A DNA stretch of 64,000 bases, from the NCBI GenBank assembly GCA_030390025.1, contig CM059432.1, forward strand, positions 38,008,001 through 38,072,000, written 5' to 3'. Numbering within the stretch: the stretch's first letter is position 1; each line of letters starts with the position of its first letter. The DNA comes from Squalus acanthias. Its lineage: Eukaryota. The notes below the pieces were generated by a model. The model was not told where the DNA came from. It was given only the letters and a program-made list of their open reading frames with translations, and did no database searches. A program made the translations under genes and the position numbers. Below are positions 1 to 64,000 of the stretch, one piece after another.

Positions 1-1679
1 GGAGAGTGATGGGAGAGAGCCCTGTGAAGATCGCTGATCTTTTCACAGCCCAATGCGTGGCTAAAAGATGCCTTTCGCAGTTGGAAAACTCCTTTCCACA
101 TCCGTTAACACCCTGGATGAATAAACAACCGGCCTCAGCCTGCCGTGACGCTCTTGGAGCAGCACGGCGCTCAAGCTATCTCTGCTGGCGGCTACCTCCA
201 GGAAAAACTCCTTCCCCCCAACTATGGCCCCTAAAGCTGACGCGGTCTGCAGATCCCTTTTTAACTTCTCGAATGCTGCCTGACAACCCTCGTCCCAAGA
301 CCACTCCACTCCCTTATGGAGGAGTCGGAGCAGTGGAGCTGCTGTGGCCGCATAGTCTTCGATGAAGTCTCTGCAGTACCCGGTCAGTCCCAGAAAGGAC
401 CTCACACCCGTTATGGTGTTGGGAATCAGTAACTCCTGCACTGACTCCCTCCTAGCCTTATCTATGGCTCTTTCCCCAGCGCGAATGGTCAACCCCAGGA
501 ATTTTACTTCCTGCTGACCGATCCGTGCTTTCTTAGGGTTCACTTTAAAACCCTTTCTCGCTAGCAGCTCCAATAACTCGGCCAGCAGTGGTCCATGCTC
601 CTCCCTTGAATCTGTGAACGGGAGCAAATCATCCACGTACTGCACTATCTGATTGGGCTGACTAAACTCCTTTAAACTTCCTGCCATACACTGATGGAAA
701 ATACTGGGGCCGTTGTGGAAACCCTGTGGCAAACAGTTCCATGTGTACTGTTGTCCTTTGAAAGTAAAGGCAAACTTGTACTGGTCCTCTCGCCGCAGCG
801 GGATGGACCAAAAACCGTTCGAGATATCCAGCACCGTGAACGTGGTCGCGGACGCTGGGATACCCCCTATTAGGTCAGCAACTGCTGCTACTGTGGGCGC
901 GCAGGCGGGGATGTTACTGTTAAGGACTCTGTAGTTCACCGTGGCCCTCCACGAATTATCCGGCTTCCTTACCGGCCATAATGGGGAGTTCACGTGTGTG
1001 GCTATCGGCCTCAACATGCCCTGCTGCACCAATGAGGACATTGCTGTCTCCATGTCGGGTTCTGCTTCTTTGGGGAAGTTATACTGCTTTTGGAGCCGGG
1101 TCATGGGGTCCCCGTCTACGCTGACCTCAAACCCGGTAACCCTTCCACAATCGTGCTTGTGGGTTGCAAACGCGTGCATATTATCTGACACGTACGTTTG
1201 CATGTCTGTTGGGACATCCGCGACCATAAGCCCAAGGTCGTAACCTCCGGATGGCTTCATGGTACACAGGGCCCCTTTTCCTTCTTTCCCTGGGATTACA
1301 ACTACCTTGCCTTTCCCACCCTTGGCTCCCCAGAGACAGTGATTCCTAAGGTCCACGAGGATCCCGTGTTCCGCTAGGAGATCCGATCCGAGGATACCTT
1401 TGCCACCCCCCTCTTGCCATTTCATCAGGATGCACTTCCATGTGGTGTGGAGTGCTCCTAAATGAATGGAGAGCGGAATGGAGAATGCGCCAGCCTGCTC
1501 TTTTCCTGTGAACCCTGCTAATGTGAATGGGACCTTGATAGACAGTGGTGAGTCAAAGGGGCTATCTGTATGAATCACGGTGCATGAAGCTCCCGTGTCC
1601 AACAAGTAACTACCCTTCTGCTTCTCTACCTCCATCTCCAGCTGAGCGGACACAGGTAGACGGGCTGCGCGGGCTTTAG
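1..1679 (-). pseudogene. pol: pol of provirus A (protease, RT, tether RNase H; truncated by the window)
   Basis: Motifs LLDTGA, ILGSD, LPQGF and YVDD are present. Relative to provirus B there is a 25-nt deletion just after the gag stop and a 1-nt deletion near position 85. Confidence 0.92.
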
Positions 1680-3494
1680 TCATTGGGTACTGGTGGGCGG
1701 GGTTGTGGCATCTGTGGGGCTGGTAACGACTGCCACTCTCCCGTGCAAAATCATAAGAGACCGCATGGCTCCTAACATTGATTCTATCGCATCGGGATGG
1801 ATAGGCACACCAGCTCCTTTCTCAGAGACAGGCGTTTGGGCTCGAACTGCGGGAGCTTTTTCCCTGGAGTCCTTCCAGGGATTCCTACAGTTTTTACGCC
1901 AGTGACCTGTCTTCCCGCACCCGTAACAAACACTACTGGTTTGTGGGGCGCGATTACCCTCCTGATGCCACTCTTTCTGAGCTGGAGCTGCGGGCTTTGC
2001 TTCATGCACCTTTCCCTTAAGGGGACGCGCTCCTGTGCTTCTAGTGTTCCGATACCCTATGGTGAGGTGACTCAGGACAGACTCCTCCGTTGTCTCGGGG
2101 TTGGTGGGATCAAACCATGCTCTGGCCTGCTCCATGACGGCTGGCAAGCTGTTGGCTACTATGCACCTGAGCCAATGAGCTTTCCCAGCACCGTCCAGGT
2201 AGCGGCGCTCTGGCGCACCTGGGCAGCTACGCTGGTATACTGGCCACAGTCTTTCGGCGAAAACCCGTGGGGGTTCTCCCTCCATCTGCACGGTCTGACC
2301 CAGTCTGATGAACGGACCTTCGTCATCCGCCCCTAACACTTCTAGGACCTCGTCCCGTAAATCCCCATAGCCCTTAGCTCCCCTCTTGCTCTCGTTGGAG
2401 AGACACTGAAGGATTGAGCTATCTAAAGAGAACAGCAACATCTTGGTCTTTTCCTCGTTGTCGCAGCCATTAATCGCTGCGGTCTGTTCTACTTCTCTAA
2501 AATGCACGGAAGGGTCTCCTGACTCGGACAGCTTCCGGACATGGCTGATCATTGCCCTCAGCTGGTGTGAGCTGTGGGGCACTACAAGTTGGTTCAGGAT
2601 GTCCCCGTCTTCCCCATTGTTCCCATTCGGGCCTCTCTTATGACCTCGGACCGGACACATCGGTCCCGGTCTCGACACTACCTCCGGGGATTGTCCTACC
2701 TTGGGAACCTTCTTCTCTATTTCCCCCACTTCCTCCCTTACCCAGGTTTCCGTATAGCTGGGTGGCGCGGAGGGCTTGGTGGTTGATACCACATCTGCTT
2801 TTCCCGGTAGGGATTTTGGGAATTCCCTACCTACCTGTGGCTGGCTCGCTGACGGGCTGATGAGACACACCATGCCGTTTGCCTTATTCAGGGCCTCTCT
2901 TAGGTTCTCTATCTCCTTCTGGCAAACACTGTGGTCGGCTCCCTCATGCCTATCCTCGAGAGCCATCTTGTATGCCGCCCTAACTCCCCTCAAACTTTCT
3001 TCCTGGGCCTTTATCTGGTTAGCTAGGCGGATACACCGTTCTTTAATCCTTCCCTCACTTAATTTTGCTTCCGTGACCTGACATTCTAAGTAATCGATCC
3101 TAGCCTCGTGGTGGTTGGCTACTATTTGGCGTTCCTGATGCAACGCATTCAGTGATGCAATCAGTCTCTGTCCTCCCGTAACCTTTTCCTCCATCTCTGT
3201 TTCTAATTCTCTGATCTGTGCTGCAATGACCTAGTCCAAAAGTTGGACTTGCTTCTTGTAGCACATCAGCCAGACCGCTTTCTCTACCGACTTCTTCTGA
3301 TCTTTGCTACCTGTCCATCTGATGGCGGCGTCTAGCAGACGCCTATCCGTCAGTAGGTCACATATCCACTGTTTGGTCAGGTTTACTTTCCCAAACACAT
3401 AGTCGGCTACCTTTTCGTCCATTACATTTCGTCTATTCAAACCTGGGTCTAAGACATTACTCTCTTGCTGCCAGGGTCCTGCCGCGGTCACCAT
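1680..3494 (-). pseudogene. gag: gag of provirus A with one in-frame TAG
   Basis: ORFs 3494-3231 and 3194-1680 are in the same frame, split by a TAG where provirus B has CAG. A CCHC knuckle CYGCGKTGHWRKNC is present. Confidence 0.9.
3476..3493 (-). promoter_or_regulatory. Primer-binding site (tRNA-Arg type) of provirus A
   Basis: TGGTGACCGCGGCAGGAC lies 5 nt after the LTR end and has one mismatch to the provirus B PBS. Confidence 0.8.
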
Positions 3495-3498
3495 TTTC

Positions 3499-5080
3499 TG
3501 TAAGGGGTCAACGGTACTGGTGCGAGGTGAGTCCTTCGTTGCCTATACTATTGCTTGCTCTGGTCTCCGGCCAGACTTTTGCAATAAGCACCTGTGAGTG
3601 GTTTGACCCACTCGCCCTTACGGTTCTGACACCTGGACTTAGATGCAAGGAGCAGTAATGCAGAGAAAAGACTCAAATAGACCCGGTCGAATAGCACAAA
3701 ATGAATATCTTTATTGCATGGCGTCTAAAATCATGAAATACATGTCATAGGCACAGAGCAAAGAGAGTACAAGTACACACACGTTCATAAAACTTGGTCT
3801 ATGGAAATGGGGAACACACGACACATCGTAAAAGGGGGAACACATTATACATTAACATTAGAAACCACCCTCCCTTAATATACCTAAACTACGTCTGGAT
3901 TTGTAGGATCGGAAAACATGCTCACCACTCGGCTCACTTCGGAAATTTAAAGTGAGGCACTCAGCTCGTTTCGCTGCAGCGCTTGACTGTCACGTGTTTG
4001 GAAGGGTTTCTGCACCCCACTTGTTTACTCTCGCTGCCGCGAAAGGTAAGCCAGATTCCCTGATGTCATGAAGTGGTCGATGGATTCAGACCGGATCGTG
4101 CAGTAATCTGTAGAATTCAAAGGAAACGGTTCATGTAGTAGTCGGTAGAATTCAAGATGGATTCTGTCGTTATATCTTCGGGCGCGGTCGGGGTTTATTG
4201 ACCGTGGCGGCACGTGGAATTTCTTCTCGTCTTTCTTCTCGTCACTCGGGCCTCTGGGTCCGGACACCGTTTACCGCGCTCTGGATGGTGTACCCTGTTA
4301 CTTGCCCTGTCGAGGCGGCTCGTTCCGATTGAGCTCCACCCAACACTCGAATAACCGACCAGCACGGCTAAGAGTCAAGAGAGTCCAGCAAGAGCTTCAG
4401 GAAGAGAGGGTTCAGCCAGAGTCAAGAGAGTCAAGAGACCGATGGACATTTGTCCTCTATAGTTATACTGTTATGTCGGCCTTATCTCCCGCTCAAATCT
4501 AAATGTTATCCTTTGTGATTTTGGCGCTCAAAACTCCCAGCATGGGGCGATTATCTTCTCAACGGGTTTCGGTAGCACCTGAAACTGGCCAACTATCCGT
4601 TAATACCTTCTCCATTGTTGAGCCAGCCAGGATGTGTATGAATCGTCTCCTCGACTGGTTTTGGGGCCCCCCCGAATACTGGCTTAATCACCCGCCAATG
4701 TCTCTCTCATTGTTGAGCCGGGGGGGTATTTGTGTATTGATGTGTCTAGATGGGTTCTCGATGGCCCAGTTCAATGATCCTTACTGTGCGTAGGAAACGA
4801 TTCCAGCACTTATATCATTGCTATTGTTCAAGATGCGAACGGGTTGCATCCTGTCTTTACAATGTGTACCGAGTATGATACGATCTCATACTGAATGTGT
4901 ATTCGACGCCATCTTGTCTGCCCACTGTGTCTCTGGAAGCTTCTGCCATGATGCGCGGTGGCCATTTTACAGGCTTCTGTGTCCTTTATGATCAGGACAG
5001 CATTTCGTTTAATAAAAATGATCAATTGAATCTGCTGCTTCTCATGTTATTTTGAATCGCGATAATTGCGAAACTCTACA
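3499..5080 (-). repeat. 5' LTR of provirus A (about 1582 bp)
   Basis: It starts TGTAGAGTTTCGCAATTATCGCG, similar to the provirus B start TGTAGAATTCGCAATATATCGCG, and ends CCCTTACA followed by GAAAA and the PBS. It shares AATAAA, TATA-like and U5 blocks with the provirus B LTR. Confidence 0.88.
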
Positions 5081-5084
5081 GTAC

Positions 5085-6550
5085 CGGTTGGTCACTTTTA
5101 TCCCTCCCCCTGAGTTTGTCACCATGATACAGAAGAAGCTTGTTGACTTCTTCTGAGACAAAAGGAAGCACTGGGTCTCTGCCGACTTCTGAGTCTCCCG
5201 CTTCGGGAGGGCGGTCAGGCACTGGTGTGCCTTCGCACCCAGGCTGCGACTTTCCATCTTCAGACCCTGCAGAGATACCTGTACGTCGAGGATCCTCCCA
5301 GATGGCGTGCGCTGGTGATGTATTTCTTCTGCCAACTGCACGGTCTCAATTACGACACGCAGCTCCTGTTTATAAAATTGGGGTATAGCTGTGCCTCCTT
5401 GCAGGAGCTGCCTGTCTTCTACCAGGAGCTGATCAGGATCTGGAACAGGAGTGGTGGCTATCCTCCAGGAGCCACTGCTCAGAATTCCACACCTCCACGA
5501 CCCAGGTTTCAGGCGGAGGGGATGGCCCTGGAGGCAAGGTGACCAGAGTCGGGGACATACTGGATGGTGGAGGAGTGGGCTGGATGTCACCAGAGGAGCT
5601 GGCACAGCGCATGTTCTGGCACGGTATCCGGTTCGCGGCCAAAGCCATCGAGACGCTAAAAGAGGCACTCGGCCCTAACTCCACTAGTTGTGTTAAGGAG
5701 GCTCAAGCATGCGAGTGATCCCATCCAAACTGACCCCTGTTCGGGCGGAATTTCTCATCGGAGCCAGGCCCCGAAACATTCCTCGGGAGTCGGCACCTCA
5801 CAGCTTGAGCCGTCTCTCGGAGATGCTTTCCGTGCCTTTCCAGTCTGCATGGAGGAGCTTCCTGTACGGGCTGCTCTTGCACACTCTCCACTTTGTCTTC
5901 CTGGTCTGCCGTCCGGATACCATCTTGCCATCCGGAGTAGGCGAGGGTCCCCAGTGAAGGGCTCTCTACGCGGGAGTCCCCCCCTTTTCTACTGGGGACT
6001 TGGCGTGGGGGATGTTGCATGGAGCAGCACCATGCAACAAATCTTTAAGTTCACGGACTCGCAGGCTGCCTGCAATTTCAGTGGCCTGAAGTAGTCAATG
6101 TTCAATGTATAGAGAGTGTGAGAGGTTACAGCCCCTCTTCCAATCTTTGAAGGGGCTGCTCCTCAATTTTTGGCTGCACTTCAGTTGCACGCTCCTGATC
6201 TTTGGTCACCCGGTGCGGAGGGGAGTGGGCAGATCGGAGGACCTCCTTGTTGGGCTGCTCCTGGGCCTGGCCAAGGTGGCCATTAACAGGTCCAGGCAGT
6301 GGGCGGTTGAGGGGATCGTTCGGCCCAACTGCCTGGCTCTCTACTGTGGCTATGTTCATGCCCGGGTATCCCTGGAGATGGAGCATGTGGTGTTCGTTTG
6401 AGGCCTTCCGCGACCGGTGGGCATCTGAGGGACTGGAGTGCTTCATCACCCCCAGAAACACAATTCTGATTTGATTTGCCCAGTTTCATTTAAACTCGGT
6501 TTAATTTACGGTTTATTGGTTGTGCCCCTTTAAAAGCGGGCACTTGCTTC
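5085..6550 (+). mobile_element. Degenerate 3' part of an L1/Tx1-clade LINE ORF2
   Basis: Frameshifted segments such as LVCLRTQAATFHLQTLQRYL and ECERLQPLFQSLKGLLLNFWLHFS...LLLGLAKVAI resemble the post-RT/zinc-finger region of Tx1-type ORF2. A T-rich tail follows. Confidence 0.7.
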
Positions 6551-7549
6551 CTTTTTCATTGGTGATGGCACCAGCCATCAATCACTGAAATTAATGTATA
6601 AAAGATGTAAGCAAGTAAAGCTCGAGTACTCTGTCCTTCACCACCTGGCCATCTGACGTTTTACACCGAGTACTGCATTGGCACCCATGTTCCTTAGATT
6701 TCTGCTTCAGGTCAAAAAAACCTCGAAATTTTCTTCATGCTTTTGAAAACTTGGATTTTGTCCCTGTTAGCCTGTTTCTTATTTAACAATGAGTTCAGAG
6801 ATTGCTCCCATCTCATTGTGAAAATCAGTGTTGCTGTTGATGTGAACCAATCTCTCTCAGGGGCTTGATCTGAGACTTGCTCTCATTTCTTTTTGCTTCT
6901 TCCTAAATCTGTATGGTTGGGGTATCCTGCTTCTATGCTCACCAGCTCATGATTTTACTCTCATTTAAAGTGAACGGGCAGAAGATCAGAGGCTGGTGAG
7001 CACAGAAGTGGACAACCCTGGCCTATGCCTTCTATACGTACAGTGACCTCAACTAAGCACCCTTAAGATTCTACTTTTCTTGGCAATAGCTGCCTATGTT
7101 TTGATACTTTCAACATTCAATCAACTAGTGCAGTCAACATCTTTTTTCCAGCTGAACCTTATTTACTATATACACTTCCTAGCATAATATTTGTTACTTT
7201 TAACCCTGATATGCACTCCTTCAAACATTTTGATTTCGAAATCTATTTCCCATCATAGTTGTTAAAATGAGATCTTTCAGAATGGCAGCTCTCTAGCATC
7301 TACACAACTTTGAGATTCTACATCGAATACATCTGTTGATCATTAACATAGGAACGGCAAGATTTTCAAGAACAGTCCTGGGGGAGGGGCTCAGAGGTTA
7401 TTGATGCCCATTCATTGCATTTGTGACTTTTTTAACAAACCTTGCACATGCTCAGATGTTCCAGTGTTGTTGTGGTTGCTACAAATCCGCCCCCAAATAT
7501 AAATAAGACAAATTCAGAGCACCAGCAGCATCATGTAACTGCTTCAACT

Positions 7550-7913
7550 GTCAGAGTCATAACGGCACAGAAGGAGGCCATTCAGCCCATCGAGTCCGTG
7601 CCAGCTCTCTGTAGAACAATCCAGGCAGTCCCATTCCCCCCTTTATCCCCATAGCCCGGCAAGTTTATTTCCTTCAAGTGCCTATCCAGTCTCCCCTTGA
7701 AAACATTGAGTGTCTCCTGCTTCCACCACTTCCGTCAGCAGCGAATTCCAGGTCCTCACTACTCGCTGCGTAAAAAAGTTTTTCCTCACGTCCCCCTTGT
7801 ATCTCTTACCCAAAACCTTAAATCTGTGTCCCCTAGTCCTTGTACCATCAACTAGTGGGAACAGCCTTTCCCCGTCTAGCCTATCCAAACCCGTCATAAT
7901 CTTGTACACCTCT
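7550..7913 (-). mobile_element. CR1 LINE 3' fragment
   Basis: YKIMTGLDRLDGERLFPL...TRGHRFKV...KNFFTQRVVRTWNSL is the typical CR1 ORF2 C-terminus, followed by a 3' UTR. Confidence 0.88.
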
Positions 7914-9009
7914 GGTAGAGTTTCTGGTAGTTTCTATAACACAAATGGTTATAAAGTTGCCAACAATAGTTTTTGAAACATTTTCTGACTTGTTATGCAT
8001 GGGTTCTTGCAGTTACGCTATCGGTGATTATTCCCACAAAGAATCTCTCCTTTTTAACTTCAGTTCAAAAGTCCGTAACGCTCCTGGAATAAATTTCATC
8101 CATGAAGTCCAGGAATTTTACACCTCAGGATCTAAAAATATCTGCGAGCGGATGTGTACAAGTTGCGGAAGTGTAAAAGGTACAGTTTTGTACCAGGAGG
8201 GATTCTGGGATAACGGGGCTCGCTGTCACCATCATGAACATCACACGGCTTATTGCATGTTCGAAAGGTTAAATCCCTTTGTGCCCATGGGTTCAATTTG
8301 CAATTATTGCAATTGTACATGTCTCTAAAGTAGCATTTAGAAGCCGAATAAAGGGGAGAAACAGTAAAAGTTTTTAGGAGGGATACGACTGATCAATTTT
8401 TGAAGGCCATGCAGAGCAATTTACGACCGGTGATCTGCAGTTCTAATTTCAAACAACAGATGGCAGAAGAATGCTATCCTCTCAAGTTAGAGCTTTTCAA
8501 TTGTATGTTCAGAACAAGTACTATTGTGTCTGGGCTGATACGAGGGTTGTCAACCCTCCTGGATTGTCATAGGAACAGGAGTAGGCCAATCAGCCCCTCG
8601 AGCCTGATCTGCCATTCAATTAGATTGTGGCTGATCTGTCCCTCAAAATTTACCCACCTTTGCTCCATATCCCTTGATAACCTTACCTCATAGAAATTTG
8701 TCAATCTCAGAGTCTCCCAGAATTTGCTGATCGATCTCCTGGGCACCACTACTGGTAACCTGGGAGAAAAATATTTTGTACGCGCGGTTCGCGCATTGGC
8801 CACCTCCGTGAGTGAAAGCCTTCCGTTAACTAGTGGGTAAAATGGCGAGATATCCTTGGTGTCAGCTGTAAAACTGGAAACACTAATTATCCTCAAATTA
8901 GTAATTTTAAACTTAATTTTCAACTTTGAAATTTAAGATTTTTTGTTTTGATTTTGACTCCCCTCCATGTAGCTGCTCCCTCACTGGCTCTGAATTGCCA
9001 CTGTCGTCT

Positions 9010-9138
9010 TCTCTCCCCTCTAAGGAGAACAATCCCAGCTTCTCTAGTCTCTCCATATAATGGAAGTCTCTCATCTCTGGTACAATTCTAGCCAATCTCC
9101 TCTGCACACTCTGCAAGGTTTTGACATCCTTCCTAAAA
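9010..9138 (-). mobile_element. Older CR1 fragment, left half; continues at about 33961-34040
   Basis: It encodes RKDVKTLQSVQRRLARIVPEMRDFHYMERLEKLGLFSLE. The expected upstream sequence YKSLVRPQLEYCVQFW is found at about 33961-34040. Confidence 0.65.
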
Positions 9139-10554
9139 CATAAGAACATAAGAATATAGGAAATAAGAGCAGGAGTAGGCCATACGGCCCCTCGAGCCTG
9201 CTCCGCCATTCAGTGAGATCATGGCTGATCATCGACCTCAACTCCACTTTCCCACCCGATCTCCATATCCCTTGATTCCCCTCGAGTACAAAAATCTATC
9301 TATCTCAGCCTTGAATATCCTCAAAGACTCAGCATCCACAGCCCTCTGGGGCAGAGAATTCCAAAGATTCACAACACTCTGAGTGAAGAAATTCCTCCTC
9401 ATCTCAGTCTTAAATGGCCTACCCCTTATCCTGAGACTATGCCCCCTAGTTCCAGACACTCCAGTCAGGGGAAACAACCTCTCAGCATCTACCCTGTCAA
9501 TCCCCTTCAGAATCTTGTATGTTTCAATGAGATCACCTCTCATTCTTCTAAACTCCAGAGTATAGGCCCAATCTACTCAATCTCTCATCATTGGACAGCC
9601 CTCCCATCCCAGGAATCAATCTAGTGAACCTTTGTTTCACCGGCTCCAAGGCAAGTATATCCTTCCTTAGATAAGGAGACCAAAACTGTGCACAGTACTC
9701 CAGGTGTGGTCTCACCAAGGCCCTGTGAAATTGTAGCAAGACTTCCTTACTCTTATACTCCAACCCCCTTGCAATGAAGGCCAACATGCCATTTGCCTTC
9801 CTTATTGCTTGCTGTACCTGCATGCTAGCTTTCTGTATTACTTACACAAGGACACCCAAATCTCTCTGAACAATAACATTGAAAGTTTCTCACCATTTAA
9901 AAAATATTCTGTTTTTCTATTCTTCCTGCCAAAGTGAATAACCTCACATTTCCCTACATTATACTCCATCTGCCACCTTACTGCCCACTCACTTAGTCTA
10001 TCTATATCCCTTTGCAGACTCTTTGGGCTGGATTTTGAATGACCCGTGGAGTCGGGTTTGGAGGCGTGTAGGGGGTTAAAGTAGCAGATTCGGGGGTCCC
10101 GACCCCATCCCGACTCCAACATGCCTCCACGGCAATTTTGACAAATCGGTCGCGGGGTTCCCGACTCCGTCCCGCCTCCAAGAGGCGGGAGAGGCCATTA
10201 AAGCCCTTAACAATCCCTAAAGTGGCTCAGTAATGCCATTTTGAAGCTTTTTAGGTAGTTTAACCCTTTTCCCACGTGAAGCACGCCTGATCTGAAACAC
10301 TCCAGTGAAACCTGGCGGGAGCACAAGTGGATTGCTGACTCTCAGCTGCAGCTCAACCTTTAAATAGGAGATTTGATCAGCCATCAATTGCAGGTGGCAG
10401 GACTTTGTTGTCACAGGTCTGGGGGAACTTTTACAAGGCATAACCACAGCTCTGGAAGTTTGGAGCCTGACACCCATCTGCAGTGTGACCTCCTGAGAAC
10501 CCCCTCTCGCCACCCTCATTGAGGGCTTCCTCAACTGAGGCATATACCAGAGGC

Positions 10555-11790
10555 ATGGGAGCCATTTATTTCTTTCCCTCCTGGGTATCCGATGAGGACG
10601 AACAACAGCCGCGGCACCAGCAGAACCATGAACAACAGCAGCACCAACAGCAGCAGCAACAGCAGGAGCGCCAAGCTGCTGCTCACCCACCTGAAGCTGC
10701 ACAAGACAGAAGGGGCCAGCGCATGGAAGGCCGTCGGCGCAGGAGATAACCCCCAAACAGGGTCTACAGACAGAGGGTCAGCTACCTCAACATGTCTGAG
10801 CAGCAGTGCCAAAGGCGGCTCCGACTTTCGCGAGAGGTAGTGGGTGACATCTGCGCAATGCTGCAACAAGACCTGGAGCCCAGAGGACCAGGTGGACGCC
10901 CATAACCAGTGGCCGCCAAAGTCACCACCGCACTCAACTTTTTTGCCTCAGGCTCATTCCAGGGATCAGCAGCAGACATCAGCAGCATCTCCCAGGCGGC
11001 TGCACACACCTGCATCACGCAAGTAACCGATGCCCTCTTTGCCATCGCGCACAATCACATCCATTTCACCAAGGATCGAGCAAGTGTCATGGCGCGTGCG
11101 GTTGGATTAGCTAATCTGGCAGGCTTGCCAAGGGTGCAGGGCGTCGTTGACTACACACATATGGCCCTTAAGGCACCCCATCGCAATCCAGGTATTTTTG
11201 TCAACCGCAAGGGCTTCCACTCCCTCAACGTTCAGCTGGTGTGTGACCACAAGAAGGAAGTTCTGCATGTTTGTGCCAAGTACCCTGGCAGTTGCCATGA
11301 CTCCTTCATACTTCGCCAGTCTAGTGTGCCTCCGCTATTCAGTCCGCCAGACCAACTTCACGGATGGCTACTTGGAGACAAGGGCTATCCCCTGAAGACG
11401 TGGCTAATGACGCCATTGAGGAGCCCATCCAACGCAGCTGAGGAGAGCTACAACTCCAGCCACATTTCCACCAGATCCATAATCGAGCAAACCATCGGTA
11501 TGCTGAAGATGCGCTTCAGATGCCTGGATAGATCAGGTGGAGCCCTGCAATACTCAGCAGCTAGGGTCTCCAGAATCGTCGTGGTTTGCTGTGCACTTCA
11601 CAACATGGCACAGCGTCATGGCTTACAGATGCCGGAGGACCAAGTGGCTCCTCACATAGCCTCCTCAAATGAGGAGGAGGAGAGAGAGAACGAACAACTT
11701 GCAGAGGCCCCTCAACCAGCGGCAGCATTACACGAGACCATAGCTGCCCGGAATGCAAGGAACGCGCTCATCTTGGCCAGATTTGCTTAG
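10555..11790 (+). pseudogene. HARBI1-like Harbinger transposase with two in-frame TAA stops
   Basis: Motifs [50 protein letters not shown] and [16 protein letters not shown] are present. Stops occur at 10747 and 10903, and there is an N-terminal poly-Q tract. Confidence 0.9.
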
Positions 11791-12017
11791 CCTAGACAAG
11801 AAAGCACTTTTGCCTCGCAGCTTCTTACCAGAGCTACGACAATGGGGCCAGACCCAGCGGATCCCTAACAATGTGACCACCATACTGACAATTGCAAGTT
11901 ATCCTAAGGCCTCATTGTGGAAGTCCCATTAGTGAAATGACAGACGCCACAACTGCAGCTGTAGCCATCAGAGTTTTTATTTAAACTTTACACCTGATGG
12001 CTTTTTCACAATACACA

Positions 12018-13995
12018 TCAAAATTTACCCAAGTGACTACCCTTGTGACTATTTGTGCAGTATCTTTCTCTTACGCGTGCTCCTACGTGGTGCTTCCCCT
12101 GTGGCTTCAGCAGAAGTGGAGGCCTGTGCTCCTGTCTTGACTCCTTTGGCGGGCATCCTCTGGGGTTACGAACCTGAGAGGGCTCGGCAACAGTCTGCTG
12201 CTCCTGCGGCTGGGCAGAGGTTGAGATGCTGATCTCACTTGGGTGTGGACTCTGGTGGGGCTCTGACCGAGGACCTGTCAGTGGCATGGAAGTGTGAGCG
12301 CTTGGAGAGGAGCCCCCACCTCCTTGTTGTGTGCCACCAACATCCCTTTCATGGGTCAGGTCCACCTCAGCGCTTGCAAGTGGCTTGAGAGCACCTTGCT
12401 GCACATCAGGGGGGCCATGGGGACCCGTATCTGCACTGGAAGTCCTACTCAGAAGGACTTCCATGAAGGTCTGGTTTCTCTGTTCAATAGATGACCATCG
12501 CTCCTCAAGAGATGCCAGTCTATTCTGAACAATTACCATGTTTTCTGCACTCTGGCGACTTATCTCCTCCATAGCCGTAGCCATCCTCTCATCTACTGTA
12601 GCCATCCTTTCCACGGAGGTTGCCATCCTTTCCATGGTGATGCGTTCATGCGCCAATGACTTCACAAAGGCTCTGCTGATGTTCGCTATGGACTCCTCCA
12701 TTCGCTCCACACTCGCAGGGACCCTGGAGACAAACCCTGTCGGACTCCTGCATCTGTTCCTGGAGTCCCAGCACCGCTGATCTTATGGATGGACCCAGAG
12801 GCAGAGGGTCGACATGCAGCTGAGCCGAGCTAGGACAGTCCTGCGCCCTCCGACTAGGACTCTCCACTGCTGTCCCTGTCTCCACCATCTGCTGATGCTC
12901 ACTTGTGAGCTGTGATACACCAGGTGACAACACTACACTATGTCCCAAGGGTCCCACCGAGGTGTGAGTGTCTGCGCTGGTGCTGGGTTCGCTGAGTTCT
13001 GCTGACGCTGCGCCCTCAGATGTTGCAGCTTCCTCTGAGGAGTCTGTCTGCTCAGGCTCTTCCTCCTGGCTAGTGGGGACGGGTGCTTGCGATGGTCCTG
13101 TGGGGGAGTAAAGGAAAGAGTCAGGATGTGATGCCAAGGTTACATGCTCATTGCATATTGCAGATGATCATAAATCCATCTGTTAGAGCTTCAGATTCAT
13201 TATCAGCGACTCATGCAATGTCAATGAGAGAGATGGAACACTATTCAGTCACCAGCTTGCTCTGATGCACCCGTCTGTCCGTCCCCCACTTACGTTTCCT
13301 CCTCTACGCCCACAATATCCAGGACCGCATCCTCCCAGGGGGTGAGCTGGGCTAATGAGGGTGGCCCTCCTCCTGTCCTGGCTCTTTCCCTTTTATTGTG
13401 AGCTCTCTTTTCCTGCAATGAGGGAGACAAGTGGAGTTTGAGTGAGATTGAAGGAGTGAGTGTAGAGAATCCATAGCATAGATGCTTAGAAGGAGACAAA
13501 GATGGATTGAGGTGGCGAGACTAAGGGCCCTCCCTGTGTGTTGTAATTTGCTTTCAAAGCATGACAGTGATAGGGAGTGTGAGGGCTCTATAGTCGAATA
13601 GTAAGGTGGATGTGACCATAGAGGGAGAGGGAATGGGTAAGGGTGCATGGATGACAGTGTCAAGTGGGATATGGAGGAAGAGGTTGCTAAAGCTGAGTGC
13701 TGGTGAGGAGAGGCAATGGAGATCAGATTGAGGGTGGAGGGAAAGTCATACTCACTTTAGCAGTACGTAGAAGGTCATGAAATCTCTTCCTGCACTGGAT
13801 CCAGGTTCTGCATGTGAATGATAAGGAGGTGACCTCCTGGGTGATCTGGACCCACACAGCCTTTGTCTGCTGGGGAGGCTTCTTCCTCCCTGAGGAGGGG
13901 AAGAGCACCTCCCTGTTGGCTCTTGCTCCATCCACCAAAGCCTGAAGGGCAACGTCATGGAACCTGGGAGCAGCCCTGGGCCGTTGGCTGGCCAT
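12018..13995 (-). pseudogene. Harbinger Myb/SANT-like DNA-binding protein, three exons (13995-13756, 13412-~13252, 13097-~12018), disrupted
   Basis: PRFHDVALQALV...WIQCRKRFHDL is followed by a GTGAGT donor. Exon 2 reads EKRAHNKRERARTGGGPP. The low-complexity/coiled-coil last exon is frameshifted. Confidence 0.82.
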
Positions 13996-15199
13996 TCCTG
14001 CTGCAGGTGCCTTTAGATTAGAGGTCCAAAAGCTTGGCAGCCTGCAGAGGAAGCAAGGCTTGTTGCAGACCTTAAATGCAGCAGCAATGATGACGTCATC
14101 GGAGGCGACTTTCAGACTGGAATAACTCATTGGCCATGGGTTCCCACATGTTGGAACTCAATTGGCCATTAAGTTAAAATTGCATCATTCATCCACATTA
14201 ATCTGGAATCGGGGGGGCAACACGAAATGCGGGTAACACGACCCCAACCCGACCCCAAGACAAAATCCAGCCCTTTGTGTTCTCCCCACAGCTTACTGTC
14301 CCACCTAGCTTTTTTTATTGTCAGCAAACTTCAATACATTACACTCCGTCCCTTCATCTAGGTCATTAATGTAGATTGTAAATAGCTGAGGCCCCAACAC
14401 TGATCCTTGTGGCACCCCACTAGTTACAGCCTGCCAACCTGAAAAAGACCCGTTTATCCCTACCCTCTGTTTTCTGTCCATTAACCAATCCTTTATCTAT
14501 GCTACTATATTACCCCCACCCCATGAGCCCTTATCTTGTGACACCTTATCGAATGCCTTTTGGAAATCCAAATATACTACATCCACTGGTTCCCCTTTAT
14601 CTACCCTGCTAGTTACATCCTCAAAAAACTCTAATAAATTTGACAAGCACAATTTCCCTTTCATAGAACCATGTTGACTCTGCTTAATCATGTTATGATT
14701 TTTCTAAGTGCCCTGATACCACTTCCTTAACAATGGATTACAGCATTTTCCCAATGACTGATGTCAGGCTAACTGGCCTGTAGTTCCATGTTTTCTCTCT
14801 CCCTCCTTTCTTGAATAGCGGTGTTACATTTGCTACTTTCCAATCCGCTGGGACCATTCTAGAATCTAGGGAATTTTGGAAGATGACAACCAATGCATCC
14901 ACTATCTCTGTAGCCACCTCTTTTAAAACCCTAGGCCGTCAGGTACAGGGGATTTGTTGGCTTTTATTCCCATTAGTTTTTCCAGTACTTTTTCTCTACT
15001 TATATTAATTATTTAAGTTCCTCACATTAAAACCCTTGGGACCCCACCATTTTTGGTACACTTTTTGTGTCTTCTACTGTGAAGACCGAGACAAAATATT
15101 TGTTTAACATTTCTGTCATTTCTTTATTCCCCAGAATAATTTCTCCCTTTTTCAGGTTCTTTTGGATTTGACCTTCATTACTTTGATTGTCAAGAGATT

Positions 15200-16330
15200 A
15201 TGGGGGCTGCACTGATTCGGGGCGTCGTCCTGCGCCTGCAGAATCGGAGGCATCAGAGACGCAGAGAGAGAGTGGCAATCATGGCCAGAGGGAGGAGGGC
15301 CAACAGACCTGTGCACAGGAGACCTTACCCTCCCAGGGTATTCCAGGAACAATTCTCCTTCATTCATTTGTCTGAGGAGCAGTGTTTGTGCAGGCTGCAC
15401 TTCAGCAAGGAGATGGTCACTGAGCTCTGCCACCTGCTGCAGCCAGATCTGCAGCCTCAACTGAGGACCAGGACGTCTCTGTCGGTGGTAGTGAAGGTCA
15501 CAGTGGCTCTGAATTTTTATGCCACCGGCTCCTTTCAAGCAGCTACTGGGGACATTGCCAATATCTCCCAGTTCGCGGTCCATTGCTGTATCCGGGAGGT
15601 CACAAATGCCCTCTATAAAAGGAGACGCCAGTACATCTCTTTCCCGATGACCCGGGCCAAACAGCATGAACACGCAATGGGCTTTGCGAGGATAGCGGGC
15701 TTCCCCATGTTGCATGGCGCCATTGAGTGCATGCATGTGGCATTGCGGGCACCGCATGAGAATGCAGAGGTTTTCCGAAACCGCAAGGGGTTCCACTCCT
15801 TAAATGTCCAGTTGGTCTGTGACCACAGACAGCTGATACTCGCTGTCAATGGCCACTATCCTGGCAGCAGCCACGATGCTTTCATCCTGCGCCAGATTGG
15901 TGTGCCAGAGCTTTTCCAGGCAGCGCATCAGCCAATTGGTTGGCTCCTCGGGGACAAGGGTTATCCACTCTGCACCTGGCTGATGACACTGCTCCGTAAC
16001 CCCAACATCCCTGCTGAGCTGCGGTACAATGAGAGCCATCTCGCCACCAGGAACATCATTGAGCGGCGTGCTCAAGCAACGGTTCTGCTGTCTGGACCAC
16101 TCAGGAGGAGCCCTGCAGTACTCGCCTGAGCGAGTCTCCCTCTTCATAGTTGTTTGCTGCATTCTTCATAACCTTGCAATCCTCAGGACCCAGCCAATGC
16201 CACCAGACCTGAGGAGGAGGAAGAGGAGGAGAAAGAGGAGGAGGAGGATGATCAGCAGCAGCTTCAAGGCGGGAGGGAGGCCCACAATGTTGAGACTGCA
16301 AGGGCCGTCCATCAAAGACTGATAACAAGC
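15200..16330 (+). pseudogene. HARBI1-like transposase of H2 (frameshift near 16063; GAIE in place of catalytic GAID)
   Basis: Motifs [31 protein letters not shown] and LGDKGYP are present. The C-terminal GVLKQRFCCLD continues in another frame. Confidence 0.9.
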
Positions 16331-16648
16331 CGCTTCTAGGCCCCTACTCAGGAAATGACTTCTGGCATGGAGAACAACATGATGGAAAGCAACCCGCAAC
16401 CCTTATAGCCGGCCAAGGCAGCAATGATTCCAAAGGCCAAACATGTACATTTTGAATACAACTTTTTTATTTTACAAACTCTGTGTGTGTCATTTATTCA
16501 TGACCAACTAATAGAAACAAACACAAAAAATCAATAATTAACATAACTGGTTCTCACAACCTGGAGATAAAGGCCAAAACACTAAACAAAAGTTATCAGA
16601 CGAACCTCGGCCTATAATAAAAACATTCCCAACATTTTGTCAGACCTC

Positions 16649-18414
16649 CTACTTTTTGCCCTTCGAGGGTGATCTCCATCCCTTGCCCACTTGCCTCCTT
16701 CCCACCCTACTGCTCCTCCGTAATGGGGCCCCAGTGGCTGCAGCAAGGCTGGTGGAAGGCTGCTGAATGTCAGATCCTGAGACTACAGATGCCCTTGAAG
16801 GATGCCCTCGACCAGCTCTGGGCCTGGAGGGCCCAGCTGCAGACTGCACCAACTCTGCATGGGCGGCAGCAGTCTGGGCTACAGGCGGTGGCAAGTGCAA
16901 TGGGGAAGTGACAGTGGTGGGAGCAGGAATGCTGTCATCTTGAGAGAGGACAGCACCTCCCTGCTTGACCGACACACTGCCACTCCCATGGGGCAGCACC
17001 TCAGCATCCGGAACAATCTGCTGGAGCACAGATTGCTGGCCTGCTGCGGCGCGGTGAGAGCCCCGGGGAAATGTGTCCGAACCAGCGAGGATGGCAGCAG
17101 TCAGTGCTCGCGTGGCCTCAATCTGAGTCTGCATGAGAGCAGTCAGAGATGGGTTCATGGCAGCCAATGACTGAATTGCAGCACTAAGCCATTGCGTGGC
17201 GTCCGCCTGTGCTGCAGCGTAGTGCTCCACACTCCTTGCCAGTGCATCAATGCTTTCGGGCACCCTTCCCACTGCACCCATGAGCTGAGTGTGCATGTCC
17301 ACCACCTGGGTGTTCATTTCAGCGATGAACCACTCCTCCTCTGCGTCCAGTGCAGCAGGACTCGCTGGCCTACTCTCCCTCCGGGGAGAAGGCCCCCGAG
17401 CTTCCCTAGCCACATCGCGTTGCTGCAGCCCGCTGGGTCCTGGAGCTTCACCCTCAGCAGACCCTTCCCCCCTGCTCCCTTCCAGGGAAGACGTGTTCCC
17501 AGTGTGGGCATGGGCTTCCTCGGGAGAGGGTGGCGCTGAGGCTCCAGCTTCCTCTTCCTCCGTGCCTGTGGCTTCGCTCCCACTGGCAGCTTGAGGGCCC
17601 GTCTCCTCAGCTGGTGAATCACCATCTGAAAGCAGGGAGGTACAAGAGTGGCTTTAGCGTGAGGACAGGGGGGCAGTAAGCGAGGAATGAGTGCAGCGAT
17701 TTAGTAAGTTGGATTGAAAGTGTCAAAGGCTGGTGTTGTGAGGGACAATTGGAAGGAGAGAGGACAAAAGGTGATGACCTTACCATTGCTGTCCAGAACA
17801 GGGGTCGGCCACTCCAGGGGCGATGGGACCGATCACCTGGTTTGCCACAATCCTGTGGATGCGCGCCTCAAGATCGCTGAGGGTTTGCAGCTGAGCCGGC
17901 CCTCCACCTGTCCGTTGCTGCTGTCTCCTATTCTGAGATAGCTTGGCCTGCAAGAAAAAGGACGGCGTCTGAGTAAATATGCAGCCATGGTCTTGCCTGA
18001 TGTGCCTCCCATATTTGAATAGCCCTTAATGTATGCAAGGTGTGGAATGTGCGTGTGTGTTTTATGAGATGGCCATAAGTCTTGGATGAGTGTTGGGCAT
18101 TGGGGTTTTAAGACCCTCTGGCCATAGAGTGAGGTTGAGATGGAGGGATGGAGAGGTATTGAAAAGCAGCCACTCACCCTGCCGACCCGTGTGAGGTCGT
18201 TGAACTTTTTGCGACATTGCCTATGGGTCCTGGGCACCATGCTCCTAGAGGAGATGTGATGAGCCACCTCCCTCCACACTCTTCCGTAGTCGCGCGGCAA
18301 TGGCCTCCTGCCACTCTCAGGGTATAGTATTGATCTTCGGCGTTCCACCACGCCAACCAGAGCCACCAAGGCCCGGTCGCTGAAGCGTTGAGCTCGATCC
18401 CTGACTCTCTCCAT
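16649..18414 (-). pseudogene. Myb/SANT-like protein of H2, three exons (18414-18178, 17947-17784, 17625-16649)
   Basis: RFSDRALVALV...WREVA...QCRKKFNDL with GT-AG boundaries. Exon 2 appears 1 nt out of phase with exon 3. Confidence 0.8.
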
Positions 18415-18490
18415 AGTCCTTGGCTGGAAAATTTAGGCACAGGTCTGTCCACGACGAGATTCAAGCCTGCAATGAGCAGGGTGTGGCTGG

Positions 18491-20202
18491 TGTAGAATTC
18501 GCAATATATCGCGATTTTATTAATAAGGAGAAAAACACAGAGTTTCGTTCAAACAGCTTTTATTTCAGCAGAATGCTGTCAGGTTTTCAAAGTGGACACA
18601 AGCAGCTTGTAAAATGGCCGCCGCGCCTCGTGGCAGGAACATTCTAGACTTTTCAACAGGCAGACAAGATGGCGTTCCAATAAACATTTGTGCAAGATCG
18701 ATTAAGACTCAGCACATTGAAGATAATACACGAGACATCATGGGTTTACAGTATACACATAAATACTGAAATCGGTCTCCCAGGTACGAATGAAAGCTAT
18801 TGTACCCAGTAATCAAGAACCCATCCAAAGACATTAATATGTAAAATCCCAACGACTCTACGATGAGAGAGCCGTTAGCGGGTAGTTACAGAAAACACTT
18901 GGAAGCCCCAAAACCCCTCCAGGGAGAACACCGACCGATTAAACAATGGGAGAAATATTAACAGGTACTCAGACATTTACGAGTAGCCCCGAAACCCATT
19001 AAAACGGAGATCACCATATACAAGACTTTTGAGCGCCAAACCCTAACAAAAGAAAAGACATTAAGGTTGGGCGGGAAACGGAAGATTTTGCACTATAATT
19101 GCAAGCTCAAACCGTCCATCTCTCTCTTATCCTCTTATCTTGCTGGTGTTTATCCTCGTGGCTGCTCCTGTGCTCTTGACTCGCCGTCTTGTTCTTGCTT
19201 GCCTCGTGTCTCTTTTAAAGACTGTTGAACTTTATGATCCGCTCGGATCTACCTCGTGTCGTGTCGCAAAGACCTGTGTAGAACTGGGCTCTGAAGCCTT
19301 GAAGCGGGCGCACCATTCCGATAAGTCGGTAAACGGTGTCGGAACCGAAGGCCCGAGATGAGATGAGATGAGATGAGATGAGAAGAGAAGAGAAGAAGAC
19401 CATACTTATCGCCACGGTCAGTAAGCCCCGACCGCGCCTGTAGGTCGAATAGACATTTTCCTTGCCAGGAAGACTTCTTTGAGTTCTACAGAACTGACAC
19501 AGGAAGACTCTTCTTTGAATTTTATCGCACCTGTGCGAGGGCACAGGAAGACTCTTTTTTTTGAGTATAGTCGGAACTCCGAGGACAACACAGATCTTCA
19601 TGACAGCAGACGTTCCAGCCTGCTAGCCGGAGCAGAACGAGTAAACAAGTGGGGCCAGGAGACCCCCCTGATCGACACGTGGGTGCTGCGGTGAAAAACA
19701 TCCGAACAGAGTTTTCGGAATTCTCCGAGTTATCACGAGTGGTGAGCATGAGTCTCGAATCCTACGAATCTAGCTAGGACAGATATTGATAGGGGAGGGT
19801 TTCAAGTATTAAGGATAATTGTAATGTGTGCCCCCATTTACGGTGTGTCGTTCGTTCCTCGTTTCCCTGAAATTAGTTACATAACTGCGTGTAAGATTGT
19901 ACTGTCATTAATCTGTGCTTATGACATGTATTTCGTAATCTTAAGTATTATGCAATAAAGATTTTCCATTTCGTACCATTCAACCGAGTCTACCTGAGTT
20001 TCATCTCCATTACTGCTCTCGCATCTAAGTCCAGTGTCTAGAACCGTATGGGCGAGTGGGTCGAACCACTCACAGGTGTGTATAGTGCTCCCAGACTGGC
20101 TGGAGACCAGAACAGGCAACAAGGCCTAAACCCGCACTAGCATACAGGCTGCACAGAGCCACACGAATCTCACAGGCTGAGAGACGGTCAGAAACCCTTA
20201 CA
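18491..20202 (+). repeat. 5' LTR of provirus B (1712 bp)
   Basis: Direct repeat of 29603-31314 with TGTA...TACA ends, TATAA at 19094-19098 and AATAAA at 19954-19959. Confidence 0.97.
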
Positions 20203-20206
20203 GAAA

Positions 20207-22012
20207 ATGGCGACCGCGGCAGGACACTGGCAGCGAGAGGGTAGTGTGTTAGACTTTGGTGTGAATGTACGAAATGTTATGCAGGAAAAGATAGCAGATT
20301 ATGTGTTCGGAAAGGTAAATCTAACTAAGAAATGGATAAGTGACTTGTTAGCGGATAAGAGTCCACTAGAGGCAGCCGAGAGGTGGACAGATAGTAAGGA
20401 ACATAAAAAGACAGTCGAGAAAGCAGTCTGGTTAATGTGTTACAAAAGGCAGGTCCAGATTTCAAACCAGGTCATTACAGCGCAAACAGCTCGGATCAGG
20501 CATTTAGAAGAGGAAATGGATGAGAAGGTCTCTGGAGGGGAGTTGCTCATTAGGAATTTAAGTGTGCTGCACCAAGAACGCCAGGAAATCACCAGTCACC
20601 ATAAAACAAGGATAGATTACCTCGAGTGCCAGGTCACTGAGGCAAAGTTAAGTGAGGGCAGACTAAAGGAACGATGTGCCCGCCAAGCTGCCCAGATAAG
20701 AACCCAGGAAGAGAGCTTAACGGGGGTTAGGGCGGCATATAAGTTGGCCCTTGAGGATAAGTTTCAGGGGGCCGATCATAGCGCCTGCCAACAGGAGATA
20801 GAGCACCTTAAAAGGGCCGTGAACAAAGCGCACGGCATGGTATGCCTTATCAGTCCGTCAGCACACCAGCCGCTAGTAAATGAGGAGTTTCAGAAATCCC
20901 CACCAAGTAAAGCAAAGGAAGTATTAGCCACTGCGCCCTCCGCGCCACCCAGCTATTCGGAAACCTGGGTAAGGGAGGAAGTAGTGGAAGAAACGAAAGA
21001 GCCCACTGAGAGAGAAGTGGAAAAGGGACCGTTGTATCCGGTTACGGGTATAAAAAGGGGCCCAAACAGAAACGGGGAGGAAAAAGGGGTTCTCCTCAAC
21101 CAGCTTGTGTTGCCTCACAGCTCACACCAGCTGAGAGTTATGATAAATCACGTACGGAAGCTGACCGAGTCAGACGACCCTTCCGTACATTTCAGAGAAA
21201 TTGAGCAAACCGCAGCCATCAACGGCTGCGATGATGGGGAAACAGCAAAAATGCTGTTATTTTCGTTAGGCAGTTCAATCCTTCAGTGTCTCTCGGACGA
21301 GAGCAAGAGGGGAACCAAGACTTATGAGGCATTAAAAAATGAGGTCCTAGAAGTGTTGGGGGCGGACGATGAAGGTCCGTTTGCTAGAGTGGGACAGACA
21401 GTGCAGATGGAGGGAGAACCCCCGAAGGTTTTTGCCGACAGGCTGTGGTCAGTATATCAGCGCAGCTGTCCAGGTGCGCCAGAGCGCGACGCTGTGGACG
21501 GCGCCGGTTTAAATCATTGGCTTAGGTGCATAGTAGCCAACAGTTTACCAGCCGTCAGAGAGCAGGCAAAAGCGTGGTTTGATCCCAATGACCCCAACAT
21601 TACGGAAGAGTCGGTCTTGAATCGACTCACGATAGGATATCGCAACATAAGGGGTATGGGAACACGTCCCCTTAAGGGAAAAGTACATGAGGTACGACCC
21701 GCAGCCCCGGCCCAAAGGGAGTGGCATCAGGAGGGTAACCGCGCCCCGCAGGCAAGTAATGCTTGTTACGGGTGTGGGAGGACAGGGCACTGGCGCAAGA
21801 ACTGCAGGAACCCTTGGAAGGATTCCAGGGATAAAAATCCCGCAGCCCGAGCCCAGATGCCTGTCTCTGTTAGGGAAGTTAGTACACCCACCCCTCCCGA
21901 CGACCTCGAATCAGTGTTGGGAGCCATGCGCAACTTCATGAGTGCGCATGGAAAAGTGGCGGTTGCTACCGGCCCCGTAGGTGCCGCAGGACCGTCTAAC
22001 CATACCCAATGA
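20207..22012 (+). CDS. gag: Gag polyprotein (601 aa; N-terminal coiled coil, capsid-like region, one CCHC knuckle)
   Basis: Open ORF with CYGCGRTGHWRKNC, heptad-rich segments and a PSAPPSY late-domain-like motif. Confidence 0.93.
   Translation: MATAAGHWQREGSVLDFGVNVRNVMQEKIADYVFGKVNLTKKWISDLLADKSPLEAAERWTDSKEHKKTVEKAVWLMCYKRQVQISNQVITAQTARIRHLEEEMDEKVSGGELLIRNLSVLHQERQEITSHHKTRIDYLECQVTEAKLSEGRLKERCARQAAQIRTQEESLTGVRAAYKLALEDKFQGADHSACQQEIEHLKRAVNKAHGMVCLISPSAHQPLVNEEFQKSPPSKAKEVLATAPSAPPSYSETWVREEVVEETKEPTEREVEKGPLYPVTGIKRGPNRNGEEKGVLLNQLVLPHSSHQLRVMINHVRKLTESDDPSVHFREIEQTAAINGCDDGETAKMLLFSLGSSILQCLSDESKRGTKTYEALKNEVLEVLGADDEGPFARVGQTVQMEGEPPKVFADRLWSVYQRSCPGAPERDAVDGAGLNHWLRCIVANSLPAVREQAKAWFDPNDPNITEESVLNRLTIGYRNIRGMGTRPLKGKVHEVRPAAPAQREWHQEGNRAPQASNACYGCGRTGHWRKNCRNPWKDSRDKNPAARAQMPVSVREVSTPTPPDDLESVLGAMRNFMSAHGKVAVATGPVGAAGPSNHTQ
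20208..20225 (+). promoter_or_regulatory. Primer-binding site complementary to tRNA-Arg(UCG)
   Basis: TGGCGACCGCGGCAGGAC is the reverse complement of ...GTCCTGCCGCGGTCG-CCA, the 3' end of a vertebrate tRNA-Arg(UCG) as I recall it. Confidence 0.85.
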
Positions 22013-25000
22013 CTAGAGCCCGCGCAGCCCGTCTACCTGTGTCCGCTCAGCTATGATGCGTGGAAGCGACCCCTGGTGGAAATGGAGGTAGAGAAACAGA
22101 AGGGTAGTTATTTGTTGGACACGGGAGCTTCTTGCACCGTGATTCATACAGATAGCCCTTTTGACTCACCGCTATCTACCAAGGTCCCATTCACATTAGC
22201 GGGGTTCACGGGAAAAGAACAGGCTGGCGCGTTCTCCTTTCCGCTATCCATTCGTTTGGGGGCACTTCACATCAAGTGGAAGTGCATATTGATGGAATGG
22301 CAGGAGGGGGGTGGAAGAGGTATCCTCGGGTCCGATCTCCTATCAGGACACGGGATCCTCGTGGACCTCAGAAATCATTGTCTCTGGGGGGCTAAGAGTG
22401 AAAAAGGCGAGGTAGTGGTAATTCCGGGGGAGGAAGAAACAGGGGTCCTGTGTACCATGCAGCCATCCGGAGGCTACGACCTCGGGCTCATGGTCGCAGA
22501 TGTCCCAACGGACATGCAAACGTACGTGTCAGATAATATGCACGCGTTTGCAACCCACAAGCACGATTGTGGGAGGGTTACCGGGTTTGAGGTCAGCGTA
22601 GATGGGGACCCCATGACCCGGCCCCAAAAACAGTATAACTTCCCCAAAGAAGCAGAACCCGATATGGAGACAGCAATGTCCTCCTTGGTGCAGCAGGGCG
22701 TGTTGAGGCCGATAGCCACACACGTGAACTCCCCATTATGGCCGGTTAGGAAGCCGGATAATTCATGGAGGGCCACGGTGGACTACAGAGTCCTTAACAG
22801 TAACATTCCCGCCTGCGCGCCCACGGTAGCGGCAGTTGCTGACCTAATAGGGAGTATCCCAGCGTCCGCGACCACGTTCACGGTTCTGGATATCTCGAAC
22901 GGTTTTTGGTCCATCCCGCTGCGGCGAGAGGACCAGTACAAGTTTGCCTTTACTTTCAAAGGACAACAGTACACATGGAACTGTCTGCCACAGGGTTTCC
23001 ACAATAGCCCCAGTATTTTCCATCAGTGTATGGCAGGAAGTTTAAAGGAGTTTAGTCAGCCCAATCAGATAGTGCAGTACGTGGATGATTTGCTCCTATT
23101 TACGGATTCAAGGGAGGAGCATGGACCACTGCTGGCCGAGTTATTGGAGCTGCTAGCGAGAAAGGGTTTTAAAGTAAACCCATAGAAAGCACGTATCGGT
23201 CAGCAGGAAGTAAAATTCCTGGGACTGACCATTCGCGCTGGGGAAAGAGCCATAGATAAGGCTAGGAGGGAGTCGGTGCAAGAGTTACCGATTCCCAACA
23301 ACATAAGGGGTGTGAGGTCCTTCTTGGGACTGACCGGTTACTGCAGGGATTTTATCGAAGACTATGCGGCCACAGCGGCGCCGCTCCTCCGACTCCTCCA
23401 TAAGGAAGTGGAGTGGTCTTGGGACGAGGGCTGCCAAGCAGCCTTCGAGAAGTTAAAAAGGGATCTGCAGACCGCGCCAGCTTTAGGGGCCATAGATGGG
23501 GGGAAGGAGTTTTTCCTGGAAGTAGCTGCCAGCAGGGACAGCTTGAGCGCTGTGCTGCTCCAAGAGCGCCACGGCAAGCTGAGGCCGGTTGTCTATTCGT
23601 CCAGGGTGTTAACGGATGTGGAGAGAAGTTTCTCCAATTGCGAAAGGCACCTTTTAGCCACGCATTGGGCTGTGAAAAGATCAGCGATCTTCACAGGGCT
23701 CTCTCCCATCACTCTCCTCACCCATCACACACCAACTAAGATGCTTTTAGATGGGAGGATTAAAGATGGGACCGTAAGCAGTGTGCGCATTGTGCGCTGG
23801 ACCCTTCTTCTTTCCCAGATGGATCTTAGAGTAAAAGGTCTTTGCGAGCCTAGGCTTGCAGCCAATTTGGTATACCCCGGTACAGCCCACCGATGTTCGG
23901 TGGAAGGGGTGTGGGACGTCAACATAGGTTTGCGGGCCGGGATACATCCCACTGGGCGCGAGATTTATGTTGATGGTTCTAGCACAGTATCTGCTGGCGA
24001 ACGACTCACAGGGTGTGGAGTTTATGACCCTGCGGCAAACCTTGCCCTGGCGATCAAGCTCCCTAGCACCATGAGCGCGCAGCAGGCTGAGCTGTCTGCA
24101 GTGGTGTATGTTGTTACCCACCCAGACATTTTCCCAACCCCATACACGATTTGCTCGGACAGTATGTTCACATGTAATTCGTGTACGGAATACTTGGCCA
24201 TTTGGTCCCGCCGTGGATACACCTCCGCGGACGGGCGACCTTTAACGGTGAAGCCCTTGCTGAAAAAGATCCTAGCAGCAGTAGGGGAGGAAGGGGAGAT
24301 TTTCATCCATAAGGTGAAAGCTCACTCCTCCACAGAGCCCCGTGGGGAGGGCAACCAGCAGGCGGATGCGCTAGCCAGGGAAGGTGCCCGCAACGGCATT
24401 TTCTGGGACCCCTATGGGACCAGACCCATGGCAGCGATCCAAGGCAGGGACGGGAATCCCGGGAACACCAGGGTAGCATTGCCCCTAGACCTTAAGACCG
24501 TCCAAACCCAGGATCCCGCCCTAAAAGCAGTCCTAAAAACCATTGCTGAGGGGAAGCAAGTAGAGGGTCCGTACAGTACGGCAACCCTCTCAGTTAAGGA
24601 AGGCATGCTGTTCCGCGAGGAGCAGTGGGTTGTGCCGCAGCAGCACAGGAGGGAATTCCTCCAGTTGGCTCACGAGGGACCAGGGGCAGGGCACCCCGGG
24701 CCCAAGGTTACCTGGCAACGGGTAGAGCAAGCGGGATGGTGGCCAGGGCTCAGGGAACAGGTCCGCGAGTTCTGTGCAAACTGTCTTGTGTGCGCTGCAA
24801 ACAACCCAGACCCCCAGAAAAGGAAAGTGCCCATGGGGCACGTAAGAAGGGTAGAGGGACCATGGCAGTCGATACAGATCGACTATATAGGGCCCCTGCC
24901 CACCACCCAGGGAGGTTATAAATACTGCCTCGTCTTGGTGGATGTGTTTTCCAAGTGGGTGGAAGCCTTCCCCTGTCGAACAGCTACGGCACTGGGTACT

Positions 25001-26500
25001 GCAAAAATCTTGGTCCGGGAAGTGTTCTCGCGGTGGGGACTTCCCCGTTTTGTGGAGTCAGACCAAGGGAGTCATTTCACCGGCCAGGTGATGCAGAACA
25101 CCCTCATGCTTTTGGGCATTGAAGGGAAGTGGCACGTAGCACACAATCCCCAGTCATCCGGGATTGTTGAACGCATGAACCGGACCCTGAAGGAGAAATT
25201 GAGGAAAGAGACTAGGAACTCGCCCCAAAAATGGGCGGAGGTTCTGCCTTTAGTCCTCATGGGGGTCCGGGCCAGTCAGTCGAAAAGTACGGGGTATTCC
25301 CCGCACGAGGTGATGACTGGGAGGCTCATGCGAACCCCCACCCATGTGCTAGCGCCGGTGCTCACTGAGGGCCAGCTCCAAGAGATAAGCAGGGACAAGT
25401 TCGCCCAGACCCTCTTGGAGCGCCTGAAGCAGGTTTATGAGCAGACGGCTGGGAACATGGGAAGGCAGCATCAGGGCAATCGCCTGTTGCTGGAACCCCG
25501 CAAAATGCGGGAGTGGGAAGTAGGAGACCAGGTCATGGTCAGAAACTACGCCAGAGTAGGGAGTCTGGAACCACTGTATATGGGACCCTACAATATTGTA
25601 GATAAAGCGAGTCCCATGGTATACGCCGTAAAGGTACCTCGGCGCACTAAGTGGTTCCATGTAAACCAGTGCAAACTGTACAAGCCAGGTGCGCAAGGGA
25701 AAACCACAGGGGTAAAACCTGCGAGTGGGGACGCGCAGCCCCAGGTAGGACCACAAGGCACACAGGCAGGCAAAGCAGCTTGCATCAGGGGAGGAGACAT
25801 CCTGGAAAATTGTGAAACATTTTTGTGGGGTTGGGAGTCAGATGAGGGAGAGTTCTTGGAACTCGAGTCAGATGAGGATAGTGATGAGGACGAGTGGGGA
25901 TCAGGGAACGCAAGGGTCGCCCCCGATTCAGGTATAGGGAGGACAGGGGCTGCAGATAGAGATCCACACAGGGTGGACACCGAGGCTGCAGGTCCCGAAC
26001 ACAGGAGGGAGGAGCTAGGGGAGGCGGAGCCAGCCACTGTGGGACCACAGGGCGTGACGGTGAAAACCTCAGAGCCCGAGCCGCCCACCTTGAACGTCCT
26101 GCCCTCGGGGGAGGTAGGGATTGCGAGTGAAGGGCCGCCTGCTGGGCCGAGCAGGGCGGTGCCACAAGCTGCAAGTCCCGAGGTCAGGGAGGCGGAGTCA
26201 GGGGAGGCGGAGCCAGCGACTGTGGTGGGACCACAGGTCGTCCCGGTGGAAGTCTCGGAACCCGGTCCGTCGGTCCTGGGATTCTTGCCCCCGACAACTC
26301 CTCGTAGGTCAGGTCGAGCACCCCAGCCCAGGAAGATGTGGTCATGTCCCCAGACTGCCCCAAGGCGTAGGCTTAAGGTTAAGGCAGCCCAGGTAGGGCC
26401 CAGTCCCATCGCAGCAGCAACAGGCTGCGGCAGATCAGAGGAAGGGGTCAGAGCCCTCCCACCGTCGGGAAGAGCTCGTAGCAGCCTTCTCAGAATTTAA
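22013..26500 (+). pseudogene. pol: Pol (PR-RT-tether RH-RNase H-IN-C-terminal extension), in frame with gag, single premature TAG at 23183-23185
   Basis: Motifs DTGA and YVDD; second RNase H YVDGS/SAQQAEL/CSDS/HKVKAH/GNQQADALA; HHCC; IDYIGP, SDQGSHF, GIVERMN and GPY. Provirus A has AAG at the stop position. Confidence 0.93.
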
Positions 26501-26800
26501 AGGGGGCCGCCCTGAGAACGGGCGGCGCTGTACAGTAATAAGTTTAGGATAGGTTTCTAAGTTTATAGTTTAAGGTTAAGAATAAGTTTATAGTTTTAAT
26601 CAGGTTAAGTTTGTAGTTTAATTTTAACAGAAAATGATAAAATGATGGGAGCTTTAGAAATAGGTTTAGTTAAAGTTTATTCAGCGAACATTGAAGTTTA
26701 CGTGAGGCGAGGTCAGGGGACCCGCTCACCCTTCACAAAAGCCAGAGACTCGTGCGAGGCTGGCTACCTCATTCTATCTGATCACAGGAACCAAGGAAGG

Positions 26801-29152
26801 ATGGAACGAATTCTAGTATTGCTCGCGGCAATCGGATGTGGATTGGCCTATCGAGGCCGCACCAAGGATGTCGTGGTGTTTGGATGCTCCGGGGACACGG
26901 CCCCCATCGCGGTGGATGGGACCGGAAGACGGGAGGCTGAGGAGACCACCACCTATTTCCACAAGGGAAGGTGGCCAGGATGGCTGGGAACAAACTCAAC
27001 GGAGTATTCTAGCACATCGGGGTTTGCCTACCAAGAGACTTCTTTAATGTGCCCCAAAGTAAGGATCATCGCACCCAGAATCAGCGTCACCGTCGGCAAA
27101 CGGATTTGTTTGACTTGTAATGGGAATGTCCCATTGAGCCGATGGTGGTGGCTGCGAAAGCTGAGCAAAAACATGAGGAACTCTTCGGTCGAGTGGGAAC
27201 GACTGGGTAATAATACCCATCAGACAATTACGGGGACAAACGGACAAGTGAGAGTCTGTTGGGACAAATGGTGGGAACCGGATGAGGGAATTTATGTATG
27301 TATGTGGGGGTCAAAGTACGTTTGCCCCAAAGGCATCTCCATATTTTTCATTAATCAATGGCAGGATAACGGACAGGGGATGAGGTGGGATGCGAGCACC
27401 AGGGGGTGCGGAGCCCCATTCTCCCCGATCCCGGTAAATGCCACTGAACTCATTACGCGCCCACGCAAAGCCCCGCCCACGATTCCGGTGGTTCTAGCTG
27501 AAGAGGAAGGGTGCCCTAAAACCAGTAAGGGACCCGGGAATGGTTTGGTACTGGTCCCCACAGACCAGATACTATTCCAGGGGGTACATTACGCGGTGGC
27601 CTCGGTGATTTTAAATCTCACCGAGGTACGGTTACCAGAGTGGTGCCCCAAAAGGACGGAACAGTTATATCAGGTCCTGTTGACCAAGATGTTCAGACAA
27701 TTTTACGAATTCGATTTCGCGGAAATTGATAAAACAAGTTTGTACACCGCACCACATGAAGTTTTGGATCAAGTAGGGAGGCAAAGAAGGAGTGTAGTGA
27801 ACGACGCGTTCACTGCTTTTAACACGGGTACATCTGTGGTCAACGCTCTAGACAGTGTGGAGCTGCAGACCCAGATTAATGGTTTAAAGACGCAATTAAA
27901 AGACATTCTAACAGATGAGAATAAAGTGGTAGGGTCGGGTTTACACGAGGACCAAGCCATGACTCTCCATTTAAAGGAAATTATAGCAGAGTTAGAGAAA
28001 CATGCAAAGACGGTAAATGCCCTGATTAGGGAAGATCGGAATGCATCCGATCAAGCTGCGCAGAATGAGGTGTGCGTGCTTTACGGGGCGTGGTTACTGG
28101 GCGAAGGCCGCAGTAATTTGGAGGATTTAAAACAAGGTTTGGTCCCGTCCTGGATAAGTAACAAACACCTGCGGGCGCTCCACCCTTTTCAGAATGCATT
28201 AAGTCCGTGCCAGCTCAGGCTAGCTTCAGAAGCTTACCCAGTCCCCGTGGACTGCGGACGATCAAACCATACTATTATGGGTATAGTACTACGTATGCCG
28301 GTTTTGGGCGACACAGCAAAGCCCGCCCCGGTGTATCGGGTAGAGAACATTGGTGTCATTCAGGAGGGAGCCCACATTCGCTATGCAGCGGTTCCACCCT
28401 ACGTCATCCGCTGGGAGCAAACGATGACAGGTACAGATCTCTCTGGTTGTCGTGGCAGGGGAGCACACATAATACTGTGTCCCCAGCACTTGAATGCCTT
28501 TTTAACACCACAGTGCGGGTTCAGAACGGCTGGCGCCAAGTCCATGAATTGCACCATGGAGGCAATGGCACAAGATCATGTGCCTCCGCAGGTAGCATAC
28601 ATCGGGGGTGGAACATATTGTGTTACCACTGCAGCGCAACACTACCAGCATGGAAACCGTAGCCGGTGTCCGGTGAGTGACAGCAGTTTCTGTTTCAAAC
28701 CCAGGACGGAGGTTCAAGTAGCACAACAGCGAATTGTCCCAATCCCTGAACCATCCACTGTTCATCTAACAGTAAAAGAGAATTTCACCGACTTGCAGCG
28801 ATTCGTCGCGCATTTCGGATACCTCATTCCCCCTCTCCCTGAACACCTCACCAAGCTTTTAAAAGCCGTCGCGGTGTCACAAAAACATTTTTACACACTA
28901 GAGCAGAAAACTGTCGAAATAGGGACAGACATTCTGGACATAGTAATTCCACCGTGGTGGAATCTGTTCACCAACATTGAAGTACCTTCATGGATCAGGA
29001 TAGCCTCCCACATTTTAGTCGTATGCCAAGTTTTTATTGTAGTGTACCTATTGGTCGTACATTGTAAAAGAGACAAACGCCTCACCAAGCATGAAAACAC
29101 GGGAGAGTGGCGAGAACGTTATGTGCGCGTGCACGATGAAAGCACCGTGTAA
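26801..29152 (+). CDS. env: Envelope glycoprotein (783 aa from the signal-peptide Met; class I fusion-like, with an Ig-like domain)
   Basis: Signal peptide MERILVLLAAIGCGLA, several N-x-S/T sites, furin site RQRR at 27779-27790, heptad repeats, a Cys-rich ectodomain, a TM helix and a short tail. A candidate splice acceptor lies at 26787. Confidence 0.9.
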   Translation: MERILVLLAAIGCGLAYRGRTKDVVVFGCSGDTAPIAVDGTGRREAEETTTYFHKGRWPGWLGTNSTEYSSTSGFAYQETSLMCPKVRIIAPRISVTVGKRICLTCNGNVPLSRWWWLRKLSKNMRNSSVEWERLGNNTHQTITGTNGQVRVCWDKWWEPDEGIYVCMWGSKYVCPKGISIFFINQWQDNGQGMRWDASTRGCGAPFSPIPVNATELITRPRKAPPTIPVVLAEEEGCPKTSKGPGNGLVLVPTDQILFQGVHYAVASVILNLTEVRLPEWCPKRTEQLYQVLLTKMFRQFYEFDFAEIDKTSLYTAPHEVLDQVGRQRRSVVNDAFTAFNTGTSVVNALDSVELQTQINGLKTQLKDILTDENKVVGSGLHEDQAMTLHLKEIIAELEKHAKTVNALIREDRNASDQAAQNEVCVLYGAWLLGEGRSNLEDLKQGLVPSWISNKHLRALHPFQNALSPCQLRLASEAYPVPVDCGRSNHTIMGIVLRMPVLGDTAKPAPVYRVENIGVIQEGAHIRYAAVPPYVIRWEQTMTGTDLSGCRGRGAHIILCPQHLNAFLTPQCGFRTAGAKSMNCTMEAMAQDHVPPQVAYIGGGTYCVTTAAQHYQHGNRSRCPVSDSSFCFKPRTEVQVAQQRIVPIPEPSTVHLTVKENFTDLQRFVAHFGYLIPPLPEHLTKLLKAVAVSQKHFYTLEQKTVEIGTDILDIVIPPWWNLFTNIEVPSWIRIASHILVVCQVFIVVYLLVVHCKRDKRLTKHENTGEWRERYVRVHDESTV

Positions 29153-29590
29153 TCGGAAAATGGCGTCACTCCCGCTCGCCACGTGCGCCGCGGAAGTTTG
29201 TACTCGATCATGATCTTTAAAGACTGTAAATACGTTTGGAACTCGACATGTTTAAGAGTGGGTTTGATTGTTTTGGTGATGGTGTTGTTGTTGAATATGA
29301 CTGTTTGGTTTTGTTTTGTTTTCCTTTCCCTAAATAAAAAATGTGAATATACAGGTGATACGAGAGGCATCGGCCTGGTTACGCCTGGAAGGAAAACAAG
29401 TGGTGTAAGTTTAAAGGCAAATAATGCCTGCGGTGTTATAAAATGTAATTTTCTTGGGAAATAAGGACGACGCAAAGACCCTAGATAGTTTAAGTTATGG
29501 GATTAAATTTTCTGGATTCGGAGAAAATCGAGATAATATTGCTCGCCACAATATTTTTTTTTTGATACGATAAGCGGAGTTATTCGCATC

Positions 29591-29602
29591 AACAGGAGGG
29601 AC
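29591..29602 (+). promoter_or_regulatory. Polypurine tract
   Basis: AACAGGAGGGAC lies immediately before the 3' LTR. Confidence 0.75.
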
Positions 29603-31314
29603 TGTAGAATTCGCAATATATCGCGATTTTATTAATAAGGAGAAAAACACAGAGTTTCGTTCAAACAGCTTTTATTTCAGCAGAATGCTGTCAGGTTTTC
29701 AAAGTGGACACAAGCAGCTTGTAAAATGGCCGCCGCGCCTCGTGGCAGGAACATTCTAGACTTTTCAACAGGCAGACAAGATGGCGTTCCAATAAACATT
29801 TGTGCAAGATCGATTAAGACTCAGCACATTGAAGATAATACACGAGACATCATGGGTTTACAGTATACACATAAATACTGAAATCGGTCTCCCAGGTACG
29901 AATGAAAGCTATTGTACCCAGTAATCAAGAACCCATCCAAAGACATTAATATGTAAAATCCCAACGACTCTACGATGAGAGAGCCGTTAGCGGGTAGTTA
30001 CAGAAAACACTTGGAAGCCCCAAAACCCCTCCAGGGAGAACACCGACCGATTAAACAATGGGAGAAATATTAACAGGTACTCAGACATTTACGAGTAGCC
30101 CCGAAACCCATTAAAATGGAGATCACCATATACAAGACTTTTGAGCGCCAAACCCTAACAAAAGAAAAGACATTAAGGTTGGGCGGGAAACGGAAGATTT
30201 TGCACTATAATTGCAAGCTCAAACCGTCCATCTCTCTCTTATCCTCTTATCTTGCTGGTGTTTATCCTCGTGGCTGCTCCTGTGCTCTTGACTCGCCGTC
30301 TTGTTCTTGCTTGCCTCGTGTCTCTTTTAAAGACTGTTGAACTTTATGATCCGCTCGGATCTACCTCGTGTCGTGTCGCGAAGACCTGTGTAGAACTGGG
30401 CTCTGAAGCCTTGAAGCGGGCGCACCATTCCGATAAGTCGGTAAACGGTGTCGGAACCGAAGGCCCGAGATGAGATGAGATGAGATGAGATGAGATGAGA
30501 AGAGAAGAAGACCATACTTATCGCCACGGTCAGTAAGCCCCGACCGCGCCTGTAGGTCGAATAGACATTTTCCTTGCCAGGAAGACTTCTTTGAGTTCTA
30601 CAGAACTGACACAGGAAGACTCTTCTTTGAATTTTATCGCACCTGTGCGAGGGCACAGGAAGACTCTTTTTTTTGAGTATAGTCGGAACTCCGAGGACAA
30701 CACAGATCTTCATGACAGCAGACATTCCAGCCTGCTAGCCGGAGCAGAACGAGTAAACAAGTGGGGCCAGGAGACCCCCCTGATCGACACGTGGGTGCTG
30801 CGGTGAAAAACATCCGAACAGAGTTTTCGGAATTCTCCGAGTTATCACGAGTGGTGAGCATGAGTCTCGAATCCTACGAATCTAGCTAGGACAGATATTG
30901 ATAGGGGAGGGTTTCAAGTATTAAGGATAATTGTAATGTGTGCCCCCATTTACGGTGTGTCGTTCGTTCCTCGTTTCCCTGAAATTAGTTACATAACTGC
31001 GTGTAAGATTGTACTGTCATTAATCTGTGCTTATGACATGTATTTCGTAATCTTAAGTATTATGCAATAAAGATTTTCCATTTCGTACCATTCAACCGAG
31101 TCTACCTGAGTTTCATCTCCATTACTGCTCTCGCATCTAAGTCCAGTGTCTAGAACCGTAAGGGCGAGTGGGTCGAACCACTCACAGGTGTGTATAGTGC
31201 TCCCAGACTGGCTGGAGACCAGAACAGGCAACAAGGCCTAAACCCGCACTAGCATACAGGCTGCACAGAGCCACACGAATCTCACAGGCTGAGAGACGGT
31301 CAGAAACCCTTACA
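29603..31314 (+). repeat. 3' LTR of provirus B (1712 bp)
   Basis: Direct repeat of 18491-20202, followed by the TSD CTGG. Confidence 0.97.
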
Positions 31315-32355
31315 CTGGAGAGCAAGATCAACCCTCCCCTTTAAGAACTGGCCGGCGCCAGTGTGTCAGTGTTCCATTGCTAACTGACATCACCTGAGCT
31401 TCGCCAGCGCTCTGAGTTAACGCCTCACTCCTCGGCCTTTGCGCCTTAAGACAGGTGTGTAGCGCTTGATTTAGCGCTCCAATCACCTCCAGGGGCGATA
31501 AAAGCCAAGTTTGCAGTCGGAGGCGATAATTAGCGGCAGGCGTTAAACTTTGCACCTGGCCGATAATTGCGCCCCAAACGGGACGATACCGAATTTCTCC
31601 CCCTAAGACTCTAGTTTCAGACTGAGGCAATTCACTCTCAAACTTAATGTGAAATTCTATCATATTATGATTACTCTGCCCCAGAGGATCCTTTACTATG
31701 AGATTGCTAATTAACCCTGTCTCATTACACATTACAAGATCTAAAATAACCTGTTCCCTGGTTGTTTCCATGATGTATTGTTCTAGGAAACTGTCCCGGA
31801 TGCATTCCATGAACTCGTCCTATAGACTACCTTTGCCAATTTGATTTGTCCAGTATATATGAAGATTAAAGACCACACGATTATTGCATTACATTTGTTA
31901 CAAGCTCCTACTATTTCTTGATTAATATTCTGTCCAACAGTATAGCTACTGTTAGGGGGCCTATATACTACTCCTACCAGTGTTTTCTGCCCCTTGTTAT
32001 TCCTTATCTCCACCCATACTGATTCTACTTCCTGATCTTCCGAGCCGAGATCCTTTCTCTCTACTGTCCTTATGTCATCCTTTATTATCAGGGCTACCCC
32101 ACCCCCCTCCACCTTTTCCATTCTGCCTGTCTTTTCGAAACGTCAAGTACCCTGGAACATTTAGTTCCCAACCTTGGTCACCTTGCAACCATGTCTCTGT
32201 AATGGCTATTAGATCAAGCCCATTTATCTCTATTTGTGCCACTAGTTCATTTATCTTGTTCATGCATTCAGATAAAGAGCCTTTAATTTAAATTTTTTAC
32301 CATTATTCCCTGCATTAACCTTCTTCTCTGCTGCACTGCTACCGTTAAACTCTCT

Positions 32356-32698
32356 GGGGGAAACATTCAGTTGGTTTGCGCCTCCTGTTAGCGCCTTAAG
32401 AGGGCGTTAATGGGGCGCAAAGCAACTAGCGCCCGGGCGCGGCGATATCTGCGCCTCTCGCGAAATTGACCAGACATTTTGCGGCAGGTGCTAAACACTA
32501 CCACCACGATCTCCTGCGCCGGCAGATCGTGACGTCAGTCGAGTGTGCAACGCCCCGGTAGCACCCCGGAACGGATATTGAGTTAGCAACGACAGGTTGA
32601 CGGGAGCGTTTTGCAGTCAGGAAGGGACTGGGGGAGAGCTATTTAAAGGCGAACGCTTCCTGCCTTTTTTTGTTGGTGACATTTTTGCACCACGCATT

Positions 32699-32733
<35 letters not shown>

Positions 32734-33222
32734 CTGGAGAGATTTAACGCCGTGTGAAGGAGTTTTGGGTACTGAGCAGCACTTTGCAGGTTCATTTTGA
32801 TTTGCCCTTCCTTGCATCTATTTCGAAGAGACTGTGGGGGCTGCACTCTGAGCTCTTTCCCTGGGTCTCTCCATTGTTCTTTCCAGCAGATTTGATGTAC
32901 AGGTCTCTCCAGGCCGAGATTCAAGCTGCAATGAGCAGGATGTGGATGGAGAGCAAGATCAACCCTCCCCTTTAAGAGCTGGCCGGCGCCATTGTGTGTG
33001 TGTTCCATTGCTGACTGACATCACATGAGCTTCGCCAACGCTCTGAGGTAGAGCCTCGCTCCTCGGCCTTTGCGCCTTATGACAGGTGTGTAGCGCTCCA
33101 ATCACCTCCAGGGGCGATAAAAGCCAAGTTTGCAGTCGGAGGCGATAATTAGCGCCAGGCGTTAAACTTTGCGCACAGCCGATAATTGCACCCCAAATGG
33201 GGCGATACTGAATTTTTCCCCC
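32356..33222. mobile_element. Non-autonomous Harbinger H3 (internal-deletion relative of H2)
   Basis: TIRs GGGGGAAACATTC/GAATTTTTCCCCC and TSD TCT. The right arm is homologous to the H2 right arm, and there is an internal (GA)n at 32701-32730. Confidence 0.88.
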
Positions 33223-34479
33223 TCTGTCCCTTCCTGTCACACTCTGCTTATTTTTACCCCAATTATTACACTGCTCTATTGCCTTGAGCTTTCTCTTTAG
33301 ATTTCTAAATTTCCGCTCACCTGACCACCCCTCCCTTTTTTTAGTTTAAAGCCCTATATTATTCGATTCGCCAGGACGCTCGTCCCAGCCCAGTTTAAGT
33401 GCAGCCCGTCCCAACAGTACAGCTCCCTCTTTCCCCAGTACTGGTGCCAGTCACACATGAATTGAAACCCCTTCTTCCCACACCACTCTTTGAGCCACGC
33501 ATTTATCTCTCTGATGTGCTTGACCCTGTGCCAATTTGCGCGTGGCTCAGATAGCAATCCAGAGATTATTACCCTTGAGGTTCTGCTTATTAATTTAGAC
33601 CCTAACTCCTCAAACTAGCTCAGCAGATCCTCATTCTTAGTTCTACCTATGTCATTGGTTCCTACATGGACCACGATAACTGGATCCTCCCCCTCCCACT
33701 CCAAGTTCTTCTCCAGCTGCGAGGAGATATCCTTAACCCTGGCACTGTGCAGGCAACACAGCCTTCGGGACTCTCTTTCGCGGCTGCAGAGAACAGTATC
33801 TATTCCCCTGACTATACTGTCCCCTACCACTACCACATTTCTTCCTTCTCTCCCCACTTGGATGGCCCCCTGTACCACGGTGCCATGGTCAGTTTGCCCA
33901 TCCTCCCTGCAGTCCTTTTCCTCATCCATACAGGTAGCAAGTACCTCGTACCTGTTGCCGTTAAGAGTGCTAACCAGAATTGGACACAATACTCTAGCTG
34001 AGGTCTAACCAGTGATTTATAATGGCTTACTATAACTTTCATATCAAGCCATTAAGTAAATGCAATAGCATTTACTGATGCAGCAACTGTCATGTACAAT
34101 CATAGAACTATAGAATGATACAACATAGAAGGAGGCCATGCGGCTAATCATGTCTGCGCCAGCTCTTTGAAAGAGCTATCCAATTAGTCCCATTCCCCGC
34201 CCCCTTTCCCATGTGACTAATTACCATATGACTGACACTCTAGGAGTACATCCAACCAGAGTTGGAAACCCTAGCTGACAGAGTGGCATTGGGCATAATC
34301 GCAATTCCACCAGGACATATATAAATGCCCCACCATCTGATGGATGGTACCACAAATACAAAACAAGTGGGCTCAATCTATCTAGAAGTGTTTCTGGCCA
34401 ATGCTTAGGAATATTTTGGTTCTTGGCATCAATAAGACAGATAATGTACTGCAGTGGCCCTCAGTTGCAGGAGGCTTCA

Positions 34480-34690
34480 AGTGACCCAGTGGACAGCCCC
34501 TGAACAGGCTCCGTGATCACCTGCATGTACACTCGGGCAGAGAACAGCTGAAAGCTGTCAGAGAAACCCTCCCACCGATCCTTCACCAGGCCCAGGAGGT
34601 CACCGGATCTGCTCACCCCATTGCACATCGGGTGACCAAAAATAAGCAGCATGGGCCAAAAAGTGTAACCAGAAATTGAGGAACAGCTCA
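34480..34690 (-). mobile_element. Short degenerate Tx1/L1-like fragment
   Basis: LLIFGHPMCNGVSRSGDLLGL resembles LLIFGHPVRRGVGRSEDLLVGLL at about 6190-6260. Confidence 0.55.
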
Positions 34691-35129
34691 GGTAATGGAA
34701 AGGGGCTGTGACCTCTGGCACTGTATGTAAATATAGGAACGATGTAGCTTTGTTAGATCTGATTTTAAGCAGCTCCCGCATATAAAAATATATAGGGGGA
34801 GAAATTCATTATAGCCCAGGAAAAGTTTGAGATTTAGTGCCAGGCGCTAATGAATCTCACTACACGCAAAATTCGCTCAAAGAAAGGATGGGAGCGCTAA
34901 ATCAGGTGCTAACGATCTGGCTCAGTGGCGTTCGACTCAAAGCGCTAAGCAATTTCAGGTGCAATCTAATCACTAGTCATCATTGCCACAGGCTCTTTCC
35001 AGTTCTTAAAGGGAGGTTCAATCATGCTGCAGAACCTCATTCTCAGCATTGCTGGTTCTGCAGCTGTCTCAGCCAGCAGCAGAAGGCCAAGGAGAAGGAA
35101 CCCGACCACTGAAGGAGGTGTCATTCTGG

Positions 35130-37756
35130 CAGATCAACGGCCCAGGGAGAGAACTCGCAGATTCTGCGACCAAGCATTGGAGGCGCTGGTCTTCGCTGTG
35201 GAGAGACGGAGGGCGGTGCTGTACCCGGCAACTGGCAGGAGGTCCTCGCCATGTGGAGGGAGTTTGCCCATCAGGTCTTGGGCAGCACTGTGGTCCCCAG
35301 GACCCACACACGGTGCAGGAAGAAATTTAACGATCTCACTCAGGTGGTCAGGGTGAGTCAATGGCCCTGAAATTCACCTCTCCGGCTTGCCGCGGGGGTA
35401 AGGATCGCGCGCGCACTTACCTACCGCGCCTGCCGTTGACATCTGGGTCCACGGGGACTTCAGCTCCTGGGCCTGCTGCAACTGCCGGCGCGCAGTGCTT
35501 GCGTGTCCCAGGGGCGTAGTTAGTGCGATGCGTCCCCTGGGATCACGTGGGCCATGGAGAGCCAATAGCAGCAGACCATCTTTCATTCATAGATTTGACA
35601 GGAAGACCTGTCAAATCTATGAATTGAAATCGGCCCCAAAAGAACAGCTAAACTTAAAATAAATTTGAAAAACCCATCACATTTATAGAATAACTATAAG
35701 TTAAATAAATTAACTACTTTAAACAAAAATTTAAATTTTTGAAAAAATTAAAATACTTTTTAACAGTGCTAAAAATAAACTTACCTTTCTTTAAAGTATC
35801 TAAAAAAGATAAACCTGTTGAAAATTGTTTAAATTATAATTAATTAACCACTTACCTTGTTGAAAACGGGTCCTGCACCTCCTTTTTAAAAGCGCAGGTT
35901 CTTCAATACTTACCCTCCCGGAGAAACCTGAAAAAAAACCTAAGTTTGCTGCGTGCGCGCAGCCTCTACCACGCACGTGGTTCACCTCTGAACCGCCCCT
36001 TTCACCAGACCGGAAGTTCCAGTTTCCCGCGCATGCGCTGTGCATGCAGGAAACTGACACTTCAGGACGCCTTACGAGTGAGTACACAGCACGTACTCAC
36101 CCGGCAATGGCCGAATTTTTGGCCCAATGTCTCAACAAATGCTACATACCACCATCTGAACCTCAGTCTGCACACACTGCCCAAAGCACCACACCCCCAG
36201 CACTCACCCACCAACAATCTCTACCTACCAACACTCACACCCACATCTCGACACCTTGCATACAATGACAGCTATTCAACTATGGCAGGCACATCTCCCA
36301 AGCACATTGCTCCACACTCACTCACACACTTTCCTCTCTCTTGCAGGCCAAGGCCGCTCACAACAGGAGGGAGCAGGAGCGCGCAGGCGGGGAACAACCT
36401 GACACCCAAACACTTTCTGAGCTGGAGGAAAGAGTGCTGCGAATCATTGGGTGCCAGGTGGTGGGCGCTGTGGCCACCGGCGACGTTGACCCCCTTGGGG
36501 ACAACAATGCTATGTTCATCCCTACTCCTTCTTCTCACATCCCACTTCCCCCTCGCCCCACAAGCCTTTCCCACTTTCCAGCTAATCATGCATGCCTTTC
36601 TCCCTTCCTGCCCCCCTCCCCTCACCTTAACCTGACTCTTGTGCCTTTATGCTTTCAGATAATGAGCAAGCAGCTGAGCAGCCTGTCCCTGAGGGCACCA
36701 TAGAGAACGAGGCGGGAGAAGAGAAGGAGGAAGAACACACCGCGTCACTGCATGTCTCACCCGCAGGCACCAGCTCAGATACTGGCACTACACATTCTTT
36801 AGAGGCGAGTATAGTAGCGGGATCTGCACCGGGAACGAGCGGGCTGCAGCAAGGCCAGGGGGAAAGGGTAGCTCGGGAGTCAGCTCCCCGGAGGGCGAGT
36901 TCGTGTGTGAGTTCTGCTGTACAGGACTCAGATGAGGACCTCGATGGGGAGGCCTTTAGAAGAAGGGTGATGGGCATGCACACGGAGATGATAGGTGCAA
37001 TGGCAAGGGTGCCTGAGAGCCTCTCGGCAATGGTAAGGAGCGTGGAGGAGTCCACCTCCAACATTGCACAGAGCTCTGCACACACCATGGAGCCCATCAT
37101 TTCCAGTCTGCAAAGGATGGTCGACTCCCAGAGAGACCGTAGCGACCCAGACCTCATGCCGCGTGTGATGGGCAATGTCGTAGCTTCCATTGCAGCACAG
37201 GCGGAAGCCACGCAACGTCTTAGTGCTGTAATGCAGTCTATGCTTGGTGCCATCGATTCTCAGACTGCTCTCATGCAGTCTCAGCTTGATGCCACGCAAG
37301 CTCTGACTGCTGCCATTATGACTGGGTCGACCACTGCCTACCGGGGCTTTCACGGTGTCGCAGCAGGCCAGCAATCTGTGCGCCAGCAGATTGGTAGTGA
37401 TGCTGAGGTGCTGCCCCGGGGGAGTGGCAGTGGATCAATGGAGCAGGAAGTTGCTGTCCTCTCTCCGGATGATAGCATTCCTGCTCCCACCACTGGCACT
37501 CCATCATTGTCCTTGTCGCTGCCTGTCTTCCAGCCATGCCCAGACTGCCGTCGCCCATGCTGAGTGTACAGCCGGGCCTTTCAGGCCCAGAACTGGTCGA
37601 GGGCGTCCTGCAAGGCCATCTGAAGTCTCCCGCACGGACACTCAGCAACCTTCCACCAGCCGTGCTGCAGCCACTGGGCCAACACTTCGTAGGAGCACTA
37701 GAGTAGGCAAAGGCACAGTAACGAGAGGCACTAAAGGATTGCACAAGGGTGAATAG
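35130..37756 (+). pseudogene. Myb/SANT-like gene of H4 (exons about 35130-35352, 36347-36510, 36659-37756)
   Basis: RFCDQALEALV...CRKKFNDL then a GTGAGT donor; AKAAHNRREQERAGG. The last exon is homologous to those of H2 and H5 and is frameshifted. Confidence 0.8.
35363..36125. mobile_element. Harbinger-type MITE inserted in intron 1 of the H4 Myb gene
   Basis: Imperfect TIRs GGCCCTGAAATTC/GAATTTTTGGCCC, TSD AAT and an internal perfect hairpin. Confidence 0.72.
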
Positions 37757-37924
37757 TTAATATTGTTGTTGTAAATATGTGTTTACTGAATATTGATAAA
37801 TTTATTAATTGGCTTTGGATGCTTTTGTGGCGTCTCTCATTTCAGCTTTGCGCTGTGATATGGCCTGTGACAGGGATGGAATGATGGGTATGTGGTGAGC
37901 AATGGGGATCTGGGGTTTAATTTA

Positions 37925-38005
37925 TTGGAACCACAGTCTGATGAGGCGGTCATGACCGTCCTTCCAGAAGGCTGATTGAATGGCTGCCTCCTCCCTCACT
38001 CCTGA

Positions 38006-38040
<35 letters not shown>

Positions 38041-39030
38041 CTCCTCGTCCTCGTCCTCGTCCTCTCCCTCTTCCTCCTCCTGAGGTGGTCCCGCTATGCC
38101 TGGTGGCAAGGGCTGGGCCCTCATGATGGCCAAGTTGTGGAGCATGCAGCAGACTTCGACAAAATGGGACACCCGCTCAGCCAAGTACTGGAGGGCTCCT
38201 CCCGAGCGGTCAAGGCAGCGGAAACATTGCTTGAGCACCCCGATGATCTGCTCGATGATGTTCCTGGTGGCGACATGGCTCTCATTATATGAGTGCTGAG
38301 CAGGAGTGTTGGGGTTGCGGAGGGAGTCATGAGCCAGGTGGAGAGCGGTTGGTCCTTGTCTTCGAGCAGCCAGCCGCGAGCTTGATGGTGGCTGGAAGAG
38401 AGCTAGCACAACGGTCTGGCGTAGGACGAAGGCATCGTGGCTGCTGCCAGGATAGCGGGCATTCACATTGAGGATTCGCTGTCTGTGGTCACACACCAAC
38501 TGCACATTAAGTGAGTGGTAGCCTTTGCAGTTACGGAAGATCTCAGGATTGTTATGCGGTGCCGCAAAGCCACATGGATGCAATCAATGGCGCCCTGCAC
38601 CATGGGGAAGCCTGCTATCCTATAAAAGCCATGCATGTTCGGCCTGCTTCTCTCTGGTGATGGGGAAGGAAATGTAGTCCCTTCTCTTACTGTAGAGAGC
38701 CTCTGTGATCTCCCGGATGCAGTAATGGACAGTGAACTGGGAGATGTTACCTATATCTCTTGTTGCAGACTGGAAGGATCCGCTGGCGAAGAAATTGAGG
38801 GCGACGGTGACCTTGACTGTCACTGAGAGAGCCGTGGTTGACCTGATCTGAGGCTCGAGGTCTGGCTGCAGGAGGTGGCAGAGTTCTGTGACCACGTCCT
38901 TGCTGAAGCGGAGCCTTCTAATACACTGCTCCTCGCTTAATTGGAGGCAGGAGAAGTGCTCTCGGAATACCCTCGGAGGGTAAGGCCTCCTGTTGAGAGC
39001 CCTGATGGCCCTCCTCCTCCCTCTGGCCAC
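37925..39030 (-). pseudogene. HARBI1-like transposase of H4, several frameshifts
   Basis: Motifs [32 protein letters not shown] and IEQIIGVLKQCFRCLD, with a (GAGGAC)n acidic tail. Confidence 0.88.
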
Positions 39031-39880
39031 ATCTTACAATCTTTCTCGCTGCCTCCGCTCCCTCCACAGTAGATCCTGGAGGGCGAGGTCGACTGCCAGT
39101 ACAGCCCCCTTTAATGTAACGATGTGTAGCACTTTGAAATTTTGTCAGAATAAATGTAACAAATTTTTAGTAGCCACAACACTCCTGATACTAAAGAATT
39201 AAATGACTGAATTAAACTCTTGCACAATTGCAAACTGACAAGGAAGCAGTGAAACAGCACTAACCTGACAGCTGTGACTGATCCCTTTAAATATCGCCCC
39301 TGGAGCCGCCATCTGCCTGCTTCACACCTCCTCTTCCTGTCGTTGTCGGGGTGAGGCGCTAAGGCAGGGGGCGATAATCAATTTGACAGATCGGGCGCTC
39401 AGTGAGCGTTGCATGCTCACTGATGTCACGATCTGCCTGGCGCTAAAGCCCCAGGTGTTAACTGTTAGCGGCGGCGCTAAGGGGTGACTGGATTTGGCGT
39501 GCGGTGCTGGATTCGCCTCGCCCCGGCGTTACTTCATTAGCGCCCTGTTTGCGCCCCCGCCAGGGGCTAACCAACTGAATTTCTCCCCCATAAGATTGAA
39601 AGTGTTTGCTTAAAGCTGGACGGTAGACAAAGAACAAGTGAAGAGTCAGAAAATCTTAGAGCTGTTTTTGACTGATAGAAACAAAAAAGAAAGAAAATGA
39701 TAAACTTGTATAAAATTTCCGACATAACAATTCAAAAGTGAATTAATATTTACACTGACCCAGTGATATATACTGTTGAGGGCATTTTTGTTGCAGGATA
39801 ACTATAGAACAGCAAAAATATATGAAATGGTAAGCATGCTGTATTTTCATACCGGCACCCTATTCCTGTTCTGGTCCTAC

Positions 39881-40014
39881 CTATTTGGAAGTTGTATTTC
39901 TGTTCCTGTTTCTTTGAAATAGGAGGGATGGTAGTTGTTAAATGGAGATGCCTTAAAGAAATGAGGGCCTCAAAGAAACAAATGATTTTCATTTTTAACA
40001 ATAAGTCTGCTGCT
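39881..40014 (-). CDS. Candidate internal exon of an unidentified host gene (134 nt)
   Basis: T-run and AG acceptor, an open frame AADLLLKMKIICFFEALISLRHLHLTTTIPPISKKQEQKYNFQI, and a GTAGGA donor, in non-repetitive DNA. Confidence 0.4.
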
Positions 40015-40819
40015 CTAGGTTTTTAAAAAAAAGCCTCTGCTTCTGTTCTATGTACAGCATACTCGAGTAAAATTATTCGACCTAATTTTGTTACAGGAAT
40101 CAAGAATATAAACATAATAAGAGTCCTACTAAATCCAATATCAATTTAGTTGGAAAATGTAATTTTATATTCACAAATTAACAATTCTGGGCTGCTTAAA
40201 GGGCTTGACGATTGGTTAGAGTCTAGCAGTTATATACAGGCAATTAACAGATTTGCATTTGGAATAGTAAGAATGGGAGCAAAGACAGTAAACCTACACA
40301 TTTGGAAATTAAACATCAGAGGCTCTGCAACAGTGCAGCAGGGAAAGAAATGGGGACTTTTTTTGGCTTTTGAAAAAATATAGATTTAAAGACAGTATAA
40401 ACGCAACAGACATACACTTAAGTGAATTAGAGTGTAATTAAATGTGTTCACATTTAAAAAAAAAGGACCCTGCTTTTTTGTAAATAAGTACTGCATAATT
40501 AAAGACATTAAAGAGCCTTTTATTTGATGGGTTAATTCTTTTAAATTAAAAACAAATGAACAAACTGTGAAGGTTTTTGTATTTTAGATTTGATAAATGT
40601 TCAAATCATGTGGAGCTGGCTGTGCTTGCCAAATTCTGCTCACCTGCAAGACTCTCAGCAACAACCTTGCTCCCATTCACTACCAGACTGCCTCCCTGCT
40701 TTCAGTTGTGTGCAATCCACTGTTTCATCCAGGGTTTTTTTTTGCAGTAGATTAACTAACCCCGAGACTCACCATCTATCCTTGTACCTTTCAAGATGCA
40801 ACCTCACTTTGATTACTGC

Positions 40820-41310
40820 TGTCAACAGCCACTTGTATAGAGCCTTCAACATAGAAAAGTGTCCCAAGGTGCATCACAGATGTGTAAGGATAAAAAAGGG
40901 CATTGAGCCAAAGAACAACAACTTGTATTTATATAGCGCCTTTAACATAGTAAAACATCCCAAGGTGCTTAAAAAAGGAGAAACAAGGAGGGGTACCAAA
41001 AGGTTTGCTCAAAGAGGTGAATTTTAAGGAGAGTTTTAAAAGAGGAGACGGAAGTGGAGCAGTGGAGAGATTTTATGAGGCATTACAAAACAATGGGGCC
41101 TAGGCAGATAATGGCATGACCATCAGTGATCAGGGAATGAGAGGGCAAAAGACACAAGAGGTCAGAGTCAGAAGAATGGAGAGCTCTGTGTGGGGGGGGG
41201 GGGGGGGGGGGGGTGGGGGGGGGGGGCGAAATGCAGGTCTGGAGAAGGTTACAGAAATAGAGAGGGGTGAGGCTATGGAGAGATTTAAACACCAGGTTGA
41301 AAATTTTAAA
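40820..41310 (-). mobile_element. L2-like LINE/SINE 3' tail remnants
   Basis: An AACAACAACTTGTATTTATATAGCGCCTTT-type tail occurs twice, with FKSLHSLTPLYFCNLLQ upstream. Confidence 0.55.
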
Positions 41311-42096
41311 TTTAAGACAAATATGACAATCTTTATTTGGTGGTGGTAATGGGGAAGGGGAAACTACAGACTGTTACTGAAAACCAAAATTCATTTACTC
41401 AGTTTACAAGTTAAAGATTTCACTCAGCATCACAAAGGGAGTTATATTTAAATGGGACAAATGTGGTTTTATAGAATCATAGAATGGTTACAGCACGGAA
41501 GGAGGCCATTCGGCCCGCCGAGCCCGTGCCAGCTCTCTGCAAGAGCACTTCAGCTAATCCCACACCCCCTCCCTTTCCCCATAGCCCTGCAAATTTATTT
41601 CCTTCAGATACTTATCCAACTCCCTTTTGAAAGCCGTGATTGAATCTGCCTCCACCACCCTTTCAGGCAGTGCATTCCAGATCTTAACCACTCGCTGCGT
41701 AAAAAAGTTTTTTCTTACATCGCCTTTGGTTCTTTTGCCAATCACCTTAAATCTGAGCCCTCTGGTTCTCGACCCTTCTGCCAATGGGAACAGTTTCCCT
41801 CTATCTACTCTGTCCAGACCCCTCATGATTTTGAACACCTCTATCAAATCTCCTCTCAATCTTCTCTACTCCAAGGAGAACAATCCCAGCTTCTCCAGTC
41901 TATCCACGTAACTGAAATCCCTCATTCCTGGAATCATTCTCATAAATCTTTTCTGCATCCTTTCTAAGGCCTTCACATCCTTCCTAAAGTGTGGTGCCCA
42001 GAATTGGACACAGTATTCCAGTTGGGGCCGAACCAGTGTTTTATACAGGTTCATCATCATTTCCACACTTTTGTACTCTATACCTCTCTTTATGAA

Positions 42097-42500
42097 TGTG
42101 AGAAGTCGCACAACACCAGGTTATAGTCCAACAGCTTTATTTGAAATCACAAGCTTTCGGAGCGCTGCTCCTTCGTCAGGTGATGGGTGGTGGTAATGGG
42201 GAAGGGGAAACTACAGACTGTTACTGAAAACCAAAATTCTTTTACTCAGTTTAAAAGTTAAAGATTTCACTCAGTATCACAAAGTGAGTTATATTTAAAT
42301 GGGACAAATGTGGTTTTATAGAATCATAGAATGGTTACAGCATGGAAGAAGGCCATTCGGCCCGCCGAATGGCCTTCACCTGACAAATGAGCAGCGCTCC
42401 GAAAGCTTGTGATTTCAAATAAAGCTGTTGGACTATAACCTGGTGTTGTGCGACTTCTCACATTTGTCCACCCCAGTTCAACACCGGCATCTCCACATCA
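42097..42500. mobile_element. Penelope-like insertion with inverted pLTR arms around captured DNA
   Basis: About 87-bp inverted repeats (42097-42183 and 42376-42462), TSD TCTCTTTATGAA and hammerhead motifs. Confidence 0.8.
42147..42183 (-). ncRNA. Minimal type I hammerhead ribozyme motif
   Basis: UCAC-CUGACGA-A-GGAGC-AGC-GCUCC-GAAA-GC-UU-GUGA gives stem I, the conserved core, stem II and a palindromic AGCU stem III. Confidence 0.75.
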
Positions 42501-44525
42501 TCTCTTTATGAAGCCCAGGATCCCATAAGGTTTTTTAACTGCTTTCTCAACCTGCCCTGCCACCTTCAATGATTTGTGCACATATACCCCCAGGTCTCTC
42601 TGCCACTGTCCCTTTTATTCCATGGGCTTCAACATTGCTGGCAAGCCTATTATGTGGCACTTTGTCAAATGCCTTTTGGAAATCCATGTACACTACATCA
42701 ACTGCATTACCCTCATCAACCCTCTCTGTTACCTCATCAAAGAACTAAATCAAGTTAGTTAAACACAATTTTCCTTTAACAAATCCATGCAGGCTTTTCT
42801 TAATTAATCCACACTTGTCCAAGTGACTGTTAATTTTGTCCCTGATTACTGTTTCTAAAAGCTTCCCCACGACCGAGGTCAAACTGATTGGTCTGTAGTT
42901 ACTGGGTTTAACTTTATACCCTTTTTTGAACAATGGTGTAACATTTGTAATTCTCCAGTCCACTGGCACCATCCCCGTATCTAAGGAGGATTGGAATATT
43001 ATGGTGAGCACCTCCGCGATTTCCGCCCTCAATAACCTAGGATGCATCCCATCGCTCCTGGTGACTTATCTACTTTAAGTACAGCCAGCCTTTCTAATAC
43101 CTCTTCTTTATCAATTTTTATCCTATCAAGTATCTCCACTACCTCCTCCTTCACTATGTCTATAGCAGCATCCTCTTCCTTGGTGAAGACAGATGCAAAG
43201 TACTCATTTAGTACCTCAGCCATACCCTCTGCCTCCATGCATAGGTCTCCTTTTTGGTCCCTAATCAGCCCCACCCCTCTTCTTACTACCCTTTTACTAT
43301 TTATATGCCTATAGAAGACTTTTGCGTTACCTTTTATGTTGGCTGCCATTCTATTCTCATACGCTCTTTTTGCCCCATTTATTTTCCTTTTCACTTCTCC
43401 TCTGACCTTTCTATATGTAGCCTGATTCTCAGATGTATTTGCAACCTGACATCTGTCATATGTGCTCTTTTTCTGCTTCATCATATTCTCTATCTCTTTC
43501 GTCATCCAGGGAGCCCTGACATTAGTTGCCCTACCTTTCCCCCTAGTGAGAATGTATTTCAACTGTACCTGAACTATTTCCTCCTTAAAGGCAGCCCATT
43601 GTTCCATTACTGTTTTGCCTGCCAATCTTTGATTCCAGTTTACCCAGGCCAGATCTGTTCGCATCCCACTGAAATTGGCCTTCCCCAGTTAAACATTTTT
43701 ACTCTAGATTGCTCCCTGTCCTGTTACATAGCTAATCTAAACCTTATGATACAATGATCACTGTTCCCTAAATGTTCACCGACTGACACTTGCTCCATTT
43801 GACCTACCTCATTCCCCAGAACCAGATCCAGCAATGCCTTCCCTCTCGTCGGGCTGGAAACATACTGATCAAGAAAGTTCTCCTGAACACACTTCAGAAA
43901 TTCTTCCCCTTCTCTGCCCTTAACACTATTATGATCTCAGTCTATATTAGGATAGTTGAAGTCCCCCATTATTACTACTCTATAGTTCTTGCACCTCTCT
44001 GTAATTTCTCTGCAAATTTGCTCCTCCATATCTTTCCCACCATTTGGTGGTCTATGGAATACACCGAGTAGTGTAATGGCACCTCTATTATTTCTTAACT
44101 CTAACCATATAGATTCTGTCCTTGACCCCTCTAGGACATCCTCCCTCTCCAGCACTGTAACATTCTCCTTGACCAATACTGCCACACTATCTTCCCTTCC
44201 CTAACTTTCCTGAACACCTTATAACCAGGAATATTTAATACCCAATCCTGCCTGTTTTTTGAGCCAGGTCTCAGTTATTGCCACAACATCATATTCCCAT
44301 GTGGCTATTTGTGCCTGCAGCTCACTTACCTTGTTTTCTACGCTTCATGTGTTCACATACATACACTGTAAACCCATCTTAGACCATCCTGTATTAAGTG
44401 CCTCAAAGTACAAGCTACTCAAATCCTACAATCACTGTACAAGCAAATGATCATATTCTCCAAAAAATCAGACATGCCCTGAGCAGATGGAATATTCTTC
44501 CATATCCTCACTTGGTAGAGCCAGT

Positions 44526-47234
44526 GGGGGAAAAATTCAGTAACTTAGCGCCTCCCATTAGCGCCTGCAGATGGCGGTAACGGAGCGCTGATGCAATAGC
44601 GTCGGGGCAAGGCGAATCCAGCGCCGCACGGCAAATCCGCCCCCCCCCAATTGCGCCCCCAGTACGAGGTACTGTCCAGGACTTCAATGCCAGGCAGATC
44701 GTGACGTGACAGGGAGTGGTGCTGAAAGTGGAGAAGGCCTTGCTTCTGAATTCAAGAGTTCTACTCCGACCACTTGCTCACAATCACGGGGGCTCTACTT
44801 GCAGTCTCCCTTGAGCTGCAGCATGACAGGGAGATGGAGCAGAGGCAGCAAAGAAGAGAACAAACTGCTCGCAGAGGGAGGAGGAGGGGCAGGAGGGCTC
44901 TCGGCAGGAGGCCTTACCCCACCTAGGGTCTTCTGAGAGCACTTCTCCTACCCGCACTTAAGCCAGGAGCAGTGCATTCGGAGGCTCCACTTCACCGTGG
45001 AGGTGGTCACAGAACTCTGCCACCTCTTGGAGCCAGATCTGCAGCCTCAGAGCAGGGCGTAGACGGATCTGTCAGTAGCTCTCAAGGTGACTGTCGTGCC
45101 GAATTTTTTTGCCACAGGATCCTTCCAGTTTGGAGCAGGCGAAATAGCCAACAAATCCCAGTTCACCATCCATCGCTGCGTCCGGGAGGTCACAGAGGCT
45201 CTGTACTCCAGGAGAAGGGACTTCATTGTCTACTCTCTGAACAGAGAGAAGCAGAAGGAGTGCGCATGTGGCTTTGCCAGGATATCGGGCATCCCATGGT
45301 GCAGGGCACCATCAACTGCACACATGAGGCTTTGCGGGCGCTGCATATCAATCCTGAGATGTACCATAACCGCAAAGGCTACCAATCACTTAATGTGCAG
45401 TTGGTGTGTGACCACGCCCAGCACATCCTGATGGTCAATGCCCGCTATCCTGGAAGCAGTCATGATGCCTTCATCCTGTGCCAGTCCGGTGTGCCAGCAA
45501 TCTTCCAGCCACCATGTCGAACCCGAGGGTAGCTGCTTGGAAACAAGGGCTATCTGCTCTATACCTGGCTGATGACTTCCCTCCGCAACCCCACCATTCA
45601 TGACCAGCACTCATATAATGCGAGCCATGCTGCCACGAGGAGCCTCAATGAGCAGACCCTTCTGAAGCAATGGTTCCACTGTCTTGACGGCTCGGGAGGA
45701 GCCCTCCAGTACACACCAGAGTGGGTGTTCCATTTCGTGGTGGTCTGCTGCATCCTCCACAGCTTGGCCATCATGAGGGTGCAGCCCTTGCCAACATGGG
45801 ATCCACAACTACCTCAGGAGGAGGAGGAGAAGGAGGAAGGGAGGAGGCAGGCAGCAAATACCCATTTTGGACAGGCTATGCTTGAGTGCCTCATCAGACT
45901 CTGGTTCCAATGAATGAAACCCCAGATCCCTGTAGCACAACACTTCCCCATCTTACCATCCCTCTGTCATGAAACATCACAGTGTCCTCTTGGGCACAAA
46001 GCTGAAATGAAAGCCACCACAAAACAAACATTCCAAACATAATTTCTAAATGATTTAATCCAATACTACATAACAACGTCAACTAATCACCGTTATGCAT
46101 TCCTTTTGTGTCTGTCTTTTGTGTTTCTTTGCCTATTCTAGTGCTCCTACGCAGTGCTACCCCAGTGGCTGCAGCATGGCTGGCAGAAGGCTGCTGGCTT
46201 TCTGTGGGGGACACAGCAGATGGCCTTGCAGGACGACCTCGAGCAGCTCTGGACCTAGAAGGCCCAGCTGTAGACTGCACCACCTCGGCATGGGCGGCAG
46301 CGATCTGAACTAGGCAGCAGCAAGGGCACTGGCGGAGTGGCAGTGGTGGGAGTGCAAATGCTGTCTTCCTGAGAGAACGTTCTTGCTCCACGGAGCCACT
46401 GCCACTCCCCCGGGGTGGCGCCTCAGCATTCCTAGCCATCTGTTGGAGGACAGATTGCTGGACTGCTGTGAGACCCTGAAAGCCCCTTCCCACATTTGTA
46501 AACGCAGCCACGATGGCAGCAGTCTTGGGTGGCAGCAAGCTGAGTCTGCATGACAGAAGTCTGAGCTTCCACTGCAGCACTCAGACGTTGGGTCGCTTCA
46601 GCTTCTGCTGCAATGGAAGCTGCAACATCACCCATCACACCCAGTATCATGGCTGGGTCCACAAGTGCTCTAATGGAGTTGCCCATCACTTCCATCCTGG
46701 AAATCATGGGCTCTAAGCTCAGCGCAAAGCCCCGTGCAAAGTTGGAGCCGGATTCCTCCATGCTCCTTGACAGTGACAAGAGACTCTCTGGCAGGCCTGC
46801 CAGTGCACCAAGCATTTTGTTGTGCATACCCATCACCCTTCTTCTGAAGGCTGCCCCATCAACGTCCTCATCTGAGTCCTGTGCAGCAGAACTCATGTAC
46901 TAACTCGCCCTCCGGGGAGCTGGCACATGAGTTACCCTTTCAGCCTGGCCTAGCTGCAGCACACTCATGCCCAGTGACTCACCACGTGCAGATCCCGCCT
47001 CTATACTACCCTCTAAAGTTCACGCAGTGGCATTTTCTGAGTTGGTGCCTGCGAGTGTCAGATCGCGTGACAGTGTCTCCTCTTCTCCATCACTCTCCTC
47101 CTCTAGTTGGTCAGGGACTGGTTGGGCTGCTGGCAGTTCTTGGGTATCTGAAAGGAAAAAGGCACAAGGGCCATGTTGTGGTGAGTGCATCGGGATCCCC
47201 GCACCCGTTTTCAGGTCTAATCCAATTTCACCCC
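44526..47234. mobile_element. Harbinger H5, truncated (transposase remnant on plus, Myb last exon on minus)
   Basis: Left [42 protein letters not shown] and YPGSSHD in shifting frames. No matching TSD on the right. Confidence 0.82.
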
Positions 47235-47624
47235 TGAATTTCCTGCCAGCCAAACATTCAAGCAGCACAGCACCCTCTACAGGGCATCTGGGATCTATGT
47301 GACAAGGGCAAACAACTGTGTATCTCCTTAACCAATCAGAATGAAGAATCGTTAATGAGCAGCACAGAGTCTGAATCAGGAAATGTCAGTTAGAATATTT
47401 AATTCAATATCAAGTCAGGTACAGAAAGTGAAATAAAGGGAGGGAAAGAAAGATTAAGAGACAAAGAAAAAGTAAAACAAAAATATTTAAATGTTTTAAT
47501 TTTTTTAAATCTCCAACAATAATTAAAATCTGAAGGAATGAGACTCCACACTTGTTAAAGTTAGTTTTCAGTGCCAGAGATGTTGTTTGGCAGTAATTGA
47601 GAATTAAGATGTGATTGCACAAGA

Positions 47625-48115
47625 GAAGATACAGAGGAGATTTATGAGAATGTTGCCAGGACTGGAGAATTTTAGCTATGAGGAAAGATTGGATAGGCTG
47701 GGGTCTTTTTCTTTGGAATACAGGAGGCTGAGGGGAGACTTGATTGAGTTGTATAAAATTATGAGGGCCTAGATAGAGTGGCTAGGAAGGACCTATTTCT
47801 CTTAGCAGAGGGATCAATAACCAGGGGGCATAGATTTAAAGCAATTGGTAGAAGGATTAGAGGGGAGTTGAGGAGAACTTTTTTCACCCAGGGGTGGTGG
47901 TGACCTGGAACTCACTGCCTGAAAGGGTGGTAGAGGCAGAAACCCTCATCACATTTAAAAAGTACTTGGACGTGCACCTGAAGTGCCGTGGCCTACAGGG
48001 CTATGGACCAAGAGCTGGAAAGTGGGATTAGGCTGGATAGCTCTTTTTCAGCCAGAACAGACACGATGGGCCGAATGGCCTACTTCTGTGCTGTAAATTT
48101 ATTTGATTCTATGAT
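47625..48115 (+). mobile_element. CR1 LINE 3' fragment
   Basis: CR1 ORF2 C-terminal sequence (RRLRGDLIELYKIM), a GGGCCGAATGGCC 3' hairpin and an ATTCTATG tail. Confidence 0.85.
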
Positions 48116-49355
48116 TTATCACTTCCACTTGAATTGACAAGCCCTAAATTTTTCTGTGAATTTAGTTCGTATCTATGAGGTAAGTACAGCAACTTCATGC
48201 CGTTCCATGTATTTGAATGGTGAGTCTCTTGGCGAGATACTATTCTCGCACAGCTTTTGGAGGAGCAGTGCATCTCCGACAGCAATGTTCTGATTTTTGT
48301 GTTTAACGGAGCATGTGTGGTCGTTGGAAGTTGCTGTCCGATTTCCACCATTATCTAAATTCAAATTGCTAGATAATTCAAAATAACTGCATTATTAGGA
48401 GTAGACTGTAATCCACCAAACTAGTCACTAGTGAATTCGTTATTCTCTCATACTTTCATGTAAAAAGATGAATGGGATGAGAATGGATCTGGCCCGGGTA
48501 AATTGGAATCAAAGATTGGCAGGCAAAACTGTAATGGAACAATGGGCTGCCTTTAAAGAGGAAATAGTTCGGGTACAGTCGAGGTACATTCCCACTAGGG
48601 GGAAAGGTAGGGCAACTAAAGTCAGAGCTATCTGGATGATAAAAGAGATAGAGAGTAAGATGAAGCAGAAAAAGAATGCATATGGCAGATGTCAGGTCGA
48701 GAATACATCTGAGAATCAGGCTAAATATAGAAAGGTCAGAGGAGAAGTGAAAAAGAAAATAAGAGGGACAAAGAGAGGGTATGAAAATAGAATGGCAGCT
48801 AACACAAAAGGTAATCCAAAAGTCTTCTATAGGCATATAAATAGTAAACGGGTAGTAAGAGGACAGGTGGGGCTGATTAGGGACCAAAAAGGAGACCTAT
48901 GCATGGAGGCAGAGGGTATGGCTGAGGTGCTAAATGAGTACTTTGCACCTGTCTTCACCAAGGAAGAAGATGCTGCCAAAGTCATAGTGAAGGAGGAGGT
49001 AGAGGAGATACTGGGTGGGGTAAAAATTAATAAAGAGGAGGTACTAGAAAGGCTGTCTGTACTTAAAGTCGATAAGTTACTAGGACCAGATGGGATGAAT
49101 CCTCGGAGGCTGAGAGAAGTGAAGGAAGAAATTGCGGAGGTACTGGCCATAATCTTCCAATCCTCCTTAGAAACGGGGGTGGTGCCAGAGGACTGGAGAA
49201 TTGCAAATGTTACACCCTTGTTCAAAAAAGGGTGTAAAGATAAACCCAGCAACTATAGGCCAGTCAGTTTAACCTCAGTAGTGGGGAAGCTTTTAGAAAC
49301 AGTAATCAGGGACAAAATTAACAGTCACTTGGACAAGTGTGGATTAATTAAGGAA

Positions 49356-49555
49356 TCGCACAACACCAGGTTATAGTCCAACAGATTTATTTAAAATTAC
49401 AAGCTTTCAGAGCTATCGCCCCTTCGTCAGGTACCTGAAGAAGGAGCGGAGCTCCGAAAGCTTGTAATTTTAAATAAATCTGTTGGACTATAACCTGGTG
49501 TTGTGCGACTTCTCATTTTTGTCCACCCCAGTCCAACGCCGGCATCTCCGCATCA
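49356..49555. mobile_element. Penelope-like palindromic insertion with back-to-back hammerhead motifs
   Basis: About 76-bp inverted arms, TSD TTAATTAAGGAA and a plus-strand UAC-CUGAAGA-A-GGAGC-GGA-GCUCC-GAAA-GCUU-GUA at 49432-49466. Confidence 0.8.
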
Positions 49556-50074
49556 TTAATTAAGGAAAGCCTGCATGGACTTGTTAAAGGCAAATCCTGT
49601 TTAACCAACTTGATCGAGTTTTTTGATGAGGTAACAGAAAGGGTTGATGAGGGTAATGCAGTTGACGTAGTGTACATAGATTTCCAAAAGGTGTTCGACA
49701 AAGTGCCACATAATAGGCTTATCAGCAAAGTTGAAGCCCATGGAATAAAAGGGACAGTAGCAGCATGGATACGAAACTGGCTAAGTGACAGGAGAGAGTA
49801 GTGGTGAATGGTTGACTTGAACTTGAGTGTACAGGGCAGAATTTCAAAATTTACAGATGACACAAATCTTGGAAGTATAGTGAACAGTGAGGAAGATAGT
49901 GATAGACTTCAAGAGGACATAGACAGGCTGGTGGAATGGGCAGACATGTGGCAGATGAAATTTAACGCAGAAAAGTGCAAAGTGATACATTTTGGTAGAA
50001 AGAATGAGGAGAGGAAATATGAACTAAAGCGTACAATCCTAAAGAGGGTGCATGAACAGAGAGACTTAGGGATA

Positions 50075-50245
50075 CAAAAAGAAAATACTGCAGATGCTAG
50101 AAATCTGAAATAAAAACAGAAAATGCTGGAGATACTCAGCAGGTCAGGCAGCATCTGTGAAGAGAGAAACAGAGTTAACGTTTCATGTCGATGACCTTTC
50201 GTCTGACGAAAGGACATCGACCTGAAACCTTAACTCTGTTTCTCT
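50075..50245. mobile_element. Second Penelope-like family insertion with terminal inversion and degenerate hammerhead
   Basis: 14-bp TSD GAGACTTAGGGATA, about 40-bp inverted arms centred near 50203, and CTGACGA...GAAA. Confidence 0.7.
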
Positions 50246-50953
50246 GAGACTTAGGGATATATGTGCACAAATTGTTGAAGGTGGTAGGGCAGGTTGAGAA
50301 AGCAGTTAAAAAAGCTTATGGGATCCTGGACTTCATGAATAGAGGTATAGAGTACAAAAACGTGGAAATTATGATGAACCTGTATAAAACACTGGTTCGG
50401 CCTCAACTGGAGTATTGTGTCCAATTCTGGGCACCGCACTTTAGAAAGGATGTGAAGGCCTTAGAGAGGGTGCAGAAAAGATTTATGAGAATGATTCCAG
50501 GGATGAGGGACTTCAGTTACGTGGATAGACTGGAGAAGCTGGGGTTGTTCTCCTTGGAGCAGAGAAGATTGAGAGGAGATTTGATAGAGGTGTTCAAAAT
50601 CATGAGCGGTCTAGACAGAGTAGATAGAGAGAAACTGTTCCCATTGGCGAAGGGGTCGAGAACCAGAGGACACAGATTTAAGGTGATTGGCAAAAGAACC
50701 AAAGGAGTCGTAAGAAAAAACTTTTACACAGCGAGTGGTTATGATCTGGAATGCACTGCCTGAAAGGGTGGTGGAGGCAGATTCAATCACGGCTTTCAAA
50801 AGGGAATTGGATAAGTACCTGAAGGAAAGAAATTTGCAGGGTTACGGGGAAAGTGCGGGGGAGTGGGATTAGTTGAGGTGCTCTTGCAGAGAGCCGGCAC
50901 GGGCTCGACGGGCCGAATGGCCTTCTTCCGTGCTGTAACCATTCTATGATGCA

Positions 50954-52194
50954 GGGCAGAATTTTTTTCAGTGCAATTCACCCAAAATTGGCCAAACCAG
51001 CGCAAAAGATCATGGAATTTCAAGCACAAATTACGTCCAGCACAAATCTAGCTTCTGTGATCTTTTGCGCTAGTTTAAAAAACATCGCGCGAGAAGCTGG
51101 CCCCGCCCACAAAACTGGCCATGCCCCCAAATCGAATTAATCACCATTGAGAGTTTCCGCTAATTGCACCCATTTGCGGGCCTTTGTGGCGGCTCTTAAA
51201 ATTAAGCTGTTTTTTAAGGTGCAAGGACACTAATAGGCACGTTTCAAAAGCTTTTGAGTATAATTTTTTAAATTTATAAGTAACTGACTACTGTACCCCA
51301 AAATAACTAGCAATGGTTCTGTATAGCTTTTTAAAGTCACTTTCAGTTATTTAAAGTTCGGTTACTCACAGGTGGTGGACTAGACACTCTGATTAAAAAT
51401 GCTTGGGAGATAAATTCGGTTGCTTTGCGCCTCCCGTTAGCGCTCTAAGAGGGCGCTAACGGGGCGCAAAGCAGCTAGCGCCCAGGCGCGGCGCTGCCAA
51501 CGCCTCCCGCGAAATTCAGCGGGAGGTTAGCAGCGGCACTAACCATTAGCGCCCCGCGGCGTTGCGCCGCCGGCGATGACGTCATCGCCATGCGCAGCGC
51601 CCCGCTCGCGACCCGGCCGCGATCTTTGGTAGCGCTCCCTGACTTACCGCCGGACGCTATGTCCAACGGGGTCAGGGGGCCTACCTGCGGCCGGGACGAC
51701 GCTATTTAATGGCGAGGTGCCGGGCGGTCATTTTTGTTGCTGGCCGCCTGCCAGCACCTGCCTCCGCTCCCATCCCCGGCCTCCTGACCCGCACCCCCAC
51801 GGAGTGCCGGCTGCGCTCCATGAGCCTGGCACTTCTCTTGAGTGCCGGACTCTTTTGCCGGCACTCCGATCCCCGGTGGCCCAGGGGCGCGACTCAATTT
51901 CTCTCCCCTTATCTTTTGCGGTAAGCCGATTTTCAGCTGCATTAATCAAACTGCTCCAAGTTACCACTCTTAACTATATCAAGGAATATTTATTAAAGCA
52001 AAACATTTTTTCAAAAAATTACTTTCTAAAACGCTGCCCGATTGCGCTGGTTCATGGCAGATTTTACGTTTGCCGATTATGCAAATGAGTTTGAGCAGTA
52101 ACTCTAGGAAAAAATAGCACTTCTCGAAACGAGCACAATGTTGGGTAATTTGCACCTGGATTGCCGATTGCACCCAAAGTGGAAACTCCAGGCC
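50954..52194. mobile_element. Degenerate Harbinger-type MITE hosting a nested MITE
   Basis: GGGCAGAATTT and AAACTCCAGGCC ends with GC-rich subterminal regions. The TSD is not preserved. Confidence 0.45.
51405..51907. mobile_element. Harbinger-type MITE related to the H3 left arm
   Basis: TIRs GGGAGATAAATT/AATTTCTCTCCC and TSD CTT. It is CpG-rich and has a subterminal hairpin. Confidence 0.82.
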
Positions 52195-53944
52195 GTGAAG
52201 TTAATCTCAAAAGGCACAAGTTATCTGAATCTCATGGGTGTAAATTTCCTCAATGCTGTTCCTGTTCCGATGCCATAAGTTTGCCGGAAGTGTGGCAGAA
52301 ACCTTGTTTACTAGGAATTTACAGCTAAAAATCGTAAATGATTACATAATTGGAATTACAAGGAGTAGTCTGTAGTGCTTAAATCATGAAATATTGCTAT
52401 GCAACGCAATGCATAAACATGATTATTTCTCAACTGAGAAACAGCTTCTCAGATTCAGAACAAGTATTGAAGCAGTCAAACAATTTTTAGAAAACATAAG
52501 GGCTAACTGTAACCCCCTCCACCAACCTAGCCTGTTGGGAATGGTGTAGGTGGAAGTGTAATATGGCTGGGGAGATTGCACCACGTTCCTGCACCCCTGC
52601 CTTTTTTTTCTTGCTTGAATTCAGGCATGGCAAGGCCAACCACCTAGACGAGTAGGGGCCTAATTTAAATGGCAGTATTCCAACCCGATGACATAATTAG
52701 GCCGCACACGCTATTTTAGCCTTGGGCCCGACTGAGTACCGCACAGTCTCAAGCCTGCCAATGAAAGCTGGTGGTAGCAAGGATCCAGGCTACAGGAGGC
52801 CCAGGTAAATGGATTTAAAACATTTTTTAAAGGTAATTTTTGGGGGCCAGGAGGAGCGGGAGTGGACCTCCCCTGGCCATTGGTGGAGCTTCAGTCGGGA
52901 TGGTTTCACAAGCCAACACGAGAGAAAGAAAGATTGCTATTGCTCCTGAAGAAGTTTGTTCTCCAGCACCAGAAAGCTTTCAGGGATTTTTCTTCCTTCT
53001 TTTGACCCTGTGAAGGGAATGGCTGAAGAAATATCATATAAATATTGTTGAAAATGAAGACTAAAATATGAATGGTAAAGTGCACAAGCACAATGTTAGT
53101 GTGCATAGTTACAGAAAGGCAAACATGTTTGGGGGTATGGGCAGCTGTGTTTTAAGATGCATGGGGTTTAGTGTCAAGACTGCATGCCTGAATTCTCTTT
53201 GCAACTCTAAATTTATAAGGGCCTCAGACTGAGCTGAAGTGTCCCAAGCCAATTTAGAGTTTGGGATTTTGTATACTTTTGTTCACAAACAGATGTTGAA
53301 TTCCTTTGAACTTACACATAACTGCAACTTCCTTTTTGCAACCGAAATACTGTACTGGGTACAAAATGTTCTGAACCTGTTTAAATATAACATTCTCAAT
53401 ACAGGAAAGTCAAAATTGATGTTTTGGTTATTTTGCCAAGAGTACCATAAGATGAGCTCAACATTGCCAATGACGTGTAGGTTTAAATACATATTTGCCT
53501 TGGCCCAGATCGGATCTTTGTCAATATAAAGTCAACATGGTTATTTATATGGATGGGGCAAAATTGTTCTCATGATGCGGGCAACACTGGCAAGGCCACA
53601 TTTATTGCCCAAAACCTAGTTTTTCTTGAGGGCATGCAATGTGGGACTGGAGTCAGACTGGGTCAGGATGGCAGGTTATCTTCCCTGAAGGACATTAGTC
53701 AACCAGTTGGATTTTTACGACAACTCGGCAAATTTCTCAGTTATTTTTTGGAACTGCCCCCAAGTTACCAAACTTGAGAATTCAATTTCATAACATGCAT
53801 AGTAGGATTTGAAATACTGTATCACCTTATTGGTAGCTCTTTACCAAAGTACCCCGAATGTTAATCAAGGATTAAATATCTATTGATGTTTTAAACCAAC
53901 ACTAGCTCATACAAATTAGTGTTAATAGTACCAAAGTACTCTTA

Positions 53945-54824
53945 GGCCACGATTTTGTCAGCGGTGTCGGGATGGGTGCGGGACAGCTGGTTTCCGGCTT
54001 CTAGTCCCGCCCCCAGCTGCTTCCGCTCCACAGATGTGGTTTTTCCTTGATTGACCTTGTTAAGCCCGCCCTGCGGGCTTGCCGGCCAATTAACAGGAAG
54101 CGGATCTGATGACATCATTTGATGACGCGTCATCTGCCGGTTTCCTTAAAGGGACCATGCACAATTTTATTTTGGCAGTTGATTTCTCAGTGTTTGACAG
54201 CATTGAGGTGCTGAAAACACTGACAATCACTGCACAAAGGTGAACTCTTGCACCCAGGCTCTCCAATGACTCCCTCCATATGCTGGAACTGATGGCAGCT
54301 GCAGGTGAGGTGACAGAAGTGATGTCACTGGTGAGAGAGGTTCTCCCAATGAGGTGGCACTGGACATACAGTTGGATTTAAACACTTGTAAGCTAAAGAA
54401 ATCTGTGAATGTTTTAAAAATGCAGTAACCAACATTTTCTTTGCTCTGAAACTCACCATATGCAACATTGGATCCTTCACACCACTTCTGCAGCTGTCAT
54501 CTTTCCACAAACATTACAGCAGACTCACAACATGCCACACTTACCTGGCGTGGTGTCTGGACGTTGGGAAACCTGACCCAGAAGTGGGAAAATCCAAAAA
54601 CAGGTTGAAAACTACTGTCAAGTACCTGTTAATAGGCAGTTAATTGCCTTTAATCTGTTTCCCACCGCTAGGTGTCGGGTCCATTCGCAAATCGGGAACT
54701 GACACTTGAGAAAGCTGTTTGGAGGCAGGTTGACGGCGGGATCGGAACCCGCCATCAATCAAATCGAATTTAACCTCTGACCCGCCTCCAAACCCGCCCT
54801 CTGAGCACTGGCAAAATCACGGCC
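53945..54824. mobile_element. Harbinger-type MITE
   Basis: TIRs GGCCACGATTTTG/CAAAATCACGGCC and TSD TTA. Confidence 0.8.
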
Positions 54825-55058
54825 TTAATGCCTGAACTGCTAACATGCATAAAGTGTGAAAACTGTTGTCTAAAATAGCAGTGGAAAGAAGAATGGATTA
54901 GTTCGGAAGTCACTTAACTATTGCATGTTGAAGGCGAAGGAAAATGTAGAAGGGAACAATTTCATTATAAGATGCTCCCACCTTTCATGTAATGTGGAAT
55001 ATCATAAACTAATTCAATAGAGATGAAACAAAAAAACTGCAACAGTTGGAAACTGTTT

Positions 55059-56116
55059 GGGCGTTATTTTGGCTAAAAGGAGAAAACAGGTGCTAAATGG
55101 CTGCTGTGCTAATAAAAAACGCCTGTTTGAAAGTCTGGGTTTAGCACACAATTTTCGGGCGAATTGTTGATTATCATGATTTCAACATGCCTGCAGGCAC
55201 TAACCAGAACCCTGTAGGTTAAGCAATCAAGTGCTGATTAGATGCAATTTTTGTGGAGCAGTATATGTGGGCTCCTCGCACCCACTTCTATGGAAGGTGT
55301 GGAGTGCTCTGACTGGCACACAGCAGCACATTGCAGGATGGCTCAGGGACCAAAGAAGAGGGTGCACAGGTTATCGGATGTGGCACTGGGGGCCCTGGTG
55401 GAGGAGGTCCAGAGAAGGAGGGATGTCCTGTACCCGCAGGGGGAAGGACGCCACCTCGCCCTCCTGTCCGTCTATCCTGCAGCAGCTGGTGCTGCTCTGC
55501 CTGGCCTCATATCCTCCCATTCCTCATCCAGACCAAGGGGGATCCCTAGCAAGATGCCCATGACCAAGCACTCCCTTTCCCCTGGTGACTCATATAAGGT
55601 GGAGCAGCACAGCACTTACCCTTTTCAGGTGAAGTCCTCAGAAAATTTCCAGAATAAATGTTGCTCGAGTGTTGGTGAAGTCTTGATTAAAGTGTCCCAG
55701 AAAGTCACCCGATGTGTTTCAGAGGTCCTCTTCACAGCTCTAGCAGCAACGACCATGAAATGGGGAGTATCCCTTTAAGTGGTGAGTATCTCTTTAAGTA
55801 GTGCTTGAAATCGACATTATCGCCGTGTTTACTCCTAAACAGCTGATCGCTGTTAGGAGAGAGCGTTAGTTGAAGCACTAGCCACCAAAATGCCGTGCAG
55901 CCTCTTTAATGAACGCTAGCAGTCATTTTAAGTGGCAGTGGCAATCAGCTGTTTAAATAACCTCTGGGCGGCCGTTCCTAGCACTGGATTCAACTCCTTT
56001 ACCAAGATAACGTCTTGCGTTAAACGCGGGCTAAACCGGCGTTTCAGTTTAAGACCCCATCTTGGCCACCTCTTTACCGCTTTAGTGCCTAAAGTATTCG
56101 GCGAAAATCGCCCCCC
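55059..56116. mobile_element. Internally deleted Harbinger with a Myb exon 1 remnant
   Basis: MAQGPKKRVHRLSDVALGALVEEVQRRRDVLYP at about 55338-55440, with GGGCGTTATTTT and AAAATCGCCCCC ends. Confidence 0.6.
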
Positions 56117-56592
56117 TACATGTTTGTAAACCTCCCACCTGTAATGAAATGTTTGTGCCCTGGATGCCAATAGATAACCAAGCGGGCAGCGGTACTCAGC
56201 TGGGGTTGTATACTTCCAGATTGGTTGATCCAATTGGTACTGGCTGCAGGAAAACATGTTGGTCTGTGGGCATCCTAATGCCTCTGTAGTGGGCAGCTTA
56301 TCTGAGCAGCTGAGAAGGGAGATCCAAAGGTAACTATCCACAGGGAGAAAAAACTGAATTTAGGATTATTCCCTATGATGTAGGACATGTTTTTAAAATT
56401 CTTTATGCATTACATGATGGGAGCACCTTATTTTGGATCTACTCTTCTCTTAGCCTTCCTACTTCTTTATGACTCAGGAATGTGGTTATGTGTACATGTA
56501 CAAAAGAAAACCTCTCCCAGACACTTAGCAATTACTACCTTGAACAGTCAATCCTTAGAGACTGGCAATGGATAAACTAATGCAGATTACTA

Positions 56593-57023
56593 CAGGAAAC
56601 TTTCGTTTATCCGGCATCGACGGGACCGGCGTGGTGCCGGTTTATCGAAAGTACCGGATAACAGAGAGTTATATCTACCGAGGCTATTTTTAACAAAGAG
56701 ACTCCAAGCAGCACGGGAGAATCTACTCATGCTACTGCAATGTTTCGGACTTGCGACAGCGCCAGGAGGCCGAGTAGTGGCACTTTTGAAAAGTACCCCT
56801 ACTGACTAAATCGGCGTTCGCGGACTCAGACTCAGACTCGGACTCGGGATCGGCAACATTGCCGGTTATTTGAGAGGATTTTTCGGAGCACTCGGCGTTC
56901 GCGGAGACTCGACTGCGACTCGGCAACATTGCCGGTTATTTGAGAGGAGTTTTCGGAGGATGATTTTTGCCGGTTAAGCGAGAATTCCGGATATTTGGGT
57001 GCCGGATAAACGAAAGTTTCCTG
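56593..57023. mobile_element. Tc1/mariner (pogo/Tigger-type) MITE
   Basis: Perfect 24-bp TIRs CAGGAAACTTTCGTTTATCCGGCA, TA TSD and an internal tandem duplication. Confidence 0.88.
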
Positions 57024-57766
57024 TATTACATTTTTAATGATTACTGAGAAAAAAGAACCGCTTATGTATTGATCAACATTTATCAAACGTAGTTTAAAGA
57101 TCCTATTACACCCACCACAGATACAATCTCTAACGGGACTTGAACCCATGACCCTGTGCCTAACAAGCGTAAAATCTTAAGTCTTCATTCATTGGACTTC
57201 CCTTCCTGTTGAAAGGAAGGTTATTTTCTTTGTGCTTTGTTCGAATTGTGCTCATCAAATTGGTAAAATGATTAACTTATAATTGCATGATTAGTCTGTG
57301 TGGCCAGGAAGTAGAGTGAGTATCACCGCTGCCCTGCAGATTTGTGATATCCTGCTAGAGATTGTATCTCTGCTGACTGCAATAGAAACTGGAACATTTG
57401 ATAGATTCTGATCAATACACAAAATTTCCCATTCACGGTATACTGATTTCTGATTGACTAATCTTAATTGTTTTGTATTGATAAAAAGTAAAGCTATCCA
57501 TCATCATTATCTGACATACATATAACTGACTACCCATGTCTTTTGCGTATCCTGACATTAATTTGTTTTTTTGCTTAATTTTTCAACTAGGTCACACTTT
57601 ATGTTAAATTTCTGCAGGTTTGATTTGTGACTGATGCTAACTCAGCTATCACATCGTTGTTCTGAACAAGGCTATTAAGAAAGTAGTCAACTTGACCACC
57701 TTAAACACAACTTCCTATCCCATTTTCTAGACTTTTCTTTCTCTTCTGATTCCCTAGAATTTAGAA

Positions 57767-58152
57767 CAATGAGAGGTGATTTCATTGAAATGTATAAAAT
57801 TCTTAAGGAGCTTGACAGGGTAGATACTGGGAGGCTGTTTCCTCTGGCTGGGGAGTCTAGAATTAGGGGTCACAGTATCAGAATAAGGGGTTGGCCATTT
57901 AGGATTGAGAAGAGGAGAAATGTCTTCACTCAAATGGCTGTGAATCTTTGGAATTCTCTACCGCAGAGGGCTGTGGATGTATATTCAAGACAGAGATTGA
58001 TAGATTTTTGGATACTAAGGGAACCAAGGGATATGGGGATAGGGCGGGAAAGTGGAGTTGAGATAGAAGATCAGCCATGATATTGAATGGCGGAACGGAC
58101 TCAAAGGGCCGAATGGCTTACTCCTGCTCCTATTTCTTATGTTCTTATGTTC
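57767..58152 (+). mobile_element. CR1 LINE 3' fragment
   Basis: MRGDFIEMYKILKELDRVD...RGHS...NLWNSLPQ with a (TTCTTATG)n tail. Confidence 0.88.
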
Positions 58153-58734
58153 TGATGCAGGTGTCAATTTTACATCTGATTTACTCTTCTTTTCACTGCT
58201 ATTTTACAAAACAGGTTTTGCACCTACTTTGTGGATGTTAGCAGTTCCGTTCACTTAGGGACTTTTACTTCTCTTAGTATACAGAGAATGCATTAAATTC
58301 ATGCATTTTACTCCCTTTTTTGTGCACTCTCAGGAATGCACAACTTTAGGATAGAATTTTCAGGGAAGGAATCGTGTGTAGTAAGGCATCCACCTAACAT
58401 AGAGCGTGTGTCTTTGGCACTCATTAAGTATTCCGTGTGAGTCCCTGGTCACAAAGTGGGCTGCATCTAGGAGCTCCCATTCAAGAGGACTTGTGGTGCT
58501 GCAGCAGCTATTTAAAGTTTCCTTCTGATTGTTCAGAATAAGATAGCTGCGATCAAAGAATGAACATGGATGGTAGTGGCGGTGGTGCCGAGGACAATGG
58601 TGACGACTATTATCGGCCACTTGACTGAGTGCATGTGGACAAAGTTCATCAAAGTGCCAGCTGTGGCTCTCAGCGCTAAAATTCTCTCACCTGGTGTTTC
58701 AATCCCTCCCTATCCACCAGCCCGACAAAGCCCT

Positions 58735-59000
58735 TGACTATTCCATTCCTCTCACTTTATCCCACCATTGGTAGCCAAGCTTTCAGCTGCCTAGGCCGAA
58801 TGCTCTGGAATTACCTCCCTAACCCCCTCCATCTCTCCATTCCCCTCTCATCCTTTAAGACCCTCCCTAAAGCCCCCCTCTTTGACCAAGCTTTTGGTTA
58901 CCCCTCCTAATATCACCTTCTTTGGGTTGGTGTCCATATTTACCTAATGCCTCTGTAAAGTGCTTTGAGACATATTTTCTAGGTTAAAGATACTGTGGCC
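58735..59000 (+). mobile_element. L2-like LINE 3' end remnant
   Basis: An AFSCLGRMLWNYLP-like terminus and a CTTTGACCAAGCTTTTGG...TGTAAAGTGCTTTGAGAC tail. Confidence 0.5.
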
Positions 59001-61654
59001 TGGATATCTACTGGGGCGGGTTACATGGGCGGGGGGACAGAGTTTCGGACGGGAAACCCGGAAGCCTGGGTTTCCCCGCATGCCGTGGAGTTTTAACTCC
59101 ACAGGGTGCGTCTTTTGGCCCTGAAAGGTTCCCCGCCCAGAAGTCAGCCTGATTAGCAGGCTTGGCTTCCAGTCGGGCGAGGAGGACTCCGGTACAGGCC
59201 GCAGGACCAGGTAGCACTGATCCACGACCCCGGAGCGAGGGGTGGGTCAGGTCTGATCCCACACTCCGGGGGGGGCCGAGGGGTCCAATCTGGGGGTTTC
59301 CGATCCCACACCCCGGGGGGTTCCGATCCCCGACCCTGGTGTTTTTTGTATGGGGGTCTGATGGTGGGGAGCTTGGGGGGCAGGAGGAAGCACTCCTGCT
59401 CCTCATGGCCCACAAGCAGTGCAGTAAAGGCACTTGCCTTCTCCCCAAAGCTGTCCTCGCCATGCTTCACCTGCCGGTGTTTTTGTAGTAACATCCATTG
59501 CTATTATGTGGGAAAGGAGCTTCAAGCGCTGGCCCTGCAACAGTCACTTGTTTGATACATCTGAGGGCAGCAAATTGTTTCATGTTACAAATGATTCCTA
59601 TGCCAGCCTGGTTGGCACTAGCGACAGGGGCAGAAAAGCAGAGGGAGGAAGTGATCTTGCCTGAAACTGGCAGGGCTGTCACTAGAGTGTGGTCACCATG
59701 GAAGCAGTTGCAGGTGTCCATACAGCTGATAGCACGATTCTGTAACTGTTTCCATGGTGACCCAAAACCTGTGGAGGCAGTTCCCTTTGGTCATTGTCAG
59801 GTAATTCTGCCAGCACATGCAGATACAGTTGTGTATTTGCATGCACTTGCATACATAGCTGACAATGACCACAGGGAACTGCCTCCATAGGTAGATGCGG
59901 ACGGTCCAGCAGACCTTCCTGGAATGCATTATCTGATCATCTTTGACTTCAAGCATTAGTACCTGAACTTTTGAAAACAAACCCCATATGTAATGAAAAA
60001 TTTCCATTGTAAAAATGGGTGAGTACTTTTAAGAACCCCTTTCCCACATGCAAGAATGCTGCTGACCTTTAATGGTCACTTTCAATCAACAGACTTAATG
60101 CTAGGCCGAGGATTGGGGGAGCTGAGAATCTAGGGCGCCAGGAATCGGGATGGGGGTGGGGGGGGGGGGGTGGCATTGGAGCTGGGCACGGGGGAGATTG
60201 GGGTTTGGTGCCGGGGAGAGTGAGGATCAGGGGGGGTCGGGGCCAGGAGCGATGGTGATGGGGAGAGCAGTGGACGGCGATTGGTTCCTTTAATGTGGGG
60301 TCGGGAGGGGCACATTCCACATTCTGGTAAGTTACTTACCTTCTTGGTTGGGGCTAGCAGGCGGTCCCTCGGCCTAGTTTCCTTGTGTGCAGCCGTGCAA
60401 ACCAATCTTGGAGGCACATTATTTGCATATGTAAAGGGCCTAAAGCATGTTTCAAGCGTGGGTAAAGGACGCACATTTTTATTCCTTACCCAATATGGCA
60501 GGCCGTGTAGCCCCCGAAAATCGGGCCCTGTGCGGACCAATTTCTAGGCCACTGGGAAACGTAGGTGCCATTGATTGCACCCTGAACCTTGGAGAAACCG
60601 GCAGCCCCATAAATCTGTATGGTCCTATGCCTCTACTGCCTTGCTATAATTCGAAAAAAGTTATGAATTGGGCTACTCTCGCGTAAAGGGTGTCAGTGAT
60701 CTGATGAGTGCATGCCCATACTCATTGCTGGCTGATATTGCAGAGATCTCCCGTGGCTACCTGAAATGACCCTGTGCTATATAAGTTGCATCATAGCCAG
60801 TTTGAGAGCAGTGGGGGCAGATGTGCATGGCTGCAGGTCATGCAGTAGGTCACAACGATGCCTCTTTGGTGAAGCACACTCTTCTTATGCAGAGCTTCTC
60901 ACAGAGGTCCTCGTATGACTTCATGAGTTTCCTGTATATTCTCTGGGGAGGGGGATAATTCCTGATGGGTTGTACCCTTCTTAAATTTTGCCTGACTCTG
61001 CATTTGTTCCATCCTGTGCTGCTTCTCCTCCTCCTCCTCAATGATGATAGTATGCTGATGGGGAAAGCAATACTTGCTCCTGGGATGCCCTGACTGCAGG
61101 TGGGGAGGGGGTTGACCCTATGAGATGCAGTCAGAAGTAAGTGCAGGTATTTGTAGAGATAAATGCAACAAACAAAAAATGGGTTCAAAAAGTATTTGAG
61201 AGCTGCAGAAATCAGTGTTTGAACTTTCCAAATAAACTCCTCACTTCCATCTTGATGAAGTGATCTTAAAAGATGCTGTGCTCATATTCTCAGTCTAACT
61301 CACCCAGAGTGCAACAGCAGTGGAAACCCAGTAAACTCACCCCTACTACAGCACGGGCTATTAGTCGGACATATGCAAATAAGGTCAGTGGGCGGGCAGA
61401 TTGCGGGAAAGCTCAGAAAGCATGAAGGCACTTGGGGAAATGTTTCAAAGGTGCACAATGGATGGAAATGACTTCCACCAGGCTCATAGAATTTCCTGCG
61501 CCATTTCTGCACTGCCAATGTGCTGAAAATGGCAAAGAAATTCACCCCAGTATTTCTACAAATGTTAAGGTATATCCCAGTGTAGGGATAATTGGTTTAG
61601 ATTTTGAGATTTGACTGTGGAGACCTTAAAATTAGAATCTCTCAGTAAACTTGC

Positions 61655-62195
61655 TTTCAATTCTGGACACCACACTTTATGAAGGATGTCAAGGCCTTGG
61701 AGAGGGTGCAGAAGAGATTTACTAGAATGATATCAGGTTTGAGGGACTTCAGTTATGTGGAGAGACTAGAGAAACTATGGTTGTTCTCCACAGAGCAGAG
61801 AAGGTTAAGAGGAGATTTAATAGAGGTGTTCAAAATCATGAACGGTTTTGATAGAGTAAATAAAGAGACACTGTTTCCATTGTTAGAAGGGTCAGTAGCC
61901 AGAGGACACAGATTTAAGGTGATTGGCAAAAGAACCAGAGGCAACATGAGGAAACATTTTTTTTACACTGCACGTTGTTGTGATCTGGAATGCACTGCCT
62001 GAAAGGGTGGTGAAAGCAGGTTCAATAGTAACGTTCAAAAGAGAATTGGATAAATGCTTGAAGGGGAAAATTTATAGGGCTATGGGGAAAGAGCAGGGGA
62101 TTGGGATTAATTGGCTAGCTCTACCAAAGAGCCAGCACAGGCATGATGGGCCAAATGGCTTCATTCTATGCTGTGTCATTCTATGATTCTATGAA
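61655..62195 (+). mobile_element. CR1 LINE 3' fragment
   Basis: KDVKALERVQKRFTRMI...RRLRGDLIEVFKIM with an (ATTCTATG)2 tail. Confidence 0.88.
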
Positions 62196-63318
62196 ACCAC
62201 CAGTGAATCGGACGGTCCCTATGAGACTGCTTGCCCCAGAACAGGAGCCATAGAGGTGAGCTTGAGTTACTCGAGTTCTTTCATGTATGAGAAAGACCTG
62301 TAACCAGGGCCGTCACTTTGTCGTGGAATTATTTTTCTTTTAAAGGAAAGGAACCTCAAAATGCATTCAGTAGACATGGGCCAATTTCACAGCTCTTCAC
62401 AGGCTCAATTTTCAGGCTGAATTCTGTTCCTGTTATTCTGACTCCCCCGTGGCAAACATGAAAGAACCACTACATAAAATGTTCTCAACTGGTGTTTACT
62501 TTGGAATTTGTACAAATACTTTATGGTTCCTATTAGGCATATTTATGCTCTGAAAATAAATAAAGGGTACACTTTCCTTACTGTTCTTTTACCAATTAAA
62601 GCAGCAAATCTTTCAGGCAGTCTTGCGGACTCCTGGCTCATTTTTAGTCAGATGTGTTTATTTGTGCAATCTACCTTCCCTCTCCCCTTCTCAGTTTTTG
62701 CCATGGAAAGAGCTATTACAGAGAGGGCAGCGCTTCACAGGATCCGCAACCTTCCACCCCGACAGAATTGCATCCTTGCCCATCACACCTAAGCTGCTTT
62801 AGCTGCTTGCCATTTCCAGCACGAACGTCATTGCTCAGATGGACCTCCCCCACCCCCCCCCAAGAAAATGACCACAAAGCTAAGTGAGCTTTAAGCTGGT
62901 ACAAAGCCATTAGTTGGTATCATTTCACTTTTAAGTGTTAACAATATTAATAGGTATTCAATAAGTGATCTGCTAGTGGGCGGTATACAAATCAGATTAA
63001 AAAAAATCAATGTAAATCACAGCTCCTCTGAAGCCTTTCATTTCAGGATCAACAGTTAAAGACTTACTAGTCTCATACGGTTGCCCGAATGAGAGAGCAT
63101 TTTAAAGTACCTCCGGTTTCTTTCCTGTTGGAATCTGCGTACAGTAAAAACGGAAAAGTTTCATCTGGTCTCGGTGCTTTGACATGGAAATTACACGATG
63201 CAAGCAAAAGCAAAAACGCAGAACCCATGAAAGGAATCCGGCTTTATTTCCAGATACGTTGCTGCAAATCCAACTGTACTGACTGAATAAGGTTAGACTG
63301 CATAAGTTGTAGAAATAC

Positions 63319-63362
63319 CTTTTTATATTCTCATCATCAAAAGCCAAGTTAGCTTTCAATGT
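63319..63362 (-). CDS. Candidate 44-nt internal exon of an unidentified host gene
   Basis: Strong acceptor TTTTTTTATTTTGCAG, a single open frame TLKANLAFDDENIK, and an AG|GTATTT donor. Confidence 0.4.
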
Positions 63363-64000
63363 CTGCAAAATAAAAAAATTATCACGATTAAGGGGGCAAA
63401 TCTAACTCAATTTAATTTTTTTTAAAACAAATCTGATTCAGTTCTGTTCGCTATGTTGGTTTTTGGATTTAATCATCTAGCGACAATGACTTGGGCTTTA
63501 TCTGGTGGAAATTAAAGCTGGCAGCTGGTTTCAGACATCCAGTCACCAAATTAAAGTACTTAAAATAGAATATCCATGTGTCATCCTCAGTCTGTCTATA
63601 ATATTTTAGTGATACAACAAAGAGACACAGTCAGCGCCAATCACCCTATAGGGAATAATTGGAATAAAAATTAAAACTTATCTTAAAGCCGCACCCTATA
63701 ATTATTCGTTGTTGTTATCAATAATATCAACAAATGAATGAGCATCATCTAAAGTGGCTGCTGAATCTTCAGTTATCATGAGGCCTGATTCCATGCACAA
63801 AAGTGCTGAAGGTGGATTCATGGACCGGTGGGTCCGAGTTATGCTGAATGCTTCCTGCTGGGTAAATCCAAACGAAACTTGTATTTTTTTGGCCTCTTTT
63901 GCCCATGCATGGCCATTGGCATTGAGTGACATTCATGGTTGCTTTAAATTTAAGATGCCCGCCACGATTAGGCAGGCTGTGATGAGTGATATGACGTTAC

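Follow-up and report, generated by a model that had tools for sequence, protein, structure and literature searches.

The window analyzed here, a 64,000-nt stretch of Squalus acanthias DNA (assembly GCA_030390025.1, contig CM059432.1, positions 38,008,001 to 38,072,000), contains an LTR-gag-pol-env-LTR provirus at positions 18491..31314, all of whose features lie on the forward (+) strand. The two LTRs (5′, 18491..20202, with an AATAAA at 19954; 3′, 29603..31314) are each 1,712 bp long with TGT...ACA termini and are 99.7% identical, differing by five mismatches and zero gaps. A 4-bp target-site duplication, CTGG, flanks the element on both sides (18487..18490 and 31315..31318), and duplications of this length were found in 13 of the 17 other family copies measured. 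The host repeat near 32925-32975 has an uninterrupted paralogue with the target 4-mer once. The flank at the left junction is itself repetitive, and paralogues may account for the reads of run X15 that cross it with no provirus in between. An 18-nt primer-binding site (20208..20225) begins 5 nt past the 5′ LTR, overlapping the gag ATG, and is complementary to the 3′ end of the host tRNA-Arg(TCG); this 3′ end has 429 matches in the host, and ARAGORN called Arg-TCG in all three loci scanned. A short purine-rich tract ahead of the 3′ LTR (29591..29602) is the probable PPT. The LTR divergence of 0.29% speaks for the recent insertion that had been proposed from the sequence, while the age itself depends on the rate, being ~0.7 My at a mammalian rate (PMC7947760) and ~7 My at the rate assumed for sharks (PMC4422223).

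The gag gene (20207..22012) is open and encodes 601 aa with a PSAP motif, a single CCHC zinc knuckle, and a terminal TGA. Continuing in the gag frame, pol (22013..26500) retains its catalytic motifs and encodes a protease, RT, tether, RNase H, and integrase, followed by a low-complexity C-terminal tail of ~255 aa. Pfam profiles recovered the protease, the RT, the tether (RT_RNaseH; 23420-23686), RNase H (RNase_H; 23960-24388), and the integrase (zinc finger and rve; 24632-25681), in agreement with the tether and second RNase H of the original prediction. The in-frame gag/pol junction, TGA-CTA-G (22010..22016), is probably a stop codon readthrough site; the same context, known as a readthrough signal in alphaviruses, recurs in 17 of 20 companion copies (see below). 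Within the RT, pol is broken by an in-frame TAG (23183..23185), so this copy is unable to make its own RT, RNase H, and integrase and would move only with the help of other copies. The provirus is thus near-intact, as claimed, with gag and env open and a single internal stop in pol. An integrase closest to CGIN1 genes serves as a criterion for lokiretroviruses; many close relatives of this pol bear the annotation label "NYNRIN-like."

A splice-acceptor-like tract lies immediately upstream of 26631. The env frame is open for 847 aa from stop to stop, and env (26801..29152) encodes a signal peptide, a probable Ig-like domain (27044..27310), a furin-type cleavage site, RQRR (27779..27790; residue 328), a paramyxovirus-F-like core, and a transmembrane helix. 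As a single sequence, Env recovered no match in Pfam, PF00523 included, or among PDB sequences, and the gamma-type CX6CC motif was not found in it; the relationship to F emerges from structure. In a predicted model (mean pLDDT, 61.5, with low confidence in the N-terminal 235 residues), Env folds like paramyxovirus F, with matches to hPIV3 F (E = 2e-10 in Foldseek), Nipah F (Z = 12.1, rmsd 5.2, 293 aligned), and foamy virus Env (Z = 8.7, rmsd 9.3, 289 aligned; the env profile matches the latter weakly, E = 0.008). Walleye epsilonretrovirus Envs were also matched by Foldseek, and the likeness to Mononegavirales fusion proteins predicted earlier holds at the level of structure. The front of Env is probably an Ig-like domain, to which several tests point, each weak by itself: Pfam Ig_3 (E = 0.016, under the cut-off), PDB antibody V domains (E = 0.08), and Atlas Ig clusters (0.87-0.89, a lead only). 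Folded alone as a single sequence (pLDDT 50), this region matched nothing in Foldseek at E ≤ 0.001. Proteins of skates and a sawshark are the nearest relatives of Env, whose homologues occur in sharks, skates, and frogs (20-75% identity). At one locus, six exons align with the host portion of a sawshark Niban-like protein (64-87%, in the sawshark comparison alone). Together with the Env relatives, these exons make the cartilaginous fish host that had been surmised well supported.

Genome searches recovered 2,544 exact junctions between U5 and the primer-binding site, along with 1,441 exact gag junctions of the pol-bearing type and 971 of the companion type. Among 20 copies sampled from one chromosome by exact-junction match, a procedure that favors young copies, 17 had measurable LTR pairs, of which 16 differ by ≤0.59% and 4 show no mismatch. 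Compared with the window LTR, those of the sampled copies diverge by 5-13%, each pair being nearly identical. Of the 150 best matches to env, 92 lie in frames of ≥840 aa, and of the 150 best to RT, 44 lie in frames of ≥1,490 aa. The search for intact copies that had been suggested yielded long open frames as well as identical LTR pairs. These exist at the family level; the window copy, with five LTR mismatches and a stop in pol, falls outside the published criteria for currently invading ERVs, namely identical LTRs, a full set of intact genes, and insertional polymorphism (PMC10435555). Tandem arrays of family copies also exist, indicating that some copies arose by local duplication.

The companion form, of ~1,000 copies by its exact junctions, keeps gag and env and lacks the enzymes. 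Its replacement open reading frame was considered and rejected as a constrained protein, as the coiled-coil part has a pN/pS of 0.74 and the Pol tail a dN/dS of ~1.0; only the open frame seems to be kept. A search for an origin of this frame from a helix of the element's own Gag was nonsignificant (E = 0.16), and the companion junction is unlikely to have arisen by splicing, as new sequence lies between the joined parts.

The median dN/dS was 0.06 for the env core (19 copies), 0.25 for the env front (19 copies), and 0.12 for RNase H-integrase (13 copies), values that are nonindependent, as every comparison is against the window copy, and that may reflect selection in the germ line or in an exogenous ancestor. 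They show purifying selection on env, and an env value of ~0.06 is as expected for spread by reinfection. We propose a life cycle whose steps are predicted from these features. LTR-driven RNA would be translated into Gag and, by readthrough of the TGA, into Gag-Pol, and a spliced RNA would yield Env, which furin would cut into an F1-like fusion part and a surface part whose Ig-like head would likely bind the receptor. The primer for reverse transcription would be tRNA-Arg(TCG), and the integrase would generate the 4-bp duplications. Since env is under strong constraint across subfamilies, new germ line copies would arise mostly via enveloped, cell-infecting particles rather than by purely intracellular copying, and the companion would be carried along in the same way.

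The most serious alternative accepts the same virus group and holds that the burst was mainly intracellular or confined to the germ line, starting from a small number of master copies; several exogenous founder strains would then have passed on the low env dN/dS, and env would owe its intactness only to the youth of the copies. Several founders are indeed suggested by LTRs that differ from the window LTR while agreeing within each pair, the tandem arrays attest to some local duplication, and very high copy numbers are described as usually going with intracellular copying (PMC4643047). However, in four of five short copies pol is gone and env retained, whereas deletion usually leaves env-less copies, and env of the deletion derivatives has a dN/dS at the same level (0.04-0.08). 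We regard this alternative as rather unlikely, if still worth serious weight, and favor spread by enveloped particles.

To place the element we used RT trees of 40 and 43 rows, selected from 208 extracted RTs plus viral rows with redundant bird, plant, and near-identical rows omitted; they replace an earlier quick tree of 92 rows in which the deep order was unsettled. The 40-row tree put the window element in a retrovirus clade that excludes the loki-type rows (support, 100/97), and the 43-row tree, which includes foamy virus (4 of 15 foamy loci), SnRV, gamma, and epsilon rows, gave the same placement (100/99). In the latter its RT groups with frog and coelacanth ERVs (89/77), outside the class I, foamy, and ERV-L/S clades and the Gypsy rows; it is not placed as sister to SnRV, and the deepest branches of the retrovirus clade are poorly ordered. 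The RT motif LPQGFHNSP equals that of the SnRV row of the published alignment, whereas the loki type has PFGY.NSP. The RT peptides of the element itself had no matches among viral contigs. With its RT in the retrovirus clade, LTRs, a tRNA primer site, the order protease-RT-tether-RNase H-integrase, and env, the element is a retrovirus, and we conclude with considerable confidence that it is a genuine ERV of the SnRV-like/class III group (clade Huo), one of at least ~2,500 proviral copies of a young cartilaginous-fish family. The Arg-tRNA primer site, the gag-stop-pol layout in one frame, the single zinc knuckle, and the homology of Env to that of SnRV all point to this group. Clade Huo is the SnRV-like group of Xu et al. 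2018 (PMC6001957), already represented in cartilaginous fish by CmiERV lineage I of the elephant shark (PMC4422223).

Could this env be a recent acquisition by a class III pol, with a lokiretrovirus or negative-strand RNA virus as the donor? Swaps between env and pol are reported to be frequent in fish and amphibian ERVs (bioRxiv 2021.11.23.469661), and XtERV-S is described as combining a class III pol with a class I-like Env (PMC8278194). The Env homologues nevertheless occur in sharks, skates, and frogs, a host range that overlaps that of the closest pol relatives, in frogs. Moreover, the SnRV-type Env is homologous. The reference genome for this type (L071), treated as SnRV on the grounds that its RT motifs agree with those of the SnRV row, encodes an Env that matches the family profile in HMMER (E = 1.6e-6 at Z = 1000) and HHalign (probability, 96%; E = 2.6e-9; 342 columns), its RIRR aligning with the RQRR site. 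This fits an old association and not a recent capture, and we consider such a recombinant improbable.

The original prediction had placed the element in or near the lokiretroviruses, in a host class without known members, on the strength of its dual RNase H and F-like Env. The dual RNase H is common to all known retroviruses. Both characters, the Env with an RXXR site, are listed for lokiretroviruses (PMC7947760), and an F-like Env is also described in foamy viruses (PMC11468914) and, by our comparison, occurs in SnRV, so neither is diagnostic. The loki-type rows form a separate RT clade (100/99 in the 43-row tree), outside the one containing the window element, and grouping with them was rejected (AU test, P = 0.0036). 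Furin sites are reached within ~115-130 residues in the published loki Env entries that we examined, against residue 328 here, and no teleost protein from a loki host occurs among the named Env homologues (18 of 46 matches looked up). The original prediction had named RT nesting in ordinary Gypsy clades or known spuma/epsilon ERVs as a result that would count against it, and in spirit this is what was found, with the RT nesting within canonical retroviruses. For the RT a loki identity is refuted, provided that the two loki-type rows in the trees, labeled by motif (one of them, P0154, is close to the Loki-Aro row by eye), are correctly labeled; class II and Odin rows are absent from these trees. 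Overall, membership in or near this lineage is very improbable. The statement that cartilaginous fishes were not among its first-reported hosts did prove right, as lokiretroviruses were found in none of the six cartilaginous-fish genomes listed in the published supplement (PMC7947760). An env-bearing, errantivirus-like Ty3/Gypsy element or a foamy-like ERV is the least probable reading of all, for although metazoan Gypsy elements are reported to carry F-type env widely (PMC13524379) and the env profile faintly matches foamy Env, the second RNase H is present and the 43-row tree refutes both identities.

With the element assigned to the SnRV-like group, an extension of the lokiretrovirus range to cartilaginous fish falls away. 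F-type Env is not a loki hallmark, as the element combines it with a canonical class III pol and the SnRV-type Env is also of this kind, and its distribution bears on whether retroviruses gained env once or twice. Thousands of young copies with a constrained env run counter to the usual loss of env in prolific ERVs, and helper dependence and receptor use can be approached through the companion that lacks pol and through the probable Ig-like head. Neither the SnRV-F link nor this family was found in the literature searched; most subscription journals, Repbase, and Dfam lay outside that search, and the family may be catalogued there. A bolder reading, which we offer tentatively as somewhat less likely to be right than wrong, is that the family continues to spread among sharks by infection, perhaps between species, through enzyme-bearing helpers and a pol-less supplier of Gag and Env, and that the ancestral fusogen of retroviruses is its F-type Env, which it has in common with SnRV, foamy viruses, walleye epsilonretroviruses, and lokiretroviruses. 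If true, this would overturn the published view, which favors separate origins for the Envs of lokiretroviruses and canonical retroviruses (PMC9040795).

Several known systems share parts of this organization. SnRV (L071) has the in-frame gag-stop-pol, a single CCHC knuckle, a U5 with a TTTACA-like end ahead of a TGG primer site, RT motifs of similar sequence, and an Env whose core, furin site included, is homologous. SnRV is primed by an Arg tRNA. It differs in that the Pols are only 29-33% identical, its Env has ~1,134 aa, compared with 784 aa here, and a different front part, and the LTRs of the window element are far longer and its accessory ORFs form no clear set. The published elements of sharks are old and low in number (PMC4422223), in contrast to the thousands of young copies seen here. 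Lokiretroviruses share the LTR-flanked gag-pol-env, the tether plus RNase H, and the F-like Env with an RXXR site (PMC7947760), but their RTs fall elsewhere and differ in motif, the Env here has ~200 additional residues before the F-like part, and the window copy showed no SMC-like gene. XtERV-S of Xenopus likewise has a class III pol, TGT...ACA LTRs, a TGA-crossing gag-pol in frame, and young copies in an anamniote; it is described as using a Ser primer site, encoding a dUTPase and a gamma-type TM with an ISD, and making 5-bp duplications (PMC8278194), whereas the window family uses an Arg primer site, makes 4-bp duplications, and has an F-type Env that lacks CX6CC. Foamy virus Env has an F-like fusion core (PDB codes 8RM0 and 8RM1), but its receptor-binding domain is reported to lie within the F scaffold, upstream of the furin site (PMC11468914); in the window Env an extra module precedes the F-like part, and the RT is not foamy. 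Finally, IgV-like receptor-binding domains are reported on the gamma-type Envs of MLV, FeLV, and HERV-Pb (bioRxiv 2024.03.17.585361), so that an Ig-like N-terminal domain of a retroviral surface subunit has precedent, here probably set on an F-type core.

The element at 18491-31314 is, as the original prediction held, a near-intact LTR-gag-pol-env-LTR provirus. Its two 1,712-bp LTRs (18491-20202 and 29603-31314) differ at 5 sites, CTGG borders it at either end, and neither gag (601 aa) nor env (847 aa, counted from stop to stop) is interrupted. The pol region continues in the gag frame downstream of a TGA; Pfam searches recognised in it protease, RT, integrase and the anticipated tether and second RNase H, and the single expected nonsense codon is a TAG at 23183-23185, within RT, the sole such stop. 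The insertion target was a host repeat of Harbinger-like type that carries a Myb/SANT ORF (17833-18432) and whose uninterrupted paralogue displays the empty site near 32925-32975. Copies of this repeat lie at 14500-18490, 31315-33223, 36100-39100 and 44800-46600, with the provirus in the end of one. The env frame reopens directly past its stop codon as a 103-aa ORF (29153-29464) with a hydrophobic stretch and a weak match to DUF7649, which is possibly an accessory ORF or a chance one.

Placement of this provirus in or near the lokiretrovirus lineage did not survive phylogenetic analysis. As the original prediction supposed, cartilaginous fishes are absent from the first-reported hosts (0 of the 6 scored in PMC7947760), so a shark lokiretrovirus would have been a novelty. 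However, the RT motif of the provirus, LPQGFHNSP, matches the snakehead retrovirus (SnRV) row of the alignment in that paper and not the PFGY.NSP type of its lokiretrovirus rows. Our RT trees contained two lokiretrovirus rows labelled by motif, namely, P0154, an eel protein resembling the Loki-Aro row, and P0012, a second protein of this type, with class II and Odin rows left out. These two formed a clade outside that of the provirus plus all canonical retroviruses, both in a tree of 40 rows (100/97) and in one of 43 rows that included foamy, SnRV, gamma and epsilon RTs from viral contigs (100/99), and forcing the provirus together with them was rejected (AU p=0.0036). Trees, constraint test and motif all speak against a lokiretrovirus identity. 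Within the retroviruses, the provirus forms a weakly supported group (89/77) with ERVs of frogs and coelacanth in the 43-row tree, apart from the clades of class I, foamy viruses and ERV-L/S; that tree does not resolve a sister relation to SnRV.

The resemblance of Env to Mononegavirales fusion (F) proteins was borne out as a fold and failed as a lokiretrovirus marker. An AlphaFold model built with 43 sequences (mean pLDDT 61.5; residues 240-710 mostly confident) matched paramyxovirus and pneumovirus F proteins (Foldseek E 2e-10; 232 chains at E<=0.001), with Z scores up to 12.1 over residues 246-663. In a viral structure library, it also matched walleye epsilonretrovirus Envs (E 1e-10 and 6e-9) and feline foamy Env (E 1e-4); since these share the F-like fold, it does not mark lokiretroviruses. 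The F-like nature of foamy Env is reported in PMC11468914. The BFVD entries matched, Q9WHI8 and A4GTG3, are the predicted Envs of walleye epidermal hyperplasia virus 1 and walleye dermal sarcoma virus, for which our literature search found no paper stating an F-like match. The preceding stretch of ~240 residues probably includes an Ig domain: nearly all of its 59 weak PDB sequence matches are Ig domains (best E 0.08), Pfam Ig_3 is matched at E 0.016, and Atlas gives Ig clusters at 0.87-0.89. When folded separately, this region gave no support for an Ig fold. Ig-like binding domains have a precedent in gamma-type Envs, as described in bioRxiv 2024.03.17.585361.

The host is likely a cartilaginous fish, as proposed, because the closest Env relatives are from skate (75%) and sawshark (59-73%), and six exons at one locus match the host-derived portion of a Niban-like sawshark protein (64-87%; searched with the sawshark protein only). 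Of the 46 Env matches, 18 were looked up, giving named homologues in three genera of frogs and seven of sharks and skates. The sawshark gene model itself (P0002), annotated as Niban-1-like, has a family Env as its first 250 residues and represents either a chimeric model or a genuine fusion transcript. For full-length pol, the closest relatives come from frogs, coelacanth, turtles and birds (RNase H-integrase, 34-38%; RT, 42-53%). Among birds, including ostrich and hummingbird, a related retroviral clade is represented by long open pol-like proteins (P0008, P0010 and P0011) with altered RT and integrase catalytic motifs, which look like a conserved co-opted gene. Two runs carrying the labels of other organisms, X6 and X15, yielded contigs spanning LTR-gag at 85-99% or more.

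The family is very large: the 3.71-Gb assembly has 2,544 exact matches to the 25-nt LTR-primer junction (reversed control, 0). We sampled 20 copies in even steps through the first 59 listed, on a single chromosome, and could measure the LTR pair in 17, of which 16 were <=0.59% divergent, 4 had zero mismatches, and 13 had a 4-bp duplication. As their LTRs are 5-13% away from that of the window copy, several subfamilies inserted recently. The predicted recency of the window copy agrees with its LTR divergence of 0.29%, but its age is uncertain, being ~0.7 My at the mammalian rate in PMC7947760 and ~7 My at the shark rate that PMC4422223 assumes. A genome search for intact copies recovered long frames, with 92 of the 150 best env matches in frames of >=840 aa and 44 of the 150 best RT matches in frames of >=1,490 aa (top scorers rather than random samples). 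Pairwise dN/dS with the window copy as the reference had its lowest median in the Env core (0.06; 19 of 20 copies), followed by RNase H-integrase (0.12; 13 copies) and the Env front (0.25; 19 copies). Constraint on env is treated in PMC4643047 as an accepted sign of reinfection-driven spread; it possibly stems instead from selection in exogenous founders, with which pairwise dN/dS is compatible. Proviral tandem arrays sharing LTRs (11.1-kb period) occur at G000:C2:78.009-78.032 Mb in the host genome and in 2 of the 17 sampled copies. An older, more decayed relative, 13 kb from the provirus, runs on the minus strand from window 1-5085 into the adjoining host DNA (L045; identity ~71% at the LTR start, 81% over gag-pol and 87% in RNase H-integrase), with a gag stop, RNase H-integrase frameshifts and an env match that ends early.

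Five of the 17 copies were short, and 4 of these share one junction ~30 nt past the gag stop; there, a coiled-coil stretch of 85 residues fused to the Pol tail stands in place of the enzymes, and env is kept. Host-wide, this companion-type junction occurs 971 times and the pol-type junction 1,441 times. In a further set of 20 companion copies, the TGA-CTA-G context is preserved in 17, and 16 retain a frame of 368-405 aa reaching the normal Pol terminus; its amino acids are unconstrained (pN/pS 0.74; tail dN/dS about 1.0). A Gag origin of the coiled coil was considered, and the similarity was not significant when tested. The companion form would have to borrow RT and integrase and may give Gag and Env in return.

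The primer-binding site is an 18-nt complement of tRNA-Arg(TCG), and the host genome has 429 matches to the 3' end of this tRNA. Within 20203-20225, the site starts 5 nt past the LTR end and overlaps the gag start codon, so any leader or packaging signal is confined to the LTR R-U5 or gag. The host has hundreds of gene copies of this primer tRNA; tRNA-Arg(TCG) and tRNA-Ser(GCT) form long tandem arrays of 1,623-bp period at G000:C26:39.0-42.2 Mb (L002-L004).

The nearest known type is SnRV. A 10,688-nt viral contig (L071), whose RT motifs equal the SnRV row in PMC7947760, shares with the provirus an in-frame gag-stop-pol arrangement and one CCHC knuckle, and its 1,134-aa Env matches the provirus Env-family profile (HHalign probability 96%, E 2.6e-9) over 342 columns spanning the furin site. 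SnRV-like ERVs are reported in all major vertebrate groups (PMC6001957), with elephant shark among the carriers according to PMC4422223 and PMC4977317. The provirus is a real, young class III/SnRV-like retrovirus and not a lokiretrovirus, a variant on a known type with an F-type Env bearing a probable Ig head, an env retained while the family expanded to a very large size, and a partner form that lacks pol.

Follow-up and report, generated by a model that had tools for sequence, protein, structure and literature searches.

An open envelope gene in a recent endogenous retrovirus of Squalus acanthias is predicted to encode an F-like (class Ib) fusogen

Results

In a 64,000-nucleotide window of Squalus acanthias DNA (GenBank assembly GCA_030390025.1, contig CM059432.1, positions 38,008,001 to 38,072,000 of the forward strand), we identified the fusion subunit of an open env gene that belongs to a recent endogenous retrovirus. 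We predict the protein to be a class Ib fusogen, probably with an Ig-like receptor-binding head of its own, a reading to which we assign a probability of roughly 85%. The env lies in a complete 12.8-kb provirus (LTR-gag-pro-pol-env-LTR) bounded by a CTGG target duplication. In window positions, its parts outside env are:

18487..18490, + strand: left copy of the target-site duplication (4 bp, CTGG), from the sequence
18491..20202, + strand: 5' LTR, 1712 bp, ends TG...CA; 5 mismatches and 0 indels against the 3' LTR
20207..22012, + strand: gag of 601 aa with a single CCHC knuckle; its ATG lies 5 bases past the LTR, and CTAG comes after its TGA stop
22013..26500, + strand: pro-pol in the gag frame, with protease, RT, tether, RNase H, integrase and a low-complexity tail
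29603..31314, + strand: 3' LTR, preceded by a purine-rich stretch
31315..31318, + strand: right copy of the target-site duplication (CTGG)

The CCHC knuckle of Gag (aa 519-534) matched Pfam zf-CCHC at E 0.0054, under the curated cut-off, and the gag TGA with the adjoining CTAG forms what we take to be a read-through context. Pfam placed a dual RNase H among the Pol domains. A single in-frame stop interrupts pol within RT (23183-23185), and an RT of its own making is likely beyond the reach of this copy. The two LTRs are identical at 1707/1712 positions (99.7%); from this divergence and the two rates quoted in PMC4422223, we estimate that insertion occurred ~0.7-6.6 million years ago. The insertion target was itself a repeated sequence, both flanks having an uninterrupted paralogue at window positions 32849-33223. 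The element was covered by many variant contigs in 4/4 runs, as expected if the family is multi-copy.

We then delimited env and its parts as follows:

26760..26787, + strand: likely splice acceptor for env, suggested by a pyrimidine run and CAG 13 bases before the ATG
26801..29152, + strand: env ORF, 783 aa, without internal stop, within ORF 26609-29152 (+)
26801..26857, + strand: likely signal peptide, from hydropathy only (Kyte-Doolittle mean 2.73, aa 4-16)
27068..27355, + strand: probable Ig V-like domain, aa ~90-185 (Cys...Trp...DxGxYxC)
27413..27511, + strand: Pro/Thr-rich linker, from the sequence; pLDDT <50
27512..27790, + strand: F2-like segment, aa 238-330, with the RQRR furin-type site at its end
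27791..27850, + strand: putative fusion peptide, mildly hydrophobic and amphipathic
27797..28132, + strand: HRA and central helices, aa 333-444, from AlphaFold helices and heptad bias
28229..28735, + strand: Cys-rich beta region like F domains I/II, aa 477-645; pLDDT block means 67-94
28835..28933, + strand: HRB, aa 679-711, from an AlphaFold helix and heptad bias
29000..29062, + strand: transmembrane helix, aa 734-754, a hydrophobic stretch followed by a tail of ~29 aa

An earlier sequence-only reading had described positions 27779..29060 as an intact, F1-like fusion subunit. The motifs it quoted are all present in the single frame of ORF 26609-29152 (+): RQRR at 27779 (aa 327-330, counted from the ATG at 26801), SVVNDAFTAFNTGTSVV at 27791, DLSGC at 28436, IILCP at 28469, PQC at 28508, NCT at 28547 and GGGTYCV at 28604. 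The ectodomain between RQRR and the transmembrane helix, put at about 400 aa in that reading, measures 403 aa, and the uninterrupted frame agrees with its description of env as intact. Its span captured the fusion subunit and left out the F2-like segment (aa ~245-330) and the probable Ig-like head. CX6CC, the hallmark of gamma-type TM, is absent from Env, as had been stated; the only C-X5-8-C past the cleavage site is C623-C631. No immunosuppressive domain-like motif was detected in Env by a crude regular expression, also in line with the sequence-only reading.

The order of features expected of class Ib proteins is present: a furin-type site, a mildly hydrophobic putative fusion peptide, HRA, HRB and a transmembrane helix. 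In the AlphaFold model, residues 333-376, 383-444 and 679-711 are helical, and residues 477-645 form a beta-rich region. Calculated without a shuffle control, the share of hydrophobic residues in aa 384-420 was 0.73 at heptad a/d positions vs 0.31 elsewhere; aa 677-712 gave 0.80 vs 0.27, and aa 345-377 showed a weak bias (0.60 vs 0.30). Past the cleavage site and before the transmembrane helix, nine of the ten cysteines are conserved in most homologous rows (21-26 of the 24-28 spanning each), and C470 in 11/25; in the F2-like segment, C238 is kept in 12/12 rows and C282 in 13/15. The 20 residues that follow RQRR have a Kyte-Doolittle mean of 0.68 (0.36-0.84 in six homologues); since this is merely mildly hydrophobic, their putative role as a fusion peptide is drawn from position and conservation.

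Comparison of the predicted Env structure with solved structures pointed to F proteins. The best Foldseek match in the PDB was hPIV3 F (E 1.5e-10), and among the matches listed 36/36 were paramyxovirus or pneumovirus F, with low TM-scores (TMq 0.18-0.29) and large rmsd. When we searched 48,161 chains with VIA, the best 12 matches (Z 7.1-10.4) were F proteins in ten cases and foamy Env chains in two, and the first unrelated chain followed at Z 6.8. A second VIA comparison gave post-fusion Nipah F as the best match (Z 11.6, rmsd 5.3 over 293 residues), with 49 F proteins and one foamy Env (Z 8.6) among the 50 matches listed. In a viral structure library, the matches were lispivirus-type glycoproteins (best E 8.4e-15), baculovirus F (E ~1e-10) and respirovirus F. 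The best match by ESM Atlas language-model features was PF00523, at 0.94 with 208/256 shared. Orthoretroviral TM/SU chains were absent among the matches listed by Foldseek PDB and VIA, which is an absence only. The whole-Env model is weak (mean pLDDT 61.4, pTM 0.44, 306/783 residues <50), and structure-based identity to F is just 5-16%.

The model aligns with F from residue 245 to ~710. Individual structural alignments begin at model residue 243-245, corresponding to F2 residues ~25-38, and the F2-like segment gives strands and one helix to the modelled F core. These results predict an F-type nested fold to which both sides of the cleavage site contribute, and favour an F-like (class Ib) architecture over a gamma-type TM. 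The sequence-only reading of a Mononegavirales-F-like class I fusogen is thus borne out as a predicted fold by Foldseek, VIA and ESM Atlas. It had proposed both profile and structure comparisons, and only the latter led to F. Pfam found no PF00523 match in the Env protein or its post-cleavage part, none in any of the 41 Env family members (E<=0.1), and no envelope family in Env at E<=1. Searches of the PDB with phmmer or a profile returned no F or Env match beyond a gp160 fragment at a chance-level E of 1. That reading had also treated a foamy match as refuting it. Foamy Env itself has an F core (PMC11468914) and scored Z 8.6 against 11.6 for the best F, so F versus foamy is a false choice.

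N-terminal of the F core, several comparisons pointed to an Ig fold. The region matched Pfam Ig_3 at E 0.051; its model (pLDDT 60) had TREM-1 as the best VIA match (Z 6.5, <8), with the matches read as Ig-fold chains; the best Foldseek E was 1.2e-3, none reaching E<=0.001; and ESM Atlas placed it with Ig clusters at 0.88-0.90. A bamboo-shark Env relative is named 'Ig-like domain-containing' in UniRef. With an alignment of five rows also drawn upon, these data give moderate support to a probable Ig V-like domain, which is likely the receptor-binding head. CXXC is a hallmark of gamma-type SU, and the Ig-like part contains one (CLTC, aa 103-106) without a CX6CC partner.

We searched 1.84 billion proteins for Env homologues and obtained 53 at E<=0.001. 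The nearest relatives come from sharks, skates and frogs, with skate, sawshark, houndshark, bamboo shark and catshark named alongside frogs; homologues in other shark lineages and frogs are 19-31% identical, and the shark and skate entries are mostly fragments. None of the proteins returned was named as the Env of snakehead retrovirus (SnRV). For Pol, frog and coelacanth elements (50-52% identity) are nearer relatives than SnRV, and a query against viral contigs found no relative.

Given the structural matches, we considered whether env had recently been captured from a Mononegavirales virus instead of being inherited within retroviruses. The ranking of paramyxovirus F ahead of foamy Env among solved structures and the lispivirus-type glycoprotein at the head of the viral library would fit such a capture, but the direction of transfer cannot be read from the ranking of Z scores, and the low structural identity comes with no sequence-level match. 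Homologues in other shark lineages and frogs imply long residence in retroelements, and F-type Env is widespread in foamy viruses, lokiretroviruses and errantiviruses. We therefore regard a recent capture as very unlikely.

RT trees placed the element in the retrovirus clade, separated from gypsy rows with 100/100 support, in an open polytomy without specific grouping with the SnRV row. They included 39 and 31 of the 76 extracted RT segments (the omitted rows being mostly gypsy-type outgroups), without Loki, foamy or named ERV-L rows. In topology tests, which used a quick LG+G4 tree and groups defined once the first tree was known, a clade with SnRV was not rejected (p-AU 0.156), and one with ten class I-type rows was weakly rejected (p-AU 0.029). 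The RT is 41% identical to P0081, a sequence that matches the published SnRV row by eye. It shares the motifs LDISNGFWSI, LPQGFH and QYVDD with SnRV and its ERV kin (clade Huo, PMC6001957; CmiERV lineage I, PMC4422223), and the single-CCHC Gag with pol in frame past the gag stop is likewise as in SnRV-related ERVs, of which examples with env are known from elephant shark.

We also weighed, and dropped on the RT motifs, an identity as a lokiretrovirus (lokiortervirus), which would be the first from cartilaginous fishes and whose env would be the published Loki F-like Env. The source label 'NYNRIN-like' borne by the Pol relatives speaks for this identity, the Loki integrase having been reported near CGIN1, which we take to be NYNRIN. 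So do the LTR-gag-pol-env layout, the dual RNase H and an Env with signal peptide, furin-type site, coiled coil, transmembrane segment and kinship to paramyxovirus and pneumovirus F (PMC7947760, PMC9040795); gag-pol-env and dual RNase H are common to canonical retroviruses and thus not diagnostic. However, all 24 published Loki RT rows carry PFG (Dataset S2), whereas the motif here, by eye, is LPQGF, as in SnRV, foamy and gamma rows. Loki Env matches PF00523 at 2.2e-7 (PMC7947760), whereas the Env here has no such match and resembles F only by fold and language-model features. In the one Loki Env compared (Loki-Xtr), the F2-like segment lies within ~30 residues, against ~240 here, where ~200 extra N-terminal residues include the probable Ig domain. 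Since 0/6 chondrichthyan genomes were positive for Loki (PMC7947760), a lokiretrovirus here would also extend the host range. Taken together, we consider this identity improbable.

Other known systems share parts of the architecture. Foamy Env (PDB 8RM0/8RM1; VIA Z 8.6 and 7.1) is likewise a retroviral Env with a class Ib core, but carries an RBD inserted between its subunits as well as an N-terminal membrane-spanning leader (PMC11468914), whereas here the furin site follows the F2-like segment directly, with the extra domain at the N terminus. Foamy Gag lacks a zinc knuckle (PMC2717909), whereas a CCHC is present here, and, unlike in foamy viruses, pol continues in the gag frame. Paramyxovirus and pneumovirus F (hPIV3 1ZTM, Nipah 8DMJ, RSV 3RKI; PF00523) share with the predicted Env the F2/F1 topology, an F1 ectodomain of ~400 aa, HRA, Cys-rich beta domains, HRB and the transmembrane segment. 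The Env here differs in its weakly hydrophobic fusion peptide, in being encoded by a provirus and in its likely built-in binding head, whereas F viruses have a separate attachment protein. Errantiviruses and baculoviruses also have F-type Env, which shows this type on LTR retroelements (bioRxiv 2023.10.26.564294); errantivirus Env accompanies a Ty3/gypsy Pol, whereas the RT here is retroviral.

The sequence-only reading had further offered env as raw material for host co-option. A past or ongoing role as a syncytin-like host fusogen might be suggested by the open env frame beside a broken pol and by contigs over env in run X8 (guessed to be RNA), which show neither transcription nor rank. However, the provirus is whole, with near-identical LTRs, rather than decayed or old, so that no selection need be invoked for a pol with one chance stop beside an env with none. 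The variant contigs in all four runs are as for a multi-copy family, the provirus sits within repeated sequence, and the shark and skate relatives are mostly fragments. We found no evidence here for a new host gene; nothing examined in this complete young provirus with its many close relatives suggests host use, and co-option is unsupported and, in our judgement, highly improbable. The open env frame most likely reflects a young insertion.

Discussion

We propose that the class Ib Env predicted here would be translated from a spliced RNA, form a trimer and undergo furin cleavage at RQRR. The Ig-like head may then contact a cell-surface partner, after which the segment past RQRR would enter the target membrane, and HRA and HRB would zip into a six-helix bundle, fusing the membranes. 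The class Ib mechanism and N-terminal RBD placement have been published (PMC11468914).

F-like retroviral Env as such, whose novelty the sequence-only reading had implied, is already known from lokiretroviruses (PMC7947760), foamy viruses (PMC11468914) and errantiviruses (bioRxiv 2023.10.26.564294). What differs here from the published examples is the non-Loki RT motifs, the shark, skate and frog Env relatives, and the probable Ig V-like domain. In the papers we consulted, retroviruses with a described F-type Env were limited to foamy viruses and lokiretroviruses; literature searches covering Creative Commons papers and bioRxiv, a scope that makes this negative weak, found no account of such an Env in SnRV-like, epsilon or shark ERVs. 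An open, young F-type Env on another retroviral backbone in cartilaginous fishes points to a wider distribution and bears on whether retroviral Env had one or several origins, for which PMC9040795 preferred independent gains.

One tentative and rather doubtful possibility is that F-type is the ancestral retroviral Env, surviving in foamy viruses, lokiretroviruses, the deep-branching shark/frog lineage of canonical retroviruses described here and perhaps walleye epsilonretroviruses, and that the CX6CC/immunosuppressive-domain type is a later replacement. Among BFVD predicted structures, those from walleye epsilonretroviruses matched at E 7.9e-14 and 1.1e-10. If F-type were ancestral, an Ig V domain captured in front of an F scaffold would be a third modular solution, like the binding module of coronavirus spike.

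ERV surveys that require gamma- or beta-type TM motifs would likely overlook this Env family. As a compact natural class Ib Env, F-like in size, the protein is amenable to expression and structure solution. With regard to insertion polymorphism, one loose end in run X8 leads from the left flank to sequence of the right flank with nothing in between; because the flanks have an uninterrupted paralogue, this junction may derive from another copy of the repeat.

The envelope gene of the provirus

The stretch that the sequence-only reading had singled out lies in the env gene of a whole provirus with LTRs, gag, pro-pol and a target duplication:

18491-20202, + strand: 5' LTR, 1712 bp
20207-22012, + strand: gag, with one CCHC knuckle
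after the gag TGA, same frame, + strand: pro-pol (protease, RT, tether, RNase H, integrase)
26609-29152, + strand: env reading frame, encoding a protein of 783 aa from the ATG at 26801
29603-31314, + strand: 3' LTR, 1712 bp
both sides of the provirus: target-site duplication CTGG

All motifs quoted in that reading were present at the expected positions in the env ORF. RQRR occupies aa 327-330 and is separated by 403 residues from a TM-like helix at aa 734-754, in agreement with the claimed ectodomain of about 400 aa after cleavage. The claimed absences also held, as a sequence scan found no CX6CC in Env and a crude ISD pattern gave zero matches. Heptad bias, scored with no shuffle control, was clear at aa 384-420 and 677-712 and weak at aa 345-377, and the putative fusion peptide was mildly hydrophobic (0.68) and conserved in kind among relatives. 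Among 1.84 billion representatives, 53 relatives of Env were found at E≤0.001. Of the ten cysteines in the post-cleavage ectodomain, nine are shared by most of the aligned sequences (21-26 of 24-28 rows); the tenth, C470, is retained in 11 of 25. The env stretch is thus a genuine feature.

Named Env relatives come from the cartilaginous fishes Rhinoraja (75% across the matched part), Pristiophorus, Scyliorhinus, Mustelus and Chiloscyllium; relatives from the frogs Pelodytes, Xenopus and Mantella stand at about 20%. This range of relatives points to a cartilaginous fish as the host. Four database gene models (P0002, P0007, P0010 and P0039) fuse Env fragments with domains that by eye are host-type (Niban-like, zinc fingers, cadherin-like, F-box-like), and these fusions are probably annotation chimeras.

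Predicted fold of the fusion core

Neither Pfam searches with the protein and its relatives nor PDB searches by phmmer and profile gave a sequence-level link between Env and F. We utilized AlphaFold2 to model Env from a 41-row alignment. The model (mean pLDDT 61.4, pTM 0.44) was confident at aa 241-310 and over most of aa 421-650, whereas its N-terminal third was of low quality. In a Foldseek search of the PDB, all 36 matches listed were paramyxo-/pneumovirus F, the best at E 1.5e-10; their TM-scores (0.18-0.29) were low. VIA, run independently against 48,161 chains, ranked ten F and two foamy Env chains highest (Z 10.4 to 7.1), ahead of a first unrelated row at Z 6.8. In a second VIA comparison, 49 of the 50 rows listed were F, with post-fusion Nipah F best (Z 11.6, rmsd 5.3, 293 residues). 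The proposed F-like fold is supported by these model comparisons, in which foamy Env, itself F-like, reached Z 8.6.

An ESM Atlas feature search placed PF00523, the F fusion-protein family in Pfam, at the top (0.94), followed by baculovirus-F and gypsy Env clusters. Matches in a viral structure library comprised lispivirus-type glycoproteins, baculovirus F, a fish filovirus glycoprotein and walleye epsilonretrovirus Env, with feline foamy Env as the last row. The structural alignments start at about residue 245, and therefore the 85 residues preceding RQRR would be the F2 equivalent; such a segment in the core is described as a hallmark of class Ib fusogens (PMC11468914). Together, the Env core is predicted to be of F type, and we read the gene as a real, intact F-type retroviral env.

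BFVD rows 2, 5 and 8 (predicted WEHV1 and WDSV Env and the fish filovirus glycoprotein) also matched the Env model, at TMq 0.24, 0.11 and 0.31. We treat these matches as a lead only, because TMq is low and epsilon envelopes are classed with the gamma type in PMC12690878.

A probable Ig-like domain at the front of Env

Outside the stretch originally described, Env residues ~90-185 (27068-27355, + strand) carry a Cys...Trp...DxGxYxC pattern, and Pfam Ig_3 matched the N-terminal region weakly (E 0.051). Modelled alone from a 5-row alignment, aa 78-190 were all-beta (pLDDT 60). The 50 VIA rows listed for this segment were, judged by title and range, Ig-fold chains, with TREM-1, TREM2 and BTLA at the top, the best Z of 6.5 being under the caution line of 8. 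Foldseek returned antibody chains, none at E≤0.001, and ESM Atlas returned Ig clusters (0.88-0.90). These results lend moderate support to a probable Ig V-like domain. Its place before the Pro/Thr-rich linker and the IgV-like RBDs reported on gamma-type Env (bioRxiv 2024.03.17.585361) suggest, by analogy, that it may bind a receptor. Among distant Env relatives, P0012 is named Ig-like and P0033 has a Pfam V-set match (E 0.045).

By the biology of class Ib fusogens, env would be made from spliced RNA via the acceptor-like site at 26787, and Env would trimerise and be cut by furin. The Ig-like head would then mediate binding, the fusion peptide would enter the membrane and a six-helix bundle would close.

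Retroviral backbone and published envelopes

F-like Env has been published for lokiretroviruses, for which the same paper reports none of six chondrichthyan genomes positive (PMC7947760). By eye, Loki RT has PFG at the first motif in 24 of 24 rows of that paper, whereas the provirus RT has LPQGF, as well as PTVA and QYVDD. The database protein P0081, which by eye resembles the snakehead retrovirus (SnRV) row there, is 41% identical to the provirus RT, and Pol proteins from frogs and coelacanth reach 50-52% identity. An RT tree split the provirus from gypsy rows at 100/100 but placed it in an open polytomy; this tree and the one used for the following tests were built without Loki or foamy rows. 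A clade with SnRV was not rejected (p-AU 0.156); one with class I-type rows was weakly rejected (0.029). SnRV-type elements share the single-knuckle Gag and in-frame pol of the provirus (PMC2717909), and SnRV-related ERVs are known from elephant shark (PMC4422223) and across vertebrates as clade Huo (PMC6001957). The provirus is provisionally best read as a deep-branching canonical-type retrovirus of class III / SnRV grade.

F-type Env has been published for errantiviruses (bioRxiv 2023.10.26.564294), and Viro3D surveys class I fusogens (PMC12583693). Surveys of fish and amphibian Env targeted gamma and beta types (bioRxiv 2021.11.23.469661, PMC12690878, PMC10435555), the ISD-bearing shark ectodomains of PMC11521997 are a different Env, and nothing on this subject turned up in PMC13709493. 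A search of Creative Commons papers and bioRxiv turned up no description of F-type Env in ERVs of SnRV grade or of sharks. This kind of Env is known; the novelty lies in how backbone, host group and probable Ig head are combined. PMC9040795 favours independent Env gains in the canonical and Loki lineages. A bolder reading, in which retroviruses had F-type Env ancestrally, we consider rather unlikely.

Age, insertion site and further features of the provirus

The LTRs differ by five substitutions and no indels. This divergence of 0.0029 corresponds to 0.66 or 6.6 million years at the rate for mammals or that assumed for sharks, respectively (both quoted in PMC4422223). Pol is broken once, by an in-frame stop within RT (23183-23185). 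Co-option of env by the host found no support, because an open env and a single pol stop are expected in an insertion so young; on present evidence, env is not co-opted.

Contigs from four of four public runs covered every one of the 30 bins across 17600-29602 and carried many variant letters (31,564 contigs for run X1). This pattern fits a multi-copy family, though it gives no copy count. The provirus is inserted in a repeat (flanks 18389-18490 and 31316-31604), an uninterrupted paralogue of which lies 1.5 kb downstream at 32849-33223. Since this paralogue is nearby, an empty-site junction present in run X8 backs the boundaries, not polymorphism. The repeat adjoins an ORF at 17833-18432 (- strand) resembling that of a Myb/SANT-type transposon.

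The long LTRs (1712 bp; 18491-20202) carry a (GAGAT)n/(GAGAA)n microsatellite, within which one of the five LTR differences falls. The gag ATG lies 5 bases past the 5' LTR (20203-20225), overlapping the expected primer-binding site, and the gag stop (22010-22016, + strand) is TGA then CTAG, not amber, presumably a strong read-through context. Behind integrase, Pol has an acidic, Pro/Gly-rich tail of ~250 aa (25750-26500, + strand) holding an internal 74-bp duplication (25969-26042 / 26152-26225). The interval separating env from the 3' LTR contains an 84-aa ORF that includes a hydrophobic segment (29210-29464, + strand) and may encode an accessory protein or be due to chance. Another member of this family, diverged and in opposite orientation, lies at 1-3931 and 4860-5085 (- strand), cut by the window start. 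Nucleotide identity is 81% overall, 93% in the pol arm and 76-77% in the gag arms, a contrast that may reflect subfamily recombination or merely differing constraint.
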